Below, one piece after another: positions 1 to 64,000 of a stretch of 64,000 nucleotides of DNA. This stretch comes from Methylococcaceae bacterium TMED69. Its GTDB lineage: Bacteria > Pseudomonadota > Gammaproteobacteria > Ga0077536. Positions within the stretch are counted from its first letter, which is position 1. The number at the start of each line of letters is the position of its first letter. The stretch is from assembly GCA_002170535.1 (NCBI GenBank), contig NHDW01000001.1, forward strand, positions 59,899 to 123,898, given 5' to 3'. The position numbers were made by a program, and so were the translations under genes. The notes beneath the pieces were generated by a model, which was not told where the DNA came from, did not search any database, and saw nothing but the letters and a program-made list of their open reading frames with translations.

Positions 1-435
1 GTCAATTGATGAAAGTCGATTTTCAAAACAGTAAAGTTTTTGAAGGGCAGATAAGTTAAAAGTAAGCTTTGAAGTTGATGAATTATTTTTTAATCCTATA
101 ACGCTTATGGACAGCTCTTCAAGCCAGCCAAAGTCATCGATCGGTAAAAGTTCAAAGTCCCATACTAAAGAGATGATAGCAGTTCCTCTTATCTCAAACT
201 TAATCGTTTCTCCATCGAAGACTTGAAGTTCGCTATCCTCGAGTCGCTCGATTATTTGTTCTGGGTCAAGATTGATATTTCGAGCCCAATATAGTATTTG
301 CTGATAATCTTGGACTCGAAGTTCATAACCACATAAATTAAAAGTGGGATTATCTTGTAGACTCAACTTTACCGCCTTTCTATATATATTTGAGTAGTTT
401 AAAACATATCTGGAACAATTGTAAGAATGTCCCAT
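1..435 (-). CDS. hypothetical protein, partial. The minus-strand ORF is open from an ATG at 433-435 to the left window edge, so its 3' end lies outside the window.
   Basis: Hand translation of the minus strand over 1..435 shows no stop codon in frame (about 145 codons), which is unlikely by chance in AT-rich DNA. It is co-directional with the upstream gene, 44 nt away. It is not in the ORF track because it is incomplete. Confidence 0.45.
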   Translation of the reverse strand, partial: MGHSYNCSRYVLNYSNIYRKAVKLSLQDNPTFNLCGYELRVQDYQQILYWARNINLDPEQIIERLEDSELQVFDGETIKFEIRGTAIISLVWDFELLPIDDFGWLEELSISVIGLKNNSSTSKLTFNLSALQKLYCFENRLSSID

Positions 436-478
436 ATTTAGTCATTTGAATGGCGAGGAGAATATGGCTTAAGAGCTT

Positions 479-1132
479 TTATTTCTCCGGACTTAACTTT
501 TGTGAGAGGTCTTTGTTGATTATCTGGGTAAAAATTAAATGCAGGCAAGGATTTGCTAACAAAAGTTTCTTTAAGCTCGCTTGGTCCCATGAAATCACAT
601 TTGTCTCTTCTGTAGCTGATACATCAGCCGAAGCTTGAGAACCTGACATAAAAGACATCTCACCAATGAATGATCCAGCATGCAACGTTGCCAAAATTTT
701 ACCTTTTTGTTTAATTTTAACTGAACCTGATATGATTAGTTTTAATTCAGGTGCATCTTGATCAATTGTGATTATTTGAGCCGATTTTGGAAAAGTTTGA
801 TGGTTGCCTAGATTGATAAGTTTTTTAAATTCACTCAAGGATAATTGTTTAAAAAAAACATTGCGTAATTCCATTTCCGCATCTGAACACTCTAACATTC
901 GCAATTCAAATAAAGTGCTAATTGTTTGGTATAAGTTGATAATAACAAAAACTGAAAGCCAGAAAATTACAAGCCACAAAGGCTCAGATGCGGCAAAAAA
1001 ATTATAAATTATTCCCAGCATGCTGGACAAAATAGCGATAACCCTGAGAAGGATTATATCTTTCATTAGGAAGGAAAATGCTGCTGCAGCAAAGGACAAG
1101 TGCCCTATTACTATTACTTCCATATTGTCCAA
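479..1132 (-). CDS. membrane protein with a C-terminal cyclic-nucleotide-binding (CAP/CRP-like cNMP) domain
   Basis: The N-terminal roughly 90 aa are hydrophobic (2-3 predicted TM helices). The C-terminal region has a cNMP-binding beta-roll signature, GSFIGEMSFMSG, with surrounding beta-strand pattern. Confidence 0.5.
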   Translation of the reverse strand: MDNMEVIVIGHLSFAAAAFSFLMKDIILLRVIAILSSMLGIIYNFFAASEPLWLVIFWLSVFVIINLYQTISTLFELRMLECSDAEMELRNVFFKQLSLSEFKKLINLGNHQTFPKSAQIITIDQDAPELKLIISGSVKIKQKGKILATLHAGSFIGEMSFMSGSQASADVSATEETNVISWDQASLKKLLLANPCLHLIFTQIINKDLSQKLSPEK

Positions 1133-1151
1133 GCTTTGCTCCTTCGCTTCA

Positions 1152-1601
1152 CTAAATTTGAATATTTGATCTCAATTTCAGTAGCTTATTTTCAATGGCG
1201 GAATATAATTTGTCTGGCGATTTTTTCTCACAAGAATAAAGTGAAACACCTTTGGCCTCAATAGATAGATTAAGATTGATCCGATTGATTTTTATCAGGG
1301 TATAATTGTTTTGTGAAAAAAATAAATTTGTTGCACTTGCTTCTGTTAAAACTCCCCATAAAGACAGGTCCTTAACCCTTGTCGATTTATCAAATGTTTT
1401 TGAATGCCAAGGTTCTTCGAAGATTGCATGAGCCTGTTGGCTCGTAAGTTTTTTTTTGACCATGAACCATTTTTCAATATTATCGAATTCTACATGAGTA
1501 CATCTTAAACTATACAAATCAAATAGTTTTTTTTCAAAGAAACTGTAGCATCCAAGTATAATAATTGTTGCGATAAAAGTGACTGCAAATATTCGAACCA
1601 T
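1152..1601 (-). CDS. hypothetical protein with an N-terminal membrane anchor
   Basis: 149-aa ORF with an N-terminal hydrophobic helix. It is tightly spaced with its neighbours on the same strand. No recognisable motif. Confidence 0.4.
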   Translation of the reverse strand: MVRIFAVTFIATIIILGCYSFFEKKLFDLYSLRCTHVEFDNIEKWFMVKKKLTSQQAHAIFEEPWHSKTFDKSTRVKDLSLWGVLTEASATNLFFSQNNYTLIKINRINLNLSIEAKGVSLYSCEKKSPDKLYSAIENKLLKLRSNIQI

Positions 1602-1602
1602 G

Positions 1603-2532
1603 TTAACTCTCTTTATTTATCTTATCGATAAAATTCATTATTTTTTTCGAGTCTTCTGTTTTTCCTAGTGTTCGATAGTACCCCATGGTCATTTCATGAA
1701 AATTTATGGTGCTTGCAATTTGATCATAATTTAGTAATGTTTTTAGGTAAGTTTGAAGATTGTTAAAAGATTTAAGTAAAATAGTTTTTTTTAAAAATAG
1801 CTCTGAATAGACTAAATCAAACCTAACTAATGTCACAAAAAATTTCCAATCCGGGACGGTTGGATTATTGCCTAACAAGTATTTCTTCCCTTCTAAGATC
1901 GAATCTAATTTGACTAGCGCTCGATGAAAATTTCTCTCTGCAATTTTTTTTTCTGAGTTGTTTTGAGAGAGCAAGCATTTATAAATTCCGTCGTTAATTC
2001 TTTTTGAAATAAAATCATCTAATTTTTTTTCCTCAGATTGATAATTTTTGGAGTAAAAAAAATATCTTTTTTCATTGGCTTGATTAAATTCAGTCTCGAA
2101 CATATATAGAATGTCTGATGAATTGTTATTGACGATTGTTTTGTTTTGTATGTCCCAAAGGACAGGTATTGTGACTCTTCCTGTGTATTTGTTATCACTG
2201 TGGGTATATAGTTCAAAAAGGTGATGCGCTTTAATTTCTGGGTCTGGCGCTTTTTCTGTAAATCGCCAAGATTTAGGCCCCATAGTAGAATCCAAATAAA
2301 CTATTCCAATTGTTGACTGAAGGTTTTTAAGCAGTCGAGCGATTATTACTAAATGCGACCAGGGACATGTATGATTTACGTAGAGGAGGTATCTTCCGTC
2401 TTCTGGTTTAAAATCCAGATTTTTTTTACTTATAAAGTTTTTAAAACCTCCAGAGAATCGAATATTTTGACCACTCCTCTTCAATTCGATCGGTTCGTTA
2501 TCTGTCCATTTTCCTTCTAAAAGCAGGCCCAT
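1603..2532 (-). CDS. yqjG: glutathionyl-hydroquinone reductase (Xi-class GST, YqjG/ECM4 family)
   Basis: Shows the characteristic YqjG N-terminus, including the active-site CPWSHL motif (family consensus CPW[AS]HR). Length 309 aa. Has the GST_N/GST_C layout. Confidence 0.8.
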   Translation of the reverse strand: MGLLLEGKWTDNEPIELKRSGQNIRFSGGFKNFISKKNLDFKPEDGRYLLYVNHTCPWSHLVIIARLLKNLQSTIGIVYLDSTMGPKSWRFTEKAPDPEIKAHHLFELYTHSDNKYTGRVTIPVLWDIQNKTIVNNNSSDILYMFETEFNQANEKRYFFYSKNYQSEEKKLDDFISKRINDGIYKCLLSQNNSEKKIAERNFHRALVKLDSILEGKKYLLGNNPTVPDWKFFVTLVRFDLVYSELFLKKTILLKSFNNLQTYLKTLLNYDQIASTINFHEMTMGYYRTLGKTEDSKKIMNFIDKINKES

Positions 2533-2540
2533 TAGCGATC

Positions 2541-2969
2541 TTAGCCTTCCTTGGTTCTGTTCTTTAAAGTAAGCACTGTTTTAAACACTTCATTATTATT
2601 CTCATCAAAAAAGTAAATCGGTATTTCATGGTTGTGTTGAAGTTTATGTTTTGGTTCAAAAAGCATTAAATGAATTCCACTTGGTTCTAATTTGATCTCA
2701 TGATTGGCTGGTATTTTAAGTTTCTCAAGTTTTTGCATTGATGTTCTACCGTTCTTAGTAACGGATTGATGTAGCTCCACTTTTCTAAAATCGTTACTCT
2801 TCACCCTGTATATTTCAAAATCTTTGTCACTTTTATTATGAATGGTCAAGTATCCTACTGATGGTAAGTCAATATCTGGTAAAAATTTTATTACATTTGC
2901 GTGTAATGAAAAGCTACTTACACATAAAATTGCGGCTAATGTCATTGCTAATGATTTTATCATGTTCAT
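2541..2969 (-). CDS. periplasmic copper chaperone PCu(A)C (DUF461 family)
   Basis: Has a signal peptide. The exact PCu(A)C Cu(I)-binding motif H-x10-M-x21-H-x-M is present (ELHQ...TSMQ...GIHLM). Confidence 0.7.
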   Translation of the reverse strand: MNMIKSLAMTLAAILCVSSFSLHANVIKFLPDIDLPSVGYLTIHNKSDKDFEIYRVKSNDFRKVELHQSVTKNGRTSMQKLEKLKIPANHEIKLEPSGIHLMLFEPKHKLQHNHEIPIYFFDENNNEVFKTVLTLKNRTKEG

Positions 2970-3050
2970 TTATTTTGGAGTCTCTCTATTCATGCTATAT
3001 TTGACACGTTATTTTGATTTTTTAAAAAACACGCTTTTTCAGGAGTATAT

Positions 3051-4109
3051 ATGTCAAACCTAGATCAAGCAAAGCTTGAAGCGTTACAGAGGCAACTAGT
3101 TGGTAATATTGGTGGAGCTGTGGGGTTGCTAATGGCCTACATAGGAGATCAGGCTGGAGTTTATAAAGTACTTGAAGAAACTGGACCATGTACTAGTTCT
3201 GAATTAGCGCGAAAATCTAAAATTGATACGAGGTATTTAAGCGAGTGGCTCTGCTCGAATGCGGCCTTGGGCTATATCGATTATGATGAAAAAACAAACA
3301 GGTTTTTTTTAACACCAGAGCAAGCTGCGATTTTTTGTAAGGAAGGTGAGCAAACATGTATGCAAGGTTTTTTCCAGGCTATAGTGAGTCAGTTTGAGAC
3401 GTGTGATAAAGCAGTAGAAACTTTCATTTCTGGAAAAGGTAGAGAGTGGGGTGAGCATTCATCATGTCTTTTTTGTGGTACGGACAGGTTTTTCAGACCT
3501 GGATATGAGGCTAATCTTTTATCAAACTGGATACCATCCCTTGATGGAATTGATAAGAGGCTTAAAATTGGAGGTAAAATAGCGGATATAGGGTGTGGTC
3601 ATGGCTCCTCCACACGTCTGCTCGCGCAGAATTATCCTAATACTGAGGTTTTCGGGTACGATTTTCATGGTCCCTCAATCGAATTGGCCTCGCAGTTAGC
3701 GAAAGATGAGGGGCTAGATAATGTTGTTTTTTTAAAGTCTGATGCAAAAAATATTTCGCAAACTGGATTTGATTTAGCTTGTATATTTGACGCATTACAC
3801 GATATGGGTGATCCTGTAGGAGTTTCTAAGAGAATACATAACATACTTGTTGATGATGGAATATTTATGGTAGTTGAACCGATTTCAGGCGATTCATTAT
3901 CTGAAAATTTAAATCTTTTATCGGGAATCTTTTATGGAATCTCAACAACTATTTGTGTGCCAACATCAAGAGCCCAAGAGGTCGGTTTGTGCTTAGGGGC
4001 CCAAGCAGGGCAAATGAAACTGACGGAAGTTCTTAAAGAAGGCAATTTCTCGAGTGTTAGAAGGGTGAGTGAAAATGCGACTAATATGGTATTAGAGGCA
4101 AAAAAATAA
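3051..4109 (+). CDS. class I SAM-dependent methyltransferase with an N-terminal winged-helix/dimerisation-like region
   Basis: SAM motif I IADIGCGHGSS, an acidic motif II (VFGYDF) and a DxxxD region. The fold is typical of O-methyltransferases. Confidence 0.7.
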   Translation: MSNLDQAKLEALQRQLVGNIGGAVGLLMAYIGDQAGVYKVLEETGPCTSSELARKSKIDTRYLSEWLCSNAALGYIDYDEKTNRFFLTPEQAAIFCKEGEQTCMQGFFQAIVSQFETCDKAVETFISGKGREWGEHSSCLFCGTDRFFRPGYEANLLSNWIPSLDGIDKRLKIGGKIADIGCGHGSSTRLLAQNYPNTEVFGYDFHGPSIELASQLAKDEGLDNVVFLKSDAKNISQTGFDLACIFDALHDMGDPVGVSKRIHNILVDDGIFMVVEPISGDSLSENLNLLSGIFYGISTTICVPTSRAQEVGLCLGAQAGQMKLTEVLKEGNFSSVRRVSENATNMVLEAKK

Positions 4110-4120
4110 AAGGAACAATC

Positions 4121-6169
4121 GTGAAAATGATGAATTGTATAAAAACTAATAAAACAATTATCGGGTTCGCGGTTTTATATTCCCTTTCTATTAGCCAAGT
4201 TAGGTCGGAAGAGGAGTTGGTAATTACAGCAACCCGAGCAAATTCTAAATTGAGTGAAATCCCGTTTAGTGTAAATACTATTGGAAAAGATCAAATTGAA
4301 AAAGGACAGTACCTTAATTTAGATGAATCCTTAAACCAAGTGCCTGGATTATATTTTTCTAATAGATACAATTATTCACGTGATCTCAGGATGTCTATTC
4401 GTGGTTTCGGAGCGAGGTCAAATTTCGGTATTAGAGGTATTCAAGTCTTTATAGATGGTATTCCTTCAACAACGCCTGATGGTCAGACCGTGTTAGATGA
4501 TCTAGACCTGTCGATTGTAAAACAAATCGAGATACTAAGAGGCACTTCTTCTGCCCTCTATGGTTCATCTTCTGGAGGTGTGGTAAACATTATTACCGAA
4601 AGCGGACTCGATATTAGCGGCGGTTCATTCAATTCAATGATTGGTGATAATTCATTTTTTAGAAATTCATTCAAGTTAGGAGAAAAAATTGACAACTTTG
4701 ATTTTGCGCTGAGCGGTGCTCATTTAAATTATGGGGGTTACCGCGAACATTCCAACGTGGAACAAACCAACCTTGGAATAAAAACTGGTTACGATTTTAA
4801 CGAGAACTATAGGGCAGAGTTTATATTAAGAGCAGTGGATTCGCCGTATGCCGAAGATGCTGGCGGTTTGAATTCAGCAGAACGCAGGACTAATAAAAAA
4901 GCTGCTAGGCAGCGAAATATAGATTTGAATGCTGGAGAAGCCGTAACAGATAAAAAAATGGGCGTATCACTAATCCGAACCAGTGAATTCCACCGCTTAG
5001 AGTTGAGGAATTATTTCAATTGGCGCGATTTTGACGCAAGGTTACCCATTACACCCTTCATTGGCGCAGGAATAGTAAAATTGGACAGGACGATCGTGGG
5101 TGGCGGTATAGAATATGAAAATAGCCATAATGTTTTTGGATATGAAAATCAATTCTTTATAGGCTTTGATTATGACTCAATGAAGGATGACCGACGGCGA
5201 TTCGATAATCTAAACGGTAGCACGGGCGACCTTCAGTTTGAACAAGATGAAAAGGCTAAAACACTAGGCCTTTTTTTACAAGAAAAATTCTTTATAAACG
5301 ACAAAACTAGCGTGTTAGCAGGATTAAGGTATGATCATGTAGACTTTGAAATACAAGACAAGTTTCTATCAAATGGTGACCAAACAGAAGAACTTGAGTT
5401 CAACGAGATGACGTACTCCATAGGGGTCTCTTACAACCCTAACATTTTTTTGAATTATTATTTTAATTATTCCACTGCTTTTGAAACCCCTACTTTCACG
5501 GAGTTTGCTAACCCGAGTAGTAATGGGACTTTGGGTGGTTTTGCAAACGTGTCAGCTCAAAAGTCGAACGGTTATGAGCTTGGTATGCGAGTCAACGCAG
5601 GAAAACTCTTTAAAACATCTTTTGTGTATTACCATTTAGATGTCGAAGATGAAGTCACCACGGTTTCAAATGTTGATGGTAGAGCTTTTTTTAATAATGC
5701 AGATACTAGACGTAGTGGAGTCGAGTTAGATTTCCTAGTTAGATTAGTTGAAAACTTGGATTTATCTGCTTCCTTTACTCATTCAAATCTTAATTTCACA
5801 AAATTTGTTAATACGCCTGAAGCTGTAGGAAATAGACTACCTGGCGTTCCTAAGCAACATGGGTATTTGGGTTTAAACTATGAAAATTCCAAAGGTGTTT
5901 TTGCTAACTGGAACATAAATTATGTAGGGAAAATTTATGCAAATAATGTTAACACGGTTAGCGATACATCTTATTTGGTTTCTAATCTAGTTTTTGGCCA
6001 TGATTATAAATTTGAGAAATATAGATTGCTTGGCAAAATCGGAATCAATAATCTTTTTGATAAGGACTATAACCAAGAGATAAGGATCCAAGACGCCACG
6101 AGCCGGTTTTTTGAAACCGCTCCAAAGCGAAACTTCTTTGGATCAGTTGAATTTCAAATTAGTTTCTAA
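4121..6169 (+). CDS. TonB-dependent outer-membrane receptor
   Basis: Signal peptide, an N-terminal plug domain (TonB-box-like ELVITATR), a 22-strand barrel-length body, and a C-terminal aromatic terminus ending ...FQISF. Confidence 0.85.
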   Translation: MKMMNCIKTNKTIIGFAVLYSLSISQVRSEEELVITATRANSKLSEIPFSVNTIGKDQIEKGQYLNLDESLNQVPGLYFSNRYNYSRDLRMSIRGFGARSNFGIRGIQVFIDGIPSTTPDGQTVLDDLDLSIVKQIEILRGTSSALYGSSSGGVVNIITESGLDISGGSFNSMIGDNSFFRNSFKLGEKIDNFDFALSGAHLNYGGYREHSNVEQTNLGIKTGYDFNENYRAEFILRAVDSPYAEDAGGLNSAERRTNKKAARQRNIDLNAGEAVTDKKMGVSLIRTSEFHRLELRNYFNWRDFDARLPITPFIGAGIVKLDRTIVGGGIEYENSHNVFGYENQFFIGFDYDSMKDDRRRFDNLNGSTGDLQFEQDEKAKTLGLFLQEKFFINDKTSVLAGLRYDHVDFEIQDKFLSNGDQTEELEFNEMTYSIGVSYNPNIFLNYYFNYSTAFETPTFTEFANPSSNGTLGGFANVSAQKSNGYELGMRVNAGKLFKTSFVYYHLDVEDEVTTVSNVDGRAFFNNADTRRSGVELDFLVRLVENLDLSASFTHSNLNFTKFVNTPEAVGNRLPGVPKQHGYLGLNYENSKGVFANWNINYVGKIYANNVNTVSDTSYLVSNLVFGHDYKFEKYRLLGKIGINNLFDKDYNQEIRIQDATSRFFETAPKRNFFGSVEFQISF

Positions 6170-6176
6170 GCACTGT

Positions 6177-6437
6177 TTACTTAATTATAGGAACTTTTAT
6201 TTCTGACTCGAGTTTAATCACAGTACCGTCGTCTATTTTTTTAAAAATGTCACCAGAGTTCAAATCGATAACAGTTCCATTACCAAGATCTTTATATACA
6301 GTCCCGGTGGTTAAATTTATAATGTTACCAGCACTGTCTTTGTGTAAATTTGAATTGTCAAAAGGTAGTATCGATTGAGATACTACGATAGTATTTGTAA
6401 ATAAAAAAAACAAACAAAAACTAAATTTAAGTTTCAT
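6177..6437 (-). CDS. small secreted hypothetical protein
   Basis: 86 aa with a signal peptide, followed by short G-T-V-containing repeats. Convergent with the TonB-dependent receptor gene, with a 7-nt gap. Confidence 0.45.
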   Translation of the reverse strand: MKLKFSFCLFFLFTNTIVVSQSILPFDNSNLHKDSAGNIINLTTGTVYKDLGNGTVIDLNSGDIFKKIDDGTVIKLESEIKVPIIK

Positions 6438-6452
6438 AAAATCTCTCCAATT

Positions 6453-6926
6453 TTAAAAAAAGTTGCGTCTCTTGCCTGAGTCAAGTGTCATTTTTATGTT
6501 TACTAAATCGACACAAGTACCGATGAAGTTTTCTTCCGTTTTATCGCTGTTGAAGCTAGTGCTGTCAATCTCTAATGATAATTTTGCCACGTCAAATTTC
6601 GATAGAGTCTCTTTAATCATGGTAACCAAGGTTGCTCTTTCGTTTTGACCGATTTCTAGGTAAATTACTAGGTCATGATGCGCAACTGGATCGAAGAAAG
6701 CACAATTACCATTGATTATGCCAAGGGTTCCGTCTTCGTATAATGCCACTCTTAACTCAAAGTCCTTAGGAAGTTTTAACTTGCGATTATTGATGGCGTA
6801 GTCGTTATTGACCGTTCCGTATAATCTGACATCATAATTGTAAAGTTCGAATGTTTCCGTAACGCTTTCTATTGCTAGATTTAAGTATTTTTCATCTTTC
6901 AGATAGTTAATCAATTCAGAAGCCAT
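6453..6926 (-). CDS. hypothetical protein
   Basis: 157-aa ORF. It is co-directional with, and 15 nt upstream of, the small secreted ORF. No recognisable motif. Confidence 0.5.
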   Translation of the reverse strand: MASELINYLKDEKYLNLAIESVTETFELYNYDVRLYGTVNNDYAINNRKLKLPKDFELRVALYEDGTLGIINGNCAFFDPVAHHDLVIYLEIGQNERATLVTMIKETLSKFDVAKLSLEIDSTSFNSDKTEENFIGTCVDLVNIKMTLDSGKRRNFF

Positions 6927-7041
6927 TAGGTTTTATTCTCTCGTTGATTAATAAAGCATATTTTTTGTTGTAAGTTTATAAAAACTATTATAAATAATAC
7001 TATCAGAATTGAGATCTGAATGCTTTAGAGAAATTGATAGT

Positions 7042-7063
7042 GGTGGCTGTCGCGACAGCCACC
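7042..7063. promoter_or_regulatory. perfect 22-bp palindrome ggtggctgtcgcgacagccacc in an AT-rich intergenic region. Candidate operator, or a GC-rich hairpin.
   Basis: Read directly from the sequence. The 11-bp arms are exact reverse complements and the flanks extend the match to about 26 bp with one G:T mismatch. It sits about 135 bp upstream of the start of the 6453..6926 gene and about 210 bp downstream of the 7273..7896 gene. Confidence 0.4.
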
Positions 7064-7272
7064 ATTCTAAACTGTAGCTTTTCCGTTTGACAGTGCGGAA
7101 GGTTCGCCCAAACAGTCTAGATGTAAATAATTGAGCATATTTCGTGCCATCTTATGTTTGCTTTGTATTTATATAAATCTTTGATTTATATAATCAGGAA
7201 ATAATATATCTCTGCCGTTATCTACTTTATGGACAACATTTGCCTATCCTAGGGCAAATAGTTGCCGATTAG

Positions 7273-7896
7273 TTATTTACGGCAGAATGGCCAAAATTTA
7301 TGGAAGCCGTAACATTCATACAGTTTTCGACATTTTGTTAATTGTGTTTCATATTGAAAGGCTGTCCGCGCCACTTTCTTTGCGATTTTTCTCAGCTTTG
7401 GCTTCTTGTTATAACTGCCTCTTGAAAAACCTCCGCGACCTTCGTGATAGGCTAAGTAAAGATTCTCGGGGTCGCTAAGCCTAATTCCGAGTTGATTATG
7501 ACTTTTTTGGTTATACCAACCGATGAAATCCAAAGCGTCACTCATATCTGAACGACTTTTTAATAATTTTCCTCTTTCGGCCTTGTACTCTTTCCATACG
7601 GGATCTAATGCTTGCGCATAACCTTTCGCGCTCGTTGGACGCCCAAGGGGTATAAACGCAACCCACCTAATAGGTGGCTTTGCATTTTTGCGATAGCTTG
7701 ATTCCTGCCTAACAAAAGACATCAATGTGCTTATGGGGGTCCCCCATTTCTTTTCGGATTTTTTCGCGTCGTTAAACCAACCAGGTTCTTGGGCAAATAT
7801 TTTACAAATATTACCTTGATTAGTGGGCGGTGTTGAAGCACAGGATGTTATTAGACTAAGTGTTGCCATGAAAGAGAAAAGCTTTAACTTTGTCAT
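7273..7896 (-). CDS. lipoprotein of unknown function (lipobox LITSC)
   Basis: Signal peptide plus a lipobox cysteine. Overlaps the upstream AlkB-like gene by 4 nt, which indicates an operon. A weak E-S...Y-A-Q-A-L...A-Y-H-E-G pattern is reminiscent of lytic transglycosylases but does not convince. Confidence 0.55.
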   Translation of the reverse strand: MTKLKLFSFMATLSLITSCASTPPTNQGNICKIFAQEPGWFNDAKKSEKKWGTPISTLMSFVRQESSYRKNAKPPIRWVAFIPLGRPTSAKGYAQALDPVWKEYKAERGKLLKSRSDMSDALDFIGWYNQKSHNQLGIRLSDPENLYLAYHEGRGGFSRGSYNKKPKLRKIAKKVARTAFQYETQLTKCRKLYECYGFHKFWPFCRK

Positions 7897-8507
7897 TGGT
7901 CTTCTTTTTCGATAATTTTACGAAAAGTAATACTCATTCTATGGTCTTTGACAGACGGCATTTTAGGTAAACAATGATTCCAGTTTACCTGAAAAGGGTG
8001 TTTCATTAGAAGTAGACTCCCGTGTTTTAGTGTAAAACATGTTATTTTTTTTGATGGAAGATGCTTGACCTTAAAAATCCGGCTCACACCTAGACTTAGC
8101 ATAGCAACATTGATTTCATTACCAAGTTGTTTTTCATTATCTGAATGCCAACCTACGGCGTTTGTTCCATCACGATAGTAATTTAAAAGTAAATGGTTAA
8201 ATTCTATATTTAGGTGGGAGGATACTCTTGTCAACAAATTACTAAAAGTATAAGTTAGTGGATTATTATCGTGTTTGATTCTTGAGTATGCATAACTATC
8301 CAGGCAATCACTGTATGCCGCAACTAGCCTAGGTAGTGGAATTTTTTTTCCGAATATCGATATATTTTTTTGTTCCCAGCTCTCTAAACTAAGGCAGTAA
8401 CTAAATAACTTATCAGCCTCAGAATCAAGGAAATCTGATTCAAGTCGCAACATTGTCAATAGACTAGGAACCGATCTTTTTCTGGACAGTGTAATATTGT
8501 ATGGCAT
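7893..8507 (-). CDS. alkB: alpha-ketoglutarate/Fe(II)-dependent dioxygenase, AlkB family
   Basis: An H-x-D motif (GWHSDNE), the distal His (HCLP) and a C-terminal R-x-S-I-T-F-R motif that matches AlkB R-x-N-L-T-F-R. Length 204 aa. Confidence 0.7.
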   Translation of the reverse strand: MPYNITLSRKRSVPSLLTMLRLESDFLDSEADKLFSYCLSLESWEQKNISIFGKKIPLPRLVAAYSDCLDSYAYSRIKHDNNPLTYTFSNLLTRVSSHLNIEFNHLLLNYYRDGTNAVGWHSDNEKQLGNEINVAMLSLGVSRIFKVKHLPSKKITCFTLKHGSLLLMKHPFQVNWNHCLPKMPSVKDHRMSITFRKIIEKEDQ

Positions 8508-8545
8508 TATGCTTGTATCCTAGCATATAAAAAGGCAATAATTGA

Positions 8546-9142
8546 TTGGTGAGTAAATATTATAAATCATACAAAGAATTGAAACGAGATAATCGCTATG
8601 GGATCGATTATCAAATTGATGCTCGTATTCTTTTTCCTAAAGGGTTTCTAATTGTGGCCCCTCACGGAGGAACCATCGAACCTGGCACATCAGAAATTAC
8701 AAAAAAAATCGCTGCTAATAAATTTAATTATTACTCTTTTGAAAGCTTAAGGGCTTATGGTCCTGATTATATTTCACTACATATAACAAGCCATCTTTTT
8801 GACGAGCCAGAATGCATTCGTTGGTCAAAGCAGCACAAATGGGTTGTCACACTCCATGGTTGCAATGATCAATCCCAAAAAGTTTATCTTGGCGGCTTAA
8901 ATCAGGAATTAAAAATTTCTGTAAAAAATTCACTTAGAGAAGGACGTTTTTCTATCGCCGATGATGGGCATAAATATGGCGGCGTTCATCGACGAAATAT
9001 ATGCAATATTGGTAAAAACAGATCTGGTTTACAAATCGAGTTGGCAATACCTTTAAGACAACCAAAAGTATTTGATTTAATTTCTTTCTATATCGGAAAG
9101 GGACTTGACACATTTTTGAAAAAATATGGCAAAACTAATTGA
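8546..9142 (+). CDS. poly-gamma-glutamate hydrolase family protein (PghP/YjqB-like, UPF0714)
   Basis: Shows the N-terminal APHGGTIEPGT motif and His-containing motifs typical of this zinc-hydrolase family. Length 198 aa. Confidence 0.5.
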   Translation: MVSKYYKSYKELKRDNRYGIDYQIDARILFPKGFLIVAPHGGTIEPGTSEITKKIAANKFNYYSFESLRAYGPDYISLHITSHLFDEPECIRWSKQHKWVVTLHGCNDQSQKVYLGGLNQELKISVKNSLREGRFSIADDGHKYGGVHRRNICNIGKNRSGLQIELAIPLRQPKVFDLISFYIGKGLDTFLKKYGKTN

Positions 9143-9552
9143 AGGCGACTAGGGTTATGAATTTATACAATTTATTTTTGATTATATTGTTGTTTAGTAC
9201 TAATGCATTGTCGAATCAAGTAGAAGATAGTAGCGAACTATTTGAAAAAGCCACAAGTTTCTTTGAGTCTGGAAAAGTACTAGAAGCTGTTTCAATTTTT
9301 AAGAGGCTATCTGATAATAATCATGAGGCAGCTTTATTTTATTTAGGTAAGATTTATTATCACGGTGATGGTTTAGATGTTAATAAGCCCCTTGCTTTTC
9401 AATATTTTAAACGAGCAAGTTCCAGCGGTCATCGGCCTTCGCTATTCATGTTGGCCCAATTCTATATAGACAATTGTTTTGATTTTGAGTCATGCAATGA
9501 AGCTAATAAATATTTTGAAGAATCAACTCTTCTTCTATTGACTGATAATTAG
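9139..9552 (+). CDS. Sel1-repeat (TPR-like) secreted protein
   Basis: Signal peptide. Sel1 repeats: AALFYLGKIYYHGDGLDVNKPLAFQYFKRAS and LFMLAQFY. Confidence 0.65.
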   Translation: MKATRVMNLYNLFLIILLFSTNALSNQVEDSSELFEKATSFFESGKVLEAVSIFKRLSDNNHEAALFYLGKIYYHGDGLDVNKPLAFQYFKRASSSGHRPSLFMLAQFYIDNCFDFESCNEANKYFEESTLLLLTDN

Positions 9553-9559
9553 AAAACAA

Positions 9560-10768
9560 TTATTTACTATACCCTTTGGCGAAAGAAGAGATTTTGCTTG
9601 TTTCGATTTTTATCGGTATGTGTATGAAAGCTGCAAGCAAACCTAATAAAATAGATATTTTCCAAACGAAATGATAGTCTCCAAAATAGTCGTAAACTAG
9701 GCCGCCAATTAAAACTCCAAAAAAGGCGCCCAATTGATGGGAGAGAAAAACAAAACCAAAAAGAGAGCCTATATTCTTACTTCCAAATATATCGCTAACG
9801 AGCCCAGATGTAAGTGGTACGGTTGACAACCATAAAACCCCCATTATGCTTGCAAAAAGATAAACACTTGTTTCTGATTTTGGAAATATAAAAAACAAAA
9901 ATATACATATTGCGCGAGATAGATATAACATCGAGAGTAAATTTGCTTTTGAATATTTACCTCCTAGTACACCGGCAAAAAAAGCCCCGAACACGTTGAA
10001 AAAACCAATAAGACCAATTGCAATTGCTGCGGTCTTACTAGCTATATTAAGCCCCGCCAGATAAGTGGGAAGGTGGCTTGTTATAAAAGCAACATGAAAA
10101 CCGCAAACAAAGAAACCAGTTAACAAGTACAAGTAATTTTTATTTGTAAAAGATTTAAATATTACCGATAAATTTTGATCAGCACTATCCGGTTTTTTTT
10201 CACTATTATCCCTTGTAAATCCTAGAGCAAAAATTGGAATTAAAATTATTATGATGCTTAGCATTATGATAGCTGCTCTCCAAGAATGAGAGCTTATTAA
10301 TTGCTGAGCGAATGGAGTAACAAGAAGTTGACCTAAGCTTCCTGCAGCAGTGACAGTTCCTACGGCAAAGGACCTTTGATTTTCCGGTAAAAGCTTTGAT
10401 ACTGCAGATATTACAATAGTTAAAGACGCAGCCGAAAGGCCAATCCCAGCAATAACTCCAAAACTAAAAATCATCTGGATGGGGTTAAGTGAAAACGTTA
10501 GCGAGAAAATTCCTATAGAATATAGAATGGCGCCAGCTGCAAGCACCTTTGGCGCGCCGAAGCGATCTGCTAAGCCACCCATAAGAGGTTGAAACAGTCC
10601 CCAAGCTAAATTTTGTATCGCTAATGACAATGCAAAAATTGATACAGGCCAACCTAACTCATTGGAGACAGGTTGCATGAATATTCCTAGACTGCTTCTT
10701 GGGCCAAAAGAGAATATCATAATAAGGCTTGCGCATAATAGAATGATTATTCTTTTTGGATTAGTCAT
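9560..10768 (-). CDS. MFS transporter
   Basis: 402 aa with about 12 hydrophobic segments. Has an MFS-like G-x-L-x-D-R-x-G motif (GGLADRFG) in loop 2-3. Confidence 0.8.
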   Translation of the reverse strand: MTNPKRIIILLCASLIMIFSFGPRSSLGIFMQPVSNELGWPVSIFALSLAIQNLAWGLFQPLMGGLADRFGAPKVLAAGAILYSIGIFSLTFSLNPIQMIFSFGVIAGIGLSAASLTIVISAVSKLLPENQRSFAVGTVTAAGSLGQLLVTPFAQQLISSHSWRAAIIMLSIIIILIPIFALGFTRDNSEKKPDSADQNLSVIFKSFTNKNYLYLLTGFFVCGFHVAFITSHLPTYLAGLNIASKTAAIAIGLIGFFNVFGAFFAGVLGGKYSKANLLSMLYLSRAICIFLFFIFPKSETSVYLFASIMGVLWLSTVPLTSGLVSDIFGSKNIGSLFGFVFLSHQLGAFFGVLIGGLVYDYFGDYHFVWKISILLGLLAAFIHIPIKIETSKISSFAKGYSK

Positions 10769-10789
10769 TAAGTTTTTACCAAATAAAAG

Positions 10790-11407
10790 TTAATCTAACT
10801 TTAGGTTCTTTGGACAATCTCCCTGTTCGTTGTTGCAAATTCTTAAGTAAGACAAATATCCAAGCCAGAATTTTCTTTGTTCTAGATTGATAGGAGATTT
10901 TTTTTGAGTATCGAATAATTTTGTTTTCCAAGTTTTTTGAAGAAGAAAAAAATTTTTCTTTCCTGATATTCCCCTTAACAGGCTTACATAGCCGCTATCC
11001 CCCTCTTTTTTTTGACCACATAACGCTAGTATTGCCATTGAGGGATAATTGTTATCAATTCCACCAATATCGATTGGCCTATAGTCAAATGCTCTGCAGT
11101 CTTGACTTAAATATTTGGTTATTCCTGACATCATTTTGACTGGATCTGTCGAGGGTTTGTTTAGTAATATTTGAATTGTCAGCATTTCTTCCCAGTCTGT
11201 CTCAGTTTGTCCTTCAGGTATGTATTCTGTCGTTGACAGTGATTCAGTCCTATCTTTGAATTCTTCTTTCCAGCCCTCTGGTAGAATAAATAGGAGTTGC
11301 TCTCCGTTAGTGTCATTTCTGTCTGATTGGGAAAGTGCCGGTTGTGCGATGGCCATCGCTTTTAATAAGACAAGTAGCGTAATGTAAAAACGTATTCTCA
11401 GATTCAT
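10790..11407 (-). CDS. secreted hypothetical protein
   Basis: Signal peptide, 205 aa, several Cys. No recognisable domain. Confidence 0.5.
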   Translation of the reverse strand: MNLRIRFYITLLVLLKAMAIAQPALSQSDRNDTNGEQLLFILPEGWKEEFKDRTESLSTTEYIPEGQTETDWEEMLTIQILLNKPSTDPVKMMSGITKYLSQDCRAFDYRPIDIGGIDNNYPSMAILALCGQKKEGDSGYVSLLRGISGKKNFFLLQKTWKTKLFDTQKKSPINLEQRKFWLGYLSYLRICNNEQGDCPKNLKLD

Positions 11408-11540
11408 TTGGGCGGTAACTTATTTTTGTCGGCTCTGCGGTTATTGTATCAAAAATTGTTAATTAATTAATAATAAACCGATTATAATAGTTATAGAATT
11501 TTAATTTTAAGATTGATCATATGAAAAATAGGAGAATAGT

Positions 11541-12422
11541 TTGAAATTAGACAATAAAGTTTGTGTCGTAACCGGTGGGGCTAATGGTATTGGTCAAGCC
11601 ACTGTGGAAAAGTTCTTGGCAGAAGGTGCTAAGGTTGTTATTGCTGATTTTAACGATGAAATAGGGCAGCACGTTTGCTCTAACCTTAAAGATAATGGTT
11701 ATACGAAAGAGGTTGAGTTTTTAAAAACTGATGTAAGAATTGAAAGTGAGATCGAAAATCTAGTCAACAATACTTGCGAAATGTTTGGCGGGCTAGACGT
11801 TATCTTTAATAATGCAGGAGTTATTGGCGCTGTTGGCCCTTTATGGGATCTAGATGAGGAAGATTGGGATTATACTTTTGATGTGTTGGTTAAAGGAGTG
11901 TTTTTTGGAATTAAGCATGCTGCTAGGGCTTTTAGAAAGCAAGAAAGATCTGGGGTGATTTTGAATACATCTTCGGTGGCAGGGTTAAATGGAGGTTGCG
12001 GGCCCCTTGCTTATTCAACCTCAAAGGCTGCAGTAATTAACCTAACAAGATCAGCGGCGATACAGTTGGCTCAAGATAAAATTAGGGTTAATGCGATCTG
12101 TCCGGGTTATATTTATACCGGACTTACTATACCAAAGACTGATTCTGTTTCTGAAGGTTCAGATAAATTGTCTATAAGACAGCCAATTCAAGACCACGGT
12201 ACTCCAAATGATATAGCGTCAGCAGCTGTTTTTCTTTGTAGCGATGATTCCAGGTTTATTAGCGGTGAGGCTCTAGTTATTGATGGGGCCTTGACTGCAC
12301 TGGGTCCAGACTTATGGAACAAAGCTGGAATAGCTTATGAAAGGGATATGAGTTCCAAAGTTCTTAATAGAGGAACTACTGGTGAGTCGCATGTTAAAAA
12401 GCCTTTGAGTAGTTCTTTTTAA
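11541..12422 (+). CDS. SDR-family oxidoreductase
   Basis: TGGANGIG Rossmann motif, NNAG, and a catalytic YSTSK (Y-x3-K). TTG start with an AGGAG ribosome-binding site 8 nt upstream. Confidence 0.85.
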   Translation: MKLDNKVCVVTGGANGIGQATVEKFLAEGAKVVIADFNDEIGQHVCSNLKDNGYTKEVEFLKTDVRIESEIENLVNNTCEMFGGLDVIFNNAGVIGAVGPLWDLDEEDWDYTFDVLVKGVFFGIKHAARAFRKQERSGVILNTSSVAGLNGGCGPLAYSTSKAAVINLTRSAAIQLAQDKIRVNAICPGYIYTGLTIPKTDSVSEGSDKLSIRQPIQDHGTPNDIASAAVFLCSDDSRFISGEALVIDGALTALGPDLWNKAGIAYERDMSSKVLNRGTTGESHVKKPLSSSF

Positions 12423-12482
12423 TCTTGATCTAAACAATATAATAGGTAAAAATAGTTCTTATTTAGGTTTAGTAGGTTTCTT

Positions 12483-13490
12483 ATGTTCAGACAGTTGACT
12501 TATTTTTTTATTGCCATGATTTTTAGCCCAAATATATTCTGCTCCGAATCAGTTAATGTTTATAGTTATCGTAAACCTCAGCTAATTAGCCCCATGTTTA
12601 TTGCTTTTACAGAGAAAACAGGAATCGAGGTAAATAGTATCTTTGCGAAGAAAGGAATGCTAGAAAGAATTAAAAATGAAGGTCGGAACAGTCCCGCTGA
12701 CATTATATTGACTGTAGATATCGGTAGGCTAGCTGATTTAAAGAATGCTGATTTGACGCAGCAAGTTTCTTTAGCCCAGATAAATAAAAATATTCCAGAA
12801 AATTTTCGCGACAAAGATGGCCATTGGTTTGGCCTTACCTCTAGGGCGCGAATAATTGTCGCTTCTAGAAAACGAGTTTCCGAAGGTTCCATAAATACTT
12901 ATGAATCTCTAGTGAACGATCAATTCAAGGGAAAGGTTTGTACAAGGTCTGGTAAGCATCCTTACATGATAGCGTTAACCGCTAGCATCATCGCGTATTC
13001 GGGAGAAGAAAAGGCAAAACAATGGTTGTATGGCCTTAAAAATAATCTTGCTAGAAAACCTCAAGGTAACGATAGGGCTCAGGTTAAAGCAATACATGAG
13101 GGTCTATGTGATGTCGCTATAATTAATCATTACTATATGGCTATGATGTTATCAGATCCAGAACAAAAGAAATGGGCCGAATCAGTCTACGTTATATTTC
13201 CGAATCAGGATGGAAGAGGAACCCACATGAATGTTAGTGGAGCAGCATTGGCTAAATATGCGCCGAATAAAAAAAACGGCCTCGCTTTGCTAAAGTTTCT
13301 TTCAAGTAATGAGGGGCAAGAGCTATATAGCGCTAAAAACAGTGAATATCCTGTATCAGGAAAGATGAGTCGTTCTTCTTTACTAGAGAGCTGGGGCGAA
13401 TTTAAGCAAGATAAAAGCGATTTAAATAAAATTGCTGATAATAGAGAAGCCGCTTTGATGATTACTGATGCGGTCGGATATAATTTTTAG
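12483..13490 (+). CDS. fbpA: ferric iron ABC transporter periplasmic binding protein (FbpA/AfuA family)
   Basis: Signal peptide. Strong family motifs: GRNSPADIIL (compare GSRSPADVFY), IINHYYM (compare INNYYW, which carries the iron-binding Tyr pair) and VSGAALAKYAPN. Confidence 0.8.
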   Translation: MFRQLTYFFIAMIFSPNIFCSESVNVYSYRKPQLISPMFIAFTEKTGIEVNSIFAKKGMLERIKNEGRNSPADIILTVDIGRLADLKNADLTQQVSLAQINKNIPENFRDKDGHWFGLTSRARIIVASRKRVSEGSINTYESLVNDQFKGKVCTRSGKHPYMIALTASIIAYSGEEKAKQWLYGLKNNLARKPQGNDRAQVKAIHEGLCDVAIINHYYMAMMLSDPEQKKWAESVYVIFPNQDGRGTHMNVSGAALAKYAPNKKNGLALLKFLSSNEGQELYSAKNSEYPVSGKMSRSSLLESWGEFKQDKSDLNKIADNREAALMITDAVGYNF

Positions 13491-15150
13491 ACGTCTCAAA
13501 GTGAAAAATATTCTTATCTCTGATAAATTTTGGTCTATCAGTAGCGCTGTATTATGTCTGGTTTTGATGATGCCCCTTTTATCGGTTATTTATTTAGCAA
13601 TCGAATTCAACTGGGACATCTGGCACCATTTAATTAAAACCAGTCTTTTTCATTATTTTCAAGCCACTGGATTACTTTTGGTCGGAGTGGCATTTATTGT
13701 TTTCTTTATAGGAGTAGGGACTGCATGGCTGGTTACGATGCACGATTTTCCTTTAAAGAGTTCATTCGAATGGTTTTTAATTTTTCCCCTAGCTTTCCCT
13801 TCATATGTAGTAGCTTATGCTTATACCGATCTACTTGAGTTTTCAGGGTTCATTCAATCAAGCCTACGTAGCTTTTTTGACTGGGGCGTTGGTGATTACT
13901 GGTTTCCAGAAATACGGAGTTTGACGGGTGCTAGTATAGTTATGGGATTTGTGCTTTATCCTTATGTTTACTTGTTGGCACGAGCTGCTTTTTTAGAACA
14001 CTCTGTTAGTGCTCTTGAGGCGAATAGAGTTTTAGGGGGCGGACCTATCGACACATTTGTTCGAGTAGCTCTTCCCAGTGCACGTCCAGCAATCATAGTG
14101 GGAATGTCTCTTGCCTTAATGGAAACCATGAACGACTATGGCACGGTAGATTTTTTCGCCGTGCCTACGCTGACCGTTGGTCTAATTGATGTTTGGCTTG
14201 GAATGAACAGTTTGTCGGGTGCAGCACAAATTGCCTCCCTTACTTTAAGTATTGTACTCATCATACTAATAATTGAGCAAATGAGTAGAGCTAATCAAAG
14301 ATTTTATCAACAAGGATCTACTCGTTTTAGTAAACTACCAATAGTAAGACTAAAGGGATTTAAGGGTTATTTTGCATTAGTTTATTGTGCTGTTCCTGTG
14401 CTGATAGGTTTCATAATACCTTTGATTATTCTAGCGAGATTATCATTTTTATATTTCAGTAAAACTTGGACCGACGATTTTCTTGGCCAAATTGGAAACA
14501 GTATTTTATTATCCTCCGTCGCAGCTCTATTTGTTATCTTAATATCACTTTTCTTAGGTTATGGAAAAAGATTAACGCAAAATCAGGCGATAAAAATATT
14601 AATTTCGATAGCTAAGTTTGGATATGGAATTCCTGGTGCGGTGATCGCAATGGGTGTTCTCATTCCATTCGCATATTTTGATAATAGTTTAAATGATTTG
14701 TTAGTTAATTATTTTGGTATTTCAAGTGGACTTATTCTTAGTGGCTCAATTATGGCGATCCTGTTTGCGTATGTAGTAAGATTTCTATTTCTAGGATTAG
14801 GGCAAATCGAGTCTAGTTTAGAAAAAATCTCACCCACGATGGATATGGCTTTTAGAAGTTTAGGCAATACAAAATATGAAACACTATTGAAATTGCATTT
14901 ACCGATGCTCAAGGGCGGTATCTTAGTTGCGGGTATACTAGTATTCGTGGACTGTATGAAAGAATTACCGGCAACATTAATTTTAAGACCCTTTAATTTT
15001 GATACTTTAGCAATTAATGTATACCAATACGCGTCCGATGAGATGCTTGGAGAAGCTGCTACGGGATCTTTAATAATTGTTACGATAGGTTTGTTACCCG
15101 TTGTAATATTGAGTAAGTTAATAACCGATTCAAGAAAATTGTCACGATAA
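13468..15150 (+). CDS. fbpB: iron(III) ABC transporter permease (FbpB-like, duplicated permease domain)
   Basis: 560 aa with about 12 TM segments and two ABC permease EAA-like loops. The start is uncertain: the annotated ORF overlaps fbpA by 23 nt, and an internal Met at about 13566 is an alternative. Confidence 0.75.
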   Translation: MRSDIIFRRLKVKNILISDKFWSISSAVLCLVLMMPLLSVIYLAIEFNWDIWHHLIKTSLFHYFQATGLLLVGVAFIVFFIGVGTAWLVTMHDFPLKSSFEWFLIFPLAFPSYVVAYAYTDLLEFSGFIQSSLRSFFDWGVGDYWFPEIRSLTGASIVMGFVLYPYVYLLARAAFLEHSVSALEANRVLGGGPIDTFVRVALPSARPAIIVGMSLALMETMNDYGTVDFFAVPTLTVGLIDVWLGMNSLSGAAQIASLTLSIVLIILIIEQMSRANQRFYQQGSTRFSKLPIVRLKGFKGYFALVYCAVPVLIGFIIPLIILARLSFLYFSKTWTDDFLGQIGNSILLSSVAALFVILISLFLGYGKRLTQNQAIKILISIAKFGYGIPGAVIAMGVLIPFAYFDNSLNDLLVNYFGISSGLILSGSIMAILFAYVVRFLFLGLGQIESSLEKISPTMDMAFRSLGNTKYETLLKLHLPMLKGGILVAGILVFVDCMKELPATLILRPFNFDTLAINVYQYASDEMLGEAATGSLIIVTIGLLPVVILSKLITDSRKLSR

Positions 15151-15154
15151 CGAA

Positions 15155-16204
15155 ATGAATGTACCAAAAACGTTAAAAGTAGACAAAATTTTCTGTGAAT
15201 ATGAAGATAGAATAGTAGTTTCAGATATTGCTTTTGAAGTTAAAACCGGAGGGCACGCTAGCTTACTCGGGCCTAGCGGATGTGGAAAAACTACAATTTT
15301 AAAAGCCATAGCAGGTTTTATTCAATTAACAGGCGGAGAAATATCAATAGATGGCAAGATTGTTTCAGGTAAAACTCAATTTATATCACCGGAATCAAGG
15401 CGGGTTGGAATGGTGTTCCAGGAGCATGCCCTTTTCCCTCACCTAGATGTCGAGAAGAATATTGCTGTAGGTTTAAGGAAAACAAAATCTGAAAAAAAAA
15501 ATAAATTAATAGAAAGGTTTGTAGAAAGAATGGGATTGGGTCCGGAGCGGCATAAATACCCTCATGAGTTATCAGGAGGACAGGCGCAAAGAGTAGCATT
15601 GGCTCGTTCACTAGTTTGTGATCCATCTGTAATGTTGTTAGATGAGCCTTTTTCGGGGTTAGATGAAGATCTACGACATAAGCTTAATGAAGAGGTTGCA
15701 ACCATTCTTAAAGAACGAAATATTACATGTTTAATGGTTACCCACGATCAGGAGGAAGCTTTTGCATTTAGCGATAAAGTTGGCGTTTTAAATGAAGGGC
15801 GTCTCCAGCAGTGGGCCACGCCCCACGATATTTACCATGAGCCAAAAACAAAGTTTGTGGCCGACTTTATAGGAGAAGGTGTTTTTCTAAAAGGTGCTTT
15901 GGAGCAAGATACTAGCCTCGTTACAGATTACGTAACACTTAGAAATCATAAAATTAGACCTGATGCTCAAGGCTCTCTGTTTGATGTTTTACTTAGGCCC
16001 GATGATGTTATATTTGATCCTTTGAGTCCTACTAAAGTTAGGATAATTTCTAAAACGTTTAAAGGGTCCCAGACTCTTTATAATCTACAGGCTGAGGGCA
16101 AACAGGAAATTCAGGCTCTTTTTCCGAGTCATTTTGACTTAACGGTTGGAGAAATGATTGGGGTAAGGTTTGATATTGTTCACGTTGTTGCATATCAACG
16201 ATAA
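15155..16204 (+). CDS. fbpC: ABC transporter ATP-binding protein (FbpC-like, with a C-terminal TOBE-like domain)
   Basis: Walker A LLGPSGCGKTT, ABC signature LSGGQAQRVALARSL, Walker B LLDEPFSGLD. Confidence 0.85.
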   Translation: MNVPKTLKVDKIFCEYEDRIVVSDIAFEVKTGGHASLLGPSGCGKTTILKAIAGFIQLTGGEISIDGKIVSGKTQFISPESRRVGMVFQEHALFPHLDVEKNIAVGLRKTKSEKKNKLIERFVERMGLGPERHKYPHELSGGQAQRVALARSLVCDPSVMLLDEPFSGLDEDLRHKLNEEVATILKERNITCLMVTHDQEEAFAFSDKVGVLNEGRLQQWATPHDIYHEPKTKFVADFIGEGVFLKGALEQDTSLVTDYVTLRNHKIRPDAQGSLFDVLLRPDDVIFDPLSPTKVRIISKTFKGSQTLYNLQAEGKQEIQALFPSHFDLTVGEMIGVRFDIVHVVAYQR

Positions 16205-16761
16205 TTCTTAAAATTAAACAAACTTGTTTCCGATATAACGAAATCTAGCTTTACATCATGTTCCTCAGCGATGATATTGTCAAATTGTTGGAACGAGTAA
16301 GCTAAACCAATCTTTACAGCGCTAGGATTTTTACTAAACCATTTGTCATAAAAACCGCCACCATATCCTAAACGATCTCCAACTTTCGAAAATGCGACAA
16401 CTGGAACAAGTACTATATCAATTTTTTTTACTTCAAACTCATCTGTAACCACCCTTTTTGAAAGTGGGTTTTGCGAAAATTCCAAAAATTTATTGGTGCA
16501 ATCAACTGCAATTATTTCATTATCTCTTAGGATCCTAGGTGTTGAAATTTCATATTGAGTCTTTTTTAGTGCCAAAATTATCTCCTCGGTAGGAACTTCT
16601 TCCTTATAAGACTCATAGATGAAGGCAGAGTTGCCGGGAAGGCTATCTACGAGCTCTATGGTTGTCTCATAGATTCTTTTGTTGAATAATTTTCTTTTAT
16701 TTTTATCAAGGTTAGCTCTTAGAAGACAAGCTTGTTTTCTAATTGAATTCTTATTCTTCAT
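16195..16761 (-). CDS. 5-formyltetrahydrofolate cyclo-ligase
   Basis: Family-diagnostic GYGGGFYD motif and an N-terminal substrate-binding region. Length 188 aa. Confidence 0.75.
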   Translation of the reverse strand: MKNKNSIRKQACLLRANLDKNKRKLFNKRIYETTIELVDSLPGNSAFIYESYKEEVPTEEIILALKKTQYEISTPRILRDNEIIAVDCTNKFLEFSQNPLSKRVVTDEFEVKKIDIVLVPVVAFSKVGDRLGYGGGFYDKWFSKNPSAVKIGLAYSFQQFDNIIAEEHDVKLDFVISETSLFNFKNYR

Positions 16762-17435
16762 TTGGTGCTGATGCTAAAGATGAGACCAATGATTCCACCA
16801 AAAACAGCTCCCCAAACAACCAGCCAACCTAGGTGTTGACTAATCATTTCTTGGATTATTTCCTTCACTCTTTCTGGTGTTAATTCATTTAACTTATTGT
16901 CTATAACTGAAGTGACTTTTTCTTCTAGTGTTCTAATATTGTTGTAATTATTCTCCCTTTGCTTATTTATTAGTTCAATTAAAATTTGCTGAAATTTTTC
17001 AACTAATGGCTCCCTTAAAGGTTCTAAGATCTTTGCACCCCCGAACATTTCTAGTGTTTTGCTGAGCGATGATTTTTCTAAAATGTCAATAAAAGAATTA
17101 AAAATCTCGTTTTTATCAAAAGAAACATTTATTTTACTTACCGCGTCATCGCGCAAGTCTTCATAAATAGTTTCAATATTTTTTTTAGTGAAAAATTCTT
17201 GCAAGATTAATTGTCTAATACCCTTTTTAAATTCTTTAAACTGTATTTCAATTACACCTGAGCCCATAATAAAAGGGATCTTCTCAAATAGCATATGTAT
17301 CGCAAGCCAATTCGTGATTCCTCCTGATAACGCAAACATTCCTACAGAAAAACAATAGTCAGAAATCGGTGTATCTATAAAACTGAAAAGCAGGACGGCT
17401 AAAGCCAGGAAATTAGAAACGATTGGCTTGTTCAT
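16758..17435 (-). CDS. membrane protein, DUF445-like
   Basis: GGITNWLAIHMLF motif typical of DUF445. N- and C-terminal TM helices. Overlaps both neighbours by 4 nt. Confidence 0.4.
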   Translation of the reverse strand: MNKPIVSNFLALAVLLFSFIDTPISDYCFSVGMFALSGGITNWLAIHMLFEKIPFIMGSGVIEIQFKEFKKGIRQLILQEFFTKKNIETIYEDLRDDAVSKINVSFDKNEIFNSFIDILEKSSLSKTLEMFGGAKILEPLREPLVEKFQQILIELINKQRENNYNNIRTLEEKVTSVIDNKLNELTPERVKEIIQEMISQHLGWLVVWGAVFGGIIGLIFSISTK

Positions 17436-17809
17436 AAGGTTACGAAAATTGATTTTCTTTCTCCGCTGATTGCACGGCTTCTATGACCTTGGCCTTCTAT
17501 ATCTTCTACCAGGAGCACATCACCTCCTCCAAAGATTTTTTTTTCGCCAGTACTTACTTCAATTTCTACTTCGCCTTCTAAAATGACAATGTATTGTTTT
17601 TGAGGTGCGTTATGCCAATCATAATCGTAATCAGCGCTTGTGATTCGGAAGATAATTGACTTAACCTCTTGAGGATTTGATAAAAATCCGATTTCACCCT
17701 CATCATTAAGTTTAATTTGAATTGGTGAAAAAAAAGATCTCCCTTGTTTATCTGAGGATACCTTTGTAGCTTTAATGTAACAATTGTTGCGATTCATTTT
17801 GAGGTTCAA
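17432..17809 (-). CDS. cupin-domain protein
   Basis: 125-aa small barrel with a cupin-like strand pattern (IVILEGEVEIEV...GDVLLV). Confidence 0.45.
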   Translation of the reverse strand: MNLKMNRNNCYIKATKVSSDKQGRSFFSPIQIKLNDEGEIGFLSNPQEVKSIIFRITSADYDYDWHNAPQKQYIVILEGEVEIEVSTGEKKIFGGGDVLLVEDIEGQGHRSRAISGERKSIFVTL

Positions 17810-17821
17810 ATTATTAATAGA

Positions 17822-18214
17822 TTAGTCTAAATTCTTAATATAACTATTTAAAGAGTTATTCCTAAAGTTCAATGGGCACCACGGCTCTTCGCTTAATTTC
17901 TTTGTGTAATTGTTATCTACTATGTATACCTGACAGAAATATTTTTTAGAGCTAGCTATGACTTTGAGTATGCTTCTTTTATACATTACGCCCTCATAGG
18001 CATCAAGAATCGAAATATCTTGTTCATCGATGCCAAATATTATTTTGCCTGAAACATTTGAATTTAGATCTGCAATTATTCCGGGATATTCAGCGTTATA
18101 AAATTTTTTTATTTTATAATTCTCCAGTAGCCCCGGAATCGATACGTATTTTTTTTCTAAAAGCTTCGACAGTATTTCGTCAAAAGTTAAAGTTCCATAG
18201 ACAAAGAGTTTCAT
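17822..18214 (-). CDS. gamma-glutamyl cyclotransferase-like protein (AIG2/GGCT fold)
   Basis: N-terminal LFVYGTL motif (the YGTL signature) and a conserved Glu region (AYEGV). Confidence 0.6.
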   Translation of the reverse strand: MKLFVYGTLTFDEILSKLLEKKYVSIPGLLENYKIKKFYNAEYPGIIADLNSNVSGKIIFGIDEQDISILDAYEGVMYKRSILKVIASSKKYFCQVYIVDNNYTKKLSEEPWCPLNFRNNSLNSYIKNLD

Positions 18215-18240
18215 TTTGATAAAACCACAAATTTTTTGGA

Positions 18241-18846
18241 TTAGTTCGAGTATTCAGATTTGGTTTTTAAGAAAGTTATTAGTTGATTTAACGCTTTATA
18301 AGCATAGAAAAACAGAAAACTAAAAAGAACAGTTGCTAGAAGGGTTTTCTTAAAAAATGGAAACCCCATGATAATGCACTGAAAAAGACCGGCCGTACTA
18401 AAGGGATATGGTTGCCCGGTTGAAATATTTATTCCGCCTGATAAAAAGTAACCTACGTCCGATATTAGCCAATGACAAAGGCTGACAGAAATCGCTCCTA
18501 GTAATACTCGAACCAGTGAAGTTCTATGAAGAATTTTGGAGCCAAGATAGGCGCTAACTAAAATTGATCCGTAGACCCACATCCATCCGGGGTAGAAAAG
18601 AGCAGTTGCGCTTAGACTTGGTGCTTTGAGATATAAAATATAATCACTTAATAATAAGACTAATACTGGGGTTAAATATTTCAATTTTGAGGAGCTAATC
18701 TGTGCGCCTGCGAATAAGGCAATAGCGCATAGTGGAGTGAGGTTTGCGCTAAGAATGTCATCACCAGGTACAATTAGGGCTCTATATAGACCTGCTATTA
18801 CAACAATTGACATTGTTATGTTTAAATTGTGTGAATTTTTCACCAT
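18241..18846 (-). CDS. integral membrane protein, possibly a transporter substrate-capture component
   Basis: 201 aa with about 6 TM helices. This size is typical of ECF-type S components; no diagnostic motif was recognised. Confidence 0.45.
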   Translation of the reverse strand: MVKNSHNLNITMSIVVIAGLYRALIVPGDDILSANLTPLCAIALFAGAQISSSKLKYLTPVLVLLLSDYILYLKAPSLSATALFYPGWMWVYGSILVSAYLGSKILHRTSLVRVLLGAISVSLCHWLISDVGYFLSGGINISTGQPYPFSTAGLFQCIIMGFPFFKKTLLATVLFSFLFFYAYKALNQLITFLKTKSEYSN

Positions 18847-18947
18847 TTATATTGCCGATGATTTTTCCAATAGAATAAACCTTCATTTTATATTAGAAAT
18901 TTCTTTTCTGATATACTAAATTTTTAAAATATAGAAGAAATTCTCTT

Positions 18948-19607
18948 TTGAAAGCAGAAATAATTGGAAGAACAATTGATAAATTAGCGATTAACGCGTT
19001 TTTTTTCGGTACTGGTAAACCACGCGTGTTAATAATTGGCGGAGTTCATGGAGACGAAAAAGAAGGAGTGGCTTTGTCGTACGGGCTGATGGCTGAGTTT
19101 GCAAAAAGTTACCCTCTTAAGTTTGGCCTAACAGTAATTCCTTGTTTAAATTTAGATGGTTTTCTAAAAAATACGAGGCAAAATTCAAATGGTGTTGATC
19201 TAAACCGAAATTTGCCTACTAATGATTGGCGCGCTGATTATGATCAAAAGCGTTTTTACCCAGGAAAGACAGCTAATAGTGAACCCGAAAATATTGCTCT
19301 GGTTGATTTTATTCAGCAGCATCCACTCATCTTTATAATATCACTGCATTCCTACAAGAAAGAACTATTAAATATTAATGGAGATTGTAATCCTGTTGAC
19401 CAGTCGATACATGAGGCGTTAAATATTAAATTAGAACGGGATATGGGTTATCCTACCCCAGGTTGCCTGGGTACTTTTACTGGTTTAGAAAGATCTATTC
19501 CAACTATTACTTATGAACTTCTGAGGGGTTCTAATGTTTTGGAGTTACGTAAACGTCACCTTTATCCAATAGTTTCTGCGTTAAAATTACTAAATGATCA
19601 AGCTTGA
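18948..19607 (+). CDS. M14-family zinc peptidase, murein peptide amidase A (MpaA)-like
   Basis: IIGGVHGDE (zinc ligands H and E), NSNGVDLNRNLPTNDW (compare MpaA NANGVDLNRNFPAANW), and a third His in ISLHSY. Confidence 0.65.
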   Translation: MKAEIIGRTIDKLAINAFFFGTGKPRVLIIGGVHGDEKEGVALSYGLMAEFAKSYPLKFGLTVIPCLNLDGFLKNTRQNSNGVDLNRNLPTNDWRADYDQKRFYPGKTANSEPENIALVDFIQQHPLIFIISLHSYKKELLNINGDCNPVDQSIHEALNIKLERDMGYPTPGCLGTFTGLERSIPTITYELLRGSNVLELRKRHLYPIVSALKLLNDQA

Positions 19608-19616
19608 ATCAAAGGA

Positions 19617-20330
19617 TTATCTCTTTGCTATGATCGCTACCATCTTCCGACCTTTTTTGTCTAAATGATCTATCCTTACAGGAAGCCAATCTAGCTCAGA
19701 AGCTAGATATACGGTATCTTCTTTTTTTGAGTTTTTTGCTTTTCGATATAAAACAATAGTTTTTAATTTTCCTAAGGGGGTCTTAATAGTCTTATAGCCT
19801 AAGTTTTTAATATCGTATATTTCAATTTCGTCCTGAGAAGCTATAAAAAAAACGGGGTCATGCTGTTCCGGGGGGATTTTTAACAACTTGAAATCAAGCA
19901 TTAGTTGGGCTTGGTAGGACAGCTTATCTTGAAGTAAATTTGTGCTTTTTAAAACATAACCATTTTTATTATCGATTCTTTCAACTGATTTTGCATCATC
20001 CCCAAACTCTAATGTGTAGTTTTTGTGTTCTTCTGTAGTCTTCCTGAAGTAAGAGGAGGGTACAAATTTTTGGTCAATTATCTGACCTTCGCTTAACTCG
20101 TATAATCTACGTTTTAAAAAAGAAGTCACTCCAGTGGTTTCGAAAGTTGATTCGAATTTAAATTTGTTATCTATGCTCTTAAATTCGCGAGTGATTTTTC
20201 CTACAGTGATCACCCCTTTTTTTATTGTATATTCAACGTTAAAGTCATCTATAGAGAAAACTTGGGTTGACACTAGGAGACCATATAAAAAAATAATTTT
20301 GCTGGTCAAAGATTTTTTCTTAATCTGCAT
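19617..20330 (-). CDS. secreted hypothetical protein
   Basis: Signal peptide, 237 aa, beta-rich composition. No motif recognised. Confidence 0.5.
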   Translation of the reverse strand: MQIKKKSLTSKIIFLYGLLVSTQVFSIDDFNVEYTIKKGVITVGKITREFKSIDNKFKFESTFETTGVTSFLKRRLYELSEGQIIDQKFVPSSYFRKTTEEHKNYTLEFGDDAKSVERIDNKNGYVLKSTNLLQDKLSYQAQLMLDFKLLKIPPEQHDPVFFIASQDEIEIYDIKNLGYKTIKTPLGKLKTIVLYRKAKNSKKEDTVYLASELDWLPVRIDHLDKKGRKMVAIIAKR

Positions 20331-20356
20331 CTTTCTTTCTCGAGAGTTTTTGAACT

Positions 20357-21283
20357 TTAGTATGTAACTTGTTCGATTAGAGGTCCCGAGTAATGAGACT
20401 CCCAGTATATATCATTAATTTTTTTGGTGATCGTGCCAGGGTCATTCTTCTTTAAGGGAATTCCATCCAAGCTCGTCGCTGGTATTATTCCCCCAGCAGT
20501 TGACGTTAAAAAAATTTCATCTGCTTTCTTGAGTATCGTCTTATGAATTTTTTGTATCTTTATGTTTAGCTTCATACGAGAGGCAATTTCAAGGACGGTT
20601 TTTCTCGTAATTCCTTCTAATACTCCCTCTATAGGAGTGAATATTGAGTTTTCTTGTATTATAAAAATATTGTAACCAGGCCCCTCTGTTAGGTTACCGT
20701 TGCCGTCACAAAGTATTACGGCATCTGCTTTTTTCTCGTATGCTTCGTAGAGTCCTTTTGTTAAGTCTGCCCAGTGGAAGTTCTTTACTCTAGGGTCAAC
20801 TGATCTGGGGTCTATTCGAAGTGTTTCCTCTGATACGATTAAATTTACGCCTTTTCTGTATTTTTCTTTGTTGATTACCCATACGTATGGTATCGCATAG
20901 CCATAAAAGCGATTTATTAATTTACTCGGATTCCTTTCTCCTGGCTCAGGAATCCCCCTAGTCATAATCATTTCTACGTAAGAGTTTTTGAGGCCAGTAG
21001 CTTTCACGAGATTGTGCAAAATCGGTTTTAATTCCACCCAATCAAATGGAGGGGAAAGCCGTATTGATTCACAGCTCCTTTTAAATCTTTCAACATGGTC
21101 ATCGACTCGAAAGAACTTACCATCCCAAACTCCAACAACATCATAGGTACAATCCGAACGTGAAAAGCCAAAATCTTGGATAGGAACGGCGGCTGAATTG
21201 ATTGAAACGTATTTCCCGTCTATCCAGGCGCAACCCTCTGGAAATAAAATATTGTCTTGGGAAATAGGAATCGTTGAACTCAT
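20357..21283 (-). CDS. class IV (fold type IV) PLP-dependent aminotransferase (branched-chain/D-amino-acid aminotransferase family)
   Basis: 308 aa. Has an E-x-x-x-N-x-F-like motif (LTEGPGYNIFI), a catalytic-Lys region, and R/Y substrate-anchoring residues of fold type IV. Confidence 0.65.
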   Translation of the reverse strand: MSSTIPISQDNILFPEGCAWIDGKYVSINSAAVPIQDFGFSRSDCTYDVVGVWDGKFFRVDDHVERFKRSCESIRLSPPFDWVELKPILHNLVKATGLKNSYVEMIMTRGIPEPGERNPSKLINRFYGYAIPYVWVINKEKYRKGVNLIVSEETLRIDPRSVDPRVKNFHWADLTKGLYEAYEKKADAVILCDGNGNLTEGPGYNIFIIQENSIFTPIEGVLEGITRKTVLEIASRMKLNIKIQKIHKTILKKADEIFLTSTAGGIIPATSLDGIPLKKNDPGTITKKINDIYWESHYSGPLIEQVTY

Positions 21284-21389
21284 TTATTGATCTCCAAATC
21301 AAATCAATTAATAGTATATTAAAAAATGGCCTAAATCGGTATAAAAACTTTTTTTAATCAATTTTTGGATGCAAGGAGTTATTGTGGGT

Positions 21390-21608
21390 CTAATAAAAAG
21401 CTAAATTACCATAGCCGACAATGAACAGGGGTAGCTGTAATCCAAAATTAACGACTATGGCCTTATCCCTCATTTTAATTCCTGCGATAGTCCACCCTAC
21501 TGCACCAATTCCGTGTATAAAAATGTTGAAAGGAAAAATATTTAGATTGGTAAGAAGTATACCAAAAAGTATAAAAAGCGTGCTTGTCCATTTTAAAACA
21601 GGAATCAT
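21390..21608 (-). CDS. small membrane protein (2 TM)
   Basis: 72 aa with two clear hydrophobic helices. The antisense ORF of similar size (21421..21645 +) is less hydrophobic. Confidence 0.35.
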   Translation of the reverse strand: MIPVLKWTSTLFILFGILLTNLNIFPFNIFIHGIGAVGWTIAGIKMRDKAIVVNFGLQLPLFIVGYGNLAFY

Positions 21609-21679
21609 TTCTAATCTCCTAAAAGTTAAATTTTTAAAAGACTAGATTAACTTAAAATTTGTATACGTGGGCTAGATAA

Positions 21680-22072
21680 CTAAGATTTATCTGCCGTTGT
21701 GATTGCTGTATCTAATGCAGCTATTCTCATTTTCTCTGCAGCCCGTTGAGCCCCTTTAGCGGTTTTATATTGTTTTTTTTCGAATAATTTAAGCGGTTTT
21801 GCTCTGTCAGCACATAATTGTCCAACACACCATTTTTTTCCAGGTGTAATCTCAACAGCCACGAAGAATCCTGACATTGGCCCTACTTTATAATTGTTAA
21901 ACGCATACAAAACTTCTGCTAAGTCGCTCAGTTTGTCCACATCTAGTGGGTTCATTATCGAAGCTTCAAGGTCAGAAAGCGGCTCTTTTCGAGTAGGAAG
22001 AACGTGTTTTCCTAAAGGAGTAGGATCAAACGGCATCGATGAGCTTCTATTTTTATCTTTCACTATTATCAA
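21680..22072 (-). CDS. hypothetical protein
   Basis: 130-aa ORF 7 nt upstream of the large 785-aa gene on the same strand. No motif recognised. Confidence 0.45.
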   Translation of the reverse strand: MIIVKDKNRSSSMPFDPTPLGKHVLPTRKEPLSDLEASIMNPLDVDKLSDLAEVLYAFNNYKVGPMSGFFVAVEITPGKKWCVGQLCADRAKPLKLFEKKQYKTAKGAQRAAEKMRIAALDTAITTADKS

Positions 22073-22086
22073 GCACGTTTAGTCGT

Positions 22087-24444
22087 TTAGGGGAGCTCTC
22101 CTGGCTTAAGAAACCCTTTGATCACGTTTTCCATGATTTTTGAGACATTGTTTTTATAATTATTATGTGAAAGGCTTCCGCACCAAGCTAAAGATCCAGG
22201 AGCAAACACTGCGCCATTATTAGGTGTTTTATAATAAATCATATCTGCCCTCACCATGGGGTTTTCATCACCGCCTCCGTAATAACCCCTACATGTAAAG
22301 TGAATTTCTTCATTTACCTGCATCATGAGATCCGTATGGCCCTCAGAACGAGCTAATAAAAAGGCTTCGTGTGGAGTACCAAATTCAAGGTCATAACGGT
22401 CGATTTCTAAGCCAGCAGCTCCGCCGCCAACAAGGCCGAAATCTCCAATTATCTCGTCTCTGCCGATTCCTTTAAAGATCCATTCACATTCTTTTCTTTC
22501 AGAATCTGGTTCTCTTCTGTAGTAGCTCGACACGTCGAATCCATATGCTGTAAAAGTTAAACCACATACTTTAGTCGGGATTCGTCCTCTTGCTCTCCAC
22601 ATTCCGCCGAATTTACCGTCAAACGCATTGTTATATTCGCCTGGGTTGGCAGTCCACGCTCGTGTTCCAGCTTCTCCCTTCCTAACTTCTATTATATTTG
22701 GATTATCTGGATGATACTCGCTAACCCAATAAAATCCATCGGCCCCTAAATAAAGCCATCTACCTCCTGACTGTTGATAGGTCTCGTATGCTGCTAACAT
22801 ACTTTCGGAAGAATATTCGGGATGACTGCCGGTAAGCACAACCTGATATTTATTGAGTAGATCAACCCCCTCTCTATCTAAATCTTCGTCTGTATGAACG
22901 TCATAATTTATATTTTTTTCCTCAAGCCAATCAGTTAAATGTAAATCTGCATTAAGCTGCCACAAGGATGGAGACAACCAATGCCTATATTTGGGCCTCA
23001 TATTTAAAATTGGCCGTAGTCTCGATGAATAACAGACACCGCTGCCATCAGAATGGCATGAGTAAGTTGAAAGACCATATTCACGATGCTCGTTTAAATA
23101 AAGGTCAGAGGCTTGCATGATCGGAACTCTTCCTGCGAGTAATTCAGCTACAACTGAGTTGGTTGCTAGGTTATCATTTGAGTATGCCATATAAGAATTC
23201 GTTGGGATTATTAGACACACTTTTGCTGTCGCTTTCCCTTGAGGTGGTCGTACAAAAAAAGGAACATAATCTTCTGTTTCAGGGCTCTCTATCCCTTTTA
23301 TTCGAAGCCTTGCACCATAAACACCGCTCTTTAGTTTCGCTGGAATTTTAAAAGAAAAACTCTCTTCCCACCTAGCGTCGTCGATATCATCATCATGGAA
23401 GTGGATTGCCCCGTATTCTTCTGGGACGTGATGATAAACTATGTCATCGGCAGTCCAGTTATAGCCTGTCATCGCCCTTGCTGGCATATTGATAACAAAT
23501 CCATTTAACTTACTAGCTGAAGTATCAATTATCTGACAGCTAGCGATTTTATCAGTAATATTTGCATGGAAATCCCATGCTCCGATGATTTGATTTCGAA
23601 GGTATCCGTCACAGCCTGATATACCTCTTGTAAGCGTGTCTATTTCATTTTTTTCTAAAGCTTTTTTTGAAAATCGTGGCCGGTCGATTTTACCATTAAA
23701 CACCTCGTGTTGCTCAGGTAGCGAAAATGGTTCTAATGCCTCTTTGTAATGCCCACCAGATACATGGCGGCCAGATTTAATGTTCTTAGTACTCGCTGCA
23801 ATTAGTAAGGGGGCCTTATTCTCCGAGGCTTTTATAGAAATTGTGCCCGATGTTATATTGGCTGTGGAGTCTAGAGGATAGAGCATAGACATCCCTAGCC
23901 CTCCGTTTGTTGGAGTTACTACTGGTTCTTGATAGATTTTGACTCTTCCAGAATTAGCATCGAATGTGACGGCTACAAGATACCAAACTTTTCTCAAGAG
24001 CGGTTTTTTGCTACTTACTTCGGCTATTTTCCCTGTCCCATTTCCAACTCGACACGATAAATGGCCATTATCATCAATAAACATTCCAAAACCGCTTGAG
24101 CTTTTATTATCCCATTTTGTAATTAAACCTTGTCTGCCTTTGTCTGGGGTAGTAGGAAATATAAAGGCCTGTAGGGTAAAGCTATCTACATTCATTCTGT
24201 GATCTGCTTGAACACATCCATAAGAGCCACCGTGGATTTTTTGATTTTTTCCTTTGTAGTTTTTGTTACAAGGTGCCTTTATGACTTTTTCTTTAAAGCC
24301 AGGTCCTTCTGGGTTCGTGTCGCCATGGATTAGTCTTACTATGTCAGCTTTATATGTTTCGTTTTTTTCTGAATTTACATAGAATGTAATTTCATCTCCA
24401 GGACAGACTGAATATTTATCGCTATAGCCCGTGATTCTTAACAT
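22087..24444 (-). CDS. N,N-dimethylformamidase large (beta) subunit-like protein, containing a concanavalin-A/LamG-like jelly-roll
   Basis: 785 aa. The N-terminal region (LITKWDNKSSSGFGMFIDDNGHLSCRV...VWYLVAVTFD) looks like a LamG/ConA-like fold. It is preceded co-directionally, across a 42-bp gap, by a 136-aa ORF, matching the small-then-large subunit order and sizes of DMFase (about 15 kDa plus about 85 kDa). The family assignment is from memory of the architecture, not from a search. Confidence 0.4.
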   Translation of the reverse strand: MLRITGYSDKYSVCPGDEITFYVNSEKNETYKADIVRLIHGDTNPEGPGFKEKVIKAPCNKNYKGKNQKIHGGSYGCVQADHRMNVDSFTLQAFIFPTTPDKGRQGLITKWDNKSSSGFGMFIDDNGHLSCRVGNGTGKIAEVSSKKPLLRKVWYLVAVTFDANSGRVKIYQEPVVTPTNGGLGMSMLYPLDSTANITSGTISIKASENKAPLLIAASTKNIKSGRHVSGGHYKEALEPFSLPEQHEVFNGKIDRPRFSKKALEKNEIDTLTRGISGCDGYLRNQIIGAWDFHANITDKIASCQIIDTSASKLNGFVINMPARAMTGYNWTADDIVYHHVPEEYGAIHFHDDDIDDARWEESFSFKIPAKLKSGVYGARLRIKGIESPETEDYVPFFVRPPQGKATAKVCLIIPTNSYMAYSNDNLATNSVVAELLAGRVPIMQASDLYLNEHREYGLSTYSCHSDGSGVCYSSRLRPILNMRPKYRHWLSPSLWQLNADLHLTDWLEEKNINYDVHTDEDLDREGVDLLNKYQVVLTGSHPEYSSESMLAAYETYQQSGGRWLYLGADGFYWVSEYHPDNPNIIEVRKGEAGTRAWTANPGEYNNAFDGKFGGMWRARGRIPTKVCGLTFTAYGFDVSSYYRREPDSERKECEWIFKGIGRDEIIGDFGLVGGGAAGLEIDRYDLEFGTPHEAFLLARSEGHTDLMMQVNEEIHFTCRGYYGGGDENPMVRADMIYYKTPNNGAVFAPGSLAWCGSLSHNNYKNNVSKIMENVIKGFLKPGELP

Positions 24445-24486
24445 GATGCTCCCTTTATAAGTTTCTTAAAGAAATTAAAATATCGC

Positions 24487-24897
24487 TTATTTATAGCCAT
24501 ATTCCTTTAATAAGTCGTTCACTCTTTTTTTAAAAATTTCATGTTCGCAGGCGTCTTCGCTAGGATAAGGTTTTGCAAGAATTTTGACTGGCTTACCCCT
24601 AACTCCACTCACGATTCCTATTCTGTAGTCTTGATGTGGTGTTTTACAAATCCGCACATATTTTCCAGCCATTGCTCTTCGTCTGAATTTATCTATGACT
24701 CGCTGCAAGTTTTCACTGTGCTGAATTCCAGCTTTTCCATTGCAACCGGGTTGGCCTATTGGATTATTCTTATGTTCGTTAAGGAGTTCTGTGCGTTTTT
24801 TTTTATCAATCAGTAAAGGCAATATATGCGTACGGGTAATGAAATCATCGGTCTGCGTGTACCCGCGGTTTTCTTGGACACCTGTTTTCTTGGCCAT
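24487..24897 (-). CDS. candidate small subunit partner of the DMFase-like large protein (hypothetical 136-aa protein)
   Basis: 136-aa ORF directly upstream of, and co-oriented with, the 785-aa gene. The antisense ORFs 24541..24816 and 24740..24931 are shorter and were rejected. Confidence 0.45.
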   Translation of the reverse strand: MAKKTGVQENRGYTQTDDFITRTHILPLLIDKKKRTELLNEHKNNPIGQPGCNGKAGIQHSENLQRVIDKFRRRAMAGKYVRICKTPHQDYRIGIVSGVRGKPVKILAKPYPSEDACEHEIFKKRVNDLLKEYGYK

Positions 24898-25012
24898 AAC
24901 TGCTCCTCAATATTTTTGTAACTGTCCCTAAACAGTAAGCTATCAAGAAAACGGTAGGGTTGAAAGAAAAAGTTTAATTATTTGATTATTTTTGTGATTT
25001 TTAGTATCAGGT

Positions 25013-25052
25013 GGGGGTTGATCGCCCCCGGACTAGTGCCTGGGGGCTTTTC
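25013..25052 (+). terminator. GC-rich tandem hairpins followed by a TTTT run, oriented as a plus-strand rho-independent terminator
   Basis: The first element is ggggg-ttgatcg-ccccc. The second is gcccccgg-actagt-gcctgggggc, a stem of about 9 bp with two bulges, followed by ttttc. No plus-strand CDS lies upstream, so it may act bidirectionally or terminate an unannotated short plus-strand transcript. Confidence 0.4.
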
Positions 25053-25061
25053 ATAGGCGTT

Positions 25062-25292
25062 CTACTTCATAAGAGCCATAGCTTCATCAAAATATTTCAC
25101 GGCGAGTTTCGCATTTGAGTGTTCATTTTCGATACCAAGGTCTCTTAATTTCATTATTTCTGCTTTGACGTCATCGGATACGGCGGTCATTTTCAGCTGC
25201 TTATTGACTGCATTAATCTTTCCAGACATGCATCCCGCGCTACATATTCCAGACAGAGTTATTAAGCAAAATAGTGTAAGTATATTTTTCAT
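25062..25292 (-). CDS. small lipoprotein
   Basis: 76 aa. Signal peptide with a lipobox (LSGIC) and a helical remainder. Confidence 0.5.
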   Translation of the reverse strand: MKNILTLFCLITLSGICSAGCMSGKINAVNKQLKMTAVSDDVKAEIMKLRDLGIENEHSNAKLAVKYFDEAMALMK

Positions 25293-25345
25293 TGTTTGTC
25301 TCCTTTTTCATTGATACGTTTAACCGCGAATGTTGATCACGTTTT

Positions 25346-26182
25346 TCAGAAATCCGCATTTGAGTGGCGCTCTTTTAATTGGTCAGCCTCGGGTCCCCAG
25401 GTTTTATTAACTCTTTTCCCTCTAATCACAGCCGGACGAGCATTTATGCTCTCTCCCCAACGAATAACGTTCTCGTATGATTCTAGGTCAAGAAACTCTT
25501 TAGCATCATATAATCCATGAAATGCAAGCCCGCCATACCAAGGGAAAATGGCAATGTCAGCAATACTATATTCATCTCCTACAACATATTCATTTTTTTC
25601 TAGTTTTTTATCCAAGACGTCAAGTTGTCTTTTGGTTTCCATCGCGAACCTATTTATTGGGTACTCTTGTTTGTAAGGAGCATAGGTATAAAAGTGTCCA
25701 AAACCTCCTCCAAGATAAGGAGTGCTGCCCATCTGCCAGAATAACCAAGAAGTACATTCTGCTTTAGCGGCCTTATCCTGAGGCAAAAATTTACCAAATT
25801 TCTGAGAAAGGTATAATAAAATCGCACCTGATTCGAAGACCTTTATTGGAACATCTTCGCTGTTATCGACAAGGGCAGGGATCTTTGAGTTTGGATTTAT
25901 GCCCACAAACCCGCTACCAAATTGTTCGCCTTTGAATATATCAATTAGGTAAGCATCATACTCTGCTTCTTTTACCCCAATCTCCAATAATTCCTCGAGC
26001 AGTATAGTAACTTTAGCTCCGTTCGGCGTGCCCATTGAGTAGAGCTGGATAGGATGTTTTCCAATGGGGAGTTTTGACTCAAATCTAGCTCCAGCAGTAG
26101 GTCTGTTGATGTTTGCAAATTTACCACCATTCTCCGAATCCCATTTCCAGATTTTTGGCGGATTGTATTCTTTCTCTTTCAA
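25346..26182 (-). CDS. yghU: Nu-class glutathione S-transferase / GSH-dependent disulfide-bond oxidoreductase (YghU/YfcG family)
   Basis: Near-colinear with E. coli YghU along its whole length. Matching segments include KIWKWDSENGGKFANINRP, GKHPIQLYSMGTPNG.KVTI.LEELL, GFVGINPNSKIPAL and HERHSNADF. Confidence 0.85.
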   Translation of the reverse strand: MKEKEYNPPKIWKWDSENGGKFANINRPTAGARFESKLPIGKHPIQLYSMGTPNGAKVTILLEELLEIGVKEAEYDAYLIDIFKGEQFGSGFVGINPNSKIPALVDNSEDVPIKVFESGAILLYLSQKFGKFLPQDKAAKAECTSWLFWQMGSTPYLGGGFGHFYTYAPYKQEYPINRFAMETKRQLDVLDKKLEKNEYVVGDEYSIADIAIFPWYGGLAFHGLYDAKEFLDLESYENVIRWGESINARPAVIRGKRVNKTWGPEADQLKERHSNADF

Positions 26183-26202
26183 ATAATTTCTCCCGGGTTA
26201 TT

Positions 26203-26994
26203 TTACCAATTGTCTGACTTTCTAGTATTCCACCATGGAATGTCTTTGGCTGAGCGCAAATCCATTTCATGAGTCCAGGTAGATGGGTGTTGTTTATATA
26301 GATGCATATATGTATTTGCGATATGTTCTGGGATTAGAAGTCCATTTTTTTCCCCGCCCCGCTCGATTTTGAGTTTTGTAAAGGCTTCGGTTCCCAGCAT
26401 TTTTCCAAGTGTATCAGGCGCCTCTACTGCCCCATCTACAATTACATGCGCAATATGTATTCCTTTAGGTCCAAACTCTGCGTTTAGAGTCTGACATAAC
26501 ATTCTTCTTCCGCCCATCGCAGCAGCATGGGAGTGTTGTTGTTCATTACCTCTCACTGCAGCCGTAGAGGACGTTACGATAATTGTCCCTTTATTTCTTT
26601 CAACCATTTTAGGCAACAGTGTTTGCGCCAGCTTAAAAAGTCCAAAAGTCCCTAATCTCCAACCTCTCTCAAACGTTTTATAAGAAGTTTCCGCTAGACA
26701 TTTATTCCCAATTTGGGCGCCTAAATTATAAAAAGCTGCCTCGATTGGCCCTATATCAGATTCTATTTGTTCTATAAGATCTTCAATCTTATTTGTTTCA
26801 ATCGCGTTGAGAAGAAAGCCTGAGCTGGTGTATCCGTCTGCAATGATTGAATCAACCAGATTTTTTAGTTGCTCGCCATCAGACCGTCGGACTAAACATG
26901 CGTGGAATCCATGTTCAGCAAATTTTTTTCCGACTGCTCCGCCAATTCCTCTTCCAGCTCCTATCACTAAACATACTTTATTGTTTTGTGTCAT
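26203..26994 (-). CDS. SDR-family oxidoreductase
   Basis: GAGRGIG Rossmann motif. 263 aa. Overlaps the upstream kinase gene by 4 nt. Confidence 0.75.
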   Translation of the reverse strand: MTQNNKVCLVIGAGRGIGGAVGKKFAEHGFHACLVRRSDGEQLKNLVDSIIADGYTSSGFLLNAIETNKIEDLIEQIESDIGPIEAAFYNLGAQIGNKCLAETSYKTFERGWRLGTFGLFKLAQTLLPKMVERNKGTIIVTSSTAAVRGNEQQHSHAAAMGGRRMLCQTLNAEFGPKGIHIAHVIVDGAVEAPDTLGKMLGTEAFTKLKIERGGEKNGLLIPEHIANTYMHLYKQHPSTWTHEMDLRSAKDIPWWNTRKSDNW

Positions 26995-27803
26995 TTTAAG
27001 TTTTCTGTCCAGATATAATTATAATTCGAATCTCTTTTTAGAGTCACGGTAGCATGCTCACTACAAAACTTCCAAATTTGGTAAGTCCAACTTTCAAAGA
27101 GGTAGCAAAATTCTTCAACTTCTTCTTTGGTTTGAAAAGTATGACTCTGATTTAGCGATAGGATTTCCTGTTCTTGTCGCCATCTGTCTTCGATTACTTG
27201 GTTAAAATCTTTTTGTTCAATAAATATCAAAAAATTAATTAAATTCCAAATTTCTTCATACTTTTTGGCCTGATTCTTTGTCCATTTTTTCCAAATTCCG
27301 TAAGGATCATTTTTTAGCTCCCATTCAGTTTCAGGTGCTGCCGATAAACTTTTACTAAAAGCGCCAATACACCACCCTTCAATAAAAATAATTTTTGGAT
27401 ACTGTGCTACTGATTGCCAAAACTTTGCCGGTTTCCTATCGTCTAACCCCTTCTCAAAACTTGGGAGTTTGATAGGTAAAGGGCAATCTTGTCTCCGTAG
27501 AAAACCTAAAACTCTATTTAAGAGATCGATATCATGCGTGCCTGGAACACCTCGTTTGACTGCAAGTGGATGAATTTCTTTTGATAATTTTTCGCGTTCG
27601 CTTTTGGTGAGATAAAAATCATCTAGGCTTAGAACGACTGACGGTATTTTATTTATTTTAAGTTTTTCTGACAGAATGTGGCATAAGGTGGATTTACCAG
27701 AGCCTTGCCCACCGCTTATCCCGATGACTATTGGGCCGATATGACCCTCAAACCGTATTTTTATTAAGTTTTGTAACCTTTTGCAAACTTGATCTATATT
27801 CAT
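26991..27803 (-). CDS. P-loop kinase of the uridine-kinase/phosphoribulokinase superfamily (D-glycerate 3-kinase-like)
   Basis: Walker A GISGGQGSGKST followed by LSLDDFY, the motif typical of the plant-type glycerate kinase and YFH7 clade. Confidence 0.5.
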   Translation of the reverse strand: MNIDQVCKRLQNLIKIRFEGHIGPIVIGISGGQGSGKSTLCHILSEKLKINKIPSVVLSLDDFYLTKSEREKLSKEIHPLAVKRGVPGTHDIDLLNRVLGFLRRQDCPLPIKLPSFEKGLDDRKPAKFWQSVAQYPKIIFIEGWCIGAFSKSLSAAPETEWELKNDPYGIWKKWTKNQAKKYEEIWNLINFLIFIEQKDFNQVIEDRWRQEQEILSLNQSHTFQTKEEVEEFCYLFESWTYQIWKFCSEHATVTLKRDSNYNYIWTENLK

Positions 27804-27877
27804 TCAATTTAAAAAGCGAAAGAACTAGAAAATATCATCTAACGATTTTAAACTAATTTATATCAAAAGGGTAAATT

Positions 27878-28687
27878 ATGCCAGAAGGACCAGAGGTTAG
27901 AATAGAAAGCAATAAATTGAATGCAGTACTCTCTGGGAAGGTGCCCGACTCAATTTGGTTTGAAAAAAAAGCTTTGAAGAGAAAAGCATCGCGATTAAAA
28001 GGGAAGAAGATTCTCAAAGTTACAAGTTTAGGAAAAGCAATATTGTGTTGTTTTGAGTCCGGTCATTATATTTACTCCCATAATCAGTTATACGGCAAAT
28101 GGGCAATTTTACCAGTTGCGGCCGAACTCAATCCGAATCGAATAGCTAGAATCATTTTGACATCACAAAATAAAAAAGCGGTGCTTTACAGCGCTTCAAG
28201 CATAGAGATTCTTGACATAAAAGGCCTCGAAAAACATTCTTATATAGGCAAATTGGGCCCTGATGTACTCGACAAGAGCGTGGACCATAAAATGATATTG
28301 TCGAGACTATTAGATAGAAAATTTAGAAATCGGGCATTTGCTAGTTTATACCTGGACCAAAATTTTCTAGCTGGAATAGGTAATTATTTAAGGACTGAAA
28401 TTTTATGGGCTGCAGGTTTATCTCCTTTCGGAACACCTTCAAAAACATCTGAACAAATTTTAAAAAAGCTAGCAAAGCTAAGTTTATCGATCCCAAGAAG
28501 ATCGCTTGCTACGAATGGCTGGACCCTCACAGAGACGCAGAAAAAAATATCTCGTGCAGAAAAAAATCGATTTGCGGTTTTTGCCAGACAAGGTAAGAAG
28601 TGTCTTTCTTGTGATGGCCGAATAAACAAAATTTATATTTCAGGCAGGCGATTATATAAGTGTGATAATTGTCAGCCAATCATTTAA
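27878..28687 (+). CDS. nei: Fpg/Nei-family DNA glycosylase-AP lyase (endonuclease VIII-like)
   Basis: N-terminal MPEGPEV (Pro2/Glu3 catalytic), an H2TH region, and a C-terminal zinc finger C-x2-C-x16-C-x2-C. Confidence 0.8.
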   Translation: MPEGPEVRIESNKLNAVLSGKVPDSIWFEKKALKRKASRLKGKKILKVTSLGKAILCCFESGHYIYSHNQLYGKWAILPVAAELNPNRIARIILTSQNKKAVLYSASSIEILDIKGLEKHSYIGKLGPDVLDKSVDHKMILSRLLDRKFRNRAFASLYLDQNFLAGIGNYLRTEILWAAGLSPFGTPSKTSEQILKKLAKLSLSIPRRSLATNGWTLTETQKKISRAEKNRFAVFARQGKKCLSCDGRINKIYISGRRLYKCDNCQPII

Positions 28688-28703
28688 GCCCTAAGTTAGT
28701 TCT

Positions 28704-29681
28704 ATGAAAAAGATTGCTATAATCGGCGCCGGTGCCACGGGTCTATTCCTGGCAAATTTTCTCAAGTGTGGGGCGAGGGTCACGGTTTTTGAAAAGTCCG
28801 ATAGGGTTGGAGGCAGAGCCGCTAGCCGGGCTAATGAAGTAATAAGCTTTGATCATGGAGCGCAGTTTATAAGTGTAAAGAATGAGCATTTTGAGAACTT
28901 CTTATTAAAGCTCATTCGGCAAAGAAACATTGCAAAATGGGAAGGAAATTTCGTGTCAATCGATTCTATTAATTTGATAACTCAAAATTTGCGAGATAAA
29001 GTTCGGTTTGTTGGTGTCCCTTCAATGGAGTCAATCTTTGAGTTTCTAAGCGAAGGAATTGATTTGCGTCTTCATACTTACGTTGGGTCGGCGTTTCGAC
29101 AAAATGATAAGTGGGTTCTTGGGAGAGACCCCAACAAGAATGAATTAATGTTTGATTGGTTTATTTTGGCCATACCTCCAGTCCAAGCAAGTAACCTGTT
29201 GCCGGCCGAGTTAGAGTGGTCAAATATTTTGAACAAACTGCTAATGTTACCTTGTATTTCATTGATGGCGTCAACCAAGCCGCTAAGGGACTTGCCATGG
29301 GTTGGAGCTCGCATCACGAATTCCCCATTAGGCTGGATCGCTTTTAATAATACAAAACCCCGCAGACCGTCTTCATCAGCTGTGGTTGCCCAAAGCAATT
29401 ATTACTGGGCGAAAAATAACTTTGATAGGGTTGATAGTGAATTAGAGGCCGTTCTTGTACCAGAAATGAGACATATTCTACCTTTAGAAACCGACGTTAT
29501 TGGCTATGAATTAAAAAAATGGAACTATGCAGTCGTTGAAGAACCATTAGGCGAAAAATTTTTGATTGATAAAAAACGATGTGTAGCGGTTGCAGGGGAT
29601 TGGTGTATTGGTCAAAATATTGAAGCGGCTTTCGAGAGTGCGAAAAGTTTATCTGATAAAATTCTTAATGAGATGATTTAA
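28704..29681 (+). CDS. FAD/NAD(P)-binding oxidoreductase (renalase/amine-oxidase-like)
   Basis: N-terminal IAIIGAGATG...VFEKSDRVGGRA dinucleotide-binding motif. 325 aa. Confidence 0.6.
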   Translation: MKKIAIIGAGATGLFLANFLKCGARVTVFEKSDRVGGRAASRANEVISFDHGAQFISVKNEHFENFLLKLIRQRNIAKWEGNFVSIDSINLITQNLRDKVRFVGVPSMESIFEFLSEGIDLRLHTYVGSAFRQNDKWVLGRDPNKNELMFDWFILAIPPVQASNLLPAELEWSNILNKLLMLPCISLMASTKPLRDLPWVGARITNSPLGWIAFNNTKPRRPSSSAVVAQSNYYWAKNNFDRVDSELEAVLVPEMRHILPLETDVIGYELKKWNYAVVEEPLGEKFLIDKKRCVAVAGDWCIGQNIEAAFESAKSLSDKILNEMI

Positions 29682-29682
29682 T

Positions 29683-30189
29683 ATGTGGGAATTTGATGGG
29701 ACGAAAAGACCAACCTTTGCCGAATCAACCAAAGGTTCTCAGGAATCTGTTTGGGATTATCCTCGTCCGCCTGTTCTGGAAAAAGTTGCAAGACATATTT
29801 TAGTAAAAGTGGGCTCTCTTGTAGTTGCTGAAACTAGAGAAGCTATTCGGATTCTGGAAACTGCTTCGCCTCCCTCTTACTATTTGCCCTCAAATGCAAT
29901 TAAAATTGACCTTATTCATTGTAGGGAAAGTTCTTTCTGCGAGTGGAAGGGCGAGGCTACCTATTTAAGTATGGATAATGTAACCTCAAATCCCGTAGGT
30001 TGGGTGTATAAAAATCCCTCTAGTCGCTTTTTTTCTATAAAAGATTACATTGGATTTTACCCTGGAAGAATTGAATGTTATCTAGATACAGAACGTGTCA
30101 GACCTCAACCTGGGATTTTTTATGGCGGCTGGTTTACTGATGCATTAGCCGGTCCATTTAAAGGTGAACCAGGCACAGGTTGGTGGTAA
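29683..30189 (+). CDS. DUF427 domain protein
   Basis: DUF427 hallmarks: E-S-x-x-E...YYLP and C-E-W-K-G-E-A-T-Y. Its start is 2 nt after the upstream stop. Confidence 0.6.
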   Translation: MWEFDGTKRPTFAESTKGSQESVWDYPRPPVLEKVARHILVKVGSLVVAETREAIRILETASPPSYYLPSNAIKIDLIHCRESSFCEWKGEATYLSMDNVTSNPVGWVYKNPSSRFFSIKDYIGFYPGRIECYLDTERVRPQPGIFYGGWFTDALAGPFKGEPGTGWW

Positions 30190-30193
30190 AAAT

Positions 30194-32797
30194 CTACTTT
30201 ATGCCTGACAGGTTTTTAGCTTCTTGGCTTGTAATTGTACCCTTCTTAACTGAAGCTTTTATTGCGACTTCGACTATTGATTCACTGTTTACTTTAAAAA
30301 AATCTCTCGAATTTTCACGAGTCTCAGATAGGCCAAAGCCGTCGGTCCCTAATGCAATAAGTGGTTCTTCTATCCATTTTGCTATTTTCAATGGCAGACT
30401 CTTTTGATAATCAGTGATAGCGATAAAAATACCATACTGCTCTTTAAATAAAACCTCAATATGCGATGTCATATTTTCATTTTGCTCTGCCTCCAGAGCA
30501 TTGCGATATAACTCATTAAAACTGGTGATGCTGAATATATTTACTGAAAAGCCCATCTCGATCAGTGTTGATTCAGCATCCAATGCCTCCACCACCATTG
30601 GTCCTGATGCTAAAATATTTATTGTATCAATGTATTTATTATTAGCTTTTGTTTTTCGGAGACAATACCCCCCTTTATTAATATCTTTTTTGAGTTCTAA
30701 CGAAGGTAACTCAGGCATTTCATATTTTTGGTTGTAAACCGTAAGGTAATAAAAGATATTTTGCTTTTGAATAAACATCTTCTCAATCCCATCATAAATT
30801 ATTGCGACTAACTCATAGTCAAATGCTGGGTCATAACTTTTTAAATTTGGAACAGTTTCGGCGATTACATGTGAATGTCCATCTTGGTGTTGTAGTCCTT
30901 CTCCGTTTAGTGTAGTGCGTCCAGCTGTGCCTCCAAGGAGAAATCCTTTGCATAATATGTCACCACAGGCCCAAATGAGGTCCCCAACTCTCTGAAAACC
31001 AAACATCGAGTAAAATAAGTAAAAAGGGATCATTGGAATTTTATGGATGGAATGAGCGGTTCCCGCTGCCATAAATGATGACATAGCCCCGGTTTCACAA
31101 ATTCCTTCTTGCAATACCTGTCCATTTTTTGCTTCTTTGTATGGAGTAAGAGTACCGATATCGACGGGTGTATAATTTTGACCTTCTTGAGAGTATATCC
31201 CGAGCCCCCTAAATATTGTTTCTAAACCGAAAGTCCGAGCTTCGTCTGGGACAATAGGGACTATATATTTCCCAATTGAAGAATCCTTTGTAAGTTTAGT
31301 TATTATTTTGACGGCAGCCGCGGTAGATGAAGTTGCTCGTGGTCTTGTTTTATTAACGCTTTCAAAATAATCGATCTGATCCGGCATTTTTATTGTCGTC
31401 ACGTCACTTGTTCTCAGAGGAATGAACCCCCCTAATCTTTTACGCCTTTCCAGTATGTATCTTATTTCTTTGCTATTTGAGCTTGGCCGATAAAAATCGG
31501 CATTTGCGATTTGTTCAGGTGTTAAATCAATCTGGCACTTCCTAGCGAAAGCAGCTCTTTGGTCGATATTAATCTTTTTTTGTTGATGAGCTGTATTTTG
31601 ACCCTGTATCTGTTCGAAACCTTCGCCTTTTACGGTTTTTATCAAAAGAACAGTCGGCTTGCCTTTAGTTTTTGTTGCCAGATTGAAAGCTGTGAATAAT
31701 TTTTTCCTATCGTGCCCGCCCCGTTTTATATTTTTTAATTCTTCGTCTGTCAAAGAATTCATTATTTTGTTGAGTTCATGGTTTTCTCCGACCCAGTGTT
31801 TTCTTTGTTCAGCACCAGGTAAGGTCGAGTACCATTGATATTCCCCGTCAACGACCTGATTCATTCTATTTTTTAAAGAGTTTGTTAAATCTTTTTCTAG
31901 AAGATCATCCCATTCGCTACCCCATATGACTTTAATTACCTCCCATCCTGCTCCTCGGAAAGTTCTTTCCAATTCTTGGATGATCTTGCTGTTTCCTCTT
32001 ACCGGTCCATCTAGTCTTTGAAGATTACAATTGATTATAAGGATCAAATTATCAAGCTTTTCTCGAGCTGCAGCGTTGATAGAACCTAGTACCTCGGGCT
32101 CATCTGTCTCACCGTCGCCAATAATTGCCCATACTTTACCCAGTTTTTTTTTCAAAATATCTCTGTTTTGTAAGTATTTAGCAAATTTGGCTTGATAAAT
32201 TGCGATAGGGGTAGATAATCCCATAGATGCCGAAGGAATTTGCCAGTAGTCTGGCATCATGAATGGGTGGGGGTAAGCTGACAGACCGCCATGGGGATGT
32301 AGCTCTCTTCTAAATCCTTTTAGTTGTTCCTCTGAAAGTCTTCCCTCTAAAAAACTCCGCGCATAAATTCCCGGCGATGCATGTGGTTGGGGTATGACGA
32401 GATCTCCGGTATAGGTTTCACTTGGGGATCGGAAAAAATGATTGAAGCCTACTTCCAAAATGGTCGAAGCAGATGAAAATGTTGCTATGTGTCCTCCTAC
32501 ATTACTGTTGTTGTCCACTCCTTTGAGGACCATTGCGGCCGCGTTCCAACGGATAATATTTTCAATTCTTTCTTCTAATTCAATGTCTCCTGGATATTTG
32601 ATCTGGTTTTTGCTGGGTATTGTATTGACGTAGTCGGTGTTTAAGTAATTTTCTGTTTTTTTTAAGTTCGTTTCTTTTTCGAGATATCTGTTCATAAGCT
32701 GGGAAATATCTTCGATTCCCTTTTTCCCATAGATTTGGTTAATTTCTTCAAGCGATTCAACCCATTCGCTGATTAATTCATCATCTAAAATATTCAT
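30194..32797 (-). CDS. aceE: pyruvate dehydrogenase E1 component, homodimeric type
   Basis: 867 aa, with the AceE-specific N-terminal region, ThDP-binding GDG-x-n-N fold motifs and a transketolase-like C-terminal half. No aceF or lpd gene lies adjacent. Confidence 0.85.
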   Translation of the reverse strand: MNILDDELISEWVESLEEINQIYGKKGIEDISQLMNRYLEKETNLKKTENYLNTDYVNTIPSKNQIKYPGDIELEERIENIIRWNAAAMVLKGVDNNSNVGGHIATFSSASTILEVGFNHFFRSPSETYTGDLVIPQPHASPGIYARSFLEGRLSEEQLKGFRRELHPHGGLSAYPHPFMMPDYWQIPSASMGLSTPIAIYQAKFAKYLQNRDILKKKLGKVWAIIGDGETDEPEVLGSINAAAREKLDNLILIINCNLQRLDGPVRGNSKIIQELERTFRGAGWEVIKVIWGSEWDDLLEKDLTNSLKNRMNQVVDGEYQWYSTLPGAEQRKHWVGENHELNKIMNSLTDEELKNIKRGGHDRKKLFTAFNLATKTKGKPTVLLIKTVKGEGFEQIQGQNTAHQQKKINIDQRAAFARKCQIDLTPEQIANADFYRPSSNSKEIRYILERRKRLGGFIPLRTSDVTTIKMPDQIDYFESVNKTRPRATSSTAAAVKIITKLTKDSSIGKYIVPIVPDEARTFGLETIFRGLGIYSQEGQNYTPVDIGTLTPYKEAKNGQVLQEGICETGAMSSFMAAGTAHSIHKIPMIPFYLFYSMFGFQRVGDLIWACGDILCKGFLLGGTAGRTTLNGEGLQHQDGHSHVIAETVPNLKSYDPAFDYELVAIIYDGIEKMFIQKQNIFYYLTVYNQKYEMPELPSLELKKDINKGGYCLRKTKANNKYIDTINILASGPMVVEALDAESTLIEMGFSVNIFSITSFNELYRNALEAEQNENMTSHIEVLFKEQYGIFIAITDYQKSLPLKIAKWIEEPLIALGTDGFGLSETRENSRDFFKVNSESIVEVAIKASVKKGTITSQEAKNLSGIK

Positions 32798-32902
32798 AAC
32801 TATTAGGTTAACAAAAAATTGATTTTTTATATTGCGTTTTATAGCTAAAATTAAGTATAATTTAATTTTAAATTTTAAAAAATATATAATTTTTAGTATT
32901 TA

Positions 32903-33364
32903 ATGCTTAAATTAGATAAGATAGATTACAACATATTGCGTATCATTCAAGCTGAAGGGCGAATATCAAATTTAAACCTCGCTGACAAAATTAGATTGTC
33001 ACCCTCTCCTTGCTTAAGGAGAGTTAAGGAACTTGAAAAAGAGGGCGTTATAAAAAAATACGTGGGACTGGTCGAGCCAAAAGCTGTGGGTTTCCTTATT
33101 AATGCTTTCGTCAATGTTTCTCTACAGAGCCAGAAAGAAAGATTTCTTAATATCTTTGAACAAAAGATTTCACTGTATGAAGAAGTAAGTGAATGCTATC
33201 TAATGACAGGCAGTTCAGATTATCTGTTGCGTGTTGTAACTCGAGACCTAGAAGAATACGAACGGTTTGTTATCGATAAGTTGACAAAAATTGAAGGAAT
33301 CGCGAACATTCAAACAAGTTTTGCCCTGAAGCCACTGGTTCAAAGGACAGAAATTCCTATTTGA
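32903..33364 (+). CDS. Lrp/AsnC-family transcriptional regulator
   Basis: 153 aa with an N-terminal HTH (LDKIDYNILRIIQAEGRISNLNLADKIRLSPSPCLRRVKELE) and a C-terminal RAM domain. Confidence 0.85.
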   Translation: MLKLDKIDYNILRIIQAEGRISNLNLADKIRLSPSPCLRRVKELEKEGVIKKYVGLVEPKAVGFLINAFVNVSLQSQKERFLNIFEQKISLYEEVSECYLMTGSSDYLLRVVTRDLEEYERFVIDKLTKIEGIANIQTSFALKPLVQRTEIPI

Positions 33365-33374
33365 TTAGTTACTT

Positions 33375-34076
33375 TTATTTTTCCAGTTTCCAATAATGCG
33401 GGGTTTGCCATTTTACATTGCGGTTTCGCTCGAGGCCTAAATCAGACATTGTGTGTCTTATCAAAGAAATGTGCTCTCTGCCAAATAAACCGATTTTCTT
33501 TTCATTTAAACTAAAAACTAAATGAGGGCACCCAACGTGGCCTGAGTTGTGTGCCTCTTCGTTGAATTTTTTTAAGTCCTCAATACCGTGTTTTTGCGTA
33601 TAGTTTGCGAATTTATCCAGGTCAACTTCAGGAACACCGATTTTTTTTAGTATTTTGACGATATTGGAAAGATTGTCCATATCAAATTCCTGCCAACCAT
33701 TAGGCCAACCAGATGCATATATCTCTGCTAAATAATCCATTCCTAAGCTGTATTTGTTTGCCCAAATAAGTGCCATATTTGCTAACTCAGCACTCAGTAG
33801 GATTTTTGGAGCTTTTATTTTTAAACCCATAGCCTCGGAGTAAATACGGCCTACTTTGTAGTACATTTTTGCCCGTCTAGTTTGCGCTTCATTTGGAGGA
33901 AGTCTTTCGGGATTTTTTCGGTCATGTGTTGTCGTGAGCCCCATGTCAACGTAACTCAGATTGTATGGTTTGAATCTAACATTACAATGGTAATCTTCTA
34001 TCATTTGTGATGCTTGTGGCAGAATCAAATAAGATAAAGGGCTCTTTATATCAACAAATATATCGATCTCGTACAT
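33375..34076 (-). CDS. DsbA-like thioredoxin-fold protein (2-hydroxychromene-2-carboxylate isomerase / kappa-GST family)
   Basis: N-terminal IDIFVDIKSPLSYL, which fits the F-x-D-x-x-S-P-x-x-Y-L motif of HCCA isomerases. 233 aa. Confidence 0.5.
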   Translation of the reverse strand: MYEIDIFVDIKSPLSYLILPQASQMIEDYHCNVRFKPYNLSYVDMGLTTTHDRKNPERLPPNEAQTRRAKMYYKVGRIYSEAMGLKIKAPKILLSAELANMALIWANKYSLGMDYLAEIYASGWPNGWQEFDMDNLSNIVKILKKIGVPEVDLDKFANYTQKHGIEDLKKFNEEAHNSGHVGCPHLVFSLNEKKIGLFGREHISLIRHTMSDLGLERNRNVKWQTPHYWKLEK

Positions 34077-34096
34077 TTTAAAATCCCGTTCGTGCT

Positions 34097-34125
34097 AAAA
34101 AAAAGGGCTCCGATAGGAGCCCTTT
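34097..34125 (-). terminator. rho-independent terminator for the 34143..35537 gene (usable in both directions)
   Basis: On the plus strand it reads aaaaaaaa-gggctcc-gata-ggagccc-ttt, a perfect 7-bp GC-rich stem. On the minus strand the stem is followed by eight T, 18 nt downstream of the stop codon. Confidence 0.7.
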
Positions 34126-34142
34126 AAAATCACAAGCAAATT

Positions 34143-35537
34143 TTAACGACCTTCTGTCAGGTAGTTAACGTCATGACTACGACGAACTTGCTTGATAGTT
34201 ACGTCTGGGTAACTATTTCCCCGACATGGTACTAATGTTCCTCTTCCGTTTTGCTTATCAACAACGTTGATGCTTTGGAAGTTTTGTACTCTAGTACCCA
34301 TAGGTGTTTCGTCCCCTTTGAATCCTTTACGATTGGCCTTATCCCTATACTGATCATCTTCTGTCCAGCTTTTTTGGATTTGCCATACTTTCCAAAGTTC
34401 ACCCGCTTGGTCAAAGGAGTTTGCATAATATGCTTCACCAGATTGACGGTCAGTATAGATGAATTTGTTGCTGTATGGATGGTTTCGACCAGTTCCGACT
34501 CCAGGATACATTTTAACCACGTCCATTAGTCTTAACGCATGGTCATCATATGGTGCCCAACCGTTAGGTCCGTAGTAAATGGTTTCTGGGTACCGAGATC
34601 TTGCTACAGCAAGAATCTTAGCTGTACCTCTATACTCCCACTTATGCTCTAATGGACGTCCATTGAAGCCGTAAAAATCTTCTAGAGTATGGTCAGTTCC
34701 GAGAAGAGAATCAGATTTTACTTCAACAGAAATACGTCTAACACGTCTAAGACTTGGTATATAAGCCCAAGAATCATCAGCTTTTCTTGCATCATCATAT
34801 CTTAAAATCAGGAAGGCTGTTCCTGCAATATCGAATGGTGATGTAAACCCAGTGTACTCTCTGAAGTGTGTGTTTTTCGCAAATCCTTGTCCGTTATTCA
34901 TCGCAAAACCTTCCGATTCAGGAATGTCTGCTCTGTGAGCCATTATGACCCTTTGATATGGTCCGGCAAGAACCCGTTCGAAAGTTCCTTGACCTCTATA
35001 GAAGTCAGCGTATTTACCGCCACCTTCAGACATAACAGCATGATCATCATGCGAACCGCCTTCTCTTACCCATACCCAATGTACCTCGGCTATTTTAAGG
35101 CCAGTATATTGCCATCTGTGGGTCCAATTCCAAACCCATTTCCAACCGTCTTCTTCACTGCCAATTTCAAATGTTTCTGGATCAAATGGCCTGCCGGTTG
35201 CATAGTTCATGAGTGCGCCATCAGCATCGATTGAAGCTGTACCAAGATATTTGGTTGTAGCTTCTTGATAAGATGGAGCTGGTGACATATCCCCTGCGTC
35301 TTTAATTACCATTTCCATGCCTTCGAACAGAACTTCATCTTGTTGTTCTGCAGGTATGAATGGTCTAACTAAATCTGCTTTGTCGAAGGTAATAACATCA
35401 CCATCAACGAATTGTGGTTGTGCGCCCTGGTTTGAATCAAGCCATGCTTGATGGTCGTCTGCGCTAAACGCAAAAGCGTTTAACGAGAAACAAGCCAAAG
35501 AAGCTACAAGCCACAAGTTGGTTAAAGATTTCTTCAT
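34143..35537 (-). CDS. secreted protein, DUF1329-like
   Basis: Signal peptide, 464 aa, rich in W/Y/G. Its overall pattern resembles DUF1329 periplasmic proteins, but this is a low-confidence family call. Confidence 0.4.
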   Translation of the reverse strand: MKKSLTNLWLVASLACFSLNAFAFSADDHQAWLDSNQGAQPQFVDGDVITFDKADLVRPFIPAEQQDEVLFEGMEMVIKDAGDMSPAPSYQEATTKYLGTASIDADGALMNYATGRPFDPETFEIGSEEDGWKWVWNWTHRWQYTGLKIAEVHWVWVREGGSHDDHAVMSEGGGKYADFYRGQGTFERVLAGPYQRVIMAHRADIPESEGFAMNNGQGFAKNTHFREYTGFTSPFDIAGTAFLILRYDDARKADDSWAYIPSLRRVRRISVEVKSDSLLGTDHTLEDFYGFNGRPLEHKWEYRGTAKILAVARSRYPETIYYGPNGWAPYDDHALRLMDVVKMYPGVGTGRNHPYSNKFIYTDRQSGEAYYANSFDQAGELWKVWQIQKSWTEDDQYRDKANRKGFKGDETPMGTRVQNFQSINVVDKQNGRGTLVPCRGNSYPDVTIKQVRRSHDVNYLTEGR

Positions 35538-35789
35538 TTAGATATCCCCTAGTTCCTACTTGTTACAATTAAATCAACCTTAAATAAAGGTTCATTCATG
35601 AATTCCAAATCATAAATTGACCGAGGTGAAATTTTTGTGAATGTGGTTTAAAAAATCATTCTATAAATGTAGTTTTAGATTTAGGGCTATAATTTAATTT
35701 AGTTCTAGTTAGGTAACCTATTGATAAGATGGCAGTTATTAAAATCTAGATCTCGTTAGCGGTTGCTGTCACTATGTCTTTAGAAATTT

Positions 35790-37010
35790 TTGGAGGGATT
35801 GCGAATGTCGTTTGAAGAGAAAGTTGTTCCCTTAGAGGGTATTACAATACTTGATATGAGCGCCGTATTATCGGGCCCTGCATCAACTATGCTGCTAGCG
35901 GACCAAGGAGCTCGCGTGATTAAGGTTGAGTCGCCTGAAGGTGATATTACTCGTAAAATGGGTGTTAGAAAAGGTAGCTTATCTACAGCGTTCATAAATA
36001 TAAACAGAGGAAAACAATCCTTATCAATTGATTTAAAAACTCTAGAAGGGCGTCAAATTATTGAAGGGTTGGTCGAAAATAGTGATGTTTTTGTACAGAA
36101 TTTCAGACCAGGAGTGATAGAACGTCTTGGTTTAGATGAAAAATCTATTCGTAAGCTAAATCACCAAGTCGTTTATGTATCGATTAGCGGTTTTGGTAAC
36201 ACTGGCCCGCTCATAAACAGCAGAGTATACGATCCCGTTATACAGGCGATTTCTGGGTTAGCCGACATTCAGGCTGGTGGTTCGTCGAGGCCGAAAATGG
36301 TCAGGACTGTTATTCCTGATAAAGTGACTGCTTTGAAAGCGGCTCAGGCTATTACCGCGGGCTTACTTTATCGTTCAAGAGTTACAAAAGGCTGTCATAT
36401 TAAATTGTCCATGCTTGATGCTATGGTTGCTTTTTTGTGGCCGGAGGGAATGATGAACTATACTTTAATAGAGGATAGAGCTTCTGGAAGTCCTGAAGGC
36501 CAAATCGCTCAAGATTTAGTGTTTAGAACATTAGATGGTTTTATTACAGTCGGCGCGATGTCAGATCAAGAATGGGCTAGTTTGTGCGAGGTTTTACAAA
36601 AACCTGAGTGGGTATCGGATAGGAGGTTTAAGACTACTGCAGCACGACTGAAAAACGCAAAAACCAGATTGCAGATGACGTCAGAAATTCTAAAAATGAA
36701 AGAGAGTTCTTATTGGATTTCTCGCTTCAGCGAGAAAGAAGTACCTTGTGCGCCAATTTTATCAAGACGTGAGATGTTAAACTATGAACAAGTTCTTCAA
36801 AGTAAAATTTACACGGAATTAGACCATCCTAATTTTGGGCGAATAAGACAGACGAGAGCCGCAGCCGTTTTTGATGACGGCTCACCAATGAGACAATGTT
36901 ACGCTCCGACGCTTGGCCAACATAATGAAAAAATAATTGAGGAACTTGGGTACGAAAAAAACTATATCGATAGTTTGTATGACAAAAATATTTTGTTTAG
37001 ATCGGTCTAA
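35790..37010 (+). CDS. family III CoA-transferase (CaiB/BaiF/Frc family)
   Basis: N-terminal LEGITILDMSAVLSGPASTMLLADQGARVIKVE with the catalytic Asp region, and a characteristic interlocked-dimer sequence pattern. The true start is probably the Met at 35805. Confidence 0.85.
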   Translation: MEGLRMSFEEKVVPLEGITILDMSAVLSGPASTMLLADQGARVIKVESPEGDITRKMGVRKGSLSTAFININRGKQSLSIDLKTLEGRQIIEGLVENSDVFVQNFRPGVIERLGLDEKSIRKLNHQVVYVSISGFGNTGPLINSRVYDPVIQAISGLADIQAGGSSRPKMVRTVIPDKVTALKAAQAITAGLLYRSRVTKGCHIKLSMLDAMVAFLWPEGMMNYTLIEDRASGSPEGQIAQDLVFRTLDGFITVGAMSDQEWASLCEVLQKPEWVSDRRFKTTAARLKNAKTRLQMTSEILKMKESSYWISRFSEKEVPCAPILSRREMLNYEQVLQSKIYTELDHPNFGRIRQTRAAAVFDDGSPMRQCYAPTLGQHNEKIIEELGYEKNYIDSLYDKNILFRSV

Positions 37011-37100
37011 TTCATTACACTTAAGCGACGTTTAAACTATTATTTAATTTTTAAATGGTAGTTTTTAGCTTTTAGGCCAATTAAAGGTAAAAGGAGAATT

Positions 37101-37529
37101 ATGACTAAAACCTTGAATGCGGAATGTTTTTGCGGCGAAGTAAGGTTGAAGATTAATGGGGTACCAGAAGCGATGGGATATTGTCATTGCGATTCTTGCA
37201 GACATTGGTCTGCGGGTCCTGTCAATGCTTTTAGCCTATGGGCACCAGCAAATATCGAAATTATACAAGGTCAACACAATCTACAAACTTACACTAAGAC
37301 TGAAAATAGCTTAAGAAAGTGGTGCGGTACATGCGGCGGACATGTTATGACAGAGCATCCAAAGATGAACTTAACCGACGTTTATTCGGCTGTTATCCAT
37401 CGATTAGAATTTAACCCTAGCGTCCATGTGTTTTATTCGGAAAAGCGAATTAGCATGCCTGATGGGCTTCCTAAGTTCAGTGATATGCCAAAAGAAATGG
37501 GTGGATCTGGTAAGCTTTTACCTGAATAG
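37101..37529 (+). CDS. GFA-family protein (glutathione-dependent formaldehyde-activating enzyme / CENP-V fold, Zn-binding)
   Basis: Cys pattern C-x-C...C-H-C-x2-C...C-x2-C (CFCGEV...GYCHCDSCRHWS...CGTCGGHV). Confidence 0.8.
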   Translation: MTKTLNAECFCGEVRLKINGVPEAMGYCHCDSCRHWSAGPVNAFSLWAPANIEIIQGQHNLQTYTKTENSLRKWCGTCGGHVMTEHPKMNLTDVYSAVIHRLEFNPSVHVFYSEKRISMPDGLPKFSDMPKEMGGSGKLLPE

Positions 37530-37581
37530 TAATGTTATTAAGATAATATCTTCCATATCAATTAACTGAGGAGATGTAGTT

Positions 37582-38655
37582 ATGGCAATCGGAATTTTAA
37601 AGGAAACTAAAGTCAAAGAATACCGTGTGGCTCTAGATGATTCTCAGGTAGCTCGATTAGTTTCTGCTGGTGTACAAGTGTTTGTAGAGAGTGATGCAGG
37701 TTTGGGTGTTGGAATTACCGATGACAATTATATTGACGCGGGTGCAACGGTAATCGGAGATCCTGAGGAACTTATCAGTGTCTCTAAGGTTGTCATTAAG
37801 GTAAAAGAACCGAATATAAAAGAATGTAAACTTTTACAACCCCACCAGATATTATTTTGTTATTTACATTTGGCGGCATTCCCGGAACAGACTCGCTTGC
37901 TTTGTGAATCCGGGGTTACTGCTGTTGGTTTTGAGACTGTGAGCACTTCTGATGGGCAGTTGCCACTCTTAAAGCCTATGAGTCAAATTGCGGGTAGGTT
38001 GGCTGTACAGAATGCAGTCCATTTTCTTCAAAAGCATGAAGGTGGAAGGGGTGTACTGATGTCTGGAGTTGGTGGAGTCGAGAGAGGAAGAATTTTAATC
38101 ATTGGTGGAGGGACAGCGGGAGAAAATGCCGCTTCTATCGGTGTGGGACTGGGAGCTGAAGTAACAATTTTTGATAGGTCGCTGGAAAGGTTAGATTATT
38201 TGGCTGATAAATTTGGTTCTAATTTAAATTATGTCTACCCCACAACTAAAGCCTATGATGAGCACCTTTCTAATGCTGACATAGTTATTGGCTCTGTGTT
38301 GATTCCAGGAGCAAGTGCCCCAAAATTAGTCTCAAGAAATATGGTAGGCAATATGAAAGTAGGCGCTGTTGTTGCGGATATCGCGATAGACCAGGGTGGT
38401 TGTATAGAAACTTCTCGACCTACTTCCCATGATGAACCGACCTATATTGTTGATAACGTAATCCACTATTGTGTGGCTAATATTCCTAGTGCGGTACCTC
38501 TTACCTCAACTAAAGCATTAAGTAACTCGATCTCACCTTACGTTCAGATTTTGGCTGAAATAGCTAACCCAATTGACTTAGTTACAAAAAACCATCCATT
38601 GAAAAGCGGTGTTAATATTTATAATGGTGAGGTCCGTCTAGATAATCTACAGTAA
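37582..38655 (+). CDS. ald: alanine dehydrogenase
   Basis: Near-colinear with Bacillus Ald. Matching segments: ILKE.K..E.RVAL, KVKEP, LFCYLHLAA, GVTA.GFETV, LPLL.PMS.IAGR, IIGGG..G.NAA..GVGLGA.VTI.D, VLIPGA.APKLV and IAIDQGG.IET.RPT.HDEPTY. Confidence 0.85.
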   Translation: MAIGILKETKVKEYRVALDDSQVARLVSAGVQVFVESDAGLGVGITDDNYIDAGATVIGDPEELISVSKVVIKVKEPNIKECKLLQPHQILFCYLHLAAFPEQTRLLCESGVTAVGFETVSTSDGQLPLLKPMSQIAGRLAVQNAVHFLQKHEGGRGVLMSGVGGVERGRILIIGGGTAGENAASIGVGLGAEVTIFDRSLERLDYLADKFGSNLNYVYPTTKAYDEHLSNADIVIGSVLIPGASAPKLVSRNMVGNMKVGAVVADIAIDQGGCIETSRPTSHDEPTYIVDNVIHYCVANIPSAVPLTSTKALSNSISPYVQILAEIANPIDLVTKNHPLKSGVNIYNGEVRLDNLQ

Positions 38656-38707
38656 GTTTGCTGTTACAGTTTATCAAAAACTTAGCAAAACTTGTTTTGG
38701 ACAATAT

Positions 38708-39946
38708 ATGAAAAAAAAAGAAGAAGAAATTTTAATAATTGGTGGTTCGATGGCTGGCTTATTAGCTGGGATGAGTCTGAAAAATAGAGGTTATGAGGTA
38801 AAAATTTTTGAGCGTAGCACATCTTCACTGGAAAATAGAGGCGCAGGAATAGCCACACATGACGAGCTTTACGAAGCTTTAGAGTTCGCAGGCTTGTCTT
38901 CAAAAGCGAGTATGGGAGTGGTTTCAGACGAAAGGTTGTTTTTCTCGAAGAATGGAGATGTGACCCACAGAGTGGCAATGCCTCAGACGATGACGTCGTG
39001 GGGTCTAATCTATCGGTTTTTAAAGTTAAAATTAAGTCCCGGAGAATATTATCCAGATCACTGTCTTAACAATATTTTATATTCTCCTGACGGTAAAATT
39101 ATTGCAAAATTTACCAATGGTAAAACTGTCCAAGGTGACTTCTTGGTAGGAGCTGATGGTAGTTTATCTAGGGTCAGGCAAATCCTGCTTCCACATATTA
39201 AACCAGAGCATTCAGGTTATATAGCATGGCGAGGTTTGGTAAACGAATCAGATATTCCGTCCTCTGCGCTTCATAAGTTGGCTAATAAGTTTAGTTTTGC
39301 TTTGACTGAGGGCGGGCATTGGCTGGGATATTTGGTTGCGGGTCCGAACGATGATTTAGCGGAAGGAAAAAGATGGTATAACTGGGTTTGGTACCAATGG
39401 GAGGACACTCATTCGTTAGAAAAGATTCTCACCGATAAATCAGGTAAATATTATCCTTCTGGAATACCTCCAAATTTAATAACCGAGAAAAGTAAAAATT
39501 ATATGCGAAAGAAAGCTGCTCAATTACCAAGTATTATTCGAGAGCTTGTTACAAAGACAAAAGTTCCTTTTTTACAGGGTATTCAAGACTTATGCGTGAA
39601 TAGATTGTCCTTTGACAAGGTCGTTTTGATAGGGGATGCCGCTTGTACTGCGAGGCCTCATGTTGGTCTAGGAGTCTCGAAGGCTGCTTCGGACGCCATG
39701 ACATTGACAAAAGCGTTGTTATCCCCTGACCGAGAAGAGGCTTTGGAGCGTTGGCAGCAATCTAGGTTGGAGTTCGCAAAAGCTGTATTTCAGTGGTCGC
39801 GAGATTTGGGAAGTTACATAGGAAGTCAGAAAAAAGATAAACCCACCGGTTTTAAAGCTGATTATTACGATGATCCGAATACACTCATAATTCAAAATGC
39901 CTCAAACCAGCCCAGTCATTATATTAAATACTATCTGGCACGATAA
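38708..39946 (+). CDS. FAD-dependent aromatic-ring-type monooxygenase (PHBH-fold flavoprotein hydroxylase)
   Basis: ILIIGGSMAGLLAG...EVKIFER dinucleotide motif, DFLVGADGSLSRVR (the GADG motif), and a C-terminal GDAA-like motif (IGDAACTARPHVG). Confidence 0.7.
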   Translation: MKKKEEEILIIGGSMAGLLAGMSLKNRGYEVKIFERSTSSLENRGAGIATHDELYEALEFAGLSSKASMGVVSDERLFFSKNGDVTHRVAMPQTMTSWGLIYRFLKLKLSPGEYYPDHCLNNILYSPDGKIIAKFTNGKTVQGDFLVGADGSLSRVRQILLPHIKPEHSGYIAWRGLVNESDIPSSALHKLANKFSFALTEGGHWLGYLVAGPNDDLAEGKRWYNWVWYQWEDTHSLEKILTDKSGKYYPSGIPPNLITEKSKNYMRKKAAQLPSIIRELVTKTKVPFLQGIQDLCVNRLSFDKVVLIGDAACTARPHVGLGVSKAASDAMTLTKALLSPDREEALERWQQSRLEFAKAVFQWSRDLGSYIGSQKKDKPTGFKADYYDDPNTLIIQNASNQPSHYIKYYLAR

Positions 39947-40020
39947 GGGGTTGGCTGAAGGGCAGCTTTGATTTAAGCTTAATGAAAATTAAAAAAATTA
40001 GGAATTAGGAAGGGAAAAAT

Positions 40021-41631
40021 ATGAAGGAAGAAGAATTGAAATTAGACGCTTTAGTTATTGGGGCTGGAGTAGCAGGTTTGTATCAATTATATCTATTAAG
40101 AAAACAAGGCTTGAACGTCAAAGTCATTGATGCGGGCTCAGGGGTAGGCGGCACTTGGTATTGGAATCGTTATCCTGGAGCAAGATTCGATTCTGCCTGT
40201 TACATTTATCAATATTTATTTGACGAAGAGTTGTATAAAGGTTGGAGTTGGTCTGAAAAATTTCCTGGACAACCAGAAATTGAGAGATGGATGAACTATG
40301 TTGCTGATAAATTAGAATTAAAAAAGGATATTCAATTTAGTACCGTTGTGAAATCAGCTACATGGGATCAACAGCGTTCGTCTTGGCAGGTATCAACGGA
40401 TTCTGGTCAAAAAATAGAATGTCAGTATCTCATTTCTTGCACTGGAATGTTATCGGCTCCGTTAGAGAATGTATTCCCCGGCCAGGATAAATTCGACGGA
40501 GATATTTTTCATACCGCACGTTGGCCAAAAGAATCAATTGATTTTTCTAATCGTAGGGTTGGTATAGTAGGGAATGGAGCTACGGGAATTCAGGTTATTC
40601 AAACAATTGCTCCTGACTGTAAAGAGTTGAAAGTTTTCGTTCGCACACCGCAGTACGTCAATGCAATGAATAATCCTAAATATTCAGACAAAGACGTTGA
40701 AGAATACAAAGATAAATTTCATTGGTTTCAAGAGAACTTACCAAAAACTTTTTCGGGATTCGAATTTGAATGGCAAGATGGCTCTTGGGCTGATAGCACA
40801 CCTGAAAAAAGAAGAGAGGTACTCGAAAGAATTTGGGAAAATGGTTCATTAGAACTATGGCTTTCCTCTTATAAAGAGATGTTTTTCGAGCAGGAAGTGA
40901 ATGATGAAATATCAAATTTCGTGCGAGAAAAGATGGAACAAAGACTCAAAGATCCACAACTATGTGAAATCCTTATTCCGAAAGATTACGGTTTCGGTAC
41001 CCATAGGGTTCCACTCGAGAATGGTTATCTGGAGAAGTTTCATCTCCCTCACGTAAACCTAATTAGTGTTAAAGATAATCCAATCGCAGAGATAACATCG
41101 AGCGGAATTCGCCTAAGTAATGGGCAATCTTTTGAACTCGACACAATTATACTAGCTACTGGTTTTGATGCTGGTTCTGGAGCGCTGACAAGGATTGATA
41201 TAAAAGGCAAGAGCGATCAGTTGCTTAAAGACGAGTGGAATCGGGAAATTAAAACAATGATGGGTCTTCAAATAAGCGGTTATCCAAACTTGTTCACAAC
41301 TGGTGCTCCGCTCGCGCCCTCGGCAGCGCTCTGTAATATGACGACTTGTTTACAACAACAAGCAGAATGGATAAGCGATTGCATAAGCTACGTTAATGGG
41401 CAGGGGAAAAAAGTTATTGAAGCCAGCGAGTCAGCTCAAGAGGCTTGGGTGTCCCATCATGACGAAGTCGCTGAACAGACACTGGTAACGAAAACAAGCT
41501 CTTGGTATATGGGTTCTAATGTAGACGGAAAACCGAGAAGGTTACTATCTTATATTGGCGGGGTGGGCAATTATCGAGAGAAATGTCTTGACGTTGCGAA
41601 AGCCGAATATACAGGTTTTAATATTACCTAA
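40021..41631 (+). CDS. type I Baeyer-Villiger monooxygenase (FAD/NADPH-dependent)
   Basis: Two Rossmann motifs (GAGVAGL and GNGATGIQ) plus the BVMO fingerprint F-x-G-x3-H-x3-W-P, here FDGDIFHTARWP. 536 aa. Confidence 0.85.
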   Translation: MKEEELKLDALVIGAGVAGLYQLYLLRKQGLNVKVIDAGSGVGGTWYWNRYPGARFDSACYIYQYLFDEELYKGWSWSEKFPGQPEIERWMNYVADKLELKKDIQFSTVVKSATWDQQRSSWQVSTDSGQKIECQYLISCTGMLSAPLENVFPGQDKFDGDIFHTARWPKESIDFSNRRVGIVGNGATGIQVIQTIAPDCKELKVFVRTPQYVNAMNNPKYSDKDVEEYKDKFHWFQENLPKTFSGFEFEWQDGSWADSTPEKRREVLERIWENGSLELWLSSYKEMFFEQEVNDEISNFVREKMEQRLKDPQLCEILIPKDYGFGTHRVPLENGYLEKFHLPHVNLISVKDNPIAEITSSGIRLSNGQSFELDTIILATGFDAGSGALTRIDIKGKSDQLLKDEWNREIKTMMGLQISGYPNLFTTGAPLAPSAALCNMTTCLQQQAEWISDCISYVNGQGKKVIEASESAQEAWVSHHDEVAEQTLVTKTSSWYMGSNVDGKPRRLLSYIGGVGNYREKCLDVAKAEYTGFNIT

Positions 41632-41688
41632 TCTGATTTAGTTGCGGTTTGATAGGATGTTAAACTTCATTGTTTTGGGGAGAATATA

Positions 41689-43737
41689 ATGACATGCATA
41701 TTAGGGATAGACGTTGGAGGTACATTTACCGACTTCGTCTATCATGATCCCTCTGAAGACAAGTTGATAGTTTGGAAAACCCTTTCAACACCATCAGATC
41801 CGGGAAAAGGAATTCTGGACGGCCTACAAAATCAACAGGTTGGCGGAGTAGATTACCTTCGTTTTGGAACAACTATTGCCACAAACGCGATACTTGAACG
41901 AAACGGTGCTACTGTGGCTTTTGTAACGACTTTGGGCTTTAAGGACGTTCCATTTATTCAAAGGGGAAAACGACAGAGTCATTACGATATAAATTGGATT
42001 AAGTCCAAGCCCTTAGTAAAAAGAAGACATTGTTTTGAAATCGACGAACGTATTACGCCTCGTGAAGGGGTCTACAAAGCGCTTGATGAAAATCAAGTCA
42101 GAAAAGTTGCTAGAGCGATAGGTAATGATCAAGAAATAGAAGCAATAGCAATTTGTTTACTTTGTTCTTATGTCATACCTGATCATGAGATTCGGGTAAA
42201 AGAAATTTTTAGAGAAGAAATTCCTGATAAGCCCATTTCTATATCTTATGACTTACTTCCGAAGTGGAAAGAACATGAACGATCTTCAACAACAATAGCT
42301 GATGCTTATTTGAAACCTCTGGTTTCAGAAAATTTGAAGAGGCTTGGTCACAAATTGTCCGAAGCAAAAGATATAAAAAGAGTGTCTGTAATTAAGTCAA
42401 ATGGAGGAGAGGTATCTCTAGAAGCAGCTAAAAATTGTCCAATTCATCTAAGTTTGTCTGGCCCTACCGGGGGAGTCATTGGTGCTCGACAACTTTCAAA
42501 CCTCATTAACATTGATCATATGGTTACGCTTGATATGGGCGGAACATCAACAGATGTTTCGACTGTAGTAGGCAGGACAGAAAGTTTTACAACGAGTTAT
42601 GAAATAGAGTTTGGCATACCAATTCAAATCCCAATGATTGATATAAGAACTATGGGTGCAGGTGGAGGCTCAATAGCGTGGATAGATAAGGGTGGAATGT
42701 TGCAAGTCGGTCCACAAAGTGCCGGCGCGGCTCCCGGCCCAGCCTGTTACGATAGAGGAGGAGAGTTGCCCACAGTGACAGATGCAAATGTGGTTTTAGG
42801 TAGAATTAACCCTCAATTCTTTTTGGGTGGAAATATGAAGTTAAGCGTGGAGAAAGCAAAGCAAGCAGTAAAATCAATAGCTGAACAGTTGGGAGAAACT
42901 TTAGAAAATACTGCGAATGGTATCGTGAAGATAGCTAATAATAATATGGTTGGTGCAACTCGGTTGGTATTGACTGAAAAAGGACTAGACCCAAGAGATT
43001 TTACTATGCTTGCATTTGGTGGAGCCGGCCCCGTGCATATTTCTGACTTGATGCAACTTGCAGGGACACCGAGTGGTATTGTGCCTAATCATCCCGGTCA
43101 ATTCTCCGCTTTTGGATTCACGATGACAGATGCAAGAGTTGATTTAGAACGGACTGCGCCAATGACGTCCAGGTTTTTTAATTTTGACTATGCTAATAGA
43201 GTCTTAAGTGATTTGGTCGCAGAATGCAGCGAGGCATTGGTAGAGCAGGGATACACAGAGAAGATAGAAGTATTGAAAACCCTAGAAATGCGTTATTTTG
43301 GTCAAAATCACGAATTAGAGATTTCATTCTACGATAATGAATTCTCAGAAAATGCAATATCTTCTGTTTGGGATTCTTTTCATGAAGCGCATAAGAAGCG
43401 TTATAATTTCGACATCCCTAACGAGACGATAGAACTAATAAGTATAAAAGTTACCGCTTTAGCTCTCACTCCAAAGCCCCAAATACCAATCATAGCGTAC
43501 TCTGATAAACTTCCATCTCCTTACGAAAAACGTCAAGTTTTTTTCGATAGTGGGATAGCAAGTGCCTCGGTTTACAGAAGAGAAGAGCTTCCAGTCGGTA
43601 AAATTTTTACAGGACCAGCGCTTATAGAAGAAGATGCATCTGTTACAGTTGTTAGTCCTGACATGCCAGTCCTTATTGACAAATACGGAAATATTGTCTT
43701 AGGTAAGTTAGCCGCGGAGTATAAAAACAAATTATGA
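41689..43737 (+). CDS. hyuA: hydantoinase/oxoprolinase family protein, A-type subunit (HyuA-like, ATP-binding)
   Basis: N-terminal GIDVGGTFTDFV, a central DMGGTSTD motif, and the family's ASKHA-fold pattern. 682 aa. Confidence 0.85.
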   Translation: MTCILGIDVGGTFTDFVYHDPSEDKLIVWKTLSTPSDPGKGILDGLQNQQVGGVDYLRFGTTIATNAILERNGATVAFVTTLGFKDVPFIQRGKRQSHYDINWIKSKPLVKRRHCFEIDERITPREGVYKALDENQVRKVARAIGNDQEIEAIAICLLCSYVIPDHEIRVKEIFREEIPDKPISISYDLLPKWKEHERSSTTIADAYLKPLVSENLKRLGHKLSEAKDIKRVSVIKSNGGEVSLEAAKNCPIHLSLSGPTGGVIGARQLSNLINIDHMVTLDMGGTSTDVSTVVGRTESFTTSYEIEFGIPIQIPMIDIRTMGAGGGSIAWIDKGGMLQVGPQSAGAAPGPACYDRGGELPTVTDANVVLGRINPQFFLGGNMKLSVEKAKQAVKSIAEQLGETLENTANGIVKIANNNMVGATRLVLTEKGLDPRDFTMLAFGGAGPVHISDLMQLAGTPSGIVPNHPGQFSAFGFTMTDARVDLERTAPMTSRFFNFDYANRVLSDLVAECSEALVEQGYTEKIEVLKTLEMRYFGQNHELEISFYDNEFSENAISSVWDSFHEAHKKRYNFDIPNETIELISIKVTALALTPKPQIPIIAYSDKLPSPYEKRQVFFDSGIASASVYRREELPVGKIFTGPALIEEDASVTVVSPDMPVLIDKYGNIVLGKLAAEYKNKL

Positions 43738-43946
43738 GATTTTCAGAAAACAAATATTACATAGAGAAATATATAAAATGCGATAACTGTGGAATGCTTA
43801 TCTATGGCGATGGTCTGAAATCTAAAGAATTTTCTAAATTGTTGTTTTGTAGCGATTGGTGTATAGATTGGTATAAATCTAAGTCAAAAGGTAATGAAGA
43901 TCCGCGTATACCGTTGCCTAAAAGTGGAATTCACGAAATCAACTAG
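43734..43946 (+). CDS. 70-aa zinc-ribbon protein, translationally coupled between hyuA and hyuB. Possible small third subunit.
   Basis: Its start ATG overlaps the hyuA stop (ATGA). It has C-x2-C ... C-x3-C (CDNCG ... CSDWC). The hyuB ribosome-binding site AGGAGG follows 8 nt after its stop. Confidence 0.5.
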   Translation: MRFSENKYYIEKYIKCDNCGMLIYGDGLKSKEFSKLLFCSDWCIDWYKSKSKGNEDPRIPLPKSGIHEIN

Positions 43947-43957
43947 GAGGCTAGCAA

Positions 43958-45655
43958 ATGGACATGATAAATATGAATATTATCGAGTCAGCTATGATAG
44001 CGATCGCTAAAGAAATGGGAATTAATGTACAAAAAACAGCGTACTCCACAATCTTTAGTGAAGCTGAAGATTTCACATGCGCATTGGCAAATCGTGCGGG
44101 TGAATTAATTGCCGTGGCCGACTTTTGTCCCTCTCAAATTGGAGGCGTTCCGCTGTTGGTTCGATCCATGTTGAAGGAAATTCCCCTCTCAGAAATTGAT
44201 GAAGGCGATGTGATTGTGCACAATGATCCATACAGAGGTGGGTTGCACACACCAGAACATACAGTATTCAAACCGATCTTTATCGACGGTGAAATCGCGG
44301 CATTTTCTGTATGTGTTGGTCACTTTGTAGAGGTTGGGGGGATGGCTCCAGGGGGGTTTCCGGGTGAAGCCACTGAAATTTTTCATGAAGGTTTGAGGGT
44401 CCCACCTGTGAAAATTATAAAAAAAGGAGTAGATGTTCCAGAGGTCTGGAAAATGATGTTGGCTAATGTTAGAACCCCTAGAGGAAACTATGGTGATATG
44501 AGGGCTCTGATTAGCGGAGTGGATCTAGGGGAAAAAAGACTTCAAGAATTAGTTAAAAAATACGGTAAAGATAAATTTAATACAATAGTTAAAGATCTTC
44601 TAGATTATTCTGAAAGGCGGATGAGAGCGGAAATCTCAGAATTTCCCGACGGTGTTTATCGATTTATTGATAGAGTCGAAGACGACGGTATAGAAGACAA
44701 AGAATATGAAGTGCACGTTGCCGTGCATGTCCAAGGAGATGAGGTGGTTATCGATTACACTGGCTCGTCAAGACAGGCAAAGGGTCCAATTAATGCCACT
44801 TTAGGAGTTGCTTGGTCAGCTGCGTTTAATGCCATGTTACATTTAACAGATCAAAGCATCCCAAAAAATTCTGGTTGTTTCAGACCAATTAGAGTGATCG
44901 CACCAGCTGGAACCGTAATGAATGTTAATTATCCGGGTTCTGAGGTTGGAGGAAACACAGAAACTCATCCTTTGATAGTAGCGGCTATATTTGGCGCGAT
45001 GGTGGAGTGCGTGCCCGATAGGGTTATGGCTTCTGAAGGAACCACTCATGGATGTTTTGTTTTCGGTGGTCATGATGACTACACTGATGAGCCTTTTGGG
45101 GGATTTGATTTCAGCTATGTAGGTTATGGAGGCCGTGCATTTGCTGACGGCAATGATGCAACAGATTCGATTAATGGAAACTGCGCAAACACTCCAATGG
45201 AAGTATTTGAAACAAGGTTTCCTTGGATAGTCGAGGAATATGCGCTAAGGCCAAACTCAGGAGGGGCTGGAAAATTTAGAGGTGGTTTAAGCAATGTGAA
45301 ACAAATGTTATGTACAGGAGGGATGTTAGTCAGCCAGATGACCAATAAGCATAAATTAGGCGCATGGGGCCTAGTTGGCGGAGAGGAAGGTAAAACCGGC
45401 GCAACGTTATTTAAAAAATCAGGTAGCGATAGCTGGGAGACGGCGGTAGAGGCTTATGGTAAAGTCAGCCCAAGTAAGTATTCGAATATTCCAATGCAAC
45501 CAGGAGACCGAGTTCGAGTTTCAGCACCTGGTGGAGGCGGATACGGTCAAGCGTCTGAAAGAGAAAAAAGTGATGTTCTTATGGACGTAAAGGAAGGTTA
45601 TATAAGTAAAGCTGATGCAATAAAATCATACCCAGTCAACGGCAGTGATTTGTAG
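43958..45655 (+). CDS. hyuB: hydantoinase B/oxoprolinase family protein (HyuB-like catalytic subunit)
   Basis: 565 aa with the characteristic HyuB N-terminal region (IAKEMGINVQKTAYSTIFSEAEDF). AGGAGG ribosome-binding site. Confidence 0.85.
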   Translation: MDMINMNIIESAMIAIAKEMGINVQKTAYSTIFSEAEDFTCALANRAGELIAVADFCPSQIGGVPLLVRSMLKEIPLSEIDEGDVIVHNDPYRGGLHTPEHTVFKPIFIDGEIAAFSVCVGHFVEVGGMAPGGFPGEATEIFHEGLRVPPVKIIKKGVDVPEVWKMMLANVRTPRGNYGDMRALISGVDLGEKRLQELVKKYGKDKFNTIVKDLLDYSERRMRAEISEFPDGVYRFIDRVEDDGIEDKEYEVHVAVHVQGDEVVIDYTGSSRQAKGPINATLGVAWSAAFNAMLHLTDQSIPKNSGCFRPIRVIAPAGTVMNVNYPGSEVGGNTETHPLIVAAIFGAMVECVPDRVMASEGTTHGCFVFGGHDDYTDEPFGGFDFSYVGYGGRAFADGNDATDSINGNCANTPMEVFETRFPWIVEEYALRPNSGGAGKFRGGLSNVKQMLCTGGMLVSQMTNKHKLGAWGLVGGEEGKTGATLFKKSGSDSWETAVEAYGKVSPSKYSNIPMQPGDRVRVSAPGGGGYGQASEREKSDVLMDVKEGYISKADAIKSYPVNGSDL

Positions 45656-45664
45656 GTAAAACTT

Positions 45665-46078
45665 ATGAGCAAGCTAACGAAAAGTCTTCATTGGTCAACT
45701 GTGATAGGTGAGAAAATATTGCTCGCTATTATAGGTTTCTTAACTATAGTTGCAGCTGGTCTTGATATTCTCGAAATGTACGACGCTAGAAAAATAGAAC
45801 TGGCCGACCTATTTTTATTATTCATTTATGCCGAAATAATAGGGATGGTTGGTGCATTCTATGCCAGTAGTCGTATTCCAGTTACATTACCAATAATAAT
45901 TGCCATGACCGCGTTATGTAGATTAATTGTGCTCCATAGTAAAGAAATGGACCCGATGATGTTGTTTGCTGAAGCAGGTGCAATTGCTATACTGGCCGCC
46001 GCCGCTTATGTGATGAGCCTTAAAGATAAAATTAGTTTAGAGAAAAGTGAACTAAGAGAACGGGTTTCGAAACAATAA
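45665..46078 (+). CDS. PsiE-like small inner-membrane protein (phosphate-starvation-inducible protein E family)
   Basis: 137 aa with 4 TM helices. Its spacing and residues resemble E. coli PsiE (YAEIIGMV compared with YFEFIALIV, and TALCRLIVLHSK compared with TAIVRLIIVDHK). Confidence 0.5.
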   Translation: MSKLTKSLHWSTVIGEKILLAIIGFLTIVAAGLDILEMYDARKIELADLFLLFIYAEIIGMVGAFYASSRIPVTLPIIIAMTALCRLIVLHSKEMDPMMLFAEAGAIAILAAAAYVMSLKDKISLEKSELRERVSKQ

Positions 46079-46159
46079 GACCGTTAAAATTTTGCCACGA
46101 TTCTGGAAAAGTTTCGCCGAGGAAGACCAGAAAATGTTGAGGAAATAATAGAACCTGCC

Positions 46160-49100
46160 GTGATTACTAAAAAATCCTCAAATAATAAATGGCAATTTTG
46201 GATTGATAGGGGAGGTACATTCACAGACGTTATAGGCGTTTCCCCCGATGACGTTATCCACGTAAAAAAAATCCTCACTGCTCATAAAAATGAATCCTTC
46301 AAGATAATCCTTGAGCATATTTATTCAATTATCCGGTCGACTGATGCTGATGGGCATGTTGATGAAAGTATAGGTGAGATTAAACTTGGTACAACCCTGG
46401 GAACTAATGCTTTATTAGAAAAAAAAGGCGCTAAAACTGTTTTGGTGGTCACAAAAGGTTATAAAGATCTGCTGTCGATAGGACATCAGAACAGAGAATT
46501 GCTGTTCTCATTTAACATAAGGAAAGAAAGTACGTTTTGGGAAAGTGCCGTAGAGGTTGGAGGTAGGATAAGTGCTAGTGGCAAAATTCTTGATAGACTA
46601 GATGAAAATGATGTAGTAAACGTGCTTAAGACCCGCAAAATAAATTCTTTCGACGCTGTCGCGGTCGCTTTGATTAATAGCCATATAAATCCAGCGCATG
46701 AAAATCTTGTTGCTAAGAAATTACAAGATTTGGGTATAGATAATCTCGCTATCTCACATCAAAGCAGCTCAATGTTAGGGTATGTTGATCGTGCAAACAC
46801 CGCTGTCGTTGACGCTTATTTAAAACCACTACTAGAAAAATATGTAGCGGGCATAAAAAAAGAGATAGGTAAAGTAAATTTTCTAATCATGCAATCTCAT
46901 GGTGGACTGGCCGAAGCGGAGAATTTTCAGGGCAGGAATTCCATTTTATCAGGACCTGCCGGCGGAGTGATAGGAGCAGTTAAAACCGCAAGAAATAGAG
47001 GTTTTGATAAAATTATCTGTTTTGATATGGGGGGCACCTCGACCGATGTGGCTCATTATCATGATAACTACGAGTACAGAAGTCAAAGTAAAATTGAAAG
47101 CATCACAATTAACAGTAATTCAATGGACATCCATACGGTGGCCGCAGGAGGAGGTTCTATCGTTGATTTTGACGGCATTAGGTACAAAGTGGGCCCGGAA
47201 TCAGGGGGCTCATATCCTGGTCCTGCCTGTTACGGGAATGGCGGCCCGGTTACAGTCACAGACTGTAACGTTCTGATTGGTATAATCAGACCAGAATATT
47301 TTCCAACTCTGTTCGGTAAAAATAAAAATTCGCCCATAGACAGAGATTTAGTTGTTTCAATATTTGAAAAAATAAAGGATGATTCAAAAAATAAGCTAAA
47401 GGAAGATATGACTATTTACCAAATCGCAGAGGGTTTTTTAGAATTAGCTGTAAAAAAAATGGCCAATGCAATAAAAAAAATATCAATTGATAAAGGTCAT
47501 GATATAAAAAACTATGTTTTAAATTGCTATGGAGGTGCAGCTGCGCAACACTGCTGTGCAGTTGCAGATTCTCTAAGCATTAAAGAAATTTTCATTTCAA
47601 ATAATGCCAGCGTCTTATCTGCTCTTGGGATCGGTCTCTCAGATAGACAAATAATTATTGAAAAATCAATAAACAAAATTCTTTGCGACTCAATTGTTAA
47701 AGAATTGCCAATTTTTGCTGAACGAATAATTAAAGATTCGAAATTAAATTTTAAAAGACAAGAATTAGTAACAAGTGAAATTTTTCTTAAATTAAAGTTT
47801 GAGGACACCTCGGATACTTTTTTAATTCCTTTGAGCGATAGTAACAGTATGAGAGATCAATTTATGCAGTCTTTTAAAAAAAGCTATGGTTTTCTAGAGC
47901 AAAATAAAAACCTTTTTGTTGAGTCAATTTTGGTTAAGACAATAGAAGCATCAAAAATTAATCTTAATGCCTTAAGTTCCAATTCTTCAGAACATGTAAA
48001 TACAAATAAAACTGCACTAGAAAAAAAGGTTTTTGAGGATGGTCAATGGAAAGATATACCTTTCTATCAGCTCGAGGAGCTCTCAAGCCAAAAATCAATA
48101 ATTGGTCCCGCAGTCATAATATCACCAAACAATACGGTATTAATAAAGACAGGTTGGACGTGTGATTGCTACGATAATCATGATTTATTATTGAGAAAAT
48201 TAAATCCTTCAGAGAAAAACAATCTTTTAATTAAATCACAGAATACAAAAATTGCCATGGAGGTAGCAATCTTTGGAAATCAAATAGTCTCTGTTGCGGA
48301 ACAGATGGGAAGTGCTCTTAAAAAGACTGCTACTTCTATCAACATAAAAGAGCGTTTGGACTATTCTTGTGCGATCTTCGATAGTGAAGGGTCATTATTG
48401 GCAAGTGCGCCACATATTCCTGTACATCTGGGCTCTATGAGCGATTGCGTAAAAACGTTAATTGAGAAGATGTCGGGCTCTTTAAAATCAGGTCAAACAT
48501 ATGTTACAAATGATCCGTTTAGAGGGGGAACACACTTACCAGATATTACATGTATTAGTCCAGTTTTTGCTTCTGAAAACCATAGAGCCCCCGTTTTTTT
48601 TGTGGCTTCTCGTGGTCATCACGCTGATATTGGAGGGATAACTCCAGGCTCTATGCCAGCTGAAAGCTTAAATATTCAACAAGAGGGAATACTCTTTAAG
48701 CTGATGATGGCAGTAAAAGATAATGTTTTTAGAGAAAAAGAAATTACCCGTATTCTTTTAGATAGTAATTATCCGGCTAGGAATATTGCCCATAATATTG
48801 CTGACCTAAAGGCGCAAATTGCGGCAAACCAGACAGGGATAAATGAGCTTCAAACTAAATTAATCGAGTTTGGTGAGGCTTCAGTTACTGACCTGTCGAA
48901 ACGTCTTTTAAATCAAGGCGAGCAGTTTGTGAGAAAGATTATACCTGACTTAAATTCAGGTACCTTTGAAGCTTGCCTTGATGAGGGGCAGAAGATTTCT
49001 GTCGATGTGCGCGTGAATAAAAATCAAAAAGAAATAACATTTGATTTCGAAAATACAAATGGGCAGCTTAAAACTAATTTTAACGCGCCTAAATCGATTA

Positions 49101-49792
49101 CTAAGGCGTGTATTATTTACGTTTTACGTTCGCTTATTTGTGATAAAGAAATACCATTAAATGATGGGTGTTTGATTCCAGTCAAATTAAAGATACCTAA
49201 AAAAAGTCTATTAGATCCAAGCTATCCCGCTGCAGTTGTCGCTGGTAATGTTGAAATTAGCCAAAAAATTGTCGATGTTATTTTAGCCGCTCTTGGAATC
49301 CAAGCATTTTCCCAGGGAACGATGAATAATTTATCTTTTGGAAACTCCCGTTTTCAATATTACGAAACAATTTCCGGCGGTTCGGGAGCGGGAAAAAATT
49401 ACGATGGCTCTAGCGCAAGACAAACACATATGACTAATTCACGAATTACAGATCCTGAGGTGATGGAACATCATTTCCCCGTTTTACTGGAGGAATTTTC
49501 AATAAGACAAAATAGCGGAGGAAAAGGTCAATATAATGGAGGAGACGGGGTGTGTAGAAAAATTAAATTTTTTGAGTCAGTTTCTTTATCGATATTATCG
49601 AGTAGTAGGGTATTTCGACCTACCGGATTAGATGGCGGATTGCAAGGATTAGCGGGTAGGAACTTTCATATTGATGAGGCTGGGTGTCATCATGAGTTGC
49701 CAGGATGTGCTCAAATAGAAATTAAGCCCGGTGAATCTATTTTAATTCACACGCCAGGTGGTGGAGGTTTTGGTGAGCCGTCTTTTGATTGA
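46160..49792 (+). CDS. fused hydantoinase/oxoprolinase A+B protein (5-oxoprolinase (ATP-hydrolysing)-like, eukaryote-type single-chain architecture)
   Basis: 1210 aa. The N-terminus (WQFWIDRGGTFTDV) parallels animal OPLAH (FHFAIDRGGTFTDV). It has the DMGGTSTDV motif, and its C-terminal half is HyuB-like. GTG start. Confidence 0.8.
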   Translation: MITKKSSNNKWQFWIDRGGTFTDVIGVSPDDVIHVKKILTAHKNESFKIILEHIYSIIRSTDADGHVDESIGEIKLGTTLGTNALLEKKGAKTVLVVTKGYKDLLSIGHQNRELLFSFNIRKESTFWESAVEVGGRISASGKILDRLDENDVVNVLKTRKINSFDAVAVALINSHINPAHENLVAKKLQDLGIDNLAISHQSSSMLGYVDRANTAVVDAYLKPLLEKYVAGIKKEIGKVNFLIMQSHGGLAEAENFQGRNSILSGPAGGVIGAVKTARNRGFDKIICFDMGGTSTDVAHYHDNYEYRSQSKIESITINSNSMDIHTVAAGGGSIVDFDGIRYKVGPESGGSYPGPACYGNGGPVTVTDCNVLIGIIRPEYFPTLFGKNKNSPIDRDLVVSIFEKIKDDSKNKLKEDMTIYQIAEGFLELAVKKMANAIKKISIDKGHDIKNYVLNCYGGAAAQHCCAVADSLSIKEIFISNNASVLSALGIGLSDRQIIIEKSINKILCDSIVKELPIFAERIIKDSKLNFKRQELVTSEIFLKLKFEDTSDTFLIPLSDSNSMRDQFMQSFKKSYGFLEQNKNLFVESILVKTIEASKINLNALSSNSSEHVNTNKTALEKKVFEDGQWKDIPFYQLEELSSQKSIIGPAVIISPNNTVLIKTGWTCDCYDNHDLLLRKLNPSEKNNLLIKSQNTKIAMEVAIFGNQIVSVAEQMGSALKKTATSINIKERLDYSCAIFDSEGSLLASAPHIPVHLGSMSDCVKTLIEKMSGSLKSGQTYVTNDPFRGGTHLPDITCISPVFASENHRAPVFFVASRGHHADIGGITPGSMPAESLNIQQEGILFKLMMAVKDNVFREKEITRILLDSNYPARNIAHNIADLKAQIAANQTGINELQTKLIEFGEASVTDLSKRLLNQGEQFVRKIIPDLNSGTFEACLDEGQKISVDVRVNKNQKEITFDFENTNGQLKTNFNAPKSITKACIIYVLRSLICDKEIPLNDGCLIPVKLKIPKKSLLDPSYPAAVVAGNVEISQKIVDVILAALGIQAFSQGTMNNLSFGNSRFQYYETISGGSGAGKNYDGSSARQTHMTNSRITDPEVMEHHFPVLLEEFSIRQNSGGKGQYNGGDGVCRKIKFFESVSLSILSSSRVFRPTGLDGGLQGLAGRNFHIDEAGCHHELPGCAQIEIKPGESILIHTPGGGGFGEPSFD

Positions 49793-50220
49793 GCTAATAT
49801 CATCTCCTCGAAATGTTGCATAGTTAAAGTATCAAGCACATTAGAGTGCTCATCAAGAAATTCAACAAACCGATCATTTTTAGACTTATAGTTTACGTAA
49901 ATCAAACTATTTTTTGTGAACTCTTCGTCGTGAGTATCATTGCTAGCTTGAAAGCAATAATCTCCTTGTTCAAAAGTCTCTTTTATGCTGTGGTTGATTA
50001 TTTTTCCTGAGATAACATAAATTCTTGTCTCACAAGTGTGACGATGGGGGCCTGATCTATAACCTGCTTTTATTTTAAAAAGTAATTCCACAGTTTTGTC
50101 GGACCGGTTCAGTGATAAGACTTTTGCCTTGATTTTTTCTTCGCTGTCTATAGCTAACCAGGGAATCTGGCTCGTTTTCCTGTTATTAAATTGTGTATTC
50201 ATATAGCGTTTAACTAACAA
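49747..50220 (-). CDS. cupin-domain protein
   Basis: G-x5-H-x-H cupin motif 1 (GPHRHTCETRIYVISG). 157 aa. Its 3' end overlaps the convergent oxoprolinase gene by 45 nt. Confidence 0.5.
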   Translation of the reverse strand: MLVKRYMNTQFNNRKTSQIPWLAIDSEEKIKAKVLSLNRSDKTVELLFKIKAGYRSGPHRHTCETRIYVISGKIINHSIKETFEQGDYCFQASNDTHDEEFTKNSLIYVNYKSKNDRFVEFLDEHSNVLDTLTMQHFEEMILAQSKDGSPKPPPPGV

Positions 50221-50463
50221 TTAAGTTTATTTATCGTATCATACTCTGGATAATAACTAATTTGATTTTTAAAAAAGGAAGGTTTTTTGGTTTCTCTTTG
50301 GCGAATGTGTTTGAAAACGCGACGTCTTTAGGGTGGTTGATTACAACCTATAGATAAAAATTTTAAAAATATTTGGCATTTTCGTGCTCTCTCGGTGAAA
50401 ATAAAGAATCGTGTAGGGATATTTGCGTGGATTTAATTACAGATCAACAGAATGGAGTGAAAA

Positions 50464-51897
50464 ATGGGAGATTTGAGACACAATAGTTTTAAAACTATGA
50501 TGAATGATGTTGTCGATTTTGGTAGCTGCTGTGAATGTGGCAGTTGTGTGGCAGCTTGTCCTCATAACGTAATAGAAATGGTCGAGGGAAAGCCAAAACA
50601 AACAGCAAAAGCATCGGCTCCATCTGACTTTTGTGGCGTAAGTGAGGGTGCAGGTTGCGATGTTTGCGCGACAGTGTGCCCGAGACTATGGCCTAGGGAG
50701 ACCCATTTGAGACAAGCAGTTTTTTCAAATGACAGGAAGGAATCATGGGAAGGCGTCTTTGGGGTTTTTCGTAATATCTTTGTAGCTAAATCGAAAGACC
50801 CTATAATATCAGAAAATGGACAGGATGGAGGCGTTGTCACAGCGCTGTTGGATTGGGCATATGAGACCGGTAACATAGATGGCGCGATAGTATCGGCGGT
50901 TGGTGAAGACGATCAACCATGCTTTCCTACGCCTAAGGTCGCGAAGGATAAAGAGTCAATTCGAAATAGCTCAGGTAGCTGGTATACCTATTGCCCGAAT
51001 AATCTAGCGTTAGAGCAAGCCGCTGAAGAGGATCTCAAATCGTTGGGGTTCGTGGGAGTACCGTGTCAAATCACTCCTTTAAGGAAAATGGAAAAAATGG
51101 ACCCTAGTTTTCTCGTCTCTGAAAAAAAGAAACCAAAAATTGTTGGAAGACAACGTGAATTCTTGAGAGGAATGAGTGATAGGGTAAATTTTAGTATAGG
51201 ACTGTTTTGCACTGAAGTATTCCGGCCCGAACTCATGACGGAAAAAATTGAAAAAGAAATGGGAATCCCCCTTTCCGATGTTAAGCAATTCAACGTAAAA
51301 GGTGAGGTTCTCATTTATAAAAAAAACGGAGACGTTGCTACCATACCGCTTGCGGAGGCCATGGAACAATACCAAAGACCTGAATGTGCTCATTGTGGCG
51401 ACTTTTCCGCAGAACTGGCTGATATAGCATGCGGTGGTGTTGGTACTGAGCGCGCAACGATTGTTGTCATTAGGACCGAAAAAGGCGAGAAGATTTGGAA
51501 ACAGTTCGAAGCCTCGGGTCGAGTATCCGTTGAACCGATTGAAGAAAATAAAAGAGCTTGGAATATTCTCTACAGGTTGTCGAAACGTCAGAGAGCTAGG
51601 GTGCCCGAAGGTCCAGAGAGAGGTGGCGTCCAAAGCCATGAGGAATATGATCCATGGGGTGATAACGATTTGATTGAAAAAAAGCTTGCTGCCGGAAAGA
51701 AATCTGATGAGGAAAAAATGGCATGTTTAGATACCGCTTTTGCGGGAGAGCCTCGTCCGAGTCAATCAATTGAATTTATAGCTGGAAGCCCAATTCCAAA
51801 TGACCAACCCCTTAGCGAAGACGGCAAGAAAAAAAGACCTTTGCCTTTACCAAAAGAATTAGGCGGTCATTCTCCATTATTTGATCAAGGTAAATGA
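50464..51897 (+). CDS. coenzyme F420 hydrogenase/dehydrogenase beta-subunit-family flavoprotein (FrhB/FdhB-like) with an N-terminal 2x[4Fe-4S] ferredoxin domain and a roughly 100-aa low-complexity C-terminal tail
   Basis: Two C-x2-C-x2-C-x3-CP motifs (CECGSCVAACP, CDVCATVCP). The FrhB-like core includes ISENGQDGGVVTALLDWAYETGNIDGAIV. The tail is rich in K, E, D and P. Confidence 0.7.
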   Translation: MGDLRHNSFKTMMNDVVDFGSCCECGSCVAACPHNVIEMVEGKPKQTAKASAPSDFCGVSEGAGCDVCATVCPRLWPRETHLRQAVFSNDRKESWEGVFGVFRNIFVAKSKDPIISENGQDGGVVTALLDWAYETGNIDGAIVSAVGEDDQPCFPTPKVAKDKESIRNSSGSWYTYCPNNLALEQAAEEDLKSLGFVGVPCQITPLRKMEKMDPSFLVSEKKKPKIVGRQREFLRGMSDRVNFSIGLFCTEVFRPELMTEKIEKEMGIPLSDVKQFNVKGEVLIYKKNGDVATIPLAEAMEQYQRPECAHCGDFSAELADIACGGVGTERATIVVIRTEKGEKIWKQFEASGRVSVEPIEENKRAWNILYRLSKRQRARVPEGPERGGVQSHEEYDPWGDNDLIEKKLAAGKKSDEEKMACLDTAFAGEPRPSQSIEFIAGSPIPNDQPLSEDGKKKRPLPLPKELGGHSPLFDQGK

Positions 51898-52010
51898 ATG
51901 AGTTGACACAATTTGACGAAAAACTGATAATTAACTGTTTATAATACTTTAATTAATTTCACTCGTATTACATGTAAATTAATTTAATCATATACATCAG
52001 GAGCAAAAAG

Positions 52011-52427
52011 ATGTCATTAAAAGGGAGCAAAACAGAGGAAAACCTCAAAGCCGCATTTGCGGGTGAGTCGCAAGCAAATAGACGTTATCTCTACTTCGCA
52101 CAAAAGGCAGATGTAGAGGGATACAATGATGTTTCGACTGTATTTAGGTCAACAGCGGAAGGCGAGACCGGTCATGCCCACGGCCACCTAGAATATTTAG
52201 AAGCAGTTGGAGATCCTGCTACAGGAGAACCAATAGGTACTACGGAGCAGAACTTAAAAGCTGCAATAGCCGGTGAAACCCACGAATATACCGATATGTA
52301 TCCTGGTATGGCGAAGGCTGCTAAAGAAGAAGGTTTTGACGAAATCGCTGATTGGTTCGAGACTCTCGCAAAAGCTGAGCGTTCTCACGCCAACAGATTC
52401 CAAAAAGCCTTAGATTCTATATCTTAA
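52011..52427 (+). CDS. rubrerythrin-family diiron protein without a rubredoxin domain (erythrin-like)
   Basis: Two E-x2-H diiron motifs ([10 protein letters not shown] and ERSHANRF) plus conserved Glu residues ([11 protein letters not shown] and ETHEYTDMY). 138 aa. Confidence 0.8.
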
Positions 52428-52486
52428 AATAATCGAGCTTAGGGTAGGTTTTCTTTTAGAAGCCTACCCTTCTCTTCGCTTGTCTT

Positions 52487-53830
52487 ATGTCATACAAATC
52501 TTTAAAAGAGGGTAGCCTAGATGCGCCCACAAGACACGCCATCGATTGGAAATCAGATGATTTTTATGATGAGGACAGGATCAATTCTGAGTTAGAGAGA
52601 GTATTCGATATTTGCCATACTTGCCGTCGATGTGTGAGTCTCTGTAATTCCTTTCCCTCGCTATTTGACTTAATAGACGAAAGCGAGACCATGGAAGTTG
52701 ATGGTGTTTCAAAAGCAGACTACAAAAAAGTAGTTGATGAATGTTATCTTTGTGATATTTGTTATTTAACCAAATGCCCTTATGTCCCTCCGCACGAATG
52801 GAACGTAGACTTCCCTCATCTTATGTTAAGAGCGAAAGCAGCTAGTTTTAGAAAAGGTGAGACAAGCTTGCGAGACAAGATAATTACGTCTACTAAAGTA
52901 GTGGGAAACTTAGCAGGACTGCCGGTAGTCGCGCCAATCGTTAATGTTTTAAATAAAAATTCCGTAACAAGAAACGTTTTGGAGAAAACTTTAGGTATTC
53001 ATAAAGAAGCTCCACTACCCAAATATCATTCAAATAAATTTTTAAAACAAAAAGGTTTAACGAAAAACCCAAATCTCGATAGAACTTCTCAAGATGAAAA
53101 AATAGCAGTTTTTGTAACGTGTTATGGGAACGTAAATTCTCCGCGTTTAGTTGAGGATATGGTGTCAGTTTTTGAACTCAGTGGCCTTAGCGTTTCAATA
53201 ATTAATAGTAATGAATGTTGTGGAATGCCGAAATATGAGTTGGGGGATTTACCTTCGGTAGCAGAATTTGCCGAACGCAACCTAAAGAAAATGAAACCTT
53301 TCATTGAAGCCGATTATAAGATAACCGCGCCAATACCCAGTTGTGTATTGATGTACAGGAAAGAATTGCCCTTAATGTTCCCCGACGACGAGAATATTAA
53401 AAACCTATCAGAAGCAATGGTTGATCCTTTTGAGTTGCTAATGAACCTACATAAACAAGGAAAATTTAATACAAACTTTATTAACCAATTGGGAAACGTC
53501 GCTTACCATGCGCCTTGCCATCAGAGGGTGCAGAATATTGGCCCAAAAACCAAAGAAGTTTTGGAGTTGATCCCTGGTACGAAAGTTTCACTTATCGAAC
53601 GATGTTCAGGGCATGATGGCACTTACGCTGTGAAAAAGGAAAGCTATCCTAGCGCTAAAAAAATATGTCGGCCAGTGGTTTCCGCAATCGATAAAAGTGA
53701 AACCGACCATTTTGTAAGTGATTGTCCTATGGCCTTTGATCTAATAGAACAAGGAACTCGTAAAAAGTCTGAATTCTCGTCAGCATTTGGCGTTTTAAGA
53801 TATGCTTATGGAGTGCAAAATGAAAAATAA
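52487..53830 (+). CDS. (Fe-S)-binding oxidoreductase with two ferredoxin-type clusters and two CCG domains (HdrD/GlpC/GlcF-like)
   Basis: CHTCRRCVSLC and CYLCDICYLTKCPY (4Fe-4S motifs). Cys-rich CCG motifs CCGMP and CHQRV...C. Confidence 0.75.
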   Translation: MSYKSLKEGSLDAPTRHAIDWKSDDFYDEDRINSELERVFDICHTCRRCVSLCNSFPSLFDLIDESETMEVDGVSKADYKKVVDECYLCDICYLTKCPYVPPHEWNVDFPHLMLRAKAASFRKGETSLRDKIITSTKVVGNLAGLPVVAPIVNVLNKNSVTRNVLEKTLGIHKEAPLPKYHSNKFLKQKGLTKNPNLDRTSQDEKIAVFVTCYGNVNSPRLVEDMVSVFELSGLSVSIINSNECCGMPKYELGDLPSVAEFAERNLKKMKPFIEADYKITAPIPSCVLMYRKELPLMFPDDENIKNLSEAMVDPFELLMNLHKQGKFNTNFINQLGNVAYHAPCHQRVQNIGPKTKEVLELIPGTKVSLIERCSGHDGTYAVKKESYPSAKKICRPVVSAIDKSETDHFVSDCPMAFDLIEQGTRKKSEFSSAFGVLRYAYGVQNEK

Positions 53831-54410
53831 TAAACTTGAAATTCAGGACCTGCAAAGTTTAGAAGATTATGCGAGTTGCCGGACTGAGTTTCGTAAAAAC
53901 GTACTAGAACACAAAAAAGCAAGGCGGGTCGATCTAGGGGATCATATCTCATTGTATTTTGAAAGTGCTCTTACTATTCAATACCAAATACAGGAGATGT
54001 TGAGGATAGAAAAAATTTTTGAAAAAGATGCTATTCGAGAAGAATTCGATGCTTACATTCCGTTGATCCCTGATCAGTTTAATCTGAAAGCCACGATGAT
54101 GATTGAGTATGTCGATGAAGAAATCCGGAAAACAGAGCTTGTAAAATTAAATGGGATCGAGTCAAGGATTTGGATGCAGTGCGGTCCTAACCACCCTATT
54201 TATGCTATCGCAGATGAGGATTTGGAACGTAGTGATGGTACAAAAACGTCAGCTGTTCACTTTCTAAGATTTAATGTTTCTAAAGAAGCTAGACGATCTA
54301 TATTAGGGAGGGAACAAGTTTTGTTTGGTATTGACCATCCAAATTATCAAGTGCAACAAGTCACCGTGTCTAGTAGTACTATTACTTCACTTGGGGACGA
54401 TCTCAGATAG
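53820..54410 (+). CDS. DUF3501-family protein
   Basis: About 196 aa. The ATG at 53820 has a GGAG ribosome-binding site 7 nt upstream and overlaps the previous stop by 11 nt (the track ORF starts at 53802). The family call is from memory of DUF3501 being a conserved neighbour of rubrerythrin and CCG-protein genes. Confidence 0.45.
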   Translation: MKNNKLEIQDLQSLEDYASCRTEFRKNVLEHKKARRVDLGDHISLYFESALTIQYQIQEMLRIEKIFEKDAIREEFDAYIPLIPDQFNLKATMMIEYVDEEIRKTELVKLNGIESRIWMQCGPNHPIYAIADEDLERSDGTKTSAVHFLRFNVSKEARRSILGREQVLFGIDHPNYQVQQVTVSSSTITSLGDDLR

Positions 54411-54415
54411 TTTGT

Positions 54416-55414
54416 TTACTTAACTTTCTTAGATTGGTACTTCTTCAAACTATCTAAAGTTTGTGAGAGCATGGTAGGAAAATCCCTCAACTTGACTCCG
54501 AGACTGTCCCGCCTTGCGAAATCAAATGCCGTAGGCTTAGCTGATTTAGTGTCTAGGTATTTAGGCGTGATCATATCGGGTATTTGTCTTTCACACTCTT
54601 TGTAAATGTCCTCCCAATGCAAGCTTTCATAGACCCCAAAAAATCTTCCTTCGCAAGAATCGCATTCAAAAGCGTTTAAGAATAATTCCGCGAGGTCTTC
54701 GGTATGTATCATTGATATCGAGTCATCCGGACATATTGCATGTCTTGGTTCACCGCCGTTCAATAGTCTATCTAACCAAGCATAAGGATTATGTCTTAGA
54801 TGACCGGGTATTAAGAGTTCCCCGTAGAGCCCCGTGGGTAGTAAGATACATAATCTGATATTATTTTCTTCGCAAAATTTTATTGCCCGTTTTTCCATTA
54901 CGGTCTTAGCAGCGGATGTAAATTTCTTATTTTTTATTTGTGTTGACTCGTCAGACCAATGATCAATTTCATTCTTTTCTTCTATATGGATATTAGGGTT
55001 GGTACTCGCAGTTGATGAACAAATCAAAACGTTCCTGATTTTGTTTCGTTTTGCAGAATGTAAAATATTTAAGCATCCTTCGACTGTCGGAGCCAGTATT
55101 TTACTTCTTCCCTCTTCCTCGGAAAGTTGATTTGCTGGTATACCTTCAGTAGATTTATAAATGGGAATTAGACAGCAAATAAATAGCGCGTCAACGTCAG
55201 CTAGTGCCTCGTCAAATGTCTCGCTATTATTCATATTTGCACTGAAGAGAGTCAAATTTTGACTGTTAGGAAAATTTTTAATGTATTTTATCTTGTCTTC
55301 ATCAGAGGCGTTCCTTGCAGTACCATTAACTAAATATCCTTTAGAAAGCGCTTTTTTCGCCAAGTTCGCTCCAACTAGTCCTGTCACTCCTACTATGCAA
55401 ATTTTTTTCGTCAT
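54416..55414 (-). CDS. NAD(P)-dependent epimerase/dehydratase-family (extended SDR) reductase
   Basis: N-terminal ICIVGVTGLVGANL Rossmann motif and a Y-x3-K region. 332 aa. Confidence 0.7.
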   Translation of the reverse strand: MTKKICIVGVTGLVGANLAKKALSKGYLVNGTARNASDEDKIKYIKNFPNSQNLTLFSANMNNSETFDEALADVDALFICCLIPIYKSTEGIPANQLSEEEGRSKILAPTVEGCLNILHSAKRNKIRNVLICSSTASTNPNIHIEEKNEIDHWSDESTQIKNKKFTSAAKTVMEKRAIKFCEENNIRLCILLPTGLYGELLIPGHLRHNPYAWLDRLLNGGEPRHAICPDDSISMIHTEDLAELFLNAFECDSCEGRFFGVYESLHWEDIYKECERQIPDMITPKYLDTKSAKPTAFDFARRDSLGVKLRDFPTMLSQTLDSLKKYQSKKVK

Positions 55415-55547
55415 GTTTGCTTTTTTGATACTATAAAATCTATAGCTTACATAAATTAAATAATATCAACAATATAAAATTTTTTGCTTAAAATGTAGCC
55501 ATAATTTTATTTAAATAAATCTTCACGCTGTTTATAGGGGCAAGCAT

Positions 55548-56174
55548 ATGAAAAGAGTACTATACATCGAATCTTCTCCACGAAAAGCTAGGTCTCATTC
55601 TATAGAGGTAGCCAGAGAGTTTTTAAAAGAGTATGAAAGGCTCAATCCAGAAGACGTAATAGACACATTGGATTTATGGTCTATGACTTTACCTCCTTTT
55701 AGTGGCGAGGTAATCGATACTAAATACCGTATAATGCATGGAGAAAAAGTTAGCCAGGGGAAGAAATCAGAGTGGAACAAAATTGTAGAACTATTTGATC
55801 AATTTAATTCTGCGGATAAATATGTATTTTCAGTTCCAATGTGGAACTTTGGTATACCATATAGATTAAAGCATTATATTGATTTGATAACTCAGCCAAG
55901 CCTTGCCTGGTCTTTTACACCAGATGAGGGATATAGAGGTTTGGTAGTTGGCAAAGTAGTAATTTTGTATTCTTCTGGCGGTGATTATACTGAGGCTAAT
56001 GGATTGGGTGAATTAGATCATCAGAAAAAGCCCTTTGAGAATTGGTTGGGTTTTATCGGATTAGGAGATTTTAAAATAATTAATGTTTCGCCAACCTTAG
56101 GTGCGCCCGAGGCAGTCAAACAGATAGTCGAATGTGCTAAGACAAATGCAATAGATACAGCGCAACACTTTTGA
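55548..56174 (+). CDS. azoR: FMN-dependent NADH-azoreductase
   Basis: Colinear with E. coli AzoR. Matching segments: VLYIESSPR, PMWNFGIPYRLKHYIDLI (compare PMYNFNISTQLKNYFDLV) and LGFIGLGDFKII. Confidence 0.8.
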   Translation: MKRVLYIESSPRKARSHSIEVAREFLKEYERLNPEDVIDTLDLWSMTLPPFSGEVIDTKYRIMHGEKVSQGKKSEWNKIVELFDQFNSADKYVFSVPMWNFGIPYRLKHYIDLITQPSLAWSFTPDEGYRGLVVGKVVILYSSGGDYTEANGLGELDHQKKPFENWLGFIGLGDFKIINVSPTLGAPEAVKQIVECAKTNAIDTAQHF

Positions 56175-56884
56175 TAACGTTGAAAAGAATTACACTTGTT
56201 ATTTTGGTCGTTTATGTAGCTATTTTAACTTTGTCTACGATTTTTAATTTCGAAATATTTTTCCCGCCGTCCGATGTGTTTTTTGAATATCGTAAAATCT
56301 TTGATTCAGAAATATCAAAAGAACCAATAAAGTACGGAATTGCCGCATTTATTTTATATTTAATTTCGTGCGTATTGTGTCTACCTATTTTGACTTTTTT
56401 AGTGATAGGTAATGGATTTTTCTTTGGTATGAGTTGGGGAGCTTTGATTTCATCTTTTGGAGCAACGCTAGGAGCTTTGATAACGTTTGTAATTTCTAGG
56501 CATTTGTTTCAAGATCATTTAGCTAGAAAGCTTGAAAACACATTTGACCGGGTTAATAAAGAATTTTGTAAATATGGCGTTTTATATATTTTATCACTTA
56601 GGCTAATACCTGTAATACCTTATCAGCTTATAAATATTCTTTTTGGTTTAACAAAGGTTAGTCCGGTGACCTTTTGTTGGAGCAGTCAACTAGGTATGTT
56701 GCCCATACAACTGATTTTAGTTAATGCAGGTGTGCAAATGTCCGAATTGAATAAACTCGATGAAATTTTTTCACCTAAGGCGGTTATCTCATTAATACTA
56801 CTAGCGTCTATTCCAATCTGCATAAGAGTTTTGAATAAAATAGAAACAAAAAGGGCCATGGTAAAAGATGAAGAAAAGTATTGA
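56171..56884 (+). CDS. TVP38/TMEM64 (DedA-superfamily) membrane protein
   Basis: 237 aa and multi-TM. Has a conserved RLIPVIPYQLINILFGLTKV motif. Confidence 0.6.
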   Translation: MITLKRITLVILVVYVAILTLSTIFNFEIFFPPSDVFFEYRKIFDSEISKEPIKYGIAAFILYLISCVLCLPILTFLVIGNGFFFGMSWGALISSFGATLGALITFVISRHLFQDHLARKLENTFDRVNKEFCKYGVLYILSLRLIPVIPYQLINILFGLTKVSPVTFCWSSQLGMLPIQLILVNAGVQMSELNKLDEIFSPKAVISLILLASIPICIRVLNKIETKRAMVKDEEKY

Positions 56885-56892
56885 TTATTAAT

Positions 56893-56922
56893 AAAAAAAG
56901 GGAGGCTTAGCCTCCCTTTCTC
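56893..56922. terminator. bidirectional rho-independent terminator between convergent genes
   Basis: Reads aaaaaaa-gggaggc-tta-gcctccc-tttctc: a perfect 7-bp stem with an A-run on one side and a T-run on the other. It lies between the stop of 56171..56884 (+) and the stop of 56937..57137 (-). Confidence 0.75.
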
Positions 56923-56936
56923 TAACGATCGCGATA

Positions 56937-57137
56937 TTATCGCATCTGACCGTCTTTCTCGGTACCCCCAAACCATTTCGCACCTCTGTAAACTCCAGAT
57001 GTCTGTTGTTGGTCAGACTGCTGCTGAGCTTGGTGTTTTACTCCCCTGTAAACGTAACCGTTTACGGGTTTGTCTGCACTCTGGTTTTGCTGAGCATTCT
57101 GGTTTACTTTAGCGCCTCTATAATAGTTATCCGTCAT
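56937..57137 (-). CDS. small basic Q/N-rich repeat protein (YRGAK three times)
   Basis: 66 aa with three spaced repeats of YRG[AV]K. A GGAGG Shine-Dalgarno sequence lies 7 nt upstream of the ATG. It is followed by the bidirectional terminator. Confidence 0.55.
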   Translation of the reverse strand: MTDNYYRGAKVNQNAQQNQSADKPVNGYVYRGVKHQAQQQSDQQQTSGVYRGAKWFGGTEKDGQMR

Positions 57138-57447
57138 ATCATTCCTCCAGTTTTCGTTTTGAGTTAGTACGGTTAATACTCAACGCGTAAAAATAGATCG
57201 GAATTTGACACTAGGTTTATGAATGATTTTATAGACAGTCTACCTAGAAATCGCCTTGACCGACATTTTTTACGTGTCGTTCTAAACGCGTTCCTTCGGT
57301 AGATATCTCAATTGATCCCGTTAGGGATACTGACTTCCCTTACCACAAGGGAACCTTGATTATCCTCCTACTTCCGTTTTGCGAATCACCACAAAATGAA
57401 CGTTTTTATATTTAATCAAAAAAAAAAGGGAAAAACAAGTGTTTTTT

Positions 57448-57960
57448 TTAAGAATGGCGGTATCTTCGATGCCATTCAAAACCTTGCCAAGTTGTAAGCT
57501 CTCGGGGCTTTATTTTGAACGTAGTACATGGCTCGGAATTAACGGATTTTCTATATTCATTGGCTTTTTCGCCAAGATAACGTGGTCCTGTATGATTTTC
57601 ACCTATTTGATTCCACACTGATTTCTGCCCATTTTCTAGAAAAGGTCCAACCCCTTTTTCGATGATTTCAGCTTCACCGTCGCAAATTACTTTTCTGATT
57701 GGCGGTACCGGCTCGTCAATCACTAAAGACACTCTTGGATCATCTTCTAGGAATTCAGCCCATCGAGATTTTTTCCTTCCGACTATCCAAAAATCAGAAC
57801 CATCCCAGTGGTACCAAACTGGAACAACAAAAGGCGAACCATCGGACTTTATACAGGCTAGTCTAGCGATCCAAGGTTCTGATAAAAATTCATCTATCTC
57901 TTGTTTAGACATTCTTCCAATTTTATCGCCTCGCCAGGAAGTGTTATTATTTTTTGTCAT
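57448..57960 (-). CDS. pyridoxamine 5'-phosphate oxidase-like FMN-binding split-barrel protein
   Basis: Motif ARLACIKSDGSPFVVPVWYHWDG, typical of the PNPOx-like family. 170 aa. Confidence 0.6.
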   Translation of the reverse strand: MTKNNNTSWRGDKIGRMSKQEIDEFLSEPWIARLACIKSDGSPFVVPVWYHWDGSDFWIVGRKKSRWAEFLEDDPRVSLVIDEPVPPIRKVICDGEAEIIEKGVGPFLENGQKSVWNQIGENHTGPRYLGEKANEYRKSVNSEPCTTFKIKPRELTTWQGFEWHRRYRHS

Positions 57961-59430
57961 TTAAAATACCTCAAAATATTCCCGGTGTTCCCAGTCGGTC
58001 ACGTAGGATTCAAATCTTTGGATCTCACTAGATTTTAGTTGTATAAAGTAATTTATAAACTGTTTAGTAAATTTTTGTTTAAATAATTCATTCCTTTCCA
58101 AAGCTTCAAGCGATTCATTTAGATTGCGGGGTAGCAATGTGTTTTCGGATTGATAAGGCTTACTATCAGGTTTCCCCGGGTTAGTTTCGTTTTTGATTCC
58201 GTCTAATCCAGCAGCTAGTTGAGATGCCATATATAAATATGGATTTGCACATGGCTCGCCCGCTCTATTTTCAATATGTGTTCCTGGATCATTAGGCCCT
58301 CCTAAAACCCTAATAAGTGCTCCTCTATGTTCAGAAGCCCAATTTATATAATTAGGCGCGAATGAATTAGGAGCATATCGCTTATACCCATTGATAGTGG
58401 GTGTCGAAAAAGCTGTTGCCGCACTCGTATGCTCTAAGATGCCTCCCATAAAATTCATTCCGATATCAGAAAGAGGGGCTTTAGATTTTGAATAATTAAC
58501 GAAAAGATTATTTTTTCTAGATTCGTCAAAAATGGATTGATGGAGGTGCCATCCGGATGAAAAAAAGTTCGGAAGTCCCGGTCTAGTCATAAAACTTGCA
58601 TGCAACTCGTTTCGTCTACAAATCTGTTTTACAGCCGTGCGAAATAATAGAAGATTGTCAGCTGCCTGAAGGCCATCCCGCGGGTCAAATGTAAACTCAC
58701 ATTGACCTGGACCCCATTCATCTTCAATAGTTCTTAAAGGTAGTCCGAGTTCCTCGATATTTTGCTGTAGTATGTCTAAGATAGGAGCGATTTCATCTTG
58801 TCTATCTTCCGTTAAATATTGAAATCCGTGGGCTATCATATTGACTTTCGGTGGCTCGGGAGGCCAGCCGGATTGCTCGGGCTGCAACATTTTGTCTATC
58901 AGTTTCGTTATGTAAAATTCGATCTCGATCCCAACAACGTACGTCCATTGTTTAGTTTTAAGTTCTTTCAATATTCGCTTAAGTATATTTCGTGTATCAA
59001 ATGGACATGGCTTGCCTGATTGGAAATGCATGTCTGATAATATCCAACCTGTTTTATGAGCCCACGGTAGGATTCTAAAGCTTGTAGGGTCAGGTACTAA
59101 AATGGCATCAGGTCCCCCAGAAAGTTCGGGCATTCCGATACCTGCATCTGGCTCAAACATCGGCGCAAACATATTATTTGTAGTATCAAAGAACAAAGTG
59201 GCGGTCTGAAAATCGATGCCGTTATCCAAAGACTGTATAAAGTCTTTTGCCATAACATTCTTTCCTCTGACTATACCGTGCTGGTCTCCCCAAGCGATTC
59301 TAATCGTTTGAAGATTATCTTTTTTTACTTGCTCAATTATTTCAAGACTTAAACGCTTCATGTCTTGACTCCAAAGCCCGTGCTCCTCGATAAAATTGGT
59401 TTTTCCAACACTACCCTTGTCTAGTGACAT
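57961..59430 (-). CDS. glutamine synthetase-family enzyme (gamma-glutamyl-amine synthetase, PuuA/GlnA3-like)
   Basis: 489 aa. Has a GS catalytic-domain pattern (GIEIEFY, NxS..A.TAF, the Glu/Arg ATP site). AGGAGG ribosome-binding site. Confidence 0.7.
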   Translation of the reverse strand: MSLDKGSVGKTNFIEEHGLWSQDMKRLSLEIIEQVKKDNLQTIRIAWGDQHGIVRGKNVMAKDFIQSLDNGIDFQTATLFFDTTNNMFAPMFEPDAGIGMPELSGGPDAILVPDPTSFRILPWAHKTGWILSDMHFQSGKPCPFDTRNILKRILKELKTKQWTYVVGIEIEFYITKLIDKMLQPEQSGWPPEPPKVNMIAHGFQYLTEDRQDEIAPILDILQQNIEELGLPLRTIEDEWGPGQCEFTFDPRDGLQAADNLLLFRTAVKQICRRNELHASFMTRPGLPNFFSSGWHLHQSIFDESRKNNLFVNYSKSKAPLSDIGMNFMGGILEHTSAATAFSTPTINGYKRYAPNSFAPNYINWASEHRGALIRVLGGPNDPGTHIENRAGEPCANPYLYMASQLAAGLDGIKNETNPGKPDSKPYQSENTLLPRNLNESLEALERNELFKQKFTKQFINYFIQLKSSEIQRFESYVTDWEHREYFEVF

Positions 59431-59637
59431 TGTGCTCCTCCTAATTAAAAAGGCTCTGAGTCAACACTCTATCACTAAATTCTAAGATAAAGATATATTA
59501 ATCCTGATATGTTTTTTTCAAATGTTCTCTTAGAAAGCAATTTTTCCAAGCAGGTTTAGTGAGATATTTCTTTTATTATATGGCCATTCATTCTTTGATA
59601 AATGGACAAGCTGATTTCAAGAATTGTTGGCTTGTAG

Positions 59638-60465
59638 TCAGTTTTTTTGTTGATTCCAAATAACAGGAAAGAAGCTATCTTCCAGTTCATTGGAATCGTT
59701 TAATTTGTATTTGCGATACAGTTTACCAGTACCGCCGCAATTGGTTTCATGGAACTTAGCTGCCTCGGGCACACAGTGGGATACCAAAGCCCTTCTTTCA
59801 TTTTTGGTGTTGTTGGATTCAGAACCATGCCAAAGAAATCCATGATGGAAGGACGCGCCCCCAGCTGGTACTAAGACTTTAGCGAGTTTAATCGTTCTTC
59901 CTAGTTGTTTCGCATGATTCTGCAGATAAATTTTATGATTATTTTCATTGATAAAGCTATTCGGTGGTTTTGCTAGCCCCCAATTATGCGAGCCAACAGC
60001 AAATTCCAAAGTCCCAGAGTCAATAAAAGTATCGTCTAAAGCAATCCAACAAGTAGCCATTGTCTGAGGGATGATCCAGTCATCATAAGAAGCATCTTGA
60101 TGGAATGTTACAGCTCCAGCACCAGGTGGTTTCCACAAGACATTGTCTTGAATTAATCTCGTTCCCTTCCATCCCATTAATTGAGAAATAATTCGTCCAA
60201 TCGATTTATTGCAAACTGTTTCTCTAATCAAATTATCAGATTTCCATGCGTTGCATATTTGTCTAGTGTGTCTTGGATTATCTCTTCCGTATCTCCAATT
60301 CCATTCGTCGGGTTCGATACCTGTTTCGAAATTTCCACGAAAAAGCGGCTCGATTTTAGTTTTTAAAGCTTGGAGAATTTCATCTGGTAGGAATTTCTCT
60401 AGTATCAAAAAACCACTTTCTTGAAACTTGGCGATCTGCTCTTTATTTAGCTGATTTATAATCAA
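59638..60465 (-). CDS. phytanoyl-CoA dioxygenase (PhyH)-family Fe(II)/2OG oxygenase
   Basis: H-x-D facial-triad motif (FHQDASYD), a distal His (GSHNW) and an Arg for 2OG. 275 aa. Confidence 0.65.
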   Translation of the reverse strand: MIINQLNKEQIAKFQESGFLILEKFLPDEILQALKTKIEPLFRGNFETGIEPDEWNWRYGRDNPRHTRQICNAWKSDNLIRETVCNKSIGRIISQLMGWKGTRLIQDNVLWKPPGAGAVTFHQDASYDDWIIPQTMATCWIALDDTFIDSGTLEFAVGSHNWGLAKPPNSFINENNHKIYLQNHAKQLGRTIKLAKVLVPAGGASFHHGFLWHGSESNNTKNERRALVSHCVPEAAKFHETNCGGTGKLYRKYKLNDSNELEDSFFPVIWNQQKN

Positions 60466-60611
60466 AATTCCACCTTTATAGTATTATCTACCATCTGTAT
60501 AATATCAGTTTTAAAAAAAGTCTTAATAGTAGATGGCTAAAATTAAGATATCACTGACTGGCAGTTTATTTTGTTTGAAATAAGATTCCTTAAGCTTAAA
60601 GGGTAGCATCT

Positions 60612-61790
60612 ATGCGAGTTTCAAAAAGAGTTATGAGCCTCGGTACAGAATCTGCCTTTGAGGTGCTGGCACAGGTGGAACAATTGGAGAAACAAGGCAG
60701 GAATGTTATCAATCTTAGCATTGGACAACCTGATTTTAAGACTTCTGAAAATATTGTTGAGGCTGCCGTGAAGGCTCTGAGAGATGGCATGCATGGATAT
60801 ACCCCAGCTCCAGGTATCGAAGCGTTGAGAGAAGCGGTTTCTCAAAAATATTCATCAGATCATGAAATATCACTAGATCCAAACAATGTACTAATAACAC
60901 CTGGAGGTAAGCCGGTTATATTTTTTGCCGTTCTAATGTTTGGAGATGATGATGGCGAAATTTTGTATCCTGATCCTGGATTCCCAATTTACGAGTCGGT
61001 TATTAATTTTTCAGGAGCACGAGCAGTTCCTTATGCTCTCTCGGAGAAAAAAGACTTTTCGATTACAGCCGACGCAATTTTAAATAGGATAACACCGAAA
61101 ACAAAGCTTTTGATTCTAAATTCTCCACATAATCCGACTGGTTCTGTGTCAAGCAAAAAAGAAATTGAAAAATTGATAGCTGGGTTGCTCCATTATCCAA
61201 ATATAGGAATTTTAAGTGATGAGATTTATTCTAAAATATATTTTGATAATTTAATGCCTAATTCTATGATTCAATTTCCAGAAATCAGAGAAAGAACCAT
61301 TATATTAGACGGTTGGAGTAAGAGTTATGCAATGACAGGCTGGCGCCTAGGCTATTCTATTTGGCCTAAAAACTTAATAGAGAAGGCAATAAGATTTGCT
61401 ATCAATAATCACTCTTGTGTAAACGGATTTGTTCAAATGGCAGGAGTAGAGGCCTTAAACGGCTCGCAAGACGATCTGAAAAACATGATTACGATTTTTC
61501 GAAAACGAAGGGACGTGATAGTAAGCGGATTGAACTCCATCAGAAATATCTCATGTGTTAATCCAAAAGGCGCCTTTTACGTCTTTCCAAATATTAAAGA
61601 GACTGGCAAAAATTCTTTGACTTTGCAAAATGATTTGCTCAATCAAGAAGGTGTTGCTTTGCTTGCTGGCTCGAGTTTCGGTTCCAATGGGGAAGGTTAT
61701 CTTAGACTTTCCTATGCAAATTCTATGGAAAACATAGAAATCGCGTTAGACCGAATGAAAAATTATTTCGAGAACCCCCCTAAAAAATAA
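60612..61790 (+). CDS. PLP-dependent aminotransferase, class I (aspartate/aromatic aminotransferase-like)
   Basis: LSIGQPDF, NSPHNPTG, and the PLP-lysine motif GWSKSYAMTGWRLGY. Confidence 0.85.
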   Translation: MRVSKRVMSLGTESAFEVLAQVEQLEKQGRNVINLSIGQPDFKTSENIVEAAVKALRDGMHGYTPAPGIEALREAVSQKYSSDHEISLDPNNVLITPGGKPVIFFAVLMFGDDDGEILYPDPGFPIYESVINFSGARAVPYALSEKKDFSITADAILNRITPKTKLLILNSPHNPTGSVSSKKEIEKLIAGLLHYPNIGILSDEIYSKIYFDNLMPNSMIQFPEIRERTIILDGWSKSYAMTGWRLGYSIWPKNLIEKAIRFAINNHSCVNGFVQMAGVEALNGSQDDLKNMITIFRKRRDVIVSGLNSIRNISCVNPKGAFYVFPNIKETGKNSLTLQNDLLNQEGVALLAGSSFGSNGEGYLRLSYANSMENIEIALDRMKNYFENPPKK

Positions 61791-61832
61791 GCTGCTTAGT
61801 AAACCTTAACTTTTCACGTTTAGCTGAAGTTA

Positions 61833-62990
61833 TCATTTTTGATTGGGCAAAAATCCCCACGTCATAGCGAATAGAATAATTGCAAAGAAACCAGAAATAA
61901 AAAAAGGTGTTATGACATCAAAAAACTCAAGAATTAAGCCCGACCATATAAATGATAGAACTGAACCTAGCCCCATAATCATTCCGAGCAACGTCTGAGC
62001 TGTTGAACGTAGATTTTTTGACAACTCGTTTTCAACGTACATTTGCATACCTATAAATAAACCTACAACTACTATCCCATGAAACAGTTGAAAAAAGAAA
62101 ATCCAGAATAAATCTGAAATAATTATAGTGGCTAGCCATCTTAAGCCGTCGCATAAAATTCCAATTAGAATAAAGTTTTTCGCCCCGAATTTTCTCAGAA
62201 ATATGCTTGCATAAAATATTAATGGGATTTCTAAAACAAGCATTGGAATCCAAAGGAAACCGATTTGCTGAATATTCCCACCCATTTCGATGACCAGTAA
62301 GGGAAAAAGTGATATTGGGCTTGATAACAACATAAAAGTAAAAAAAGAAACGATTAATAGCCTTTTATAGGAACTGCTTTTCATTAAAATACTAATGTCT
62401 TTAGGGTTTGATTTTATCGTGCTTTCACCATCTTGGTCTTTCACTCTAAATAAGGGGAGGCAGGCAATTAGGCACATGATGGAAGCTAGTGGAAATATTG
62501 ATCTTAGGCTACCCGAAATTTCATTGAGGTTTGAACCCTCTATAAATGTCAATCCAAGAGGAATCAGGATCACAGAGCTTAAGTAGCCAATAGTACCCCA
62601 TACCCTTATTTTTCCAAAGTTGATTGAATTCATTTTGCCTAGAATTCCGAAGGTGAGAGACGTAGCCATTGGCATTACTGGTGACGTGAAAACTGACAAG
62701 AACGCCAAAGCTAAGATTAGGACTATAAGTTGATCAATGTTTTGAACAAACATGTAGCCCATGGAACTACCTATAGTCATAATTATTAAAATTTCTTTCC
62801 GATAGCCTGTCGTGTCGGCAACAAAACCCCAAAAAGGTGAGGCTAGTATTCCGAAAAGAGGACCGATGGCCAGTATAATTCCAAGTGTGAGTCCATCAAG
62901 GCCCAGAAAGGTTTTAAAGTAAAGGCTAAAAAAAGGAAAAATTGCGCCTAACGCGGCCATATAGAAAAACCAAAAAATGCTTATCGTCAA
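61833..62990 (-). CDS. MFS transporter
   Basis: 385 aa with about 12 TM segments and MFS-like loop motifs. Confidence 0.75.
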   Translation of the reverse strand: MTISIFWFFYMAALGAIFPFFSLYFKTFLGLDGLTLGIILAIGPLFGILASPFWGFVADTTGYRKEILIIMTIGSSMGYMFVQNIDQLIVLILALAFLSVFTSPVMPMATSLTFGILGKMNSINFGKIRVWGTIGYLSSVILIPLGLTFIEGSNLNEISGSLRSIFPLASIMCLIACLPLFRVKDQDGESTIKSNPKDISILMKSSSYKRLLIVSFFTFMLLSSPISLFPLLVIEMGGNIQQIGFLWIPMLVLEIPLIFYASIFLRKFGAKNFILIGILCDGLRWLATIIISDLFWIFFFQLFHGIVVVGLFIGMQMYVENELSKNLRSTAQTLLGMIMGLGSVLSFIWSGLILEFFDVITPFFISGFFAIILFAMTWGFLPNQK

Positions 62991-63257
62991 TTTTTTGTTT
63001 CTAATTGTAATGTACCTTATTGCAGATTAAATTTGAAAAAGTTTAGTCTTTGTTGGACCTCATAAAAATTTCTTAATCTAATTTTTAATATTAAAATTTA
63101 GATGCCGCAGCTAACATTAGTATAAAATAAAATCGAAAATAAATTAAAAAAATTATTTAGACAGGTTATCATACCAAGACGGAGAGGTTTTATAAAAATA
63201 ACGTGGTTCCCTAGTAAGCGCAAAAGTAAATAAAAATTTAATTTTAGGTAGTCGATT

Positions 63258-64000
63258 ATGGTCAACACCGTGCAGCCTGTAATTCTTTGTGGTGGTGCCG
63301 GTTCTAGATTATGGCCATTATCTAGAACCGGTTATCCAAAACAATTCCTATGCTTGAATCAGAAGTCCAGTCTATTCCAATTAACTGTTCAGCGATTAAC
63401 AAATCTCGGTCCTTACAACCAGCCATCAAATAATCCTCTCATAGTAACCAACGAAGAACATAGATTTTTGGTTTCAGAACAACTAAGAGAGATTGATGTT
63501 CAACCAGGGAAAATAATACTAGAGCCTGAAGGAAAAAATACGGCCCCAGCTCTAACTTTAGCTGCCCTTAGTTCTCGTGCAGAAGATGATCCAATTTTGA
63601 TTGTATCTTCCGCAGATCAAACGATTCAATTGCTAGATAATTTTGAAAAATCAATCACCCAAGCCGTTGAGTTAGCAACGGAAGACAGTATTGTTATTTT
63701 AGGAGTGCCTCCAGAATCGCCTGAGACTGGATATGGTTACATTAATGTCGGGGAAAGGCCAAAGAGAAATCAACCTTATTTTAACGTAGAAAGCTTTATG
63801 GAGAAACCAAATAGTGAAGTTGCTAAAAACTACATTGAAGCGGGCACCTACTTTTGGAATGCCGGGATGTTTATATTAAAAAGTTCCGTATGGTTAAAGG
63901 CAATTAAAAGATTTTCACCAACCATTGCAGAGACTTGCATAAAAGCTTGGGTAAAAAAAGAAGATGATGATAATTTTGTGCGGCCAAACATAGAACAATT
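63258..64000 (+). CDS. manC: mannose-1-phosphate guanylyltransferase (ManC/CpsB-like), 5' partial that runs off the right window edge
   Basis: N-terminal VILCGGAGSRLWPLSRTGYPKQFL nucleotidyltransferase motif. The ORF is open to position 64000. It is absent from the ORF track because it is incomplete. Confidence 0.7.
   Translation, partial: MVNTVQPVILCGGAGSRLWPLSRTGYPKQFLCLNQKSSLFQLTVQRLTNLGPYNQPSNNPLIVTNEEHRFLVSEQLREIDVQPGKIILEPEGKNTAPALTLAALSSRAEDDPILIVSSADQTIQLLDNFEKSITQAVELATEDSIVILGVPPESPETGYGYINVGERPKRNQPYFNVESFMEKPNSEVAKNYIEAGTYFWNAGMFILKSSVWLKAIKRFSPTIAETCIKAWVKKEDDDNFVRPNIEQ

Follow-up and report, generated by a model that had tools for sequence, protein, structure and literature searches.

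The mekA/mekB/mekR arrangement of Pseudomonas veronii combines a ketone Baeyer-Villiger monooxygenase (BVMO) with an esterase and an AraC regulator. In Gordonia sp. TY-5, the acetone monooxygenase (ACMO) AcmA (EC 1.14.13.226) is encoded in a bicistronic acmA-acmB arrangement with the ester hydrolase AcmB, and two features, H325 and the A433 insertion, are distinctive of the Gordonia enzyme (PMC6215540). Other described systems belong to the HyuA/HyuB superfamily. Caprolactamase CapAB from Pseudomonas jessenii (6yra) and N-methylhydantoinase (7hk5) are laid out as an ATP-binding A part and a metal-binding B part; the ASKHA ATP motifs DxGGTxxD, DxGGT and GxxPGP, as defined for CapA, are common to hydrolases and carboxylases. 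Acetone carboxylase AcxABC and acetophenone carboxylase Apc are ATP-using members of the same superfamily with added small subunits. A further flavoenzyme, 2,6-dihydroxypyridine 3-hydroxylase of the nicotine pathway (2vou), is a group-A FAD monooxygenase of the PRK07236 subfamily. No paper on a BVMO combined with a hydantoinase cluster was found, in agreement with a first-pass annotation of the locus analyzed here, which knew of no characterized pathway of this composition.

The locus lies in a 64-kb stretch of DNA, hereafter the window, from Methylococcaceae bacterium TMED69, where ten plus-strand ORFs occupy positions 35790-49792. Pfam and NCBIfam profile searches bore out the families named in the first-pass annotation, except that a 70-aa Zn-ribbon ORF gave no significant match, and all ten ORFs were found at the positions it gave; the start of the first gene, encoding a CoA-transferase, was revised, most likely to ATG 35805, as called on an identical public contig (L001), rather than TTG 35790. 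Our preferred reading, to which we give slightly better than even credence, is that the block is a genus-specific mosaic island of catabolic genes whose modules evolve and travel separately, with no sign of one conserved pathway. To the left, the block is bounded by a divergent DUF1329/LolA-like lipoprotein gene (34143-35537, minus strand; Pfam match), 96% identical in three close relatives (L010, L013 and L097). The 268-bp region between this gene and the CoA-transferase gene (35538-35804) is the largest gap in the block and likely the promoter region of the plus-strand run; it contains no Rfam element at E<=1. To the right, a convergent ChrR-like cupin gene (49747-50220, minus strand; Pfam match) overlaps the last gene of the block, a fused Hyu gene, at its 3' end. 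The only regulator near the block is an AsnC/Lrp-family gene 2.4 kb upstream (32903-33364, plus strand; Pfam match), conserved in position in L010 and L013; a tie between it and the block is speculative. Elsewhere in the window, positions 19617-27803 hold an unrelated 8-gene co-oriented run.

Gaps inside the block range from -4 to 90 bp, and strong internal terminators, which had been named in advance as a sign of independent operons, are absent (17 terminator-like sites observed, 15.9 expected from shuffles). Given these short gaps and the lack of a terminator between modules, co-transcription is possible, and the genes may share regulation in the TMED69 lineage. Co-orientation as such is weak evidence, because a ten-gene run is not unusual in this compact genome: at the strand-switch rate of the window (0.33), a run of at least ten genes is expected in ~40% of such windows (P about 0.4). 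The block might be a fortuitous juxtaposition of unrelated genes packed into a compact genome, with no regulation or function shared between modules, and the high gene density, the long co-oriented runs common in the window, the different partners of these genes elsewhere, their uneven divergence and gene decay all fit this explanation. We nevertheless consider it unlikely: a divergent promoter region flanks the block on one side and a convergent gene on the other, no terminators lie within it, all its members are catabolic enzymes, and species with about 80% DNA identity retain its order.

The BVMO gene (40021-41631, plus strand) encodes a type I enzyme with a match to PAMO (1w4x) at 1.3e-139. 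Both fingerprints are intact, as first annotated: FxGxxxHxxxW[P/D] reads FDGDIFHTARWP at residues 158-169 and [A/G]GxWxxxx[F/Y]P[G/M]xxxD reads GGTWYWNRYPGARFD at 43-57, accompanied by two Rossmann GxGxx[G/A] motifs (GAGVAG at 14 and GNGATG at 184). The catalytic Arg330 aligns with PAMO R337. It is preceded by His329, at the position of PAMO Lys336 (GTHRVPL versus GTKRLIL in PAMO), and the active-site bulge carries an extra Ala (PSAALCNM versus PS-ALSNM in PAMO). The block BVMO thus has both ACMO sequence hallmarks and resembles AcmA in its type, fingerprints, His-Arg pair and additional Ala. Homologues at 66-70% identity carry the JGI name acetone monooxygenase, which, with these two residues, strengthens the small-ketone link proposed earlier. 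Taken together, the two residues, the automatic names and the neighborhoods of homologues suggest an ACMO-like enzyme acting on acetone or a small ketone.

These neighborhoods differ from that of the block BVMO. Among 12 loci with BVMOs at 48-65% identity (L014-L025), none contains another island gene in the flanking DNA covered, as much as 10 kb per side. Six of them (L015-L019 and L023), with homologues 60-65% identical to the block BVMO, have an esterase directly downstream, matching the acmA-acmB arrangement (PMC6215540), and in two of the six an AraC regulator lies upstream. A Gordonia jinhuaensis BVMO, 62% identical to ours, is followed by an esterase, and homologues at 70% and 73% have other neighbors and no island genes. 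Unlike AcmA/AcmB, the block BVMO adjoins neither an esterase nor an AraC regulator; it is flanked by the FAD hydroxylase and Hyu genes, the gene directly downstream being HyuA, and the annotated part of the window has no esterase anywhere.

The FAD hydroxylase (38708-39946, plus strand) is a group-A monooxygenase of the PRK07236 subfamily (NF005566, 408.9 bits; cut-off 333) with GADGSLS and GDAA motifs. Its closest solved relative is 2,6-dihydroxypyridine 3-hydroxylase (2vou; 4.7e-47, 164 bits), a member of the same subfamily, but the kinship is distant and the block lacks other N-heterocycle pathway genes. Beyond the clade formed by TMED69 and its close relatives, hydroxylase homologues reach no more than 50% identity and stand in other contexts: those at 47-50% adjoin no other island genes, and the neighbors of those at 47-48% are esterases, an amidase or a hydroquinone dioxygenase-like gene.

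A search for the exact gene order in other genomes, proposed with the first annotation, recovered it whole from close relatives alone, which share about 80-84% DNA identity (L010, L013 and L093-L097, with L095 missing the split Hyu unit). Divergence is uneven among these relatives, the CoA-transferase being the fastest-diverging gene (58-68% identity) and the fused Hyu protein reaching 69-70%, where the BVMO stays at 92-96%. Contexts were compared per anchor gene (BVMO, hydroxylase and HyuA) for a few loci each (3-12): homologues of the BVMO (52-73% identity), of the hydroxylase (47-50%) and of HyuA (58-69%) are found in unrelated contexts, the last keeping only the HyuA/ribbon/HyuB unit. Because synteny, whose breakdown the first-pass annotation had itself named as a ground for refutation, is broken outside close relatives, one conserved pathway is unsupported, and the idea that finding both enzyme classes in one block implies a single degradative route did not hold up. 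Inside the clade, several species-level variants all keep the order.

A single pathway could also be dedicated to this lineage. The flavoenzymes would then hydroxylate and oxygenate a ketone or N-heterocycle, the ATP-dependent Hyu enzymes would replace the esterase in opening an ester, lactone, lactam or imide, and, in late steps, alanine dehydrogenase would aid deamination and the CoA-transferase would activate the product. We find such a route, in its early and late steps alike, quite improbable. It agrees with ten co-oriented, closely spaced genes free of strong terminators, with an order kept in several related species, with the lack of an esterase in the annotated window, and with the Hyu-family gene that lies downstream of the BVMO in every clade member (with PsiE between in L095) where homologues elsewhere have an esterase. 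The Hyu gene in this usual esterase position could be functional rather than accidental. Yet each of the three anchor genes stands without its block partners in genomes outside the clade, L095 does without the split Hyu unit, the GFA gene is decaying, a co-oriented run this long is not significant, and the window has no aminotransferase, aldehyde dehydrogenase or transporter to complete the route. That ATP-dependent Hyu-family enzymes, among them a three-subunit HyuA/Zn-ribbon/HyuB form new to the literature, have functionally replaced the ester hydrolase after the ACMO-type BVMO in the TMED69 lineage is, in our estimate, very unlikely; if true, it would amount to a new route that couples an oxygenase with ATP-dependent ring or ester opening, acts on a small ketone or cyclic N-compound abundant in the sea, and feeds alanine dehydrogenase and the CoA-transferase.

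The split Hyu unit comprises three genes. The HyuA-type ATP-binding subunit (41689-43737, plus strand) has three Hydantoinase_A Pfam domains (298, 170 and 57 bits) and the ATP motifs DVGGTFTD at residue 8, DMGGT at 282 and GAAPGP at 346. Its stop codon is overlapped by 4 nt by the start of a 70-aa Zn-ribbon ORF (43734-43946, plus strand), followed by the HyuB-type metal-dependent subunit (43958-45655, plus strand; PF02538, 556 bits; 565 aa). HyuB residues D38/H97/E100/H122 align with the CapB metal tetrad D41/H99/D102/H124, with Glu for Asp as the third ligand. The split unit shares with CapAB and N-methylhydantoinase, its best-scoring solved relatives, the A and B layout, the ATP motifs and three of four identical metal ligands. 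The whole HyuA-ribbon-HyuB segment (41651-45645), 4 kb long, is present or absent among close relatives. In L095, PsiE directly follows the BVMO (94%), and the segment is missing as a clean 4-kb indel with breakpoints at window positions 41650 and 45646 (blastn; junction aligned); no flanking repeats were found at the segment.

The TRASH-type zinc ribbon is defined by the motif CX2C-X19-22-CX3C, which the 70-aa protein (C16xxC19-x19-C39xxxC43) fits as CX2C-X19-CX3C, and C16, C19, C39 and C43 are invariant in six homologues. The protein retains 60% identity across distant lineages, with MRFSxNxYYIE, the four Cys and PRIPLPKxGxH invariant. It has no significant Pfam or NCBIfam match (best Pfam E-values 0.27 and 0.99); a homologue in L012 carries a weak precomputed PF24273 match, and the predicted structure (pLDDT 51) is too poor to use. 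The family counts 70 cluster representatives among 1.84 billion proteins. In L011, L012 and L106 the ribbon ORF adjoins HyuA/HyuB, and in L105 and three further proteins (P0386, P0426 and P0381) the ribbon is fused to the N-terminus of HyuB. This pattern of adjacency and fusion points to the 70-aa protein as a probable third subunit bound to HyuB. CapAB differs in this respect: the accessible portion of the caprolactamase paper reports no such conserved partner. HyuA/Zn-ribbon/HyuB constitutes a three-part enzyme subfamily, modestly new, sometimes fused and without a curated family; we found no literature on this three-part form. It is the more general result of this analysis, a conserved variant of the ATP-dependent hydantoinase/lactamase family that could guide the biochemistry of lactam and cyclic-amide turnover and the study of small Zn subunits in the superfamily.

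Membership in this superfamily leaves a choice between hydrolase and carboxylase. Among solved structures, HyuA scores highest with N-methylhydantoinase (418 bits), followed by caprolactamase (356), acetophenone carboxylase (273) and acetone carboxylase (215), and HyuB ranks in the same way (N-methylhydantoinase 304 bits, CapB 240, ApcD 113, AcxA 54). Scores with the NCBIfam caprolactamase equivalogs NF050156 and NF050157 are 502 and 315 bits, far under the cut-off of 1000. The Hyu large subunits are distant from those of AcxABC and Apc (HyuB 54-113 bits) and shorter: HyuB has 565 aa, as in CapB, versus 684-776 aa in carboxylase subunits, the Mn-binding alpha subunit of AcxABC having ~776 aa. 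Related Hyu units adjoin an omega-aminotransferase (L105) or an FAD amine oxidoreductase and an ABC importer (L012 and L106). On account of the PDB and NCBIfam score ranking, HyuB length and these amine-processing neighbors, the split and fused Hyu proteins are best predicted as ATP-dependent hydantoinase/caprolactamase-like hydrolases, and a carboxylase is disfavored.

The same evidence bears on the proposal that the island attacks acetone or butanone in two ways, with oxygen through the BVMO or through an ATP-dependent carboxylase of HyuAB type that includes a small Zn subunit. The ACMO hallmarks of the BVMO and the ATP and metal motifs, common to hydrolases and carboxylases, are compatible with it, and a unit of three parts, one of them a small Cys4 protein, is reminiscent of the acetone carboxylase alpha-beta-gamma organization (PMC8453981). 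The 54 bits of HyuB against acetone carboxylase alpha, set beside 304 and 240 for N-methylhydantoinase and caprolactamase, the parallel ranking of HyuA, the HyuB length and the amine-processing neighbors of related units all speak against the carboxylase; the small protein, matching no Pfam family, has no match to the acetone-carboxylase gamma family either. We regard this double attack as most improbable, and the carboxylase role that the first-pass annotation had entertained for acetone is correspondingly disfavored. Tight kinship with N-methylhydantoinase in a creatinine pathway, an ordinary setting that had been raised as an objection to a distinct function, was also considered and rejected: N-methylhydantoinase is the best PDB match yet distant, and no caprolactam or creatinine pathway genes, including sarcosine genes, occur near the block in the annotated window.

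Downstream of the split unit, the gene for a PsiE-family membrane protein (45665-46078, plus strand; PF06146, 2.9e-19) immediately precedes the fused Hyu gene in all clade members covering that part (L010 and L095). The fused HyuA-HyuB protein (46160-49792, plus strand; 1210 aa; Pfam domains) has ATP motifs DRGGTFTD at 16, DMGGT at 289 and GSYPGP at 350, and its best PDB match, over the full length, is the fused N-methylhydantoinase 7hk5 (374 bits). It shares 27-29% identity with the split pair, of which it is a divergent paralogue.

At the other end of the block, the family III CoA-transferase (35805-37010, plus strand; 401 aa) matches CoA_transf_3 over profile positions 1-366 of 366 (PF02515, 2.6e-100). 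Every NCBIfam equivalog score is far under its cut-off, and the best PDB match, SUGCT (9br6, 1e-66), suggests an enzyme that resembles the SUGCT/YfdE-type dicarboxylate CoA-transferases. The GFA/CENP-V family Zn protein gene (37101-37529, plus strand; PF04828, 2.2e-19) is intact in L095-L097, has an internal deletion in L013 and is frameshifted in L010 and L093, a pseudogene in these two relatives; it appears dispensable. L-alanine dehydrogenase (37582-38655, plus strand) passes the TIGR00518 cut-off (422.5 bits; cut-off 391.85) and is 88-91% identical among clade members.

In the mosaic reading that we prefer, three modules can be proposed, with the CoA-transferase, the decaying GFA gene and alanine dehydrogenase as their upstream neighbors. 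In the first, formed by the FAD hydroxylase and the ACMO-type BVMO, the BVMO would use NADPH and O2 to insert oxygen beside the carbonyl of a small ketone of the acetone, butanone or cyclobutanone class, yielding an ester. As the usual esterase partner is missing, the ester would be cleaved by an enzyme encoded elsewhere. The second module, HyuA with the 70-aa Zn-ribbon protein and HyuB, would be an ATP-dependent hydrolase of three parts, similar to caprolactamase and hydantoinase. In the manner of CapAB, HyuA may phosphorylate the substrate, and HyuB, the type of subunit that is the ring-opening site in hydrolases, would open a cyclic amide to an amino acid at its Asp/His/Glu/His metal site, with the Zn-ribbon at its N-terminus. 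PsiE and the divergent fused HyuA-HyuB protein would form the third module. More speculatively, alanine dehydrogenase could regenerate pyruvate for an omega-aminotransferase that processes the opened lactam, an enzyme with no gene in the window. These genes may have come together in a new pathway peculiar to the lineage. In compact marine genomes, however neat a run of co-oriented genes looks, it calls for comparative support before it is taken for a pathway.

The locus places an ACMO-like BVMO, without its usual esterase, in an uncultured marine member of Pseudomonadota. In the surface ocean, expression of BVMO homologues is widespread, and volatile ketones, acetone among them, matter for the exchange of carbon between sea and air (PMC9300024); this bacterium recurs in TARA Oceans assemblies.

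The ten plus-strand open reading frames that the first-pass annotation placed at 35790-49792 are all present, with strong profile matches, which within the Hyu unit are those of HyuA and HyuB. They encode a family III CoA-transferase (35805-37010, probably starting at the ATG at 35805), a GFA protein, an alanine dehydrogenase (AlaDH; TIGR00518, 422.5 bits against a cut-off of 391.85), a group-A FAD monooxygenase (here the hydroxylase; PRK07236, 408.9 against a cut-off of 333), a type I Baeyer-Villiger monooxygenase (BVMO) with both fingerprints intact, the Hyu unit (HyuA, 41689-43737; a 70-aa Zn-ribbon ORF, 43734-43946; HyuB, 43958-45655), PsiE and a 1210-aa HyuA-HyuB fusion (46160-49792). Intergenic gaps inside the block run from -4 to 90 bp, and its boundaries are a divergent DUF1329 gene on the left (34143-35537, minus strand) and a convergent cupin gene on the right. 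Strong internal terminators, anticipated in the first pass as a sign of independent operons, were not found on the plus strand, and terminator-like sites in the block are no commoner than in shuffled sequence; the block may be co-transcribed. The co-orientation of the ten genes carries little weight as evidence, because a run of at least ten occurs in ~40% of simulated windows at the strand-switch frequency of this window (0.33), and an eight-gene co-oriented run at 19.6-27.8 kb consists of functionally unrelated genes. An Rfam scan of 32-56 kb at E≤1 returned a single sub-threshold sRNA match, outside the block, and therefore no riboswitch or leader RNA in it. A tRNA-Asn called by ARAGORN inside the CoA-transferase ORF (36271-36351) is probably a false positive, with no Rfam tRNA there at E≤1.

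The full gene order is kept in close relatives alone, at ~80-84% DNA identity (loci L010, L013 and L093-L097, hereafter the clade); the closest genome record, L013, is the MAG 'Pseudomonadota bacterium DS_MAG30'. Marine metagenome contigs, from TARA Oceans and other sources, encode an identical BVMO protein, and the same gene order is seen on one of them (38 kb). Beyond the clade, each anchor gene (BVMO, hydroxylase, HyuA) has other partners. None of 12 BVMO loci at 48-65% identity (L014-L025, including Bradyrhizobium, Granulosicoccus, Gordonia, Aquabacterium, Pseudomonas paraveronii, Haematobacter and Bordetella) carries another island gene within the ≤10 kb searched per side; in half of them (6/12) an esterase of beta-lactamase fold or alpha/beta hydrolase type lies directly 3' of the BVMO, which is the acmA-acmB pattern (PMC6215540), and in two an AraC regulator lies upstream. 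BVMO homologues at 70-73% identity neighbour either a second BVMO, an aldehyde dehydrogenase and a glyoxalase, or a short-chain dehydrogenase. Hydroxylase identity falls from 85-93% within the clade to ≤50% beyond it, where the homologues examined (47-49%) adjoin esterases, an amidase, alcohol dehydrogenases or a hydroquinone-dioxygenase-like gene; a metagenome scan with the hydroxylase recovered close relatives, including L095, and one fragment at 38% identity, and revealed no distant synteny directly. HyuA homologues at 58-69% identity keep the Hyu unit alone, with no other island gene.

The block accordingly reads best as a mosaic of modules particular to this lineage, and not as a conserved pathway, and the single degradative route proposed in the first-pass annotation gained no support from these differing partners. 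What keeps a single pathway alive is that in every clade member the BVMO is followed by a Hyu-family gene, in the place taken by an esterase next to homologues elsewhere. AlaDH could recycle pyruvate for a pyruvate-dependent aminotransferase acting downstream of the Hyu unit, a link that is speculative because the annotated parts of the window hold no such aminotransferase; nor do they hold an aldehyde dehydrogenase, esterase or dedicated transporter completing the route. A literature search for a gene cluster combining a Baeyer-Villiger monooxygenase with a hydantoinase found none; the composition of the island, though new, is restricted to a single genus, and its novelty is modest.

In two loci with hydroxylase homologues at 47-48% identity, a DUF1330 gene and an Abhydrolase_3 esterase precede the hydroxylase (L101:7069-9209, L102:6722-9212), with DUF1330 immediately adjacent in L102 and ~650 bp away in L101. 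The surroundings in L102 further include a PnpD-like hydroquinone dioxygenase subunit and an aldehyde dehydrogenase. These neighbours hint at activity on phenolic compounds released when esters are cleaved.

Variation inside the clade is considerable. The locus L095 (BVMO 94% identical) has the order CoA-transferase, GFA, AlaDH, hydroxylase, BVMO, PsiE, fused Hyu, and lacks the 4-kb Hyu unit; the difference is a clean indel that lies between the stop of BVMO and the start of PsiE (L095:6171-6247 versus window 41651-45645). A repeat search found no direct or inverted repeats at the edges of the indel that would point to a transposon. The simpler history would be loss in the L095 lineage, because L013, with the lowest BVMO identity in the clade (92%), retains HyuA after the BVMO. 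The G+C and GC3 of the Hyu unit are no different from those of its neighbours (the window is ~38% G+C), so there is no compositional sign of recent transfer, though the unit's named relatives beyond the clade are mostly Alphaproteobacteria. The GFA gene, intact in the window, carries an identical frameshift in L010 (5399-5820) and L093 (1888-2309) and is internally deleted in L013 (7205-7511, residues 39-74). Protein identity to L010 is 96% for BVMO, 93% for HyuB and 88% for AlaDH, compared with 67% for the CoA-transferase and 69% for the fused Hyu; across close relatives the latter two (58-68% and 69-70%) diverge much faster than the surrounding genes (85-96%), which could reflect relaxed constraint or recombinational replacement.

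The new element of wider relevance is the three-part HyuA/Zn-ribbon/HyuB subfamily. The 70-aa ORF carries the motif C16xxC19-x19-C39xxxC43 and has no significant match in Pfam or NCBIfam. Across distant genomes its homologues show 60% identity and share an invariant N-terminus (MRFSxNxYYIE), the four cysteines and a PRIPLPKxGxH tail, a degree of conservation that marks it as a real, conserved gene. In L011 and L106 a homologue separates HyuA from HyuB, and in L012 one sits just 5' of HyuA. In L105 (10045-11988) a 647-aa HyuB begins with the same sequence, which makes up its first 60-odd residues, a fusion also present in the library proteins P0386, P0426 and P0381. Such ribbon-HyuB fusions in other lineages are a Rosetta-stone link and good evidence that the 70-aa protein and HyuB are physical partners. 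The ribbon family is small, with 70 cluster representatives among 1.84 billion; a single-sequence AlphaFold model of the protein reached a pLDDT of 51 and a pTM of 0.36, and a literature search combining hydantoinase, oxoprolinase and TRASH protein found nothing.

Both Hyu enzymes are assigned from sequence to the hydrolase side of their superfamily, because of the ranking of HyuA and HyuB against solved structures and the best match of the fused protein. HyuA scores 418 bits against N-methylhydantoinase, 356 against caprolactamase, 273 against acetophenone carboxylase and 215 against acetone carboxylase; the corresponding values for HyuB are 304, 240, 113 and 54. HyuA shares the ATP motifs defined for CapA of caprolactamase (CapAB), and HyuB D38/H97/E100/H122 align with the CapB metal tetrad (D41/H99/D102/H124). 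The fused protein, just 27-29% identical to the split pair, best matches a fused N-methylhydantoinase (374 bits). Neither the split nor the fused enzyme appears orthologous to any characterised member, and scores stay below the NCBIfam equivalog cut-offs for caprolactamase. The score ranking and the subunit size were grounds for rejecting an acetone carboxylase, and the carboxylase activity entertained earlier found no backing; the lack of pathway neighbours in the annotated window was the ground for rejecting an N-methylhydantoinase of creatinine breakdown. Elsewhere, an omega-aminotransferase lies directly upstream of the Hyu unit (L105), or the unit accompanies an FAD amine oxidoreductase (TIGR03329-like, below its cut-off) and an ABC importer (L012, L106). 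These neighbours point to an amine product, and they fit a Hyu unit that would open a cyclic amide to an amino acid in an ATP-dependent manner, as in caprolactamase.

The closest solved relative of the BVMO is phenylacetone monooxygenase (PAMO; 1.3e-139). His329-Arg330 of the BVMO aligns with PAMO Lys336-Arg337, and PSAALCNM of the BVMO with PAMO PS-ALSNM, which gives the active-site bulge of the BVMO one additional alanine. A kinetic study of the Gordonia sp. TY-5 acetone monooxygenase (ACMO), which prefers butanone and cyclobutanone and also accepts acetone, singles out H325 and A433 (PMC6215540), exactly the features present in the window's BVMO. Many homologues at 66-70% identity bear the automatic JGI name 'acetone monooxygenase (methyl acetate-forming)'. 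The enzyme is best described as a putative ACMO-like small-ketone monooxygenase. The small-ketone link of the first-pass annotation holds, as do its enzyme classes; its carboxylase and one-pathway proposals found no support.

Several observations concern the surroundings. The DUF1329/LolA-like lipoprotein (34143-35537, minus strand) is 96% identical across species differing by ~20% in DNA, and LolA-like and DUF1302 genes lie within 10 kb of a BVMO homologue at 70% identity (L104:1751-4826). Just 3' of the block, a conserved four-gene set (50464-54410, plus strand) encodes an FrhB-like Fe-S protein, a rubrerythrin, a CCG-domain protein and DUF3501; in relatives the rubrerythrin is 98-100% identical, the CCG protein just 76-77%. 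A 785-aa ORF (22087-24444, minus strand) combines an N,N-dimethylformamidase beta-subunit-like C-terminal domain (4.9e-94) with a laminin-G-like domain, and its eight-gene minus-strand run also has a class IV aminotransferase, a GST and a short-chain dehydrogenase.

Follow-up and report, generated by a model that had tools for sequence, protein, structure and literature searches.

A small TRASH/FCS-like Cys4 protein, probably a third subunit, is encoded with one clade of HyuAB enzymes

The characterized two-subunit enzymes of the HyuA/HyuB hydantoinase/oxoprolinase superfamily are either (alpha-beta)2 assemblies or single-chain A-B fusions and have no third component. CapAB is an active (alpha-beta)2 enzyme (PMC8453981), and the hydantoinases, according to the authors who described Apc-gamma, have no orthologue of gamma (PMC5214803). 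In the carboxylases, however, a further small zinc protein accompanies the large subunits. Apc-gamma, a 15-kDa protein with Cys22, Cys25, Cys75, and Cys78, "partly envelops" the HyuB-like Apc-beta (PMC5214803), and AC-gamma (AcxC, ∼20 kDa) is a Yippee-like protein with a Cys4-Zn site. Most contacts of gamma are with the HyuB-like subunit, and the gamma zinc is regarded as structural and as remote from the active site (PMC5214803, PMC5543143). In one system the genes run apcA(alpha')-apcB(gamma)-apcC(alpha)-apcD(beta), and in the other acxC comes after acxAB (PMC5214803); a sequence-only reading of the locus described here had placed the gamma gene 3' of both large-subunit genes, which is correct for acxABC, but in apcABCD the second gene encodes gamma.

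The hyuAB locus that we compare with these systems lies in a 64,000-nucleotide stretch of DNA, the whole of which is referred to as the window. The hyuA gene (41689..43737, + strand) encodes an ATP-binding A subunit of the hydantoinase/oxoprolinase/lactamase type with 682 residues (Pfam Hydant_A_N, 7e-50; Hydantoinase_A, 9e-89; Hydant_A_C, 3e-15), and hyuB (43958..45655, + strand) encodes a metal-containing B subunit of 565 residues that matches Pfam Hydantoinase_B over its full length (E = 7e-167) and is the candidate binding partner of the small protein discussed below. Relatives of HyuB in the PDB are N-methylhydantoinase, CapB, Apc, and AC, and the CapB metal ligands D41, H99, D102, and H124 align with the conserved D38, H-N-D, and H of the window HyuB. 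The Hydantoinase_A and Hydantoinase_B matches and the Asp-His-Asp-His site in the B subunit place the pair in the HyuA/HyuB superfamily, and fold, domain order, and metal ligands are shared with CapAB (6YRA) and N-methylhydantoinase (9H03/7HK5). In NCBIfam both proteins come nearest to caprolactamase, the best model for HyuA being caprolactamase alpha, and we considered whether the window pair is caprolactamase CapAB itself; this was rejected, as HyuA scores 502 bits and HyuB 315 bits against a cutoff of 1000 bits for the equivalogs NF050156 and NF050157. Judged by these scores, the window HyuAB belongs to the CapAB superfamily but is a different enzyme. Among the neighboring genes are those for a DAO-type oxidoreductase, an SDR, an ABC importer, aminotransferases, and succinate-semialdehyde dehydrogenase, which as pointers to the substrate are suggestive only.

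Between the two genes lies a 70-codon ORF (43734..43946, + strand) that starts with ATG and encodes MRFSENKYYIEKYIKCDNCGMLIYGDGLKSKEFSKLLFCSDWCIDWYKSKSKGNEDPRIPLPKSGIHEIN, a Cys4 protein of 70 residues. The sequence-only reading had described its start as overlapping the hyuA stop codon and its end as lying 11 nt 5' of the hyuB ATG, which carries an AGGAGG, and the letters bear out both points. The ATG at 43734-43736 overlaps the hyuA TGA at 43735-43737 in an ATGA (43734..43737, + strand), consistent with translational coupling; the stop codon is a TAG at 43944-43946, and 11 nt separate it from the hyuB ATG at 43958. The AGGAGG Shine-Dalgarno sequence of hyuB (43945..43950, + strand) shares bases with this stop codon and is spaced 7 nt from the hyuB ATG. 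The small protein is a "hypothetical protein" in RefSeq. A word-indexed search returned 11 close homologues, of which one, from the marine MAG Methylococcaceae bacterium TMED69, is identical and is annotated "hypothetical protein."

Among 1.84 billion cluster representatives, a profile search recovered 92 clusters of relatives at E ≤1e-3, 50 of them at ≤1e-10. In a diverse alignment of 32 members, which are 33-86% identical to the window protein, Y9, Y13, C16, C19, G20, C39, and C43 are invariant, and K15, L22, Y24, S40, W42, and W46 are nearly so. When the window ORF is compared with the orthologue at locus L006, third codon positions account for 25 of the 29 nucleotide differences (dN 0.042, dS 1.16), giving a dN/dS of ∼0.04, and the small ORF is thus under strong purifying selection; both of its alternative frames are full of stops. 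A spurious ORF is ruled out by the 92 clusters of relatives, the invariant cysteines of the 32 members, and the dN/dS pattern, and the 70-codon ORF is a genuine conserved gene.

The four cysteines, present in 32 of 32 members, are spaced C16-x2-C19-x19-C39-x3-C43. We modeled the protein with AF2 from an alignment of close homologues, which gave a β-hairpin bearing the first Cys pair and a helix (residues 41-51) running from the second pair (pLDDT 77). The predicted first zinc knuckle, C16-D-N-C19 (TGC GAT AAC TGT; 43779..43790, + strand), is invariant in alignments A1 and A2 and sits in the turn between predicted strands 13-15 and 22-24, and the putative second zinc-binding half-site, C39-S-D-W-C43 (43848..43862, + strand), forms an "FCSxWC" motif that opens the predicted helix. 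The motif had been read from the sequence as a zinc ribbon; the C-x2-C...C-x3-C pattern is indeed present, but "ribbon" is imprecise for a predicted knuckle plus helix. A treble-clef/TRASH-like fold is preferred because the second ligand pair, C-x3-C, opens a helix, and the same feature of the AF2 model speaks against a classical two-hairpin zinc ribbon.

The TRASH cysteine signature is said to have been defined by Ettema et al. in 2003 as C-x2-C-x19-22-C-x3-C, with which the window protein agrees, and its combination of C-x2-C-x19-C-x3-C with an "FCS..C" second half-site is what we take to be the TRASH/FCS signature. The TRASH, FCS (MYM-type), and eL24-type treble clefs (Pfam zf-FCS, Arc_trans_TRASH, TRASH_HVO_1752_C, TRASH_ZMYM4) have the same Cys spacing and the "FCS..C" at the helix N terminus; unlike the TRASH/FCS fingers, the small-protein family has a strongly conserved N-terminal "MRFSxNGYYIE.Y.KC" segment and a "WC..W" signature of its own. 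The best structural matches of the AF2 model are eL24, MYND, and the TRASH domain of ZMYM5 (2das), and 2das is also the top match in a PDB sequence search (E = 0.23). Searched against Pfam-A, the window protein itself matched no model (best E = 0.27), and none in NCBIfam. Weak Pfam matches are found in three to nine of the 32 members, depending on the model: to TRASH_HVO_1752_C in six (best E = 2e-6), zf-FCS in eight (best E = 5.5e-5), TRASH_ZMYM4 in four, Arc_trans_TRASH in three, and also to DUF7576; in a Pfam scan of the multi-repeat matches in the tail of the profile search, zf-FCS rose above threshold only in P0103. We therefore assign the small protein, with moderate confidence, to the TRASH/FCS-like treble clefs, and its four cysteines would be expected to bind zinc.

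Outside this core the protein carries a Pro-rich C-terminal tail, P57-R-I-P-L-P-K-S-G-I-H-E-I-N (43902..43943, + strand), in which P57, P60, L61, P62, I66, and H67 are conserved in A1. Both the N-terminal MRFSxNGYYIE segment and the P-R-I-P-L-P of the tail are predicted with low confidence, in the small protein alone and likewise in the model of a natural fusion described below. Such low confidence is typical of segments that may fold only on a partner, which is a hint rather than evidence.

To place the gene in its genomic context, one genome from each of 185,579 species was scanned with a narrower alignment (A3); 197 encode a relative, and 80 loci were fetched. The window HyuA, small protein, and HyuB were mapped onto these and five metagenomic loci. 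In 79 of the 85, hyuA or hyuB is at most 6 kb away from the small gene and nearly always directly adjacent to it, and the hyuA and hyuB products at these 79 loci are 55-95% identical to those of the window. No hyuAB was seen in the fetched flank (up to 6 kb) of the other six loci, two of which are near a contig end. The sequence-only reading had proposed to look for a Cys4 ORF conserved between hyuA and hyuB homologues; its place in the order varies: besides the A-small-B order of the window, we observed small-A-B, A-B-small, one divergent arrangement, and a fused small-HyuB form. In related loci the distance from the hyuA stop to the small start is -4 to 44 nt and that from the small gene to hyuB 11-83 nt.

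For the 63 loci with all three proteins, pairwise distances between the small proteins are correlated with the HyuB distances (r = 0.87, Mantel p = 0.001) and with the HyuA distances (r = 0.91), compared with r = 0.90 between HyuA and HyuB, and the small protein thus co-evolves with HyuA and HyuB as tightly as these do with each other. On a neighbor-joining tree of HyuB from the same loci, the A-B-small order appears in at least four places and small-A-B in at least two, with the fused forms making up one clade. The gene has therefore been moved repeatedly and never lost from the cluster, its linkage to hyuAB having been kept through at least six independent changes of gene order.

In ∼19 of the 85 loci the small module and HyuB are encoded, in that order, by one ORF of 636-659 residues; the isolates Acuticoccus kalidii and Arboricoccus pini are among the carriers. 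With the Arboricoccus fusion as query, we recovered full-length proteins (∼640 residues, query coverage 96-100%) in more than 110 separate clusters at 90% identity, from sources that include the Rhizobium/Agrobacterium group, Acuticoccus, Alsobacter, Dongiaceae, and Paraburkholderia tropica. PF02538 is the sole annotation on all of these fusions, and the N-terminal module is unannotated. In Agrobacterium vitis S4, the RefSeq protein (WP_012650545.1) starts MRFSENGYYIEKYLKCANCG...CSEWC, and the HyuB N terminus follows ∼30 residues later; the counterpart of the Pro-rich tail in the fusions is the start of the linker, with the related stretch "RLPIVQPKLPVE." The body of the AF2 model of a natural small-HyuB fusion superposes on the B-type chains of N-methylhydantoinase, CapB, Apc, and AC; the linker and residues 1-11 have low confidence, and ∼50 residues at the N terminus are without an equivalent in any solved homologue. 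The HyuB parts of the characterized two-subunit enzymes are only distant relatives of this clade, 9H03 and 6YRA_B being, in the fold comparison, 31% and 29% identical to a fused HyuB of the clade.

Not every apparent fusion is to be taken at face value. All that distinguishes a "fused" gene of Rhizobium leguminosarum from the split form in a second strain is a 1-nt indel, located in a G run 10 nt ahead of the stop codon, and the fused gene might be either a sequencing error or a fresh fusion. A fusion of HyuA to the small protein was also considered and rejected, the long open frames 5' of the small start in L011 and L080 being out of frame with hyuA and an artifact of high GC content. Read-through is suggested by just one sequence, the fragment P0025.

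We then sampled hyuAB loci through HyuB rather than through the small protein. A tblastn search of 72,556 plasmids with the window HyuB gave 750 records with a homologue, among which there is a marked gap in identity: 19 records are at 53-64%, one archaeal record is at 47.6%, and the rest are at ≤37%. The small protein, searched by tblastn against the same plasmids, was found in 19 records, exactly the 19 with HyuB at 53-64%. In the archaeal record, from Halalkalicoccus jeotgali, the family HMM detected a 49-residue version, MTYTDYAETGTKCALCGKKMF...VCSEWCVEEY, overlapping the hyuA start. The small protein was also looked for, and not found, at five control loci whose HyuB is at ≤37%, from Paracoccus, Variovorax, and three haloarchaea. 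Given the exact match of the two sets of 19 records and the empty controls, the small protein marks one HyuAB clade, all of whose sampled members carry it. In Methylobacterium aquaticum the small gene is 6 kb upstream in the same cluster, following and overlapping a GntR gene. Absence of the ORF from comparable hyuAB loci, which would have told against the sequence-only reading, was not what we saw; the plasmid loci of the same clade all carry it.

Of the earlier suggestion that the ORF encodes a third subunit, the part that holds is a Cys4 protein dedicated to hyuAB, as seen in linkage, fusion to HyuB, co-evolution, and clade restriction; binding to the A or B subunit is the part that we infer from these. 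The small protein is probably a stoichiometric third subunit of HyuAB. Physical contact with HyuB is suggested on genetic grounds by the fusions to the HyuB N terminus in more than 110 clusters, and the role would be structural rather than catalytic. In the mechanism that we propose, the small protein would sit on HyuB, possibly bridging to HyuA, with the zinc holding the small domain together for a structural role or one in assembly and stability, and it would attach to the large subunits through its conserved N-terminal segment and its Pro-rich tail. In the window, coupling to hyuA and the hyuB Shine-Dalgarno overlapping the small stop codon may keep synthesis in step with the partners; in a sister clade this module is now the N-terminal domain of HyuB. 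We consider it rather likely that this is a dedicated TRASH/FCS-like zinc-binding third subunit of one HyuAB clade, placed on HyuB with a structural or assembly role. The clade extends over marine and soil Proteobacteria, plasmids of Rhizobium and Agrobacterium, and at least one haloarchaeon. For the broader proposal that this whole clade of ATP-dependent HyuAB cyclic-amide hydrolases is a three-component enzyme, with an obligatory TRASH-type subunit or domain clamped on HyuB and acquired independently of, and convergently with, gamma, the case seems to us evenly balanced.

The main rival to a structural subunit is a metallochaperone or metal-sensing module, in which the Cys4 site would transiently hold Zn, Mn, Fe, or Cu and either load the Asp-His-Asp-His site of HyuB or gate activity by metal supply. 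The fusions are compatible with either role. We nevertheless regard this alternative as unlikely, as a tetrahedral Cys4 site in a treble clef of 40 residues usually has a structural role and does not readily release its metal, and other HyuAB clades have the same metal site without the small protein. Conservation also reaches beyond the ligands, to Y9, Y13, K15, L22, Y24, W42, W46, and the N-terminal and Pro-rich segments, as for a protein-protein interface, and the small protein co-evolves with the two subunits just as tightly as HyuA does with HyuB. A small regulator, such as a zinc finger that binds nucleic acid and controls the operon, or a passenger that just shares the operon with the enzyme might be argued from the presence of TRASH domains in archaeal transcription regulators (compare the weak Arc_trans_TRASH matches), from the overlap with the GntR gene in M. 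aquaticum, and from the six loci without hyuAB in the fetched flank. However, the small protein has no DNA-binding domain, its recurrent in-frame fusion to an enzyme subunit is hard to square with a diffusible regulator, and its exact co-occurrence with one HyuB clade and high distance correlation with the enzyme subunits likewise make such a role very improbable.

There is also the suggestion, made from the sequence alone, of a "mini-gamma," a shortened homologue of AcxC or ApcB. In both cases small Cys4 proteins are encoded in clusters of one enzyme superfamily, gamma binds the HyuB-like subunit (PMC5214803, PMC5543143), and the gene positions before and after A-B mirror those of apcABCD and acxABC (PMC5214803). 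Sequence, Cys spacing, and fold all disagree with such homology (PMC5214803, PMC5543143): none of the 32 members matches the Acetone_carb_G Pfam model at E up to 10, the PDB sequence search, taken to E = 10, returned no gamma chain, and the small protein lacks the gamma hallmark of two C-x2-C pairs ∼50 residues apart in a β-rich, Yippee-like protein of 15-20 kDa. Likeness to the acetone/acetophenone carboxylase gamma is thus missing at each of these levels, and the idea, already largely refuted, is now scarcely credible.

Should the dedicated third subunit proposed above prove necessary for assembly or activity, attempts to express hyuAB by itself in a foreign host would not succeed; and if the whole clade is a three-component enzyme, recombinant hyuAB without the small protein should yield an inactive or unstable product. 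HyuAB-type hydantoinases, oxoprolinases, and lactamases are biocatalysts in use or sought, for example for nylon-monomer lactams and hydantoins, and are routinely annotated and cloned as two genes; in this clade a conserved third gene or N-terminal domain has been overlooked. The cultured carriers R. leguminosarum (strain GLR17, whose three proteins include WP_113541613.1), A. vitis S4, Sulfitobacter dubius DSM 109990, and Arboricoccus pini make the proposal directly testable.

What we describe is a known enzyme system, newly associated with a divergent member of an established zinc-finger superfamily, and the small protein is conserved in Bacteria as well as in at least one archaeon. To call the third subunit undescribed is fair, because hydantoinases have no gamma orthologue (PMC5214803) and CapAB is an (alpha-beta)2 enzyme (PMC8453981); a TRASH-type, zinc-finger, or other small HyuAB partner is not described in the full-text literature searched, nor, in the libraries and papers searched, is a role for TRASH domains as partner or domain of an ATP-dependent amidohydrolase. 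The protein would be the second, independent case of a small Cys4 zinc protein with a HyuB-like subunit, the first being carboxylase gamma, whose role is described as unclear, and, if this is true, the superfamily has arrived more than once at a small Cys4 "clamp" for its HyuB-like subunit. The likeness to AcxC and ApcB lies in a small Cys4 zinc-binding accessory encoded with HyuA- and HyuB-like genes, before or after those of the large subunits. Gamma, in contrast, is β-rich, Yippee-like, and two to three times larger than the small protein, with its ∼45-residue treble-clef core and short conserved tails, and the partner enzymes differ, being carboxylases for gamma and hydrolase-like HyuAB (55-95% identical to that of the window) for the small protein, which by this comparison would be a functional analogue, and not a homologue, of carboxylase gamma.

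At a set of loci from Alphaproteobacteria MAGs (L008-L012, L015, L019, L020, L024-L028, L030, L031 and L037) the small gene is flanked by two hyuAB pairs. The pairs differ markedly in their relationship to the one in the window, the upstream pair being only about 36% identical to it and the downstream pair 62-77%. Because the order small gene, hyuA, hyuB is also found with no upstream hyuAB pair, for example at loci L013, L014 and L018, we suggest that the small gene in the two-pair loci belongs to the downstream pair.

Two further cases may bear on how the small module becomes joined to its large partners. On two Rhizobium leguminosarum plasmids (L091:3380-3540 versus L092:3381-3541) the split form, with separate genes, and the fused form, in which the module is the N-terminal domain of HyuB, are a single-base indel apart. 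The indel falls within a run of Gs located 10 nt upstream of the small gene's stop codon, and the shifted frame of the fused form continues straight to the hyuB ATG. Either the difference reflects a sequencing error, or the two plasmids capture how a small-HyuB fusion can come about. A junction on the other side is seen in P0025, a 113-aa metagenomic fragment in which a single frame, uninterrupted by a stop codon, leads from a HyuA C terminus into the small protein. This could mean that HyuA and the small protein are fused here, or it could be an artefact of read-through; no continuous HyuA-small frame of this kind was found among the 85 related loci.

The small gene also occurs with neither hyuA nor hyuB inside the available flanks, at six loci (L051, L057, L062 and L067, all from Gammaproteobacteria MAGs, together with L016 and L083), whose small proteins are about 50-65% identical to that of the window. 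At L051, L057 and L067 it is adjoined by a cysteine-synthase-like ORF. The converse arrangement, hyuAB of a different clade (HyuB 35-37% identity) without the small protein, is found on plasmids of Halogeometricum and Haloferax mediterranei. There, genes for a CopG-family protein and an Nramp divalent-metal transporter lie directly upstream of hyuA and abut it (L093:220-3447 and L095:268-3495), a hint of a link between these enzymes and the supply of metal.

In the window itself, hyuB is followed directly on its 3' side by a gene for a PsiE-family membrane protein (45665..46078) and then by a second, oxoprolinase-like HyuA-HyuB, a single-chain fusion of 1210 aa (46160..49792) that lacks a dedicated small partner; the same tandem arrangement recurs in the related loci L006 and L007. 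Upstream of hyuA and co-oriented with it, five genes occupy 35790..41631. The first three, labelled by reading their translations, are a CoA-transferase-like gene, a gene for a small Cys-rich protein and an alanine-dehydrogenase-like gene. The last two, scanned against Pfam, encode an FAD monooxygenase at 38708..39946 and, at 40021..41631, a monooxygenase of the Baeyer-Villiger/FMO type. This stretch may be a single operon for the breakdown of a cyclic ketone or amide.

These upstream neighbors are unlike those at most related loci. Across the GTDB loci a DAO-type FAD oxidoreductase is the most frequent neighbor (19 loci), followed by an SDR (17 loci) and a PotABCD-like ABC importer (13 loci). 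Aminotransferase genes precede or follow the hyuAB-small clusters of a Sulfitobacter dubius plasmid (L086:1952-8879), A. vitis S4 pAtS4c (L087:1665-7102) and M. aquaticum (L098:6444-11108), and in Sulfitobacter a succinate-semialdehyde dehydrogenase gene flanks the cluster as well. Such aminotransferase and dehydrogenase neighbors would be consistent with a lactam being hydrolyzed to an omega-amino acid, in a route of the 2-pyrrolidone to GABA type.

Follow-up and report, generated by a model that had tools for sequence, protein, structure and literature searches.

Why does a marine gammaproteobacterial lineage carry, within the 64,000-nucleotide stretch analyzed here (the window), an oxoprolinase-like enzyme fused into one chain just downstream of a split hyuA/hyuB pair and a small membrane protein gene, and do these genes form a pathway? 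An earlier note on this DNA implied that the fused form is remarkable in bacteria and proposed two sequential ring-opening steps, or paralogous enzymes with different substrate ranges, with the membrane protein as an anchor or substrate handler. According to our analysis, the 1210-aa ORF is probably a complete, selectively maintained OPLAH-type ATP-dependent lactam hydrolase, most likely a 5-oxoprolinase, which would fulfill a stand-alone housekeeping role and would have been brought next to its neighbors by a juxtaposition of independent modules. The features of the locus are listed in Table 1, including the same-strand upstream hyuA/hyuB pair described in the note.

Table 1. Features of the split cassette, psiE and fused gene region (positions in the window).
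Feature	Position	Strand	Details
Split HyuA-like subunit, in separate three-gene cassette	41689..43737	+	682 aa; Pfam, NCBIfam
Cys4 protein (C16xxC19...C39xxxC43)	43734..43946	+	70 aa; start overlaps hyuA stop (ATGA)
Split HyuB-like subunit	43958..45655	+	565 aa; Asp-His-Glu-His variant of metal tetrad
PsiE-family small inner-membrane protein	45665..46078	+	137 aa; start 9 nt past hyuB stop codon
psiE-fused intergenic spacer	46079..46159	+	81 nt; GAGG at 46139-46142
Fused OPLAH-type hydantoinase/oxoprolinase-family enzyme	46160..49792	+	1210 aa; GTG start
HyuA-like ATP-binding (ASKHA) part	46196..47644	+	Pfam Hydant_A_N + Hydantoinase_A; Foldseek
Phosphate-1 motif DxGGTxTD (D16-R-G-G-T-F-T-D23)	46205..46228	+	nearly invariant in alignment A1; same in human OPLAH
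Phosphate-2 motif DxGGT (D289-M-G-G-T293)	47024..47038	+	invariant in A1; same in human OPLAH
Adenosine motif GxxPGP (G350-S-Y-P-G-P355)	47207..47224	+	P353, G354, P355 invariant in A1
HyuB-like hydrolytic, metal-binding domain	48260..49780	+	Hydantoinase_B, residues 701-1207; Pfam, Foldseek
Metal-tetrad stretch	48359..48619	+	D734 (48359-48361), H792 (48533-48535), D795 (48542-48544), H820 (48617-48619)
ChrR-type cupin gene, convergent	49747..50220	-	3' end overlaps fused gene 3' end by 46 nt

The fusion is genuine, as the earlier note had read it. A single ORF encodes both halves, and the protein matches four Pfam families, each above its curated cut-off: Hydant_A_N (residues 13-190, E 1.2e-45), Hydantoinase_A (residues 211-495, E 1.9e-94), Hydant_A_C (residues 594-677, E 3e-6) and Hydantoinase_B (E 3.9e-180). 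With Foldseek, the ASKHA part retrieved the nucleotide-binding subunits of acetophenone carboxylase, acetone carboxylase and caprolactamase, then ASKHA kinases, while the HyuB-like domain aligned with 6yra_B at a target-normalised TM of 0.78. No ATP-grasp domain, as evoked in the earlier note, was found in the fused protein, whose nucleotide-binding half is of the ASKHA type (Pfam, Foldseek; PMC8453981). The predicted fold (pLDDT 77, pTM 0.71) matched the solved fused N-methylhydantoinase (NMHase) 9h03 with a TM of 0.71 (E 2.4e-79); confidence was low in the nucleotide-binding core (model residues 235-375) as a result of a shallow alignment.

Alignment with human OPLAH (from the eukaryotic 5-oxoprolinases OPLAH / OXP1, EC 3.5.2.9; NP_060040.1 / OPLA_HUMAN, verified by exact look-up) placed the fused protein in the OPLAH, eukaryote-type branch, with 36.2% identity over 1270 columns and a score of 769 bits from residue 6 to 1207. 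The N-terminal parallel with the animal enzyme was confirmed, aromatic-x-F-x-IDRGGTFTDV being common to NNKWQFWIDRGGTFTDV in the window and EGRFHFAIDRGGTFTDV in human OPLAH. In both, one chain comprises a HyuA-like N-half followed by a HyuB-like C-half, the phosphate-1 and phosphate-2 motifs match exactly, each adenosine motif conforms to GxxPGP, and the HxPD...H metal-site ligands are visible in the OPLAH alignment. Stretches near the active site are also shared (NIKERLD[FY]SCA, APHIPVHLG, ASRGHHADIGGITPG). In contrast to OPLAH with its 1288 residues, the window protein has 1210, 78 fewer, and genes of the gamma-glutamyl cycle or for 5-oxoproline transport are not found next to it in the window. 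The fused NMHase (7hk5 / 9h03, 1288 aa) has the same architecture and fold but belongs to a different subfamily: the structural alignment shows only about 25% identity, and the sequence search gave 374 bits against 7hk5, half the OPLAH score. ATP motifs of the ASKHA type and an Asp-His-Asp-His metal site recur in caprolactamase CapAB / HyuAB (6yra); however, the fused protein is one chain and scored only 170 and 100 bits against the 6yra subunits and 288 and 139 bits with NCBIfam. Its scores against HyuA and HyuB of the window were 213 and 192 bits.

With the substrate taken from homology and the chemistry from published work on the family, the reaction would be 5-oxo-L-proline + ATP + 2 H2O -> L-glutamate + ADP + Pi. 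The N-terminal ASKHA-type half would use its phosphate-1, phosphate-2 and adenosine motifs to bind ATP and would activate the lactam carbonyl; in the C-terminal HyuB-like half, the activated intermediate would then be opened by water bound to the metal of the Asp-His-Asp-His site. The prokaryotic 5-oxoprolinase PxpABC opens 5-oxoproline with ATP, presumably the same reaction as that of the fused enzyme, but its sequence and its set of subunits are unrelated (PMC8453981; PMC13274462). None of the LamB/YcsF, PxpB and PxpC families was detected among the window ORFs scanned.

The view of the fused form as remarkable in bacteria was not borne out. The search scored at least 8000 homologues, cyanobacterial, archaeal and clostridial ones among them, and PMC13274462, citing Niehaus et al. 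2017, counts 115 of 984 prokaryotic genomes with a homologue. Cyanobacteria, methanogens, Clostridia and marine proteobacteria all provide full-length matches at 44-50% identity. For other fused prokaryotic homologues, identity is 42-44% with OPLAH and 44-46% with the window protein, and many carry the JGI label '5-oxoprolinase (ATP-hydrolysing)'. Eukaryotic-type homologues, such as the 'hydantoinase B/oxoprolinase family' proteins of cyanobacteria, Methanolobus and Methanococcoides, have about 1200-1250 aa and the same four Pfam domains, whereas a preceding PsiE-family gene, mostly together with the split cassette, is specific to the window lineage. Elsewhere, fused homologues are usually stand-alone genes: no recurrent neighbor family was found at 16 other fused loci (66 neighbors), and at one other fused locus the 5-oxoproline-producing ChaC lies two genes away. 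In Bordetella pertussis, a eukaryotic-type 5-oxoprolinase homologue is encoded near the 5-oxoproline-binding DctP6/DctP7.

As for the integrity of the enzyme, the degenerate motifs that the earlier note would have taken as the mark of a pseudo-enzyme were not found. The ATP motifs are intact, as are all four metal ligands (phosphate-1, adenosine and metal-tetrad definitions from PMC8453981); D734, H792, D795 and H820 align with Asp41, His99, Asp102 and His124 of caprolactamase CapB, all four being invariant in A1. The protein keeps 257 of the 270 columns (95%) invariant in 31 distant homologues, the frame is unbroken across 1210 codons in the window and in its relatives, and the gene is under purifying selection (dN/dS about 0.1; 0.108 vs L009, with unsaturated dS). 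A decaying or catalytically dead paralogue is hardly credible against this evidence, even if some features point toward it. Indeed, the 13 other positions are altered (including G163S, G302D and T1033I), and the gene is the fastest-evolving of the conserved block, with 68-70% identity vs 71-100% for its neighbors in L001 and L002, except in L033 where the cupin is lower (41-49%); in dN/dS it exceeds its neighbors by a factor of 1.5 to about 20. Besides, the start codon is weak, GTG in the window, while L002, L033 and L036 offer no candidates but ATT/ATC/ATA. Fast evolution and a weak start codon suggest a low-priority function. Regarding the substrate, specificity cannot be read from 36-39% identity in a family with N-methylhydantoinases, caprolactamases and ketone carboxylases among its members (PMC8453981). 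It is conceivable, though rather unlikely, that the enzyme is no 5-oxoprolinase and hydrolyzes or carboxylates another cyclic amide or ketone (hydantoin, dihydropyrimidine, longer lactam), independently of its neighbors. This functional diversity would favor such a substrate, as would the fact that the sole solved fused bacterial homologue is an N-methylhydantoinase, the relatively fast amino-acid evolution, and the greater distance to OPLAH of the window lineage (36-37%) than of cyanobacterial and archaeal homologues (42-44%). NCBI names also stay generic, a near-identical protein being a 'hypothetical protein' and an 87% relative a 'hydantoinase B/oxoprolinase family protein'. Arguing for 5-oxoproline instead, the OPLAH score is twice that of NMHase and four times that of caprolactamase, the similarity runs end to end, including near the active site, and catabolic gene context is absent at the 16 other fused loci.

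The remaining alternatives concern the neighbors. The split subunits are closest to caprolactamase CapAB / HyuAB, with NCBIfam scores (CapA 502 bits, CapB 315 bits) under the 1000-bit equivalog cut-offs. The 220 nt separating hyuA from hyuB are no empty gap and contain a conserved Cys4 ORF that the earlier note overlooked (dN/dS 0.018 vs L002) and whose family comprises 92 representative clusters, 5 of them joined to a Hydantoinase_B domain. A single pathway for the split and fused enzymes, with ATP-dependent ring openings in succession or with one nutrient covered by two substrate ranges, and with co-transcription of the upstream CoA-transferase, AlaDH, FAD-monooxygenase and BVMO genes, would fit the co-directional run from 35790 to 49792, which shows gaps of -4 to 90 nt, has no terminator-like site at its junctions and is ended by the cupin gene (likewise in L001 and L002). 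The complete gene order is found in the window, L001, L002 and L009, and its hyuB-psiE-fused part is present in L034 and L035 as far as these contigs extend. Nevertheless, the two modules are independent and a common pathway is quite unlikely: the close relatives L033 and L036 keep BVMO (94%)-PsiE-fused with the hyuA-cys4-hyuB cassette cleanly missing, L193 has the cassette among SDR, hydrolase and ABC-transporter genes, with PsiE, fused and BVMO genes absent, and no split HyuA or HyuB was found near 23 other fused loci. Moreover, synonymous divergence (pS) steps from 0.57 to 0.41-0.42 at the hyuB/psiE boundary in L009 and differs between BVMO (0.49) and PsiE (0.76) in L033. Sequential ring opening thus finds no support, and the notion of paralogues with different substrate ranges stands only in the plain sense of ancient paralogues, as HyuA and HyuB are only 29% and 27% identical to the fused N- and C-halves.

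E. coli PsiE is a phosphate-starvation-inducible inner-membrane protein. The 137-aa protein resembles it in size and in its four hydrophobic, membrane segments (hydropathy), and its family membership, described earlier as resting on architecture only, is in fact supported by sequence (Pfam PF06146, E 2.9e-19, 69.9 bits, cut-off 23.9). Unlike E. coli PsiE, it scores under the NCBIfam PsiE equivalog cut-offs (at most 28.5 bits, vs a cut-off of 145; range of cut-offs for the E. coli-type models 138-222), and no E. coli-type Pho box was found in the window. The 81-nt spacer is poorly conserved among relatives, with no promoter-like or terminator-like site and no Rfam element. It is very unlikely that this protein, itself constrained (dN/dS 0.074 vs L009), is devoted to the fused enzyme, whether to anchor it in the membrane or to channel its substrate or product. 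Its gene does lie directly 5' of the fused gene at 8 of 8 loci of the lineage, including two without the split cassette, and its pS in L009 (0.41) fits that of the fused gene (0.42) unlike that of hyuB (0.57). However, this position is conserved in the lineage only, with no PsiE gene near 23 more distant fused homologues (at most 50% identity). A hydantoinase-family gene is absent within up to 7 kb of flank for 76 of the 80 best PsiE relatives (metagenomes, 63-77% identity), the set covered by this screen. PsiE relatives at 58-77% identity lie mainly on viral contigs, at least 96 of them in IMG/VR (61-74% identity), and the window protein belongs to a tight marine subfamily common to these; on the viral-looking contigs whose neighborhoods were examined, psiE stands among ClpP, ClpS, NMNAT, IMPDH, PRPP-synthase and DnaB genes. 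Enzymes of the OPLAH family are soluble and work without a membrane subunit (PMC8453981).

Hence, the setting of psiE, split cassette and fused gene is better read as a juxtaposition peculiar to this lineage than as a new pathway. It would combine two evolutionarily independent modules: a psiE-fused pair, fixed in this marine gammaproteobacterial MAG lineage alone, and a hyuA-cys4-hyuB cassette whose presence varies and which belongs to a different, caprolactamase/hydantoinase-like subfamily. The fused gene itself is an intact bacterial member of the animal 5-oxoprolinase family, known in roughly a tenth of the prokaryotic genomes counted in PMC13274462. As its homologues appear to do in other prokaryotes, the enzyme would serve as a stand-alone housekeeping enzyme, in metabolite repair or nitrogen salvage.

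The 1210-aa fused protein was searched against Pfam, and Hydant_A_N (residues 13-190), Hydantoinase_A (211-495), Hydant_A_C (594-677) and Hydantoinase_B (701-1207) were all recovered above their gathering cut-offs. The description in the earlier note of a HyuA-like half followed by a HyuB-like half in a single polypeptide is therefore correct. From work on caprolactamase, the ATP site of the family comprises DxGGTxTD (phosphate 1), DxGGT (phosphate 2) and GxxPGP (adenosine), and the metal site of the B subunit is formed by Asp41/His99/Asp102/His124 (PMC8453981). The ATP motifs of the fused protein are D16RGGTFTD23, D289MGGT293 and G350SYPGP355, which are invariant or nearly so in an alignment with 33 homologues. 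Its residues D734, H792, D795 and H820 correspond to D41, H99, D102 and H124 of the caprolactamase subunit CapB (alignment to 6yra_B), and these four ligands are invariant in an alignment of about 33-34 homologues. Besides, 257 of the 270 columns invariant among 31 distant homologues are kept, the 13 changes being mostly conservative, and comparison of the gene with that of an 87% identical relative (locus L009) gave a dN/dS of 0.108 for a dS of 0.62, a value at which synonymous sites are unsaturated. The AlphaFold model of residues 11-1210 (pLDDT 77, pTM 0.71) had as best structural match the solved fused N-methylhydantoinase (NMHase) 9h03 (TM 0.71, E 2.4e-79), followed by acetophenone carboxylase, acetone carboxylase and caprolactamase subunits, and then by ASKHA kinases. 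With ATP motifs and metal ligands intact, the fused protein does not present the degenerate motifs of a pseudo-enzyme. The check for ATP-grasp residues proposed earlier was misplaced, as the protein is without an ATP-grasp domain. Judged from its sequence, it looks like an ordinary, intact member of the family.

The relationship with characterised enzymes was then assessed by pairwise comparison. The fused protein aligned with human OPLAH, the animal 5-oxoprolinase (NP_060040.1 / OPLA_HUMAN, 1288 aa, sequence verified by exact database look-up), with 36.2% identity over 1270 columns (residues 6-1207 vs 3-1256, 769 bits) and with 38.8% identity in a global alignment. The N-terminal parallel with animal OPLAH is apparent when NNKWQFWIDRGGTFTDV of the fused protein is aligned with EGRFHFAIDRGGTFTDV of the human enzyme. 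In contrast, the fused NMHase reached 374 bits in the sequence search, i.e., half the OPLAH score, with 25% identity in the structural alignment, and no close sequence relationship to 9h03 was found. The caprolactamase subunits scored lower (CapA 170 bits, CapB 100 bits), as did the HyuA and HyuB proteins of the same window (213 and 192 bits, 29% and 27% identity). Neither enzyme reached the cut-offs of the CapAB NCBIfam equivalogs (at least 1000 bits; fused protein 288 and 139, split HyuA 502, HyuB 315) or those of the acetone/acetophenone carboxylase equivalogs (1250-1500 bits; fused protein 56-175, split subunits 120-292). Cyanobacterial, Methanolobus and clostridial fused proteins showed 42-44% identity to OPLAH and 44-46% to the window protein. 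By pairwise similarity, the fused protein can be placed in the OPLAH-type branch, since its OPLAH score exceeds those of NMHase, CapA/CapB and its own neighbours HyuA/HyuB; the end-to-end similarity to OPLAH, greater than to other characterised members, upholds the family call "eukaryote-type oxoprolinase-like". On the same kind of sequence comparison, the adjoining split pair is assigned as an ancient paralogue from a different, caprolactamase/hydantoinase-like branch.

The view that such a fused form is unusual in bacteria does not hold, given at least 8000 homologous proteins at E <= 1e-20 and the solved structure of a bacterial fused enzyme of the same superfamily (7hk5/9h03). Nearly all of the best 120 of these at least 8000 homologues are about 1200-1250 aa long with the same domains. 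A genome scan returned full-length relatives in Pseudanabaena, Methanococcoides, Kordiimonadaceae, Thioglobus, Thalassospiraceae and Rikenellaceae, together with partial matches in Nitrosomonas and others. Earlier work had already recorded homologues of OPLAH-type 5-oxoprolinases in a minority of prokaryotes (115 of 984 genomes; Niehaus et al. 2017, as cited in PMC13274462), and PMC13274462 also mentions a gene of this type near 5-oxoproline-binding TRAP receptors in Bordetella pertussis. In GenBank, the near-identical protein OUU76240.1 is annotated as "hypothetical protein [Methylococcaceae bacterium TMED69]" and the 87% identical relative as [quoted passage not shown]. On present evidence, the fused architecture is neither novel nor mechanistically meaningful.

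The fused enzyme is probably an OPLAH-type 5-oxoprolinase, because of its homology and because its relatives occur as single genes free of a fixed context, as would a housekeeping or metabolite-repair enzyme; another cyclic amide as substrate appears unlikely. In the chemistry drawn from the OPLAH and caprolactamase literature (PMC8453981), ATP in the ASKHA half would activate the lactam carbonyl of 5-oxo-L-proline, and the activated species would be hydrolysed at the HyuB-like metal site to yield glutamate, ADP and phosphate. The fused gene is the fastest-evolving well-conserved gene of the block, with 68-70% identity vs 71-100% for its neighbours in the relative loci L001 and L002; the cupin of L033 falls below it (41-49%). 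In L002 (9803), L033 (6742) and L036 (2531), no in-frame ATG, GTG or TTG precedes the essential WQFWIDRGGTFTD phosphate-1 motif as far back as the upstream stop, the candidate starts being only ATT, ATC or ATA codons. Hence, gene callers truncated the proteins (P0003 to 1138 aa, P0004 to 1062 aa). The ATT aligned with window position 46163 occurs in all relatives except L001, an error-prone long-read contig. This pattern suggests that translation of the fused gene begins at AUU in some relatives, and the fast evolution and weak start codon of the gene suggest low expression and modest constraint.

Regarding the split enzyme, the 220 nt that seem to separate hyuA from hyuB contain an ORF of 70 codons whose ATG overlaps the hyuA stop (ATGA). 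The encoded protein has four invariant cysteines (C16xxC19...C39xxxC43), and comparison with L002 gave a dN/dS of 0.018. No Pfam family, that of the acetone carboxylase gamma subunit among them, matched it at E up to 1, and a gamma-type small subunit as in acetone/acetophenone carboxylases was thus not recognised. Among 1.84 billion proteins, this Cys4 family is small, with 92 representative clusters; five of its members have the domain fused N-terminally to a Hydantoinase_B domain, and the order hyuA-small ORF-hyuB recurs in the distant locus L193. The Cys4 protein is probably a third, zinc-ribbon-like subunit of a HyuAB subfamily. In the split HyuB, residues 97-100 (44246-44257) read H-T-P-E, placing a Glu at the position of the CapB metal ligand Asp102 and giving an Asp-His-Glu-His site. 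The H-x-P-E motif is conserved in all the Cys4-associated cassettes examined (L001, L002, L009, L034, L193, P0302 and P0345).

Co-directional gene run containing the split and fused enzymes, and the convergent cupin gene
Feature	Position	Strand	Remarks
CoA-transferase III	35790-37010	+	first gene of the co-directional run
GFA-family protein	37101-37529	+	
Alanine dehydrogenase	37582-38655	+	
FAD monooxygenase	38708-39946	+	
Baeyer-Villiger-type flavin monooxygenase (BVMO)	40021-41631	+	
hyuA	41689-43737	+	
70-aa ORF	43734-43946	+	
hyuB	43958-45655	+	
psiE	45665-46078	+	137 aa
Fused gene	46160-49792	+	1210 aa, GTG start, last gene of the co-directional run
Cupin gene	49747-50220	-	convergent; 46-nt overlap with the 3' end of the fused gene

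In a scan of 39900-50600, promoter-like matches were fewer than in shuffled sequences, and no promoter-like or terminator-like site fell at the gene junctions. The psiE gene, separated from hyuB by 9 nt, has no upstream region of its own, and the 81-nt spacer between psiE and the fused gene is poorly conserved. A scan of the whole window with the E. coli Pho-box consensus, which may not be that of this organism, gave 0 matches with up to 3 mismatches. The composition of the fused gene (GC 0.372 vs a window mean of 0.379; GC3 0.293 vs 0.31-0.36 for most neighbours and 0.297 for Flavodx) shows no clear anomaly that would indicate recent transfer. The Rfam scan of the whole window returned no element at the hydantoinase/psiE locus. 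Its sole match was a minus-strand glutamine riboswitch (RF01739, 57285-57404, 45.7 bits vs a gathering score of 35), which lies 3' of a glutamine-synthetase-like gene (57961-59430) and a PNPOx-like gene (57448-57960) and presumably controls a small downstream ORF. Elsewhere in the window, a 682-aa ORF (4121-6169) considered as a third hydantoinase was rejected, being a TonB-dependent receptor. Another amide-hydrolase-type gene (22087-24444, minus strand) encodes a protein of 785 aa that combines a Laminin_G_3 domain with a C-terminal domain resembling the beta subunit of N,N-dimethylformamidase (PF20254, E 4.9e-94). Just downstream of the run, a conserved set on the plus strand (50464-54410) encodes an FrhB/FdhB-like Fe-S flavoprotein, a rubrerythrin (dN/dS 0.005, 98-100% identity between relatives), a CCG-domain HdrD/GlpC-like protein and a DUF3501 protein; this set has the appearance of a redox module of its own, with no relation to the hydantoinase genes.

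The succession of a split and a fused enzyme had been proposed to reflect two sequential ring-opening steps or, alternatively, paralogues with different substrate ranges. The full gene block is kept in L001 and L002 and, within the reach of the contig, from within hyuA onward in L009; L034 and L035, within the limits of their contigs, likewise have hyuB directly 5' of the pair formed by psiE and the fused gene. The tandem is therefore not noise from a single genome. However, sequential steps find no support, and three observations speak against a functional unit: in L033 and L036 the BVMO gene (94% identical) is followed by psiE (87%) and the fused gene (65-70%) and the split cassette is absent, whereas in L193, from a more distant lineage, the cassette lies among SDR, alpha/beta-hydrolase and ABC-transporter genes with no psiE, fused gene or BVMO alongside. 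Moreover, pS jumps between hyuB and psiE: in the comparison with L009, hyuB has 0.57 but psiE and the fused gene have 0.41-0.42, and in that with L033, BVMO has 0.49, psiE 0.76 and the fused gene 0.71. Split HyuA/HyuB were found near none of the other fused homologues (0 of 23 loci). The most fitting reading of the tandem is that two independent modules abut in one marine MAG lineage, and it should thus not be taken for a two-step ring-opening pathway; paralogues with different substrates are compatible with two such modules. On present evidence, the tandem itself is neither novel nor mechanistically meaningful. The cassette shows presence/absence polymorphism among close relatives (L009, L002, L033, L036), there is a sudden shift in synonymous divergence at the hyuB/psiE boundary (45655/45665), and the fused gene (68-70%) and the cupin (41-73%) are the least conserved of a block whose neighbours reach 94-100%. 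The region around this junction behaves as a recombination or variable spot.

The 137-aa protein encoded between the two enzymes matched the Pfam family PsiE (PF06146) with 69.9 bits for a cut-off of 23.9 (E 2.9e-19, profile positions 3-120 of 122). Hence, its membership, thought to be by architecture only, rests on sequence as well. It also has the size and topology of the family (about 135 aa, four transmembrane segments), with Kyte-Doolittle windows of at least 1.6 delimiting four hydrophobic segments at residues 10-39, 44-68, 70-93 and 97-119. It does not fall within the E. coli-type PsiE NCBIfam equivalogs (best NF002765, 28.5 bits vs a cut-off of 145). Conservation of psiE 5' of the fused gene held within the lineage (8 of 8 loci: the window, L001, L002, L009 and L033-L036), so the pair is locally stable, but not beyond it. 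Fused homologues at 46-50% identity stand alone, those on marine betaproteobacterial contigs having an upstream ferritin-like gene; in locus L008, ChaC lies two genes away, and no Pfam family recurs among the 66 neighbours of 16 loci.

PsiE relatives number in the thousands, and among the best 80 metagenomic loci a hydantoinase-family gene within up to 7 kb was found in 4, all from this lineage. Relatives at 70-78% identity occur on contigs of 100-250 kb together with ClpP, ClpX, IF3, ribosomal protein S21, HSP20 and ClpS, as well as NMNAT, IMPDH, PRPP synthase, primase, DnaB and many ORFs without family. In IMG/VR, at least 96 viral contigs of up to 342 kb carry a relative at 61-74% identity, and on the viral-looking contigs examined the gene adjoins ClpP, ClpS, NMNAT, IMPDH, PRPP-synthase or DnaB genes. 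The PsiE-family protein of the window and its relatives (loci L027, L030-L032, L037-L192) belong to a tight marine subfamily. The eight host-lineage sequences form one clade with 84-99% mutual identity, and the host-to-viral distance (median 72% identity) equals that within the viral set (median 74%). PHROGs (v4) has no family for the protein, and matches among the neighbours on viral-looking contigs were limited to one primase, one ligase and an unknown PHROG. As GenBank phages gave only 2 weak matches, the viral link rests on the IMG/VR classification; no description of PsiE as a viral auxiliary gene was found in the literature searched. That PsiE serves the oxoprolinase of this lineage as a dedicated anchor or handles its substrate, as once suggested, is very unlikely, because the protein is well conserved in contexts where hydantoinase genes are absent. 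It is likewise scarcely probable that PsiE and the OPLAH-type enzyme form a true two-gene unit in the lineage, with the same PsiE subfamily captured by many marine viruses as an unrecognised auxiliary gene. PsiE would then act as a conduit for small solutes such as 5-oxoproline or glutamate, or as a stress-responsive regulator of the enzyme, and such a unit, if true, would give this family of unknown function its first biochemical context.

The useful outcome of this analysis is negative, in that the "split plus fused" tandem of this lineage is not evidence of a new pathway. More unusual than the fused enzyme are the conserved Cys4 mini-protein, characteristic of a distinct HyuAB subfamily whose metal site is Asp-His-Glu-His, the start at AUU that the fused gene apparently has in some relatives, and a marine PsiE subfamily that about a hundred IMG/VR viral contigs have in common with this bacterial lineage.
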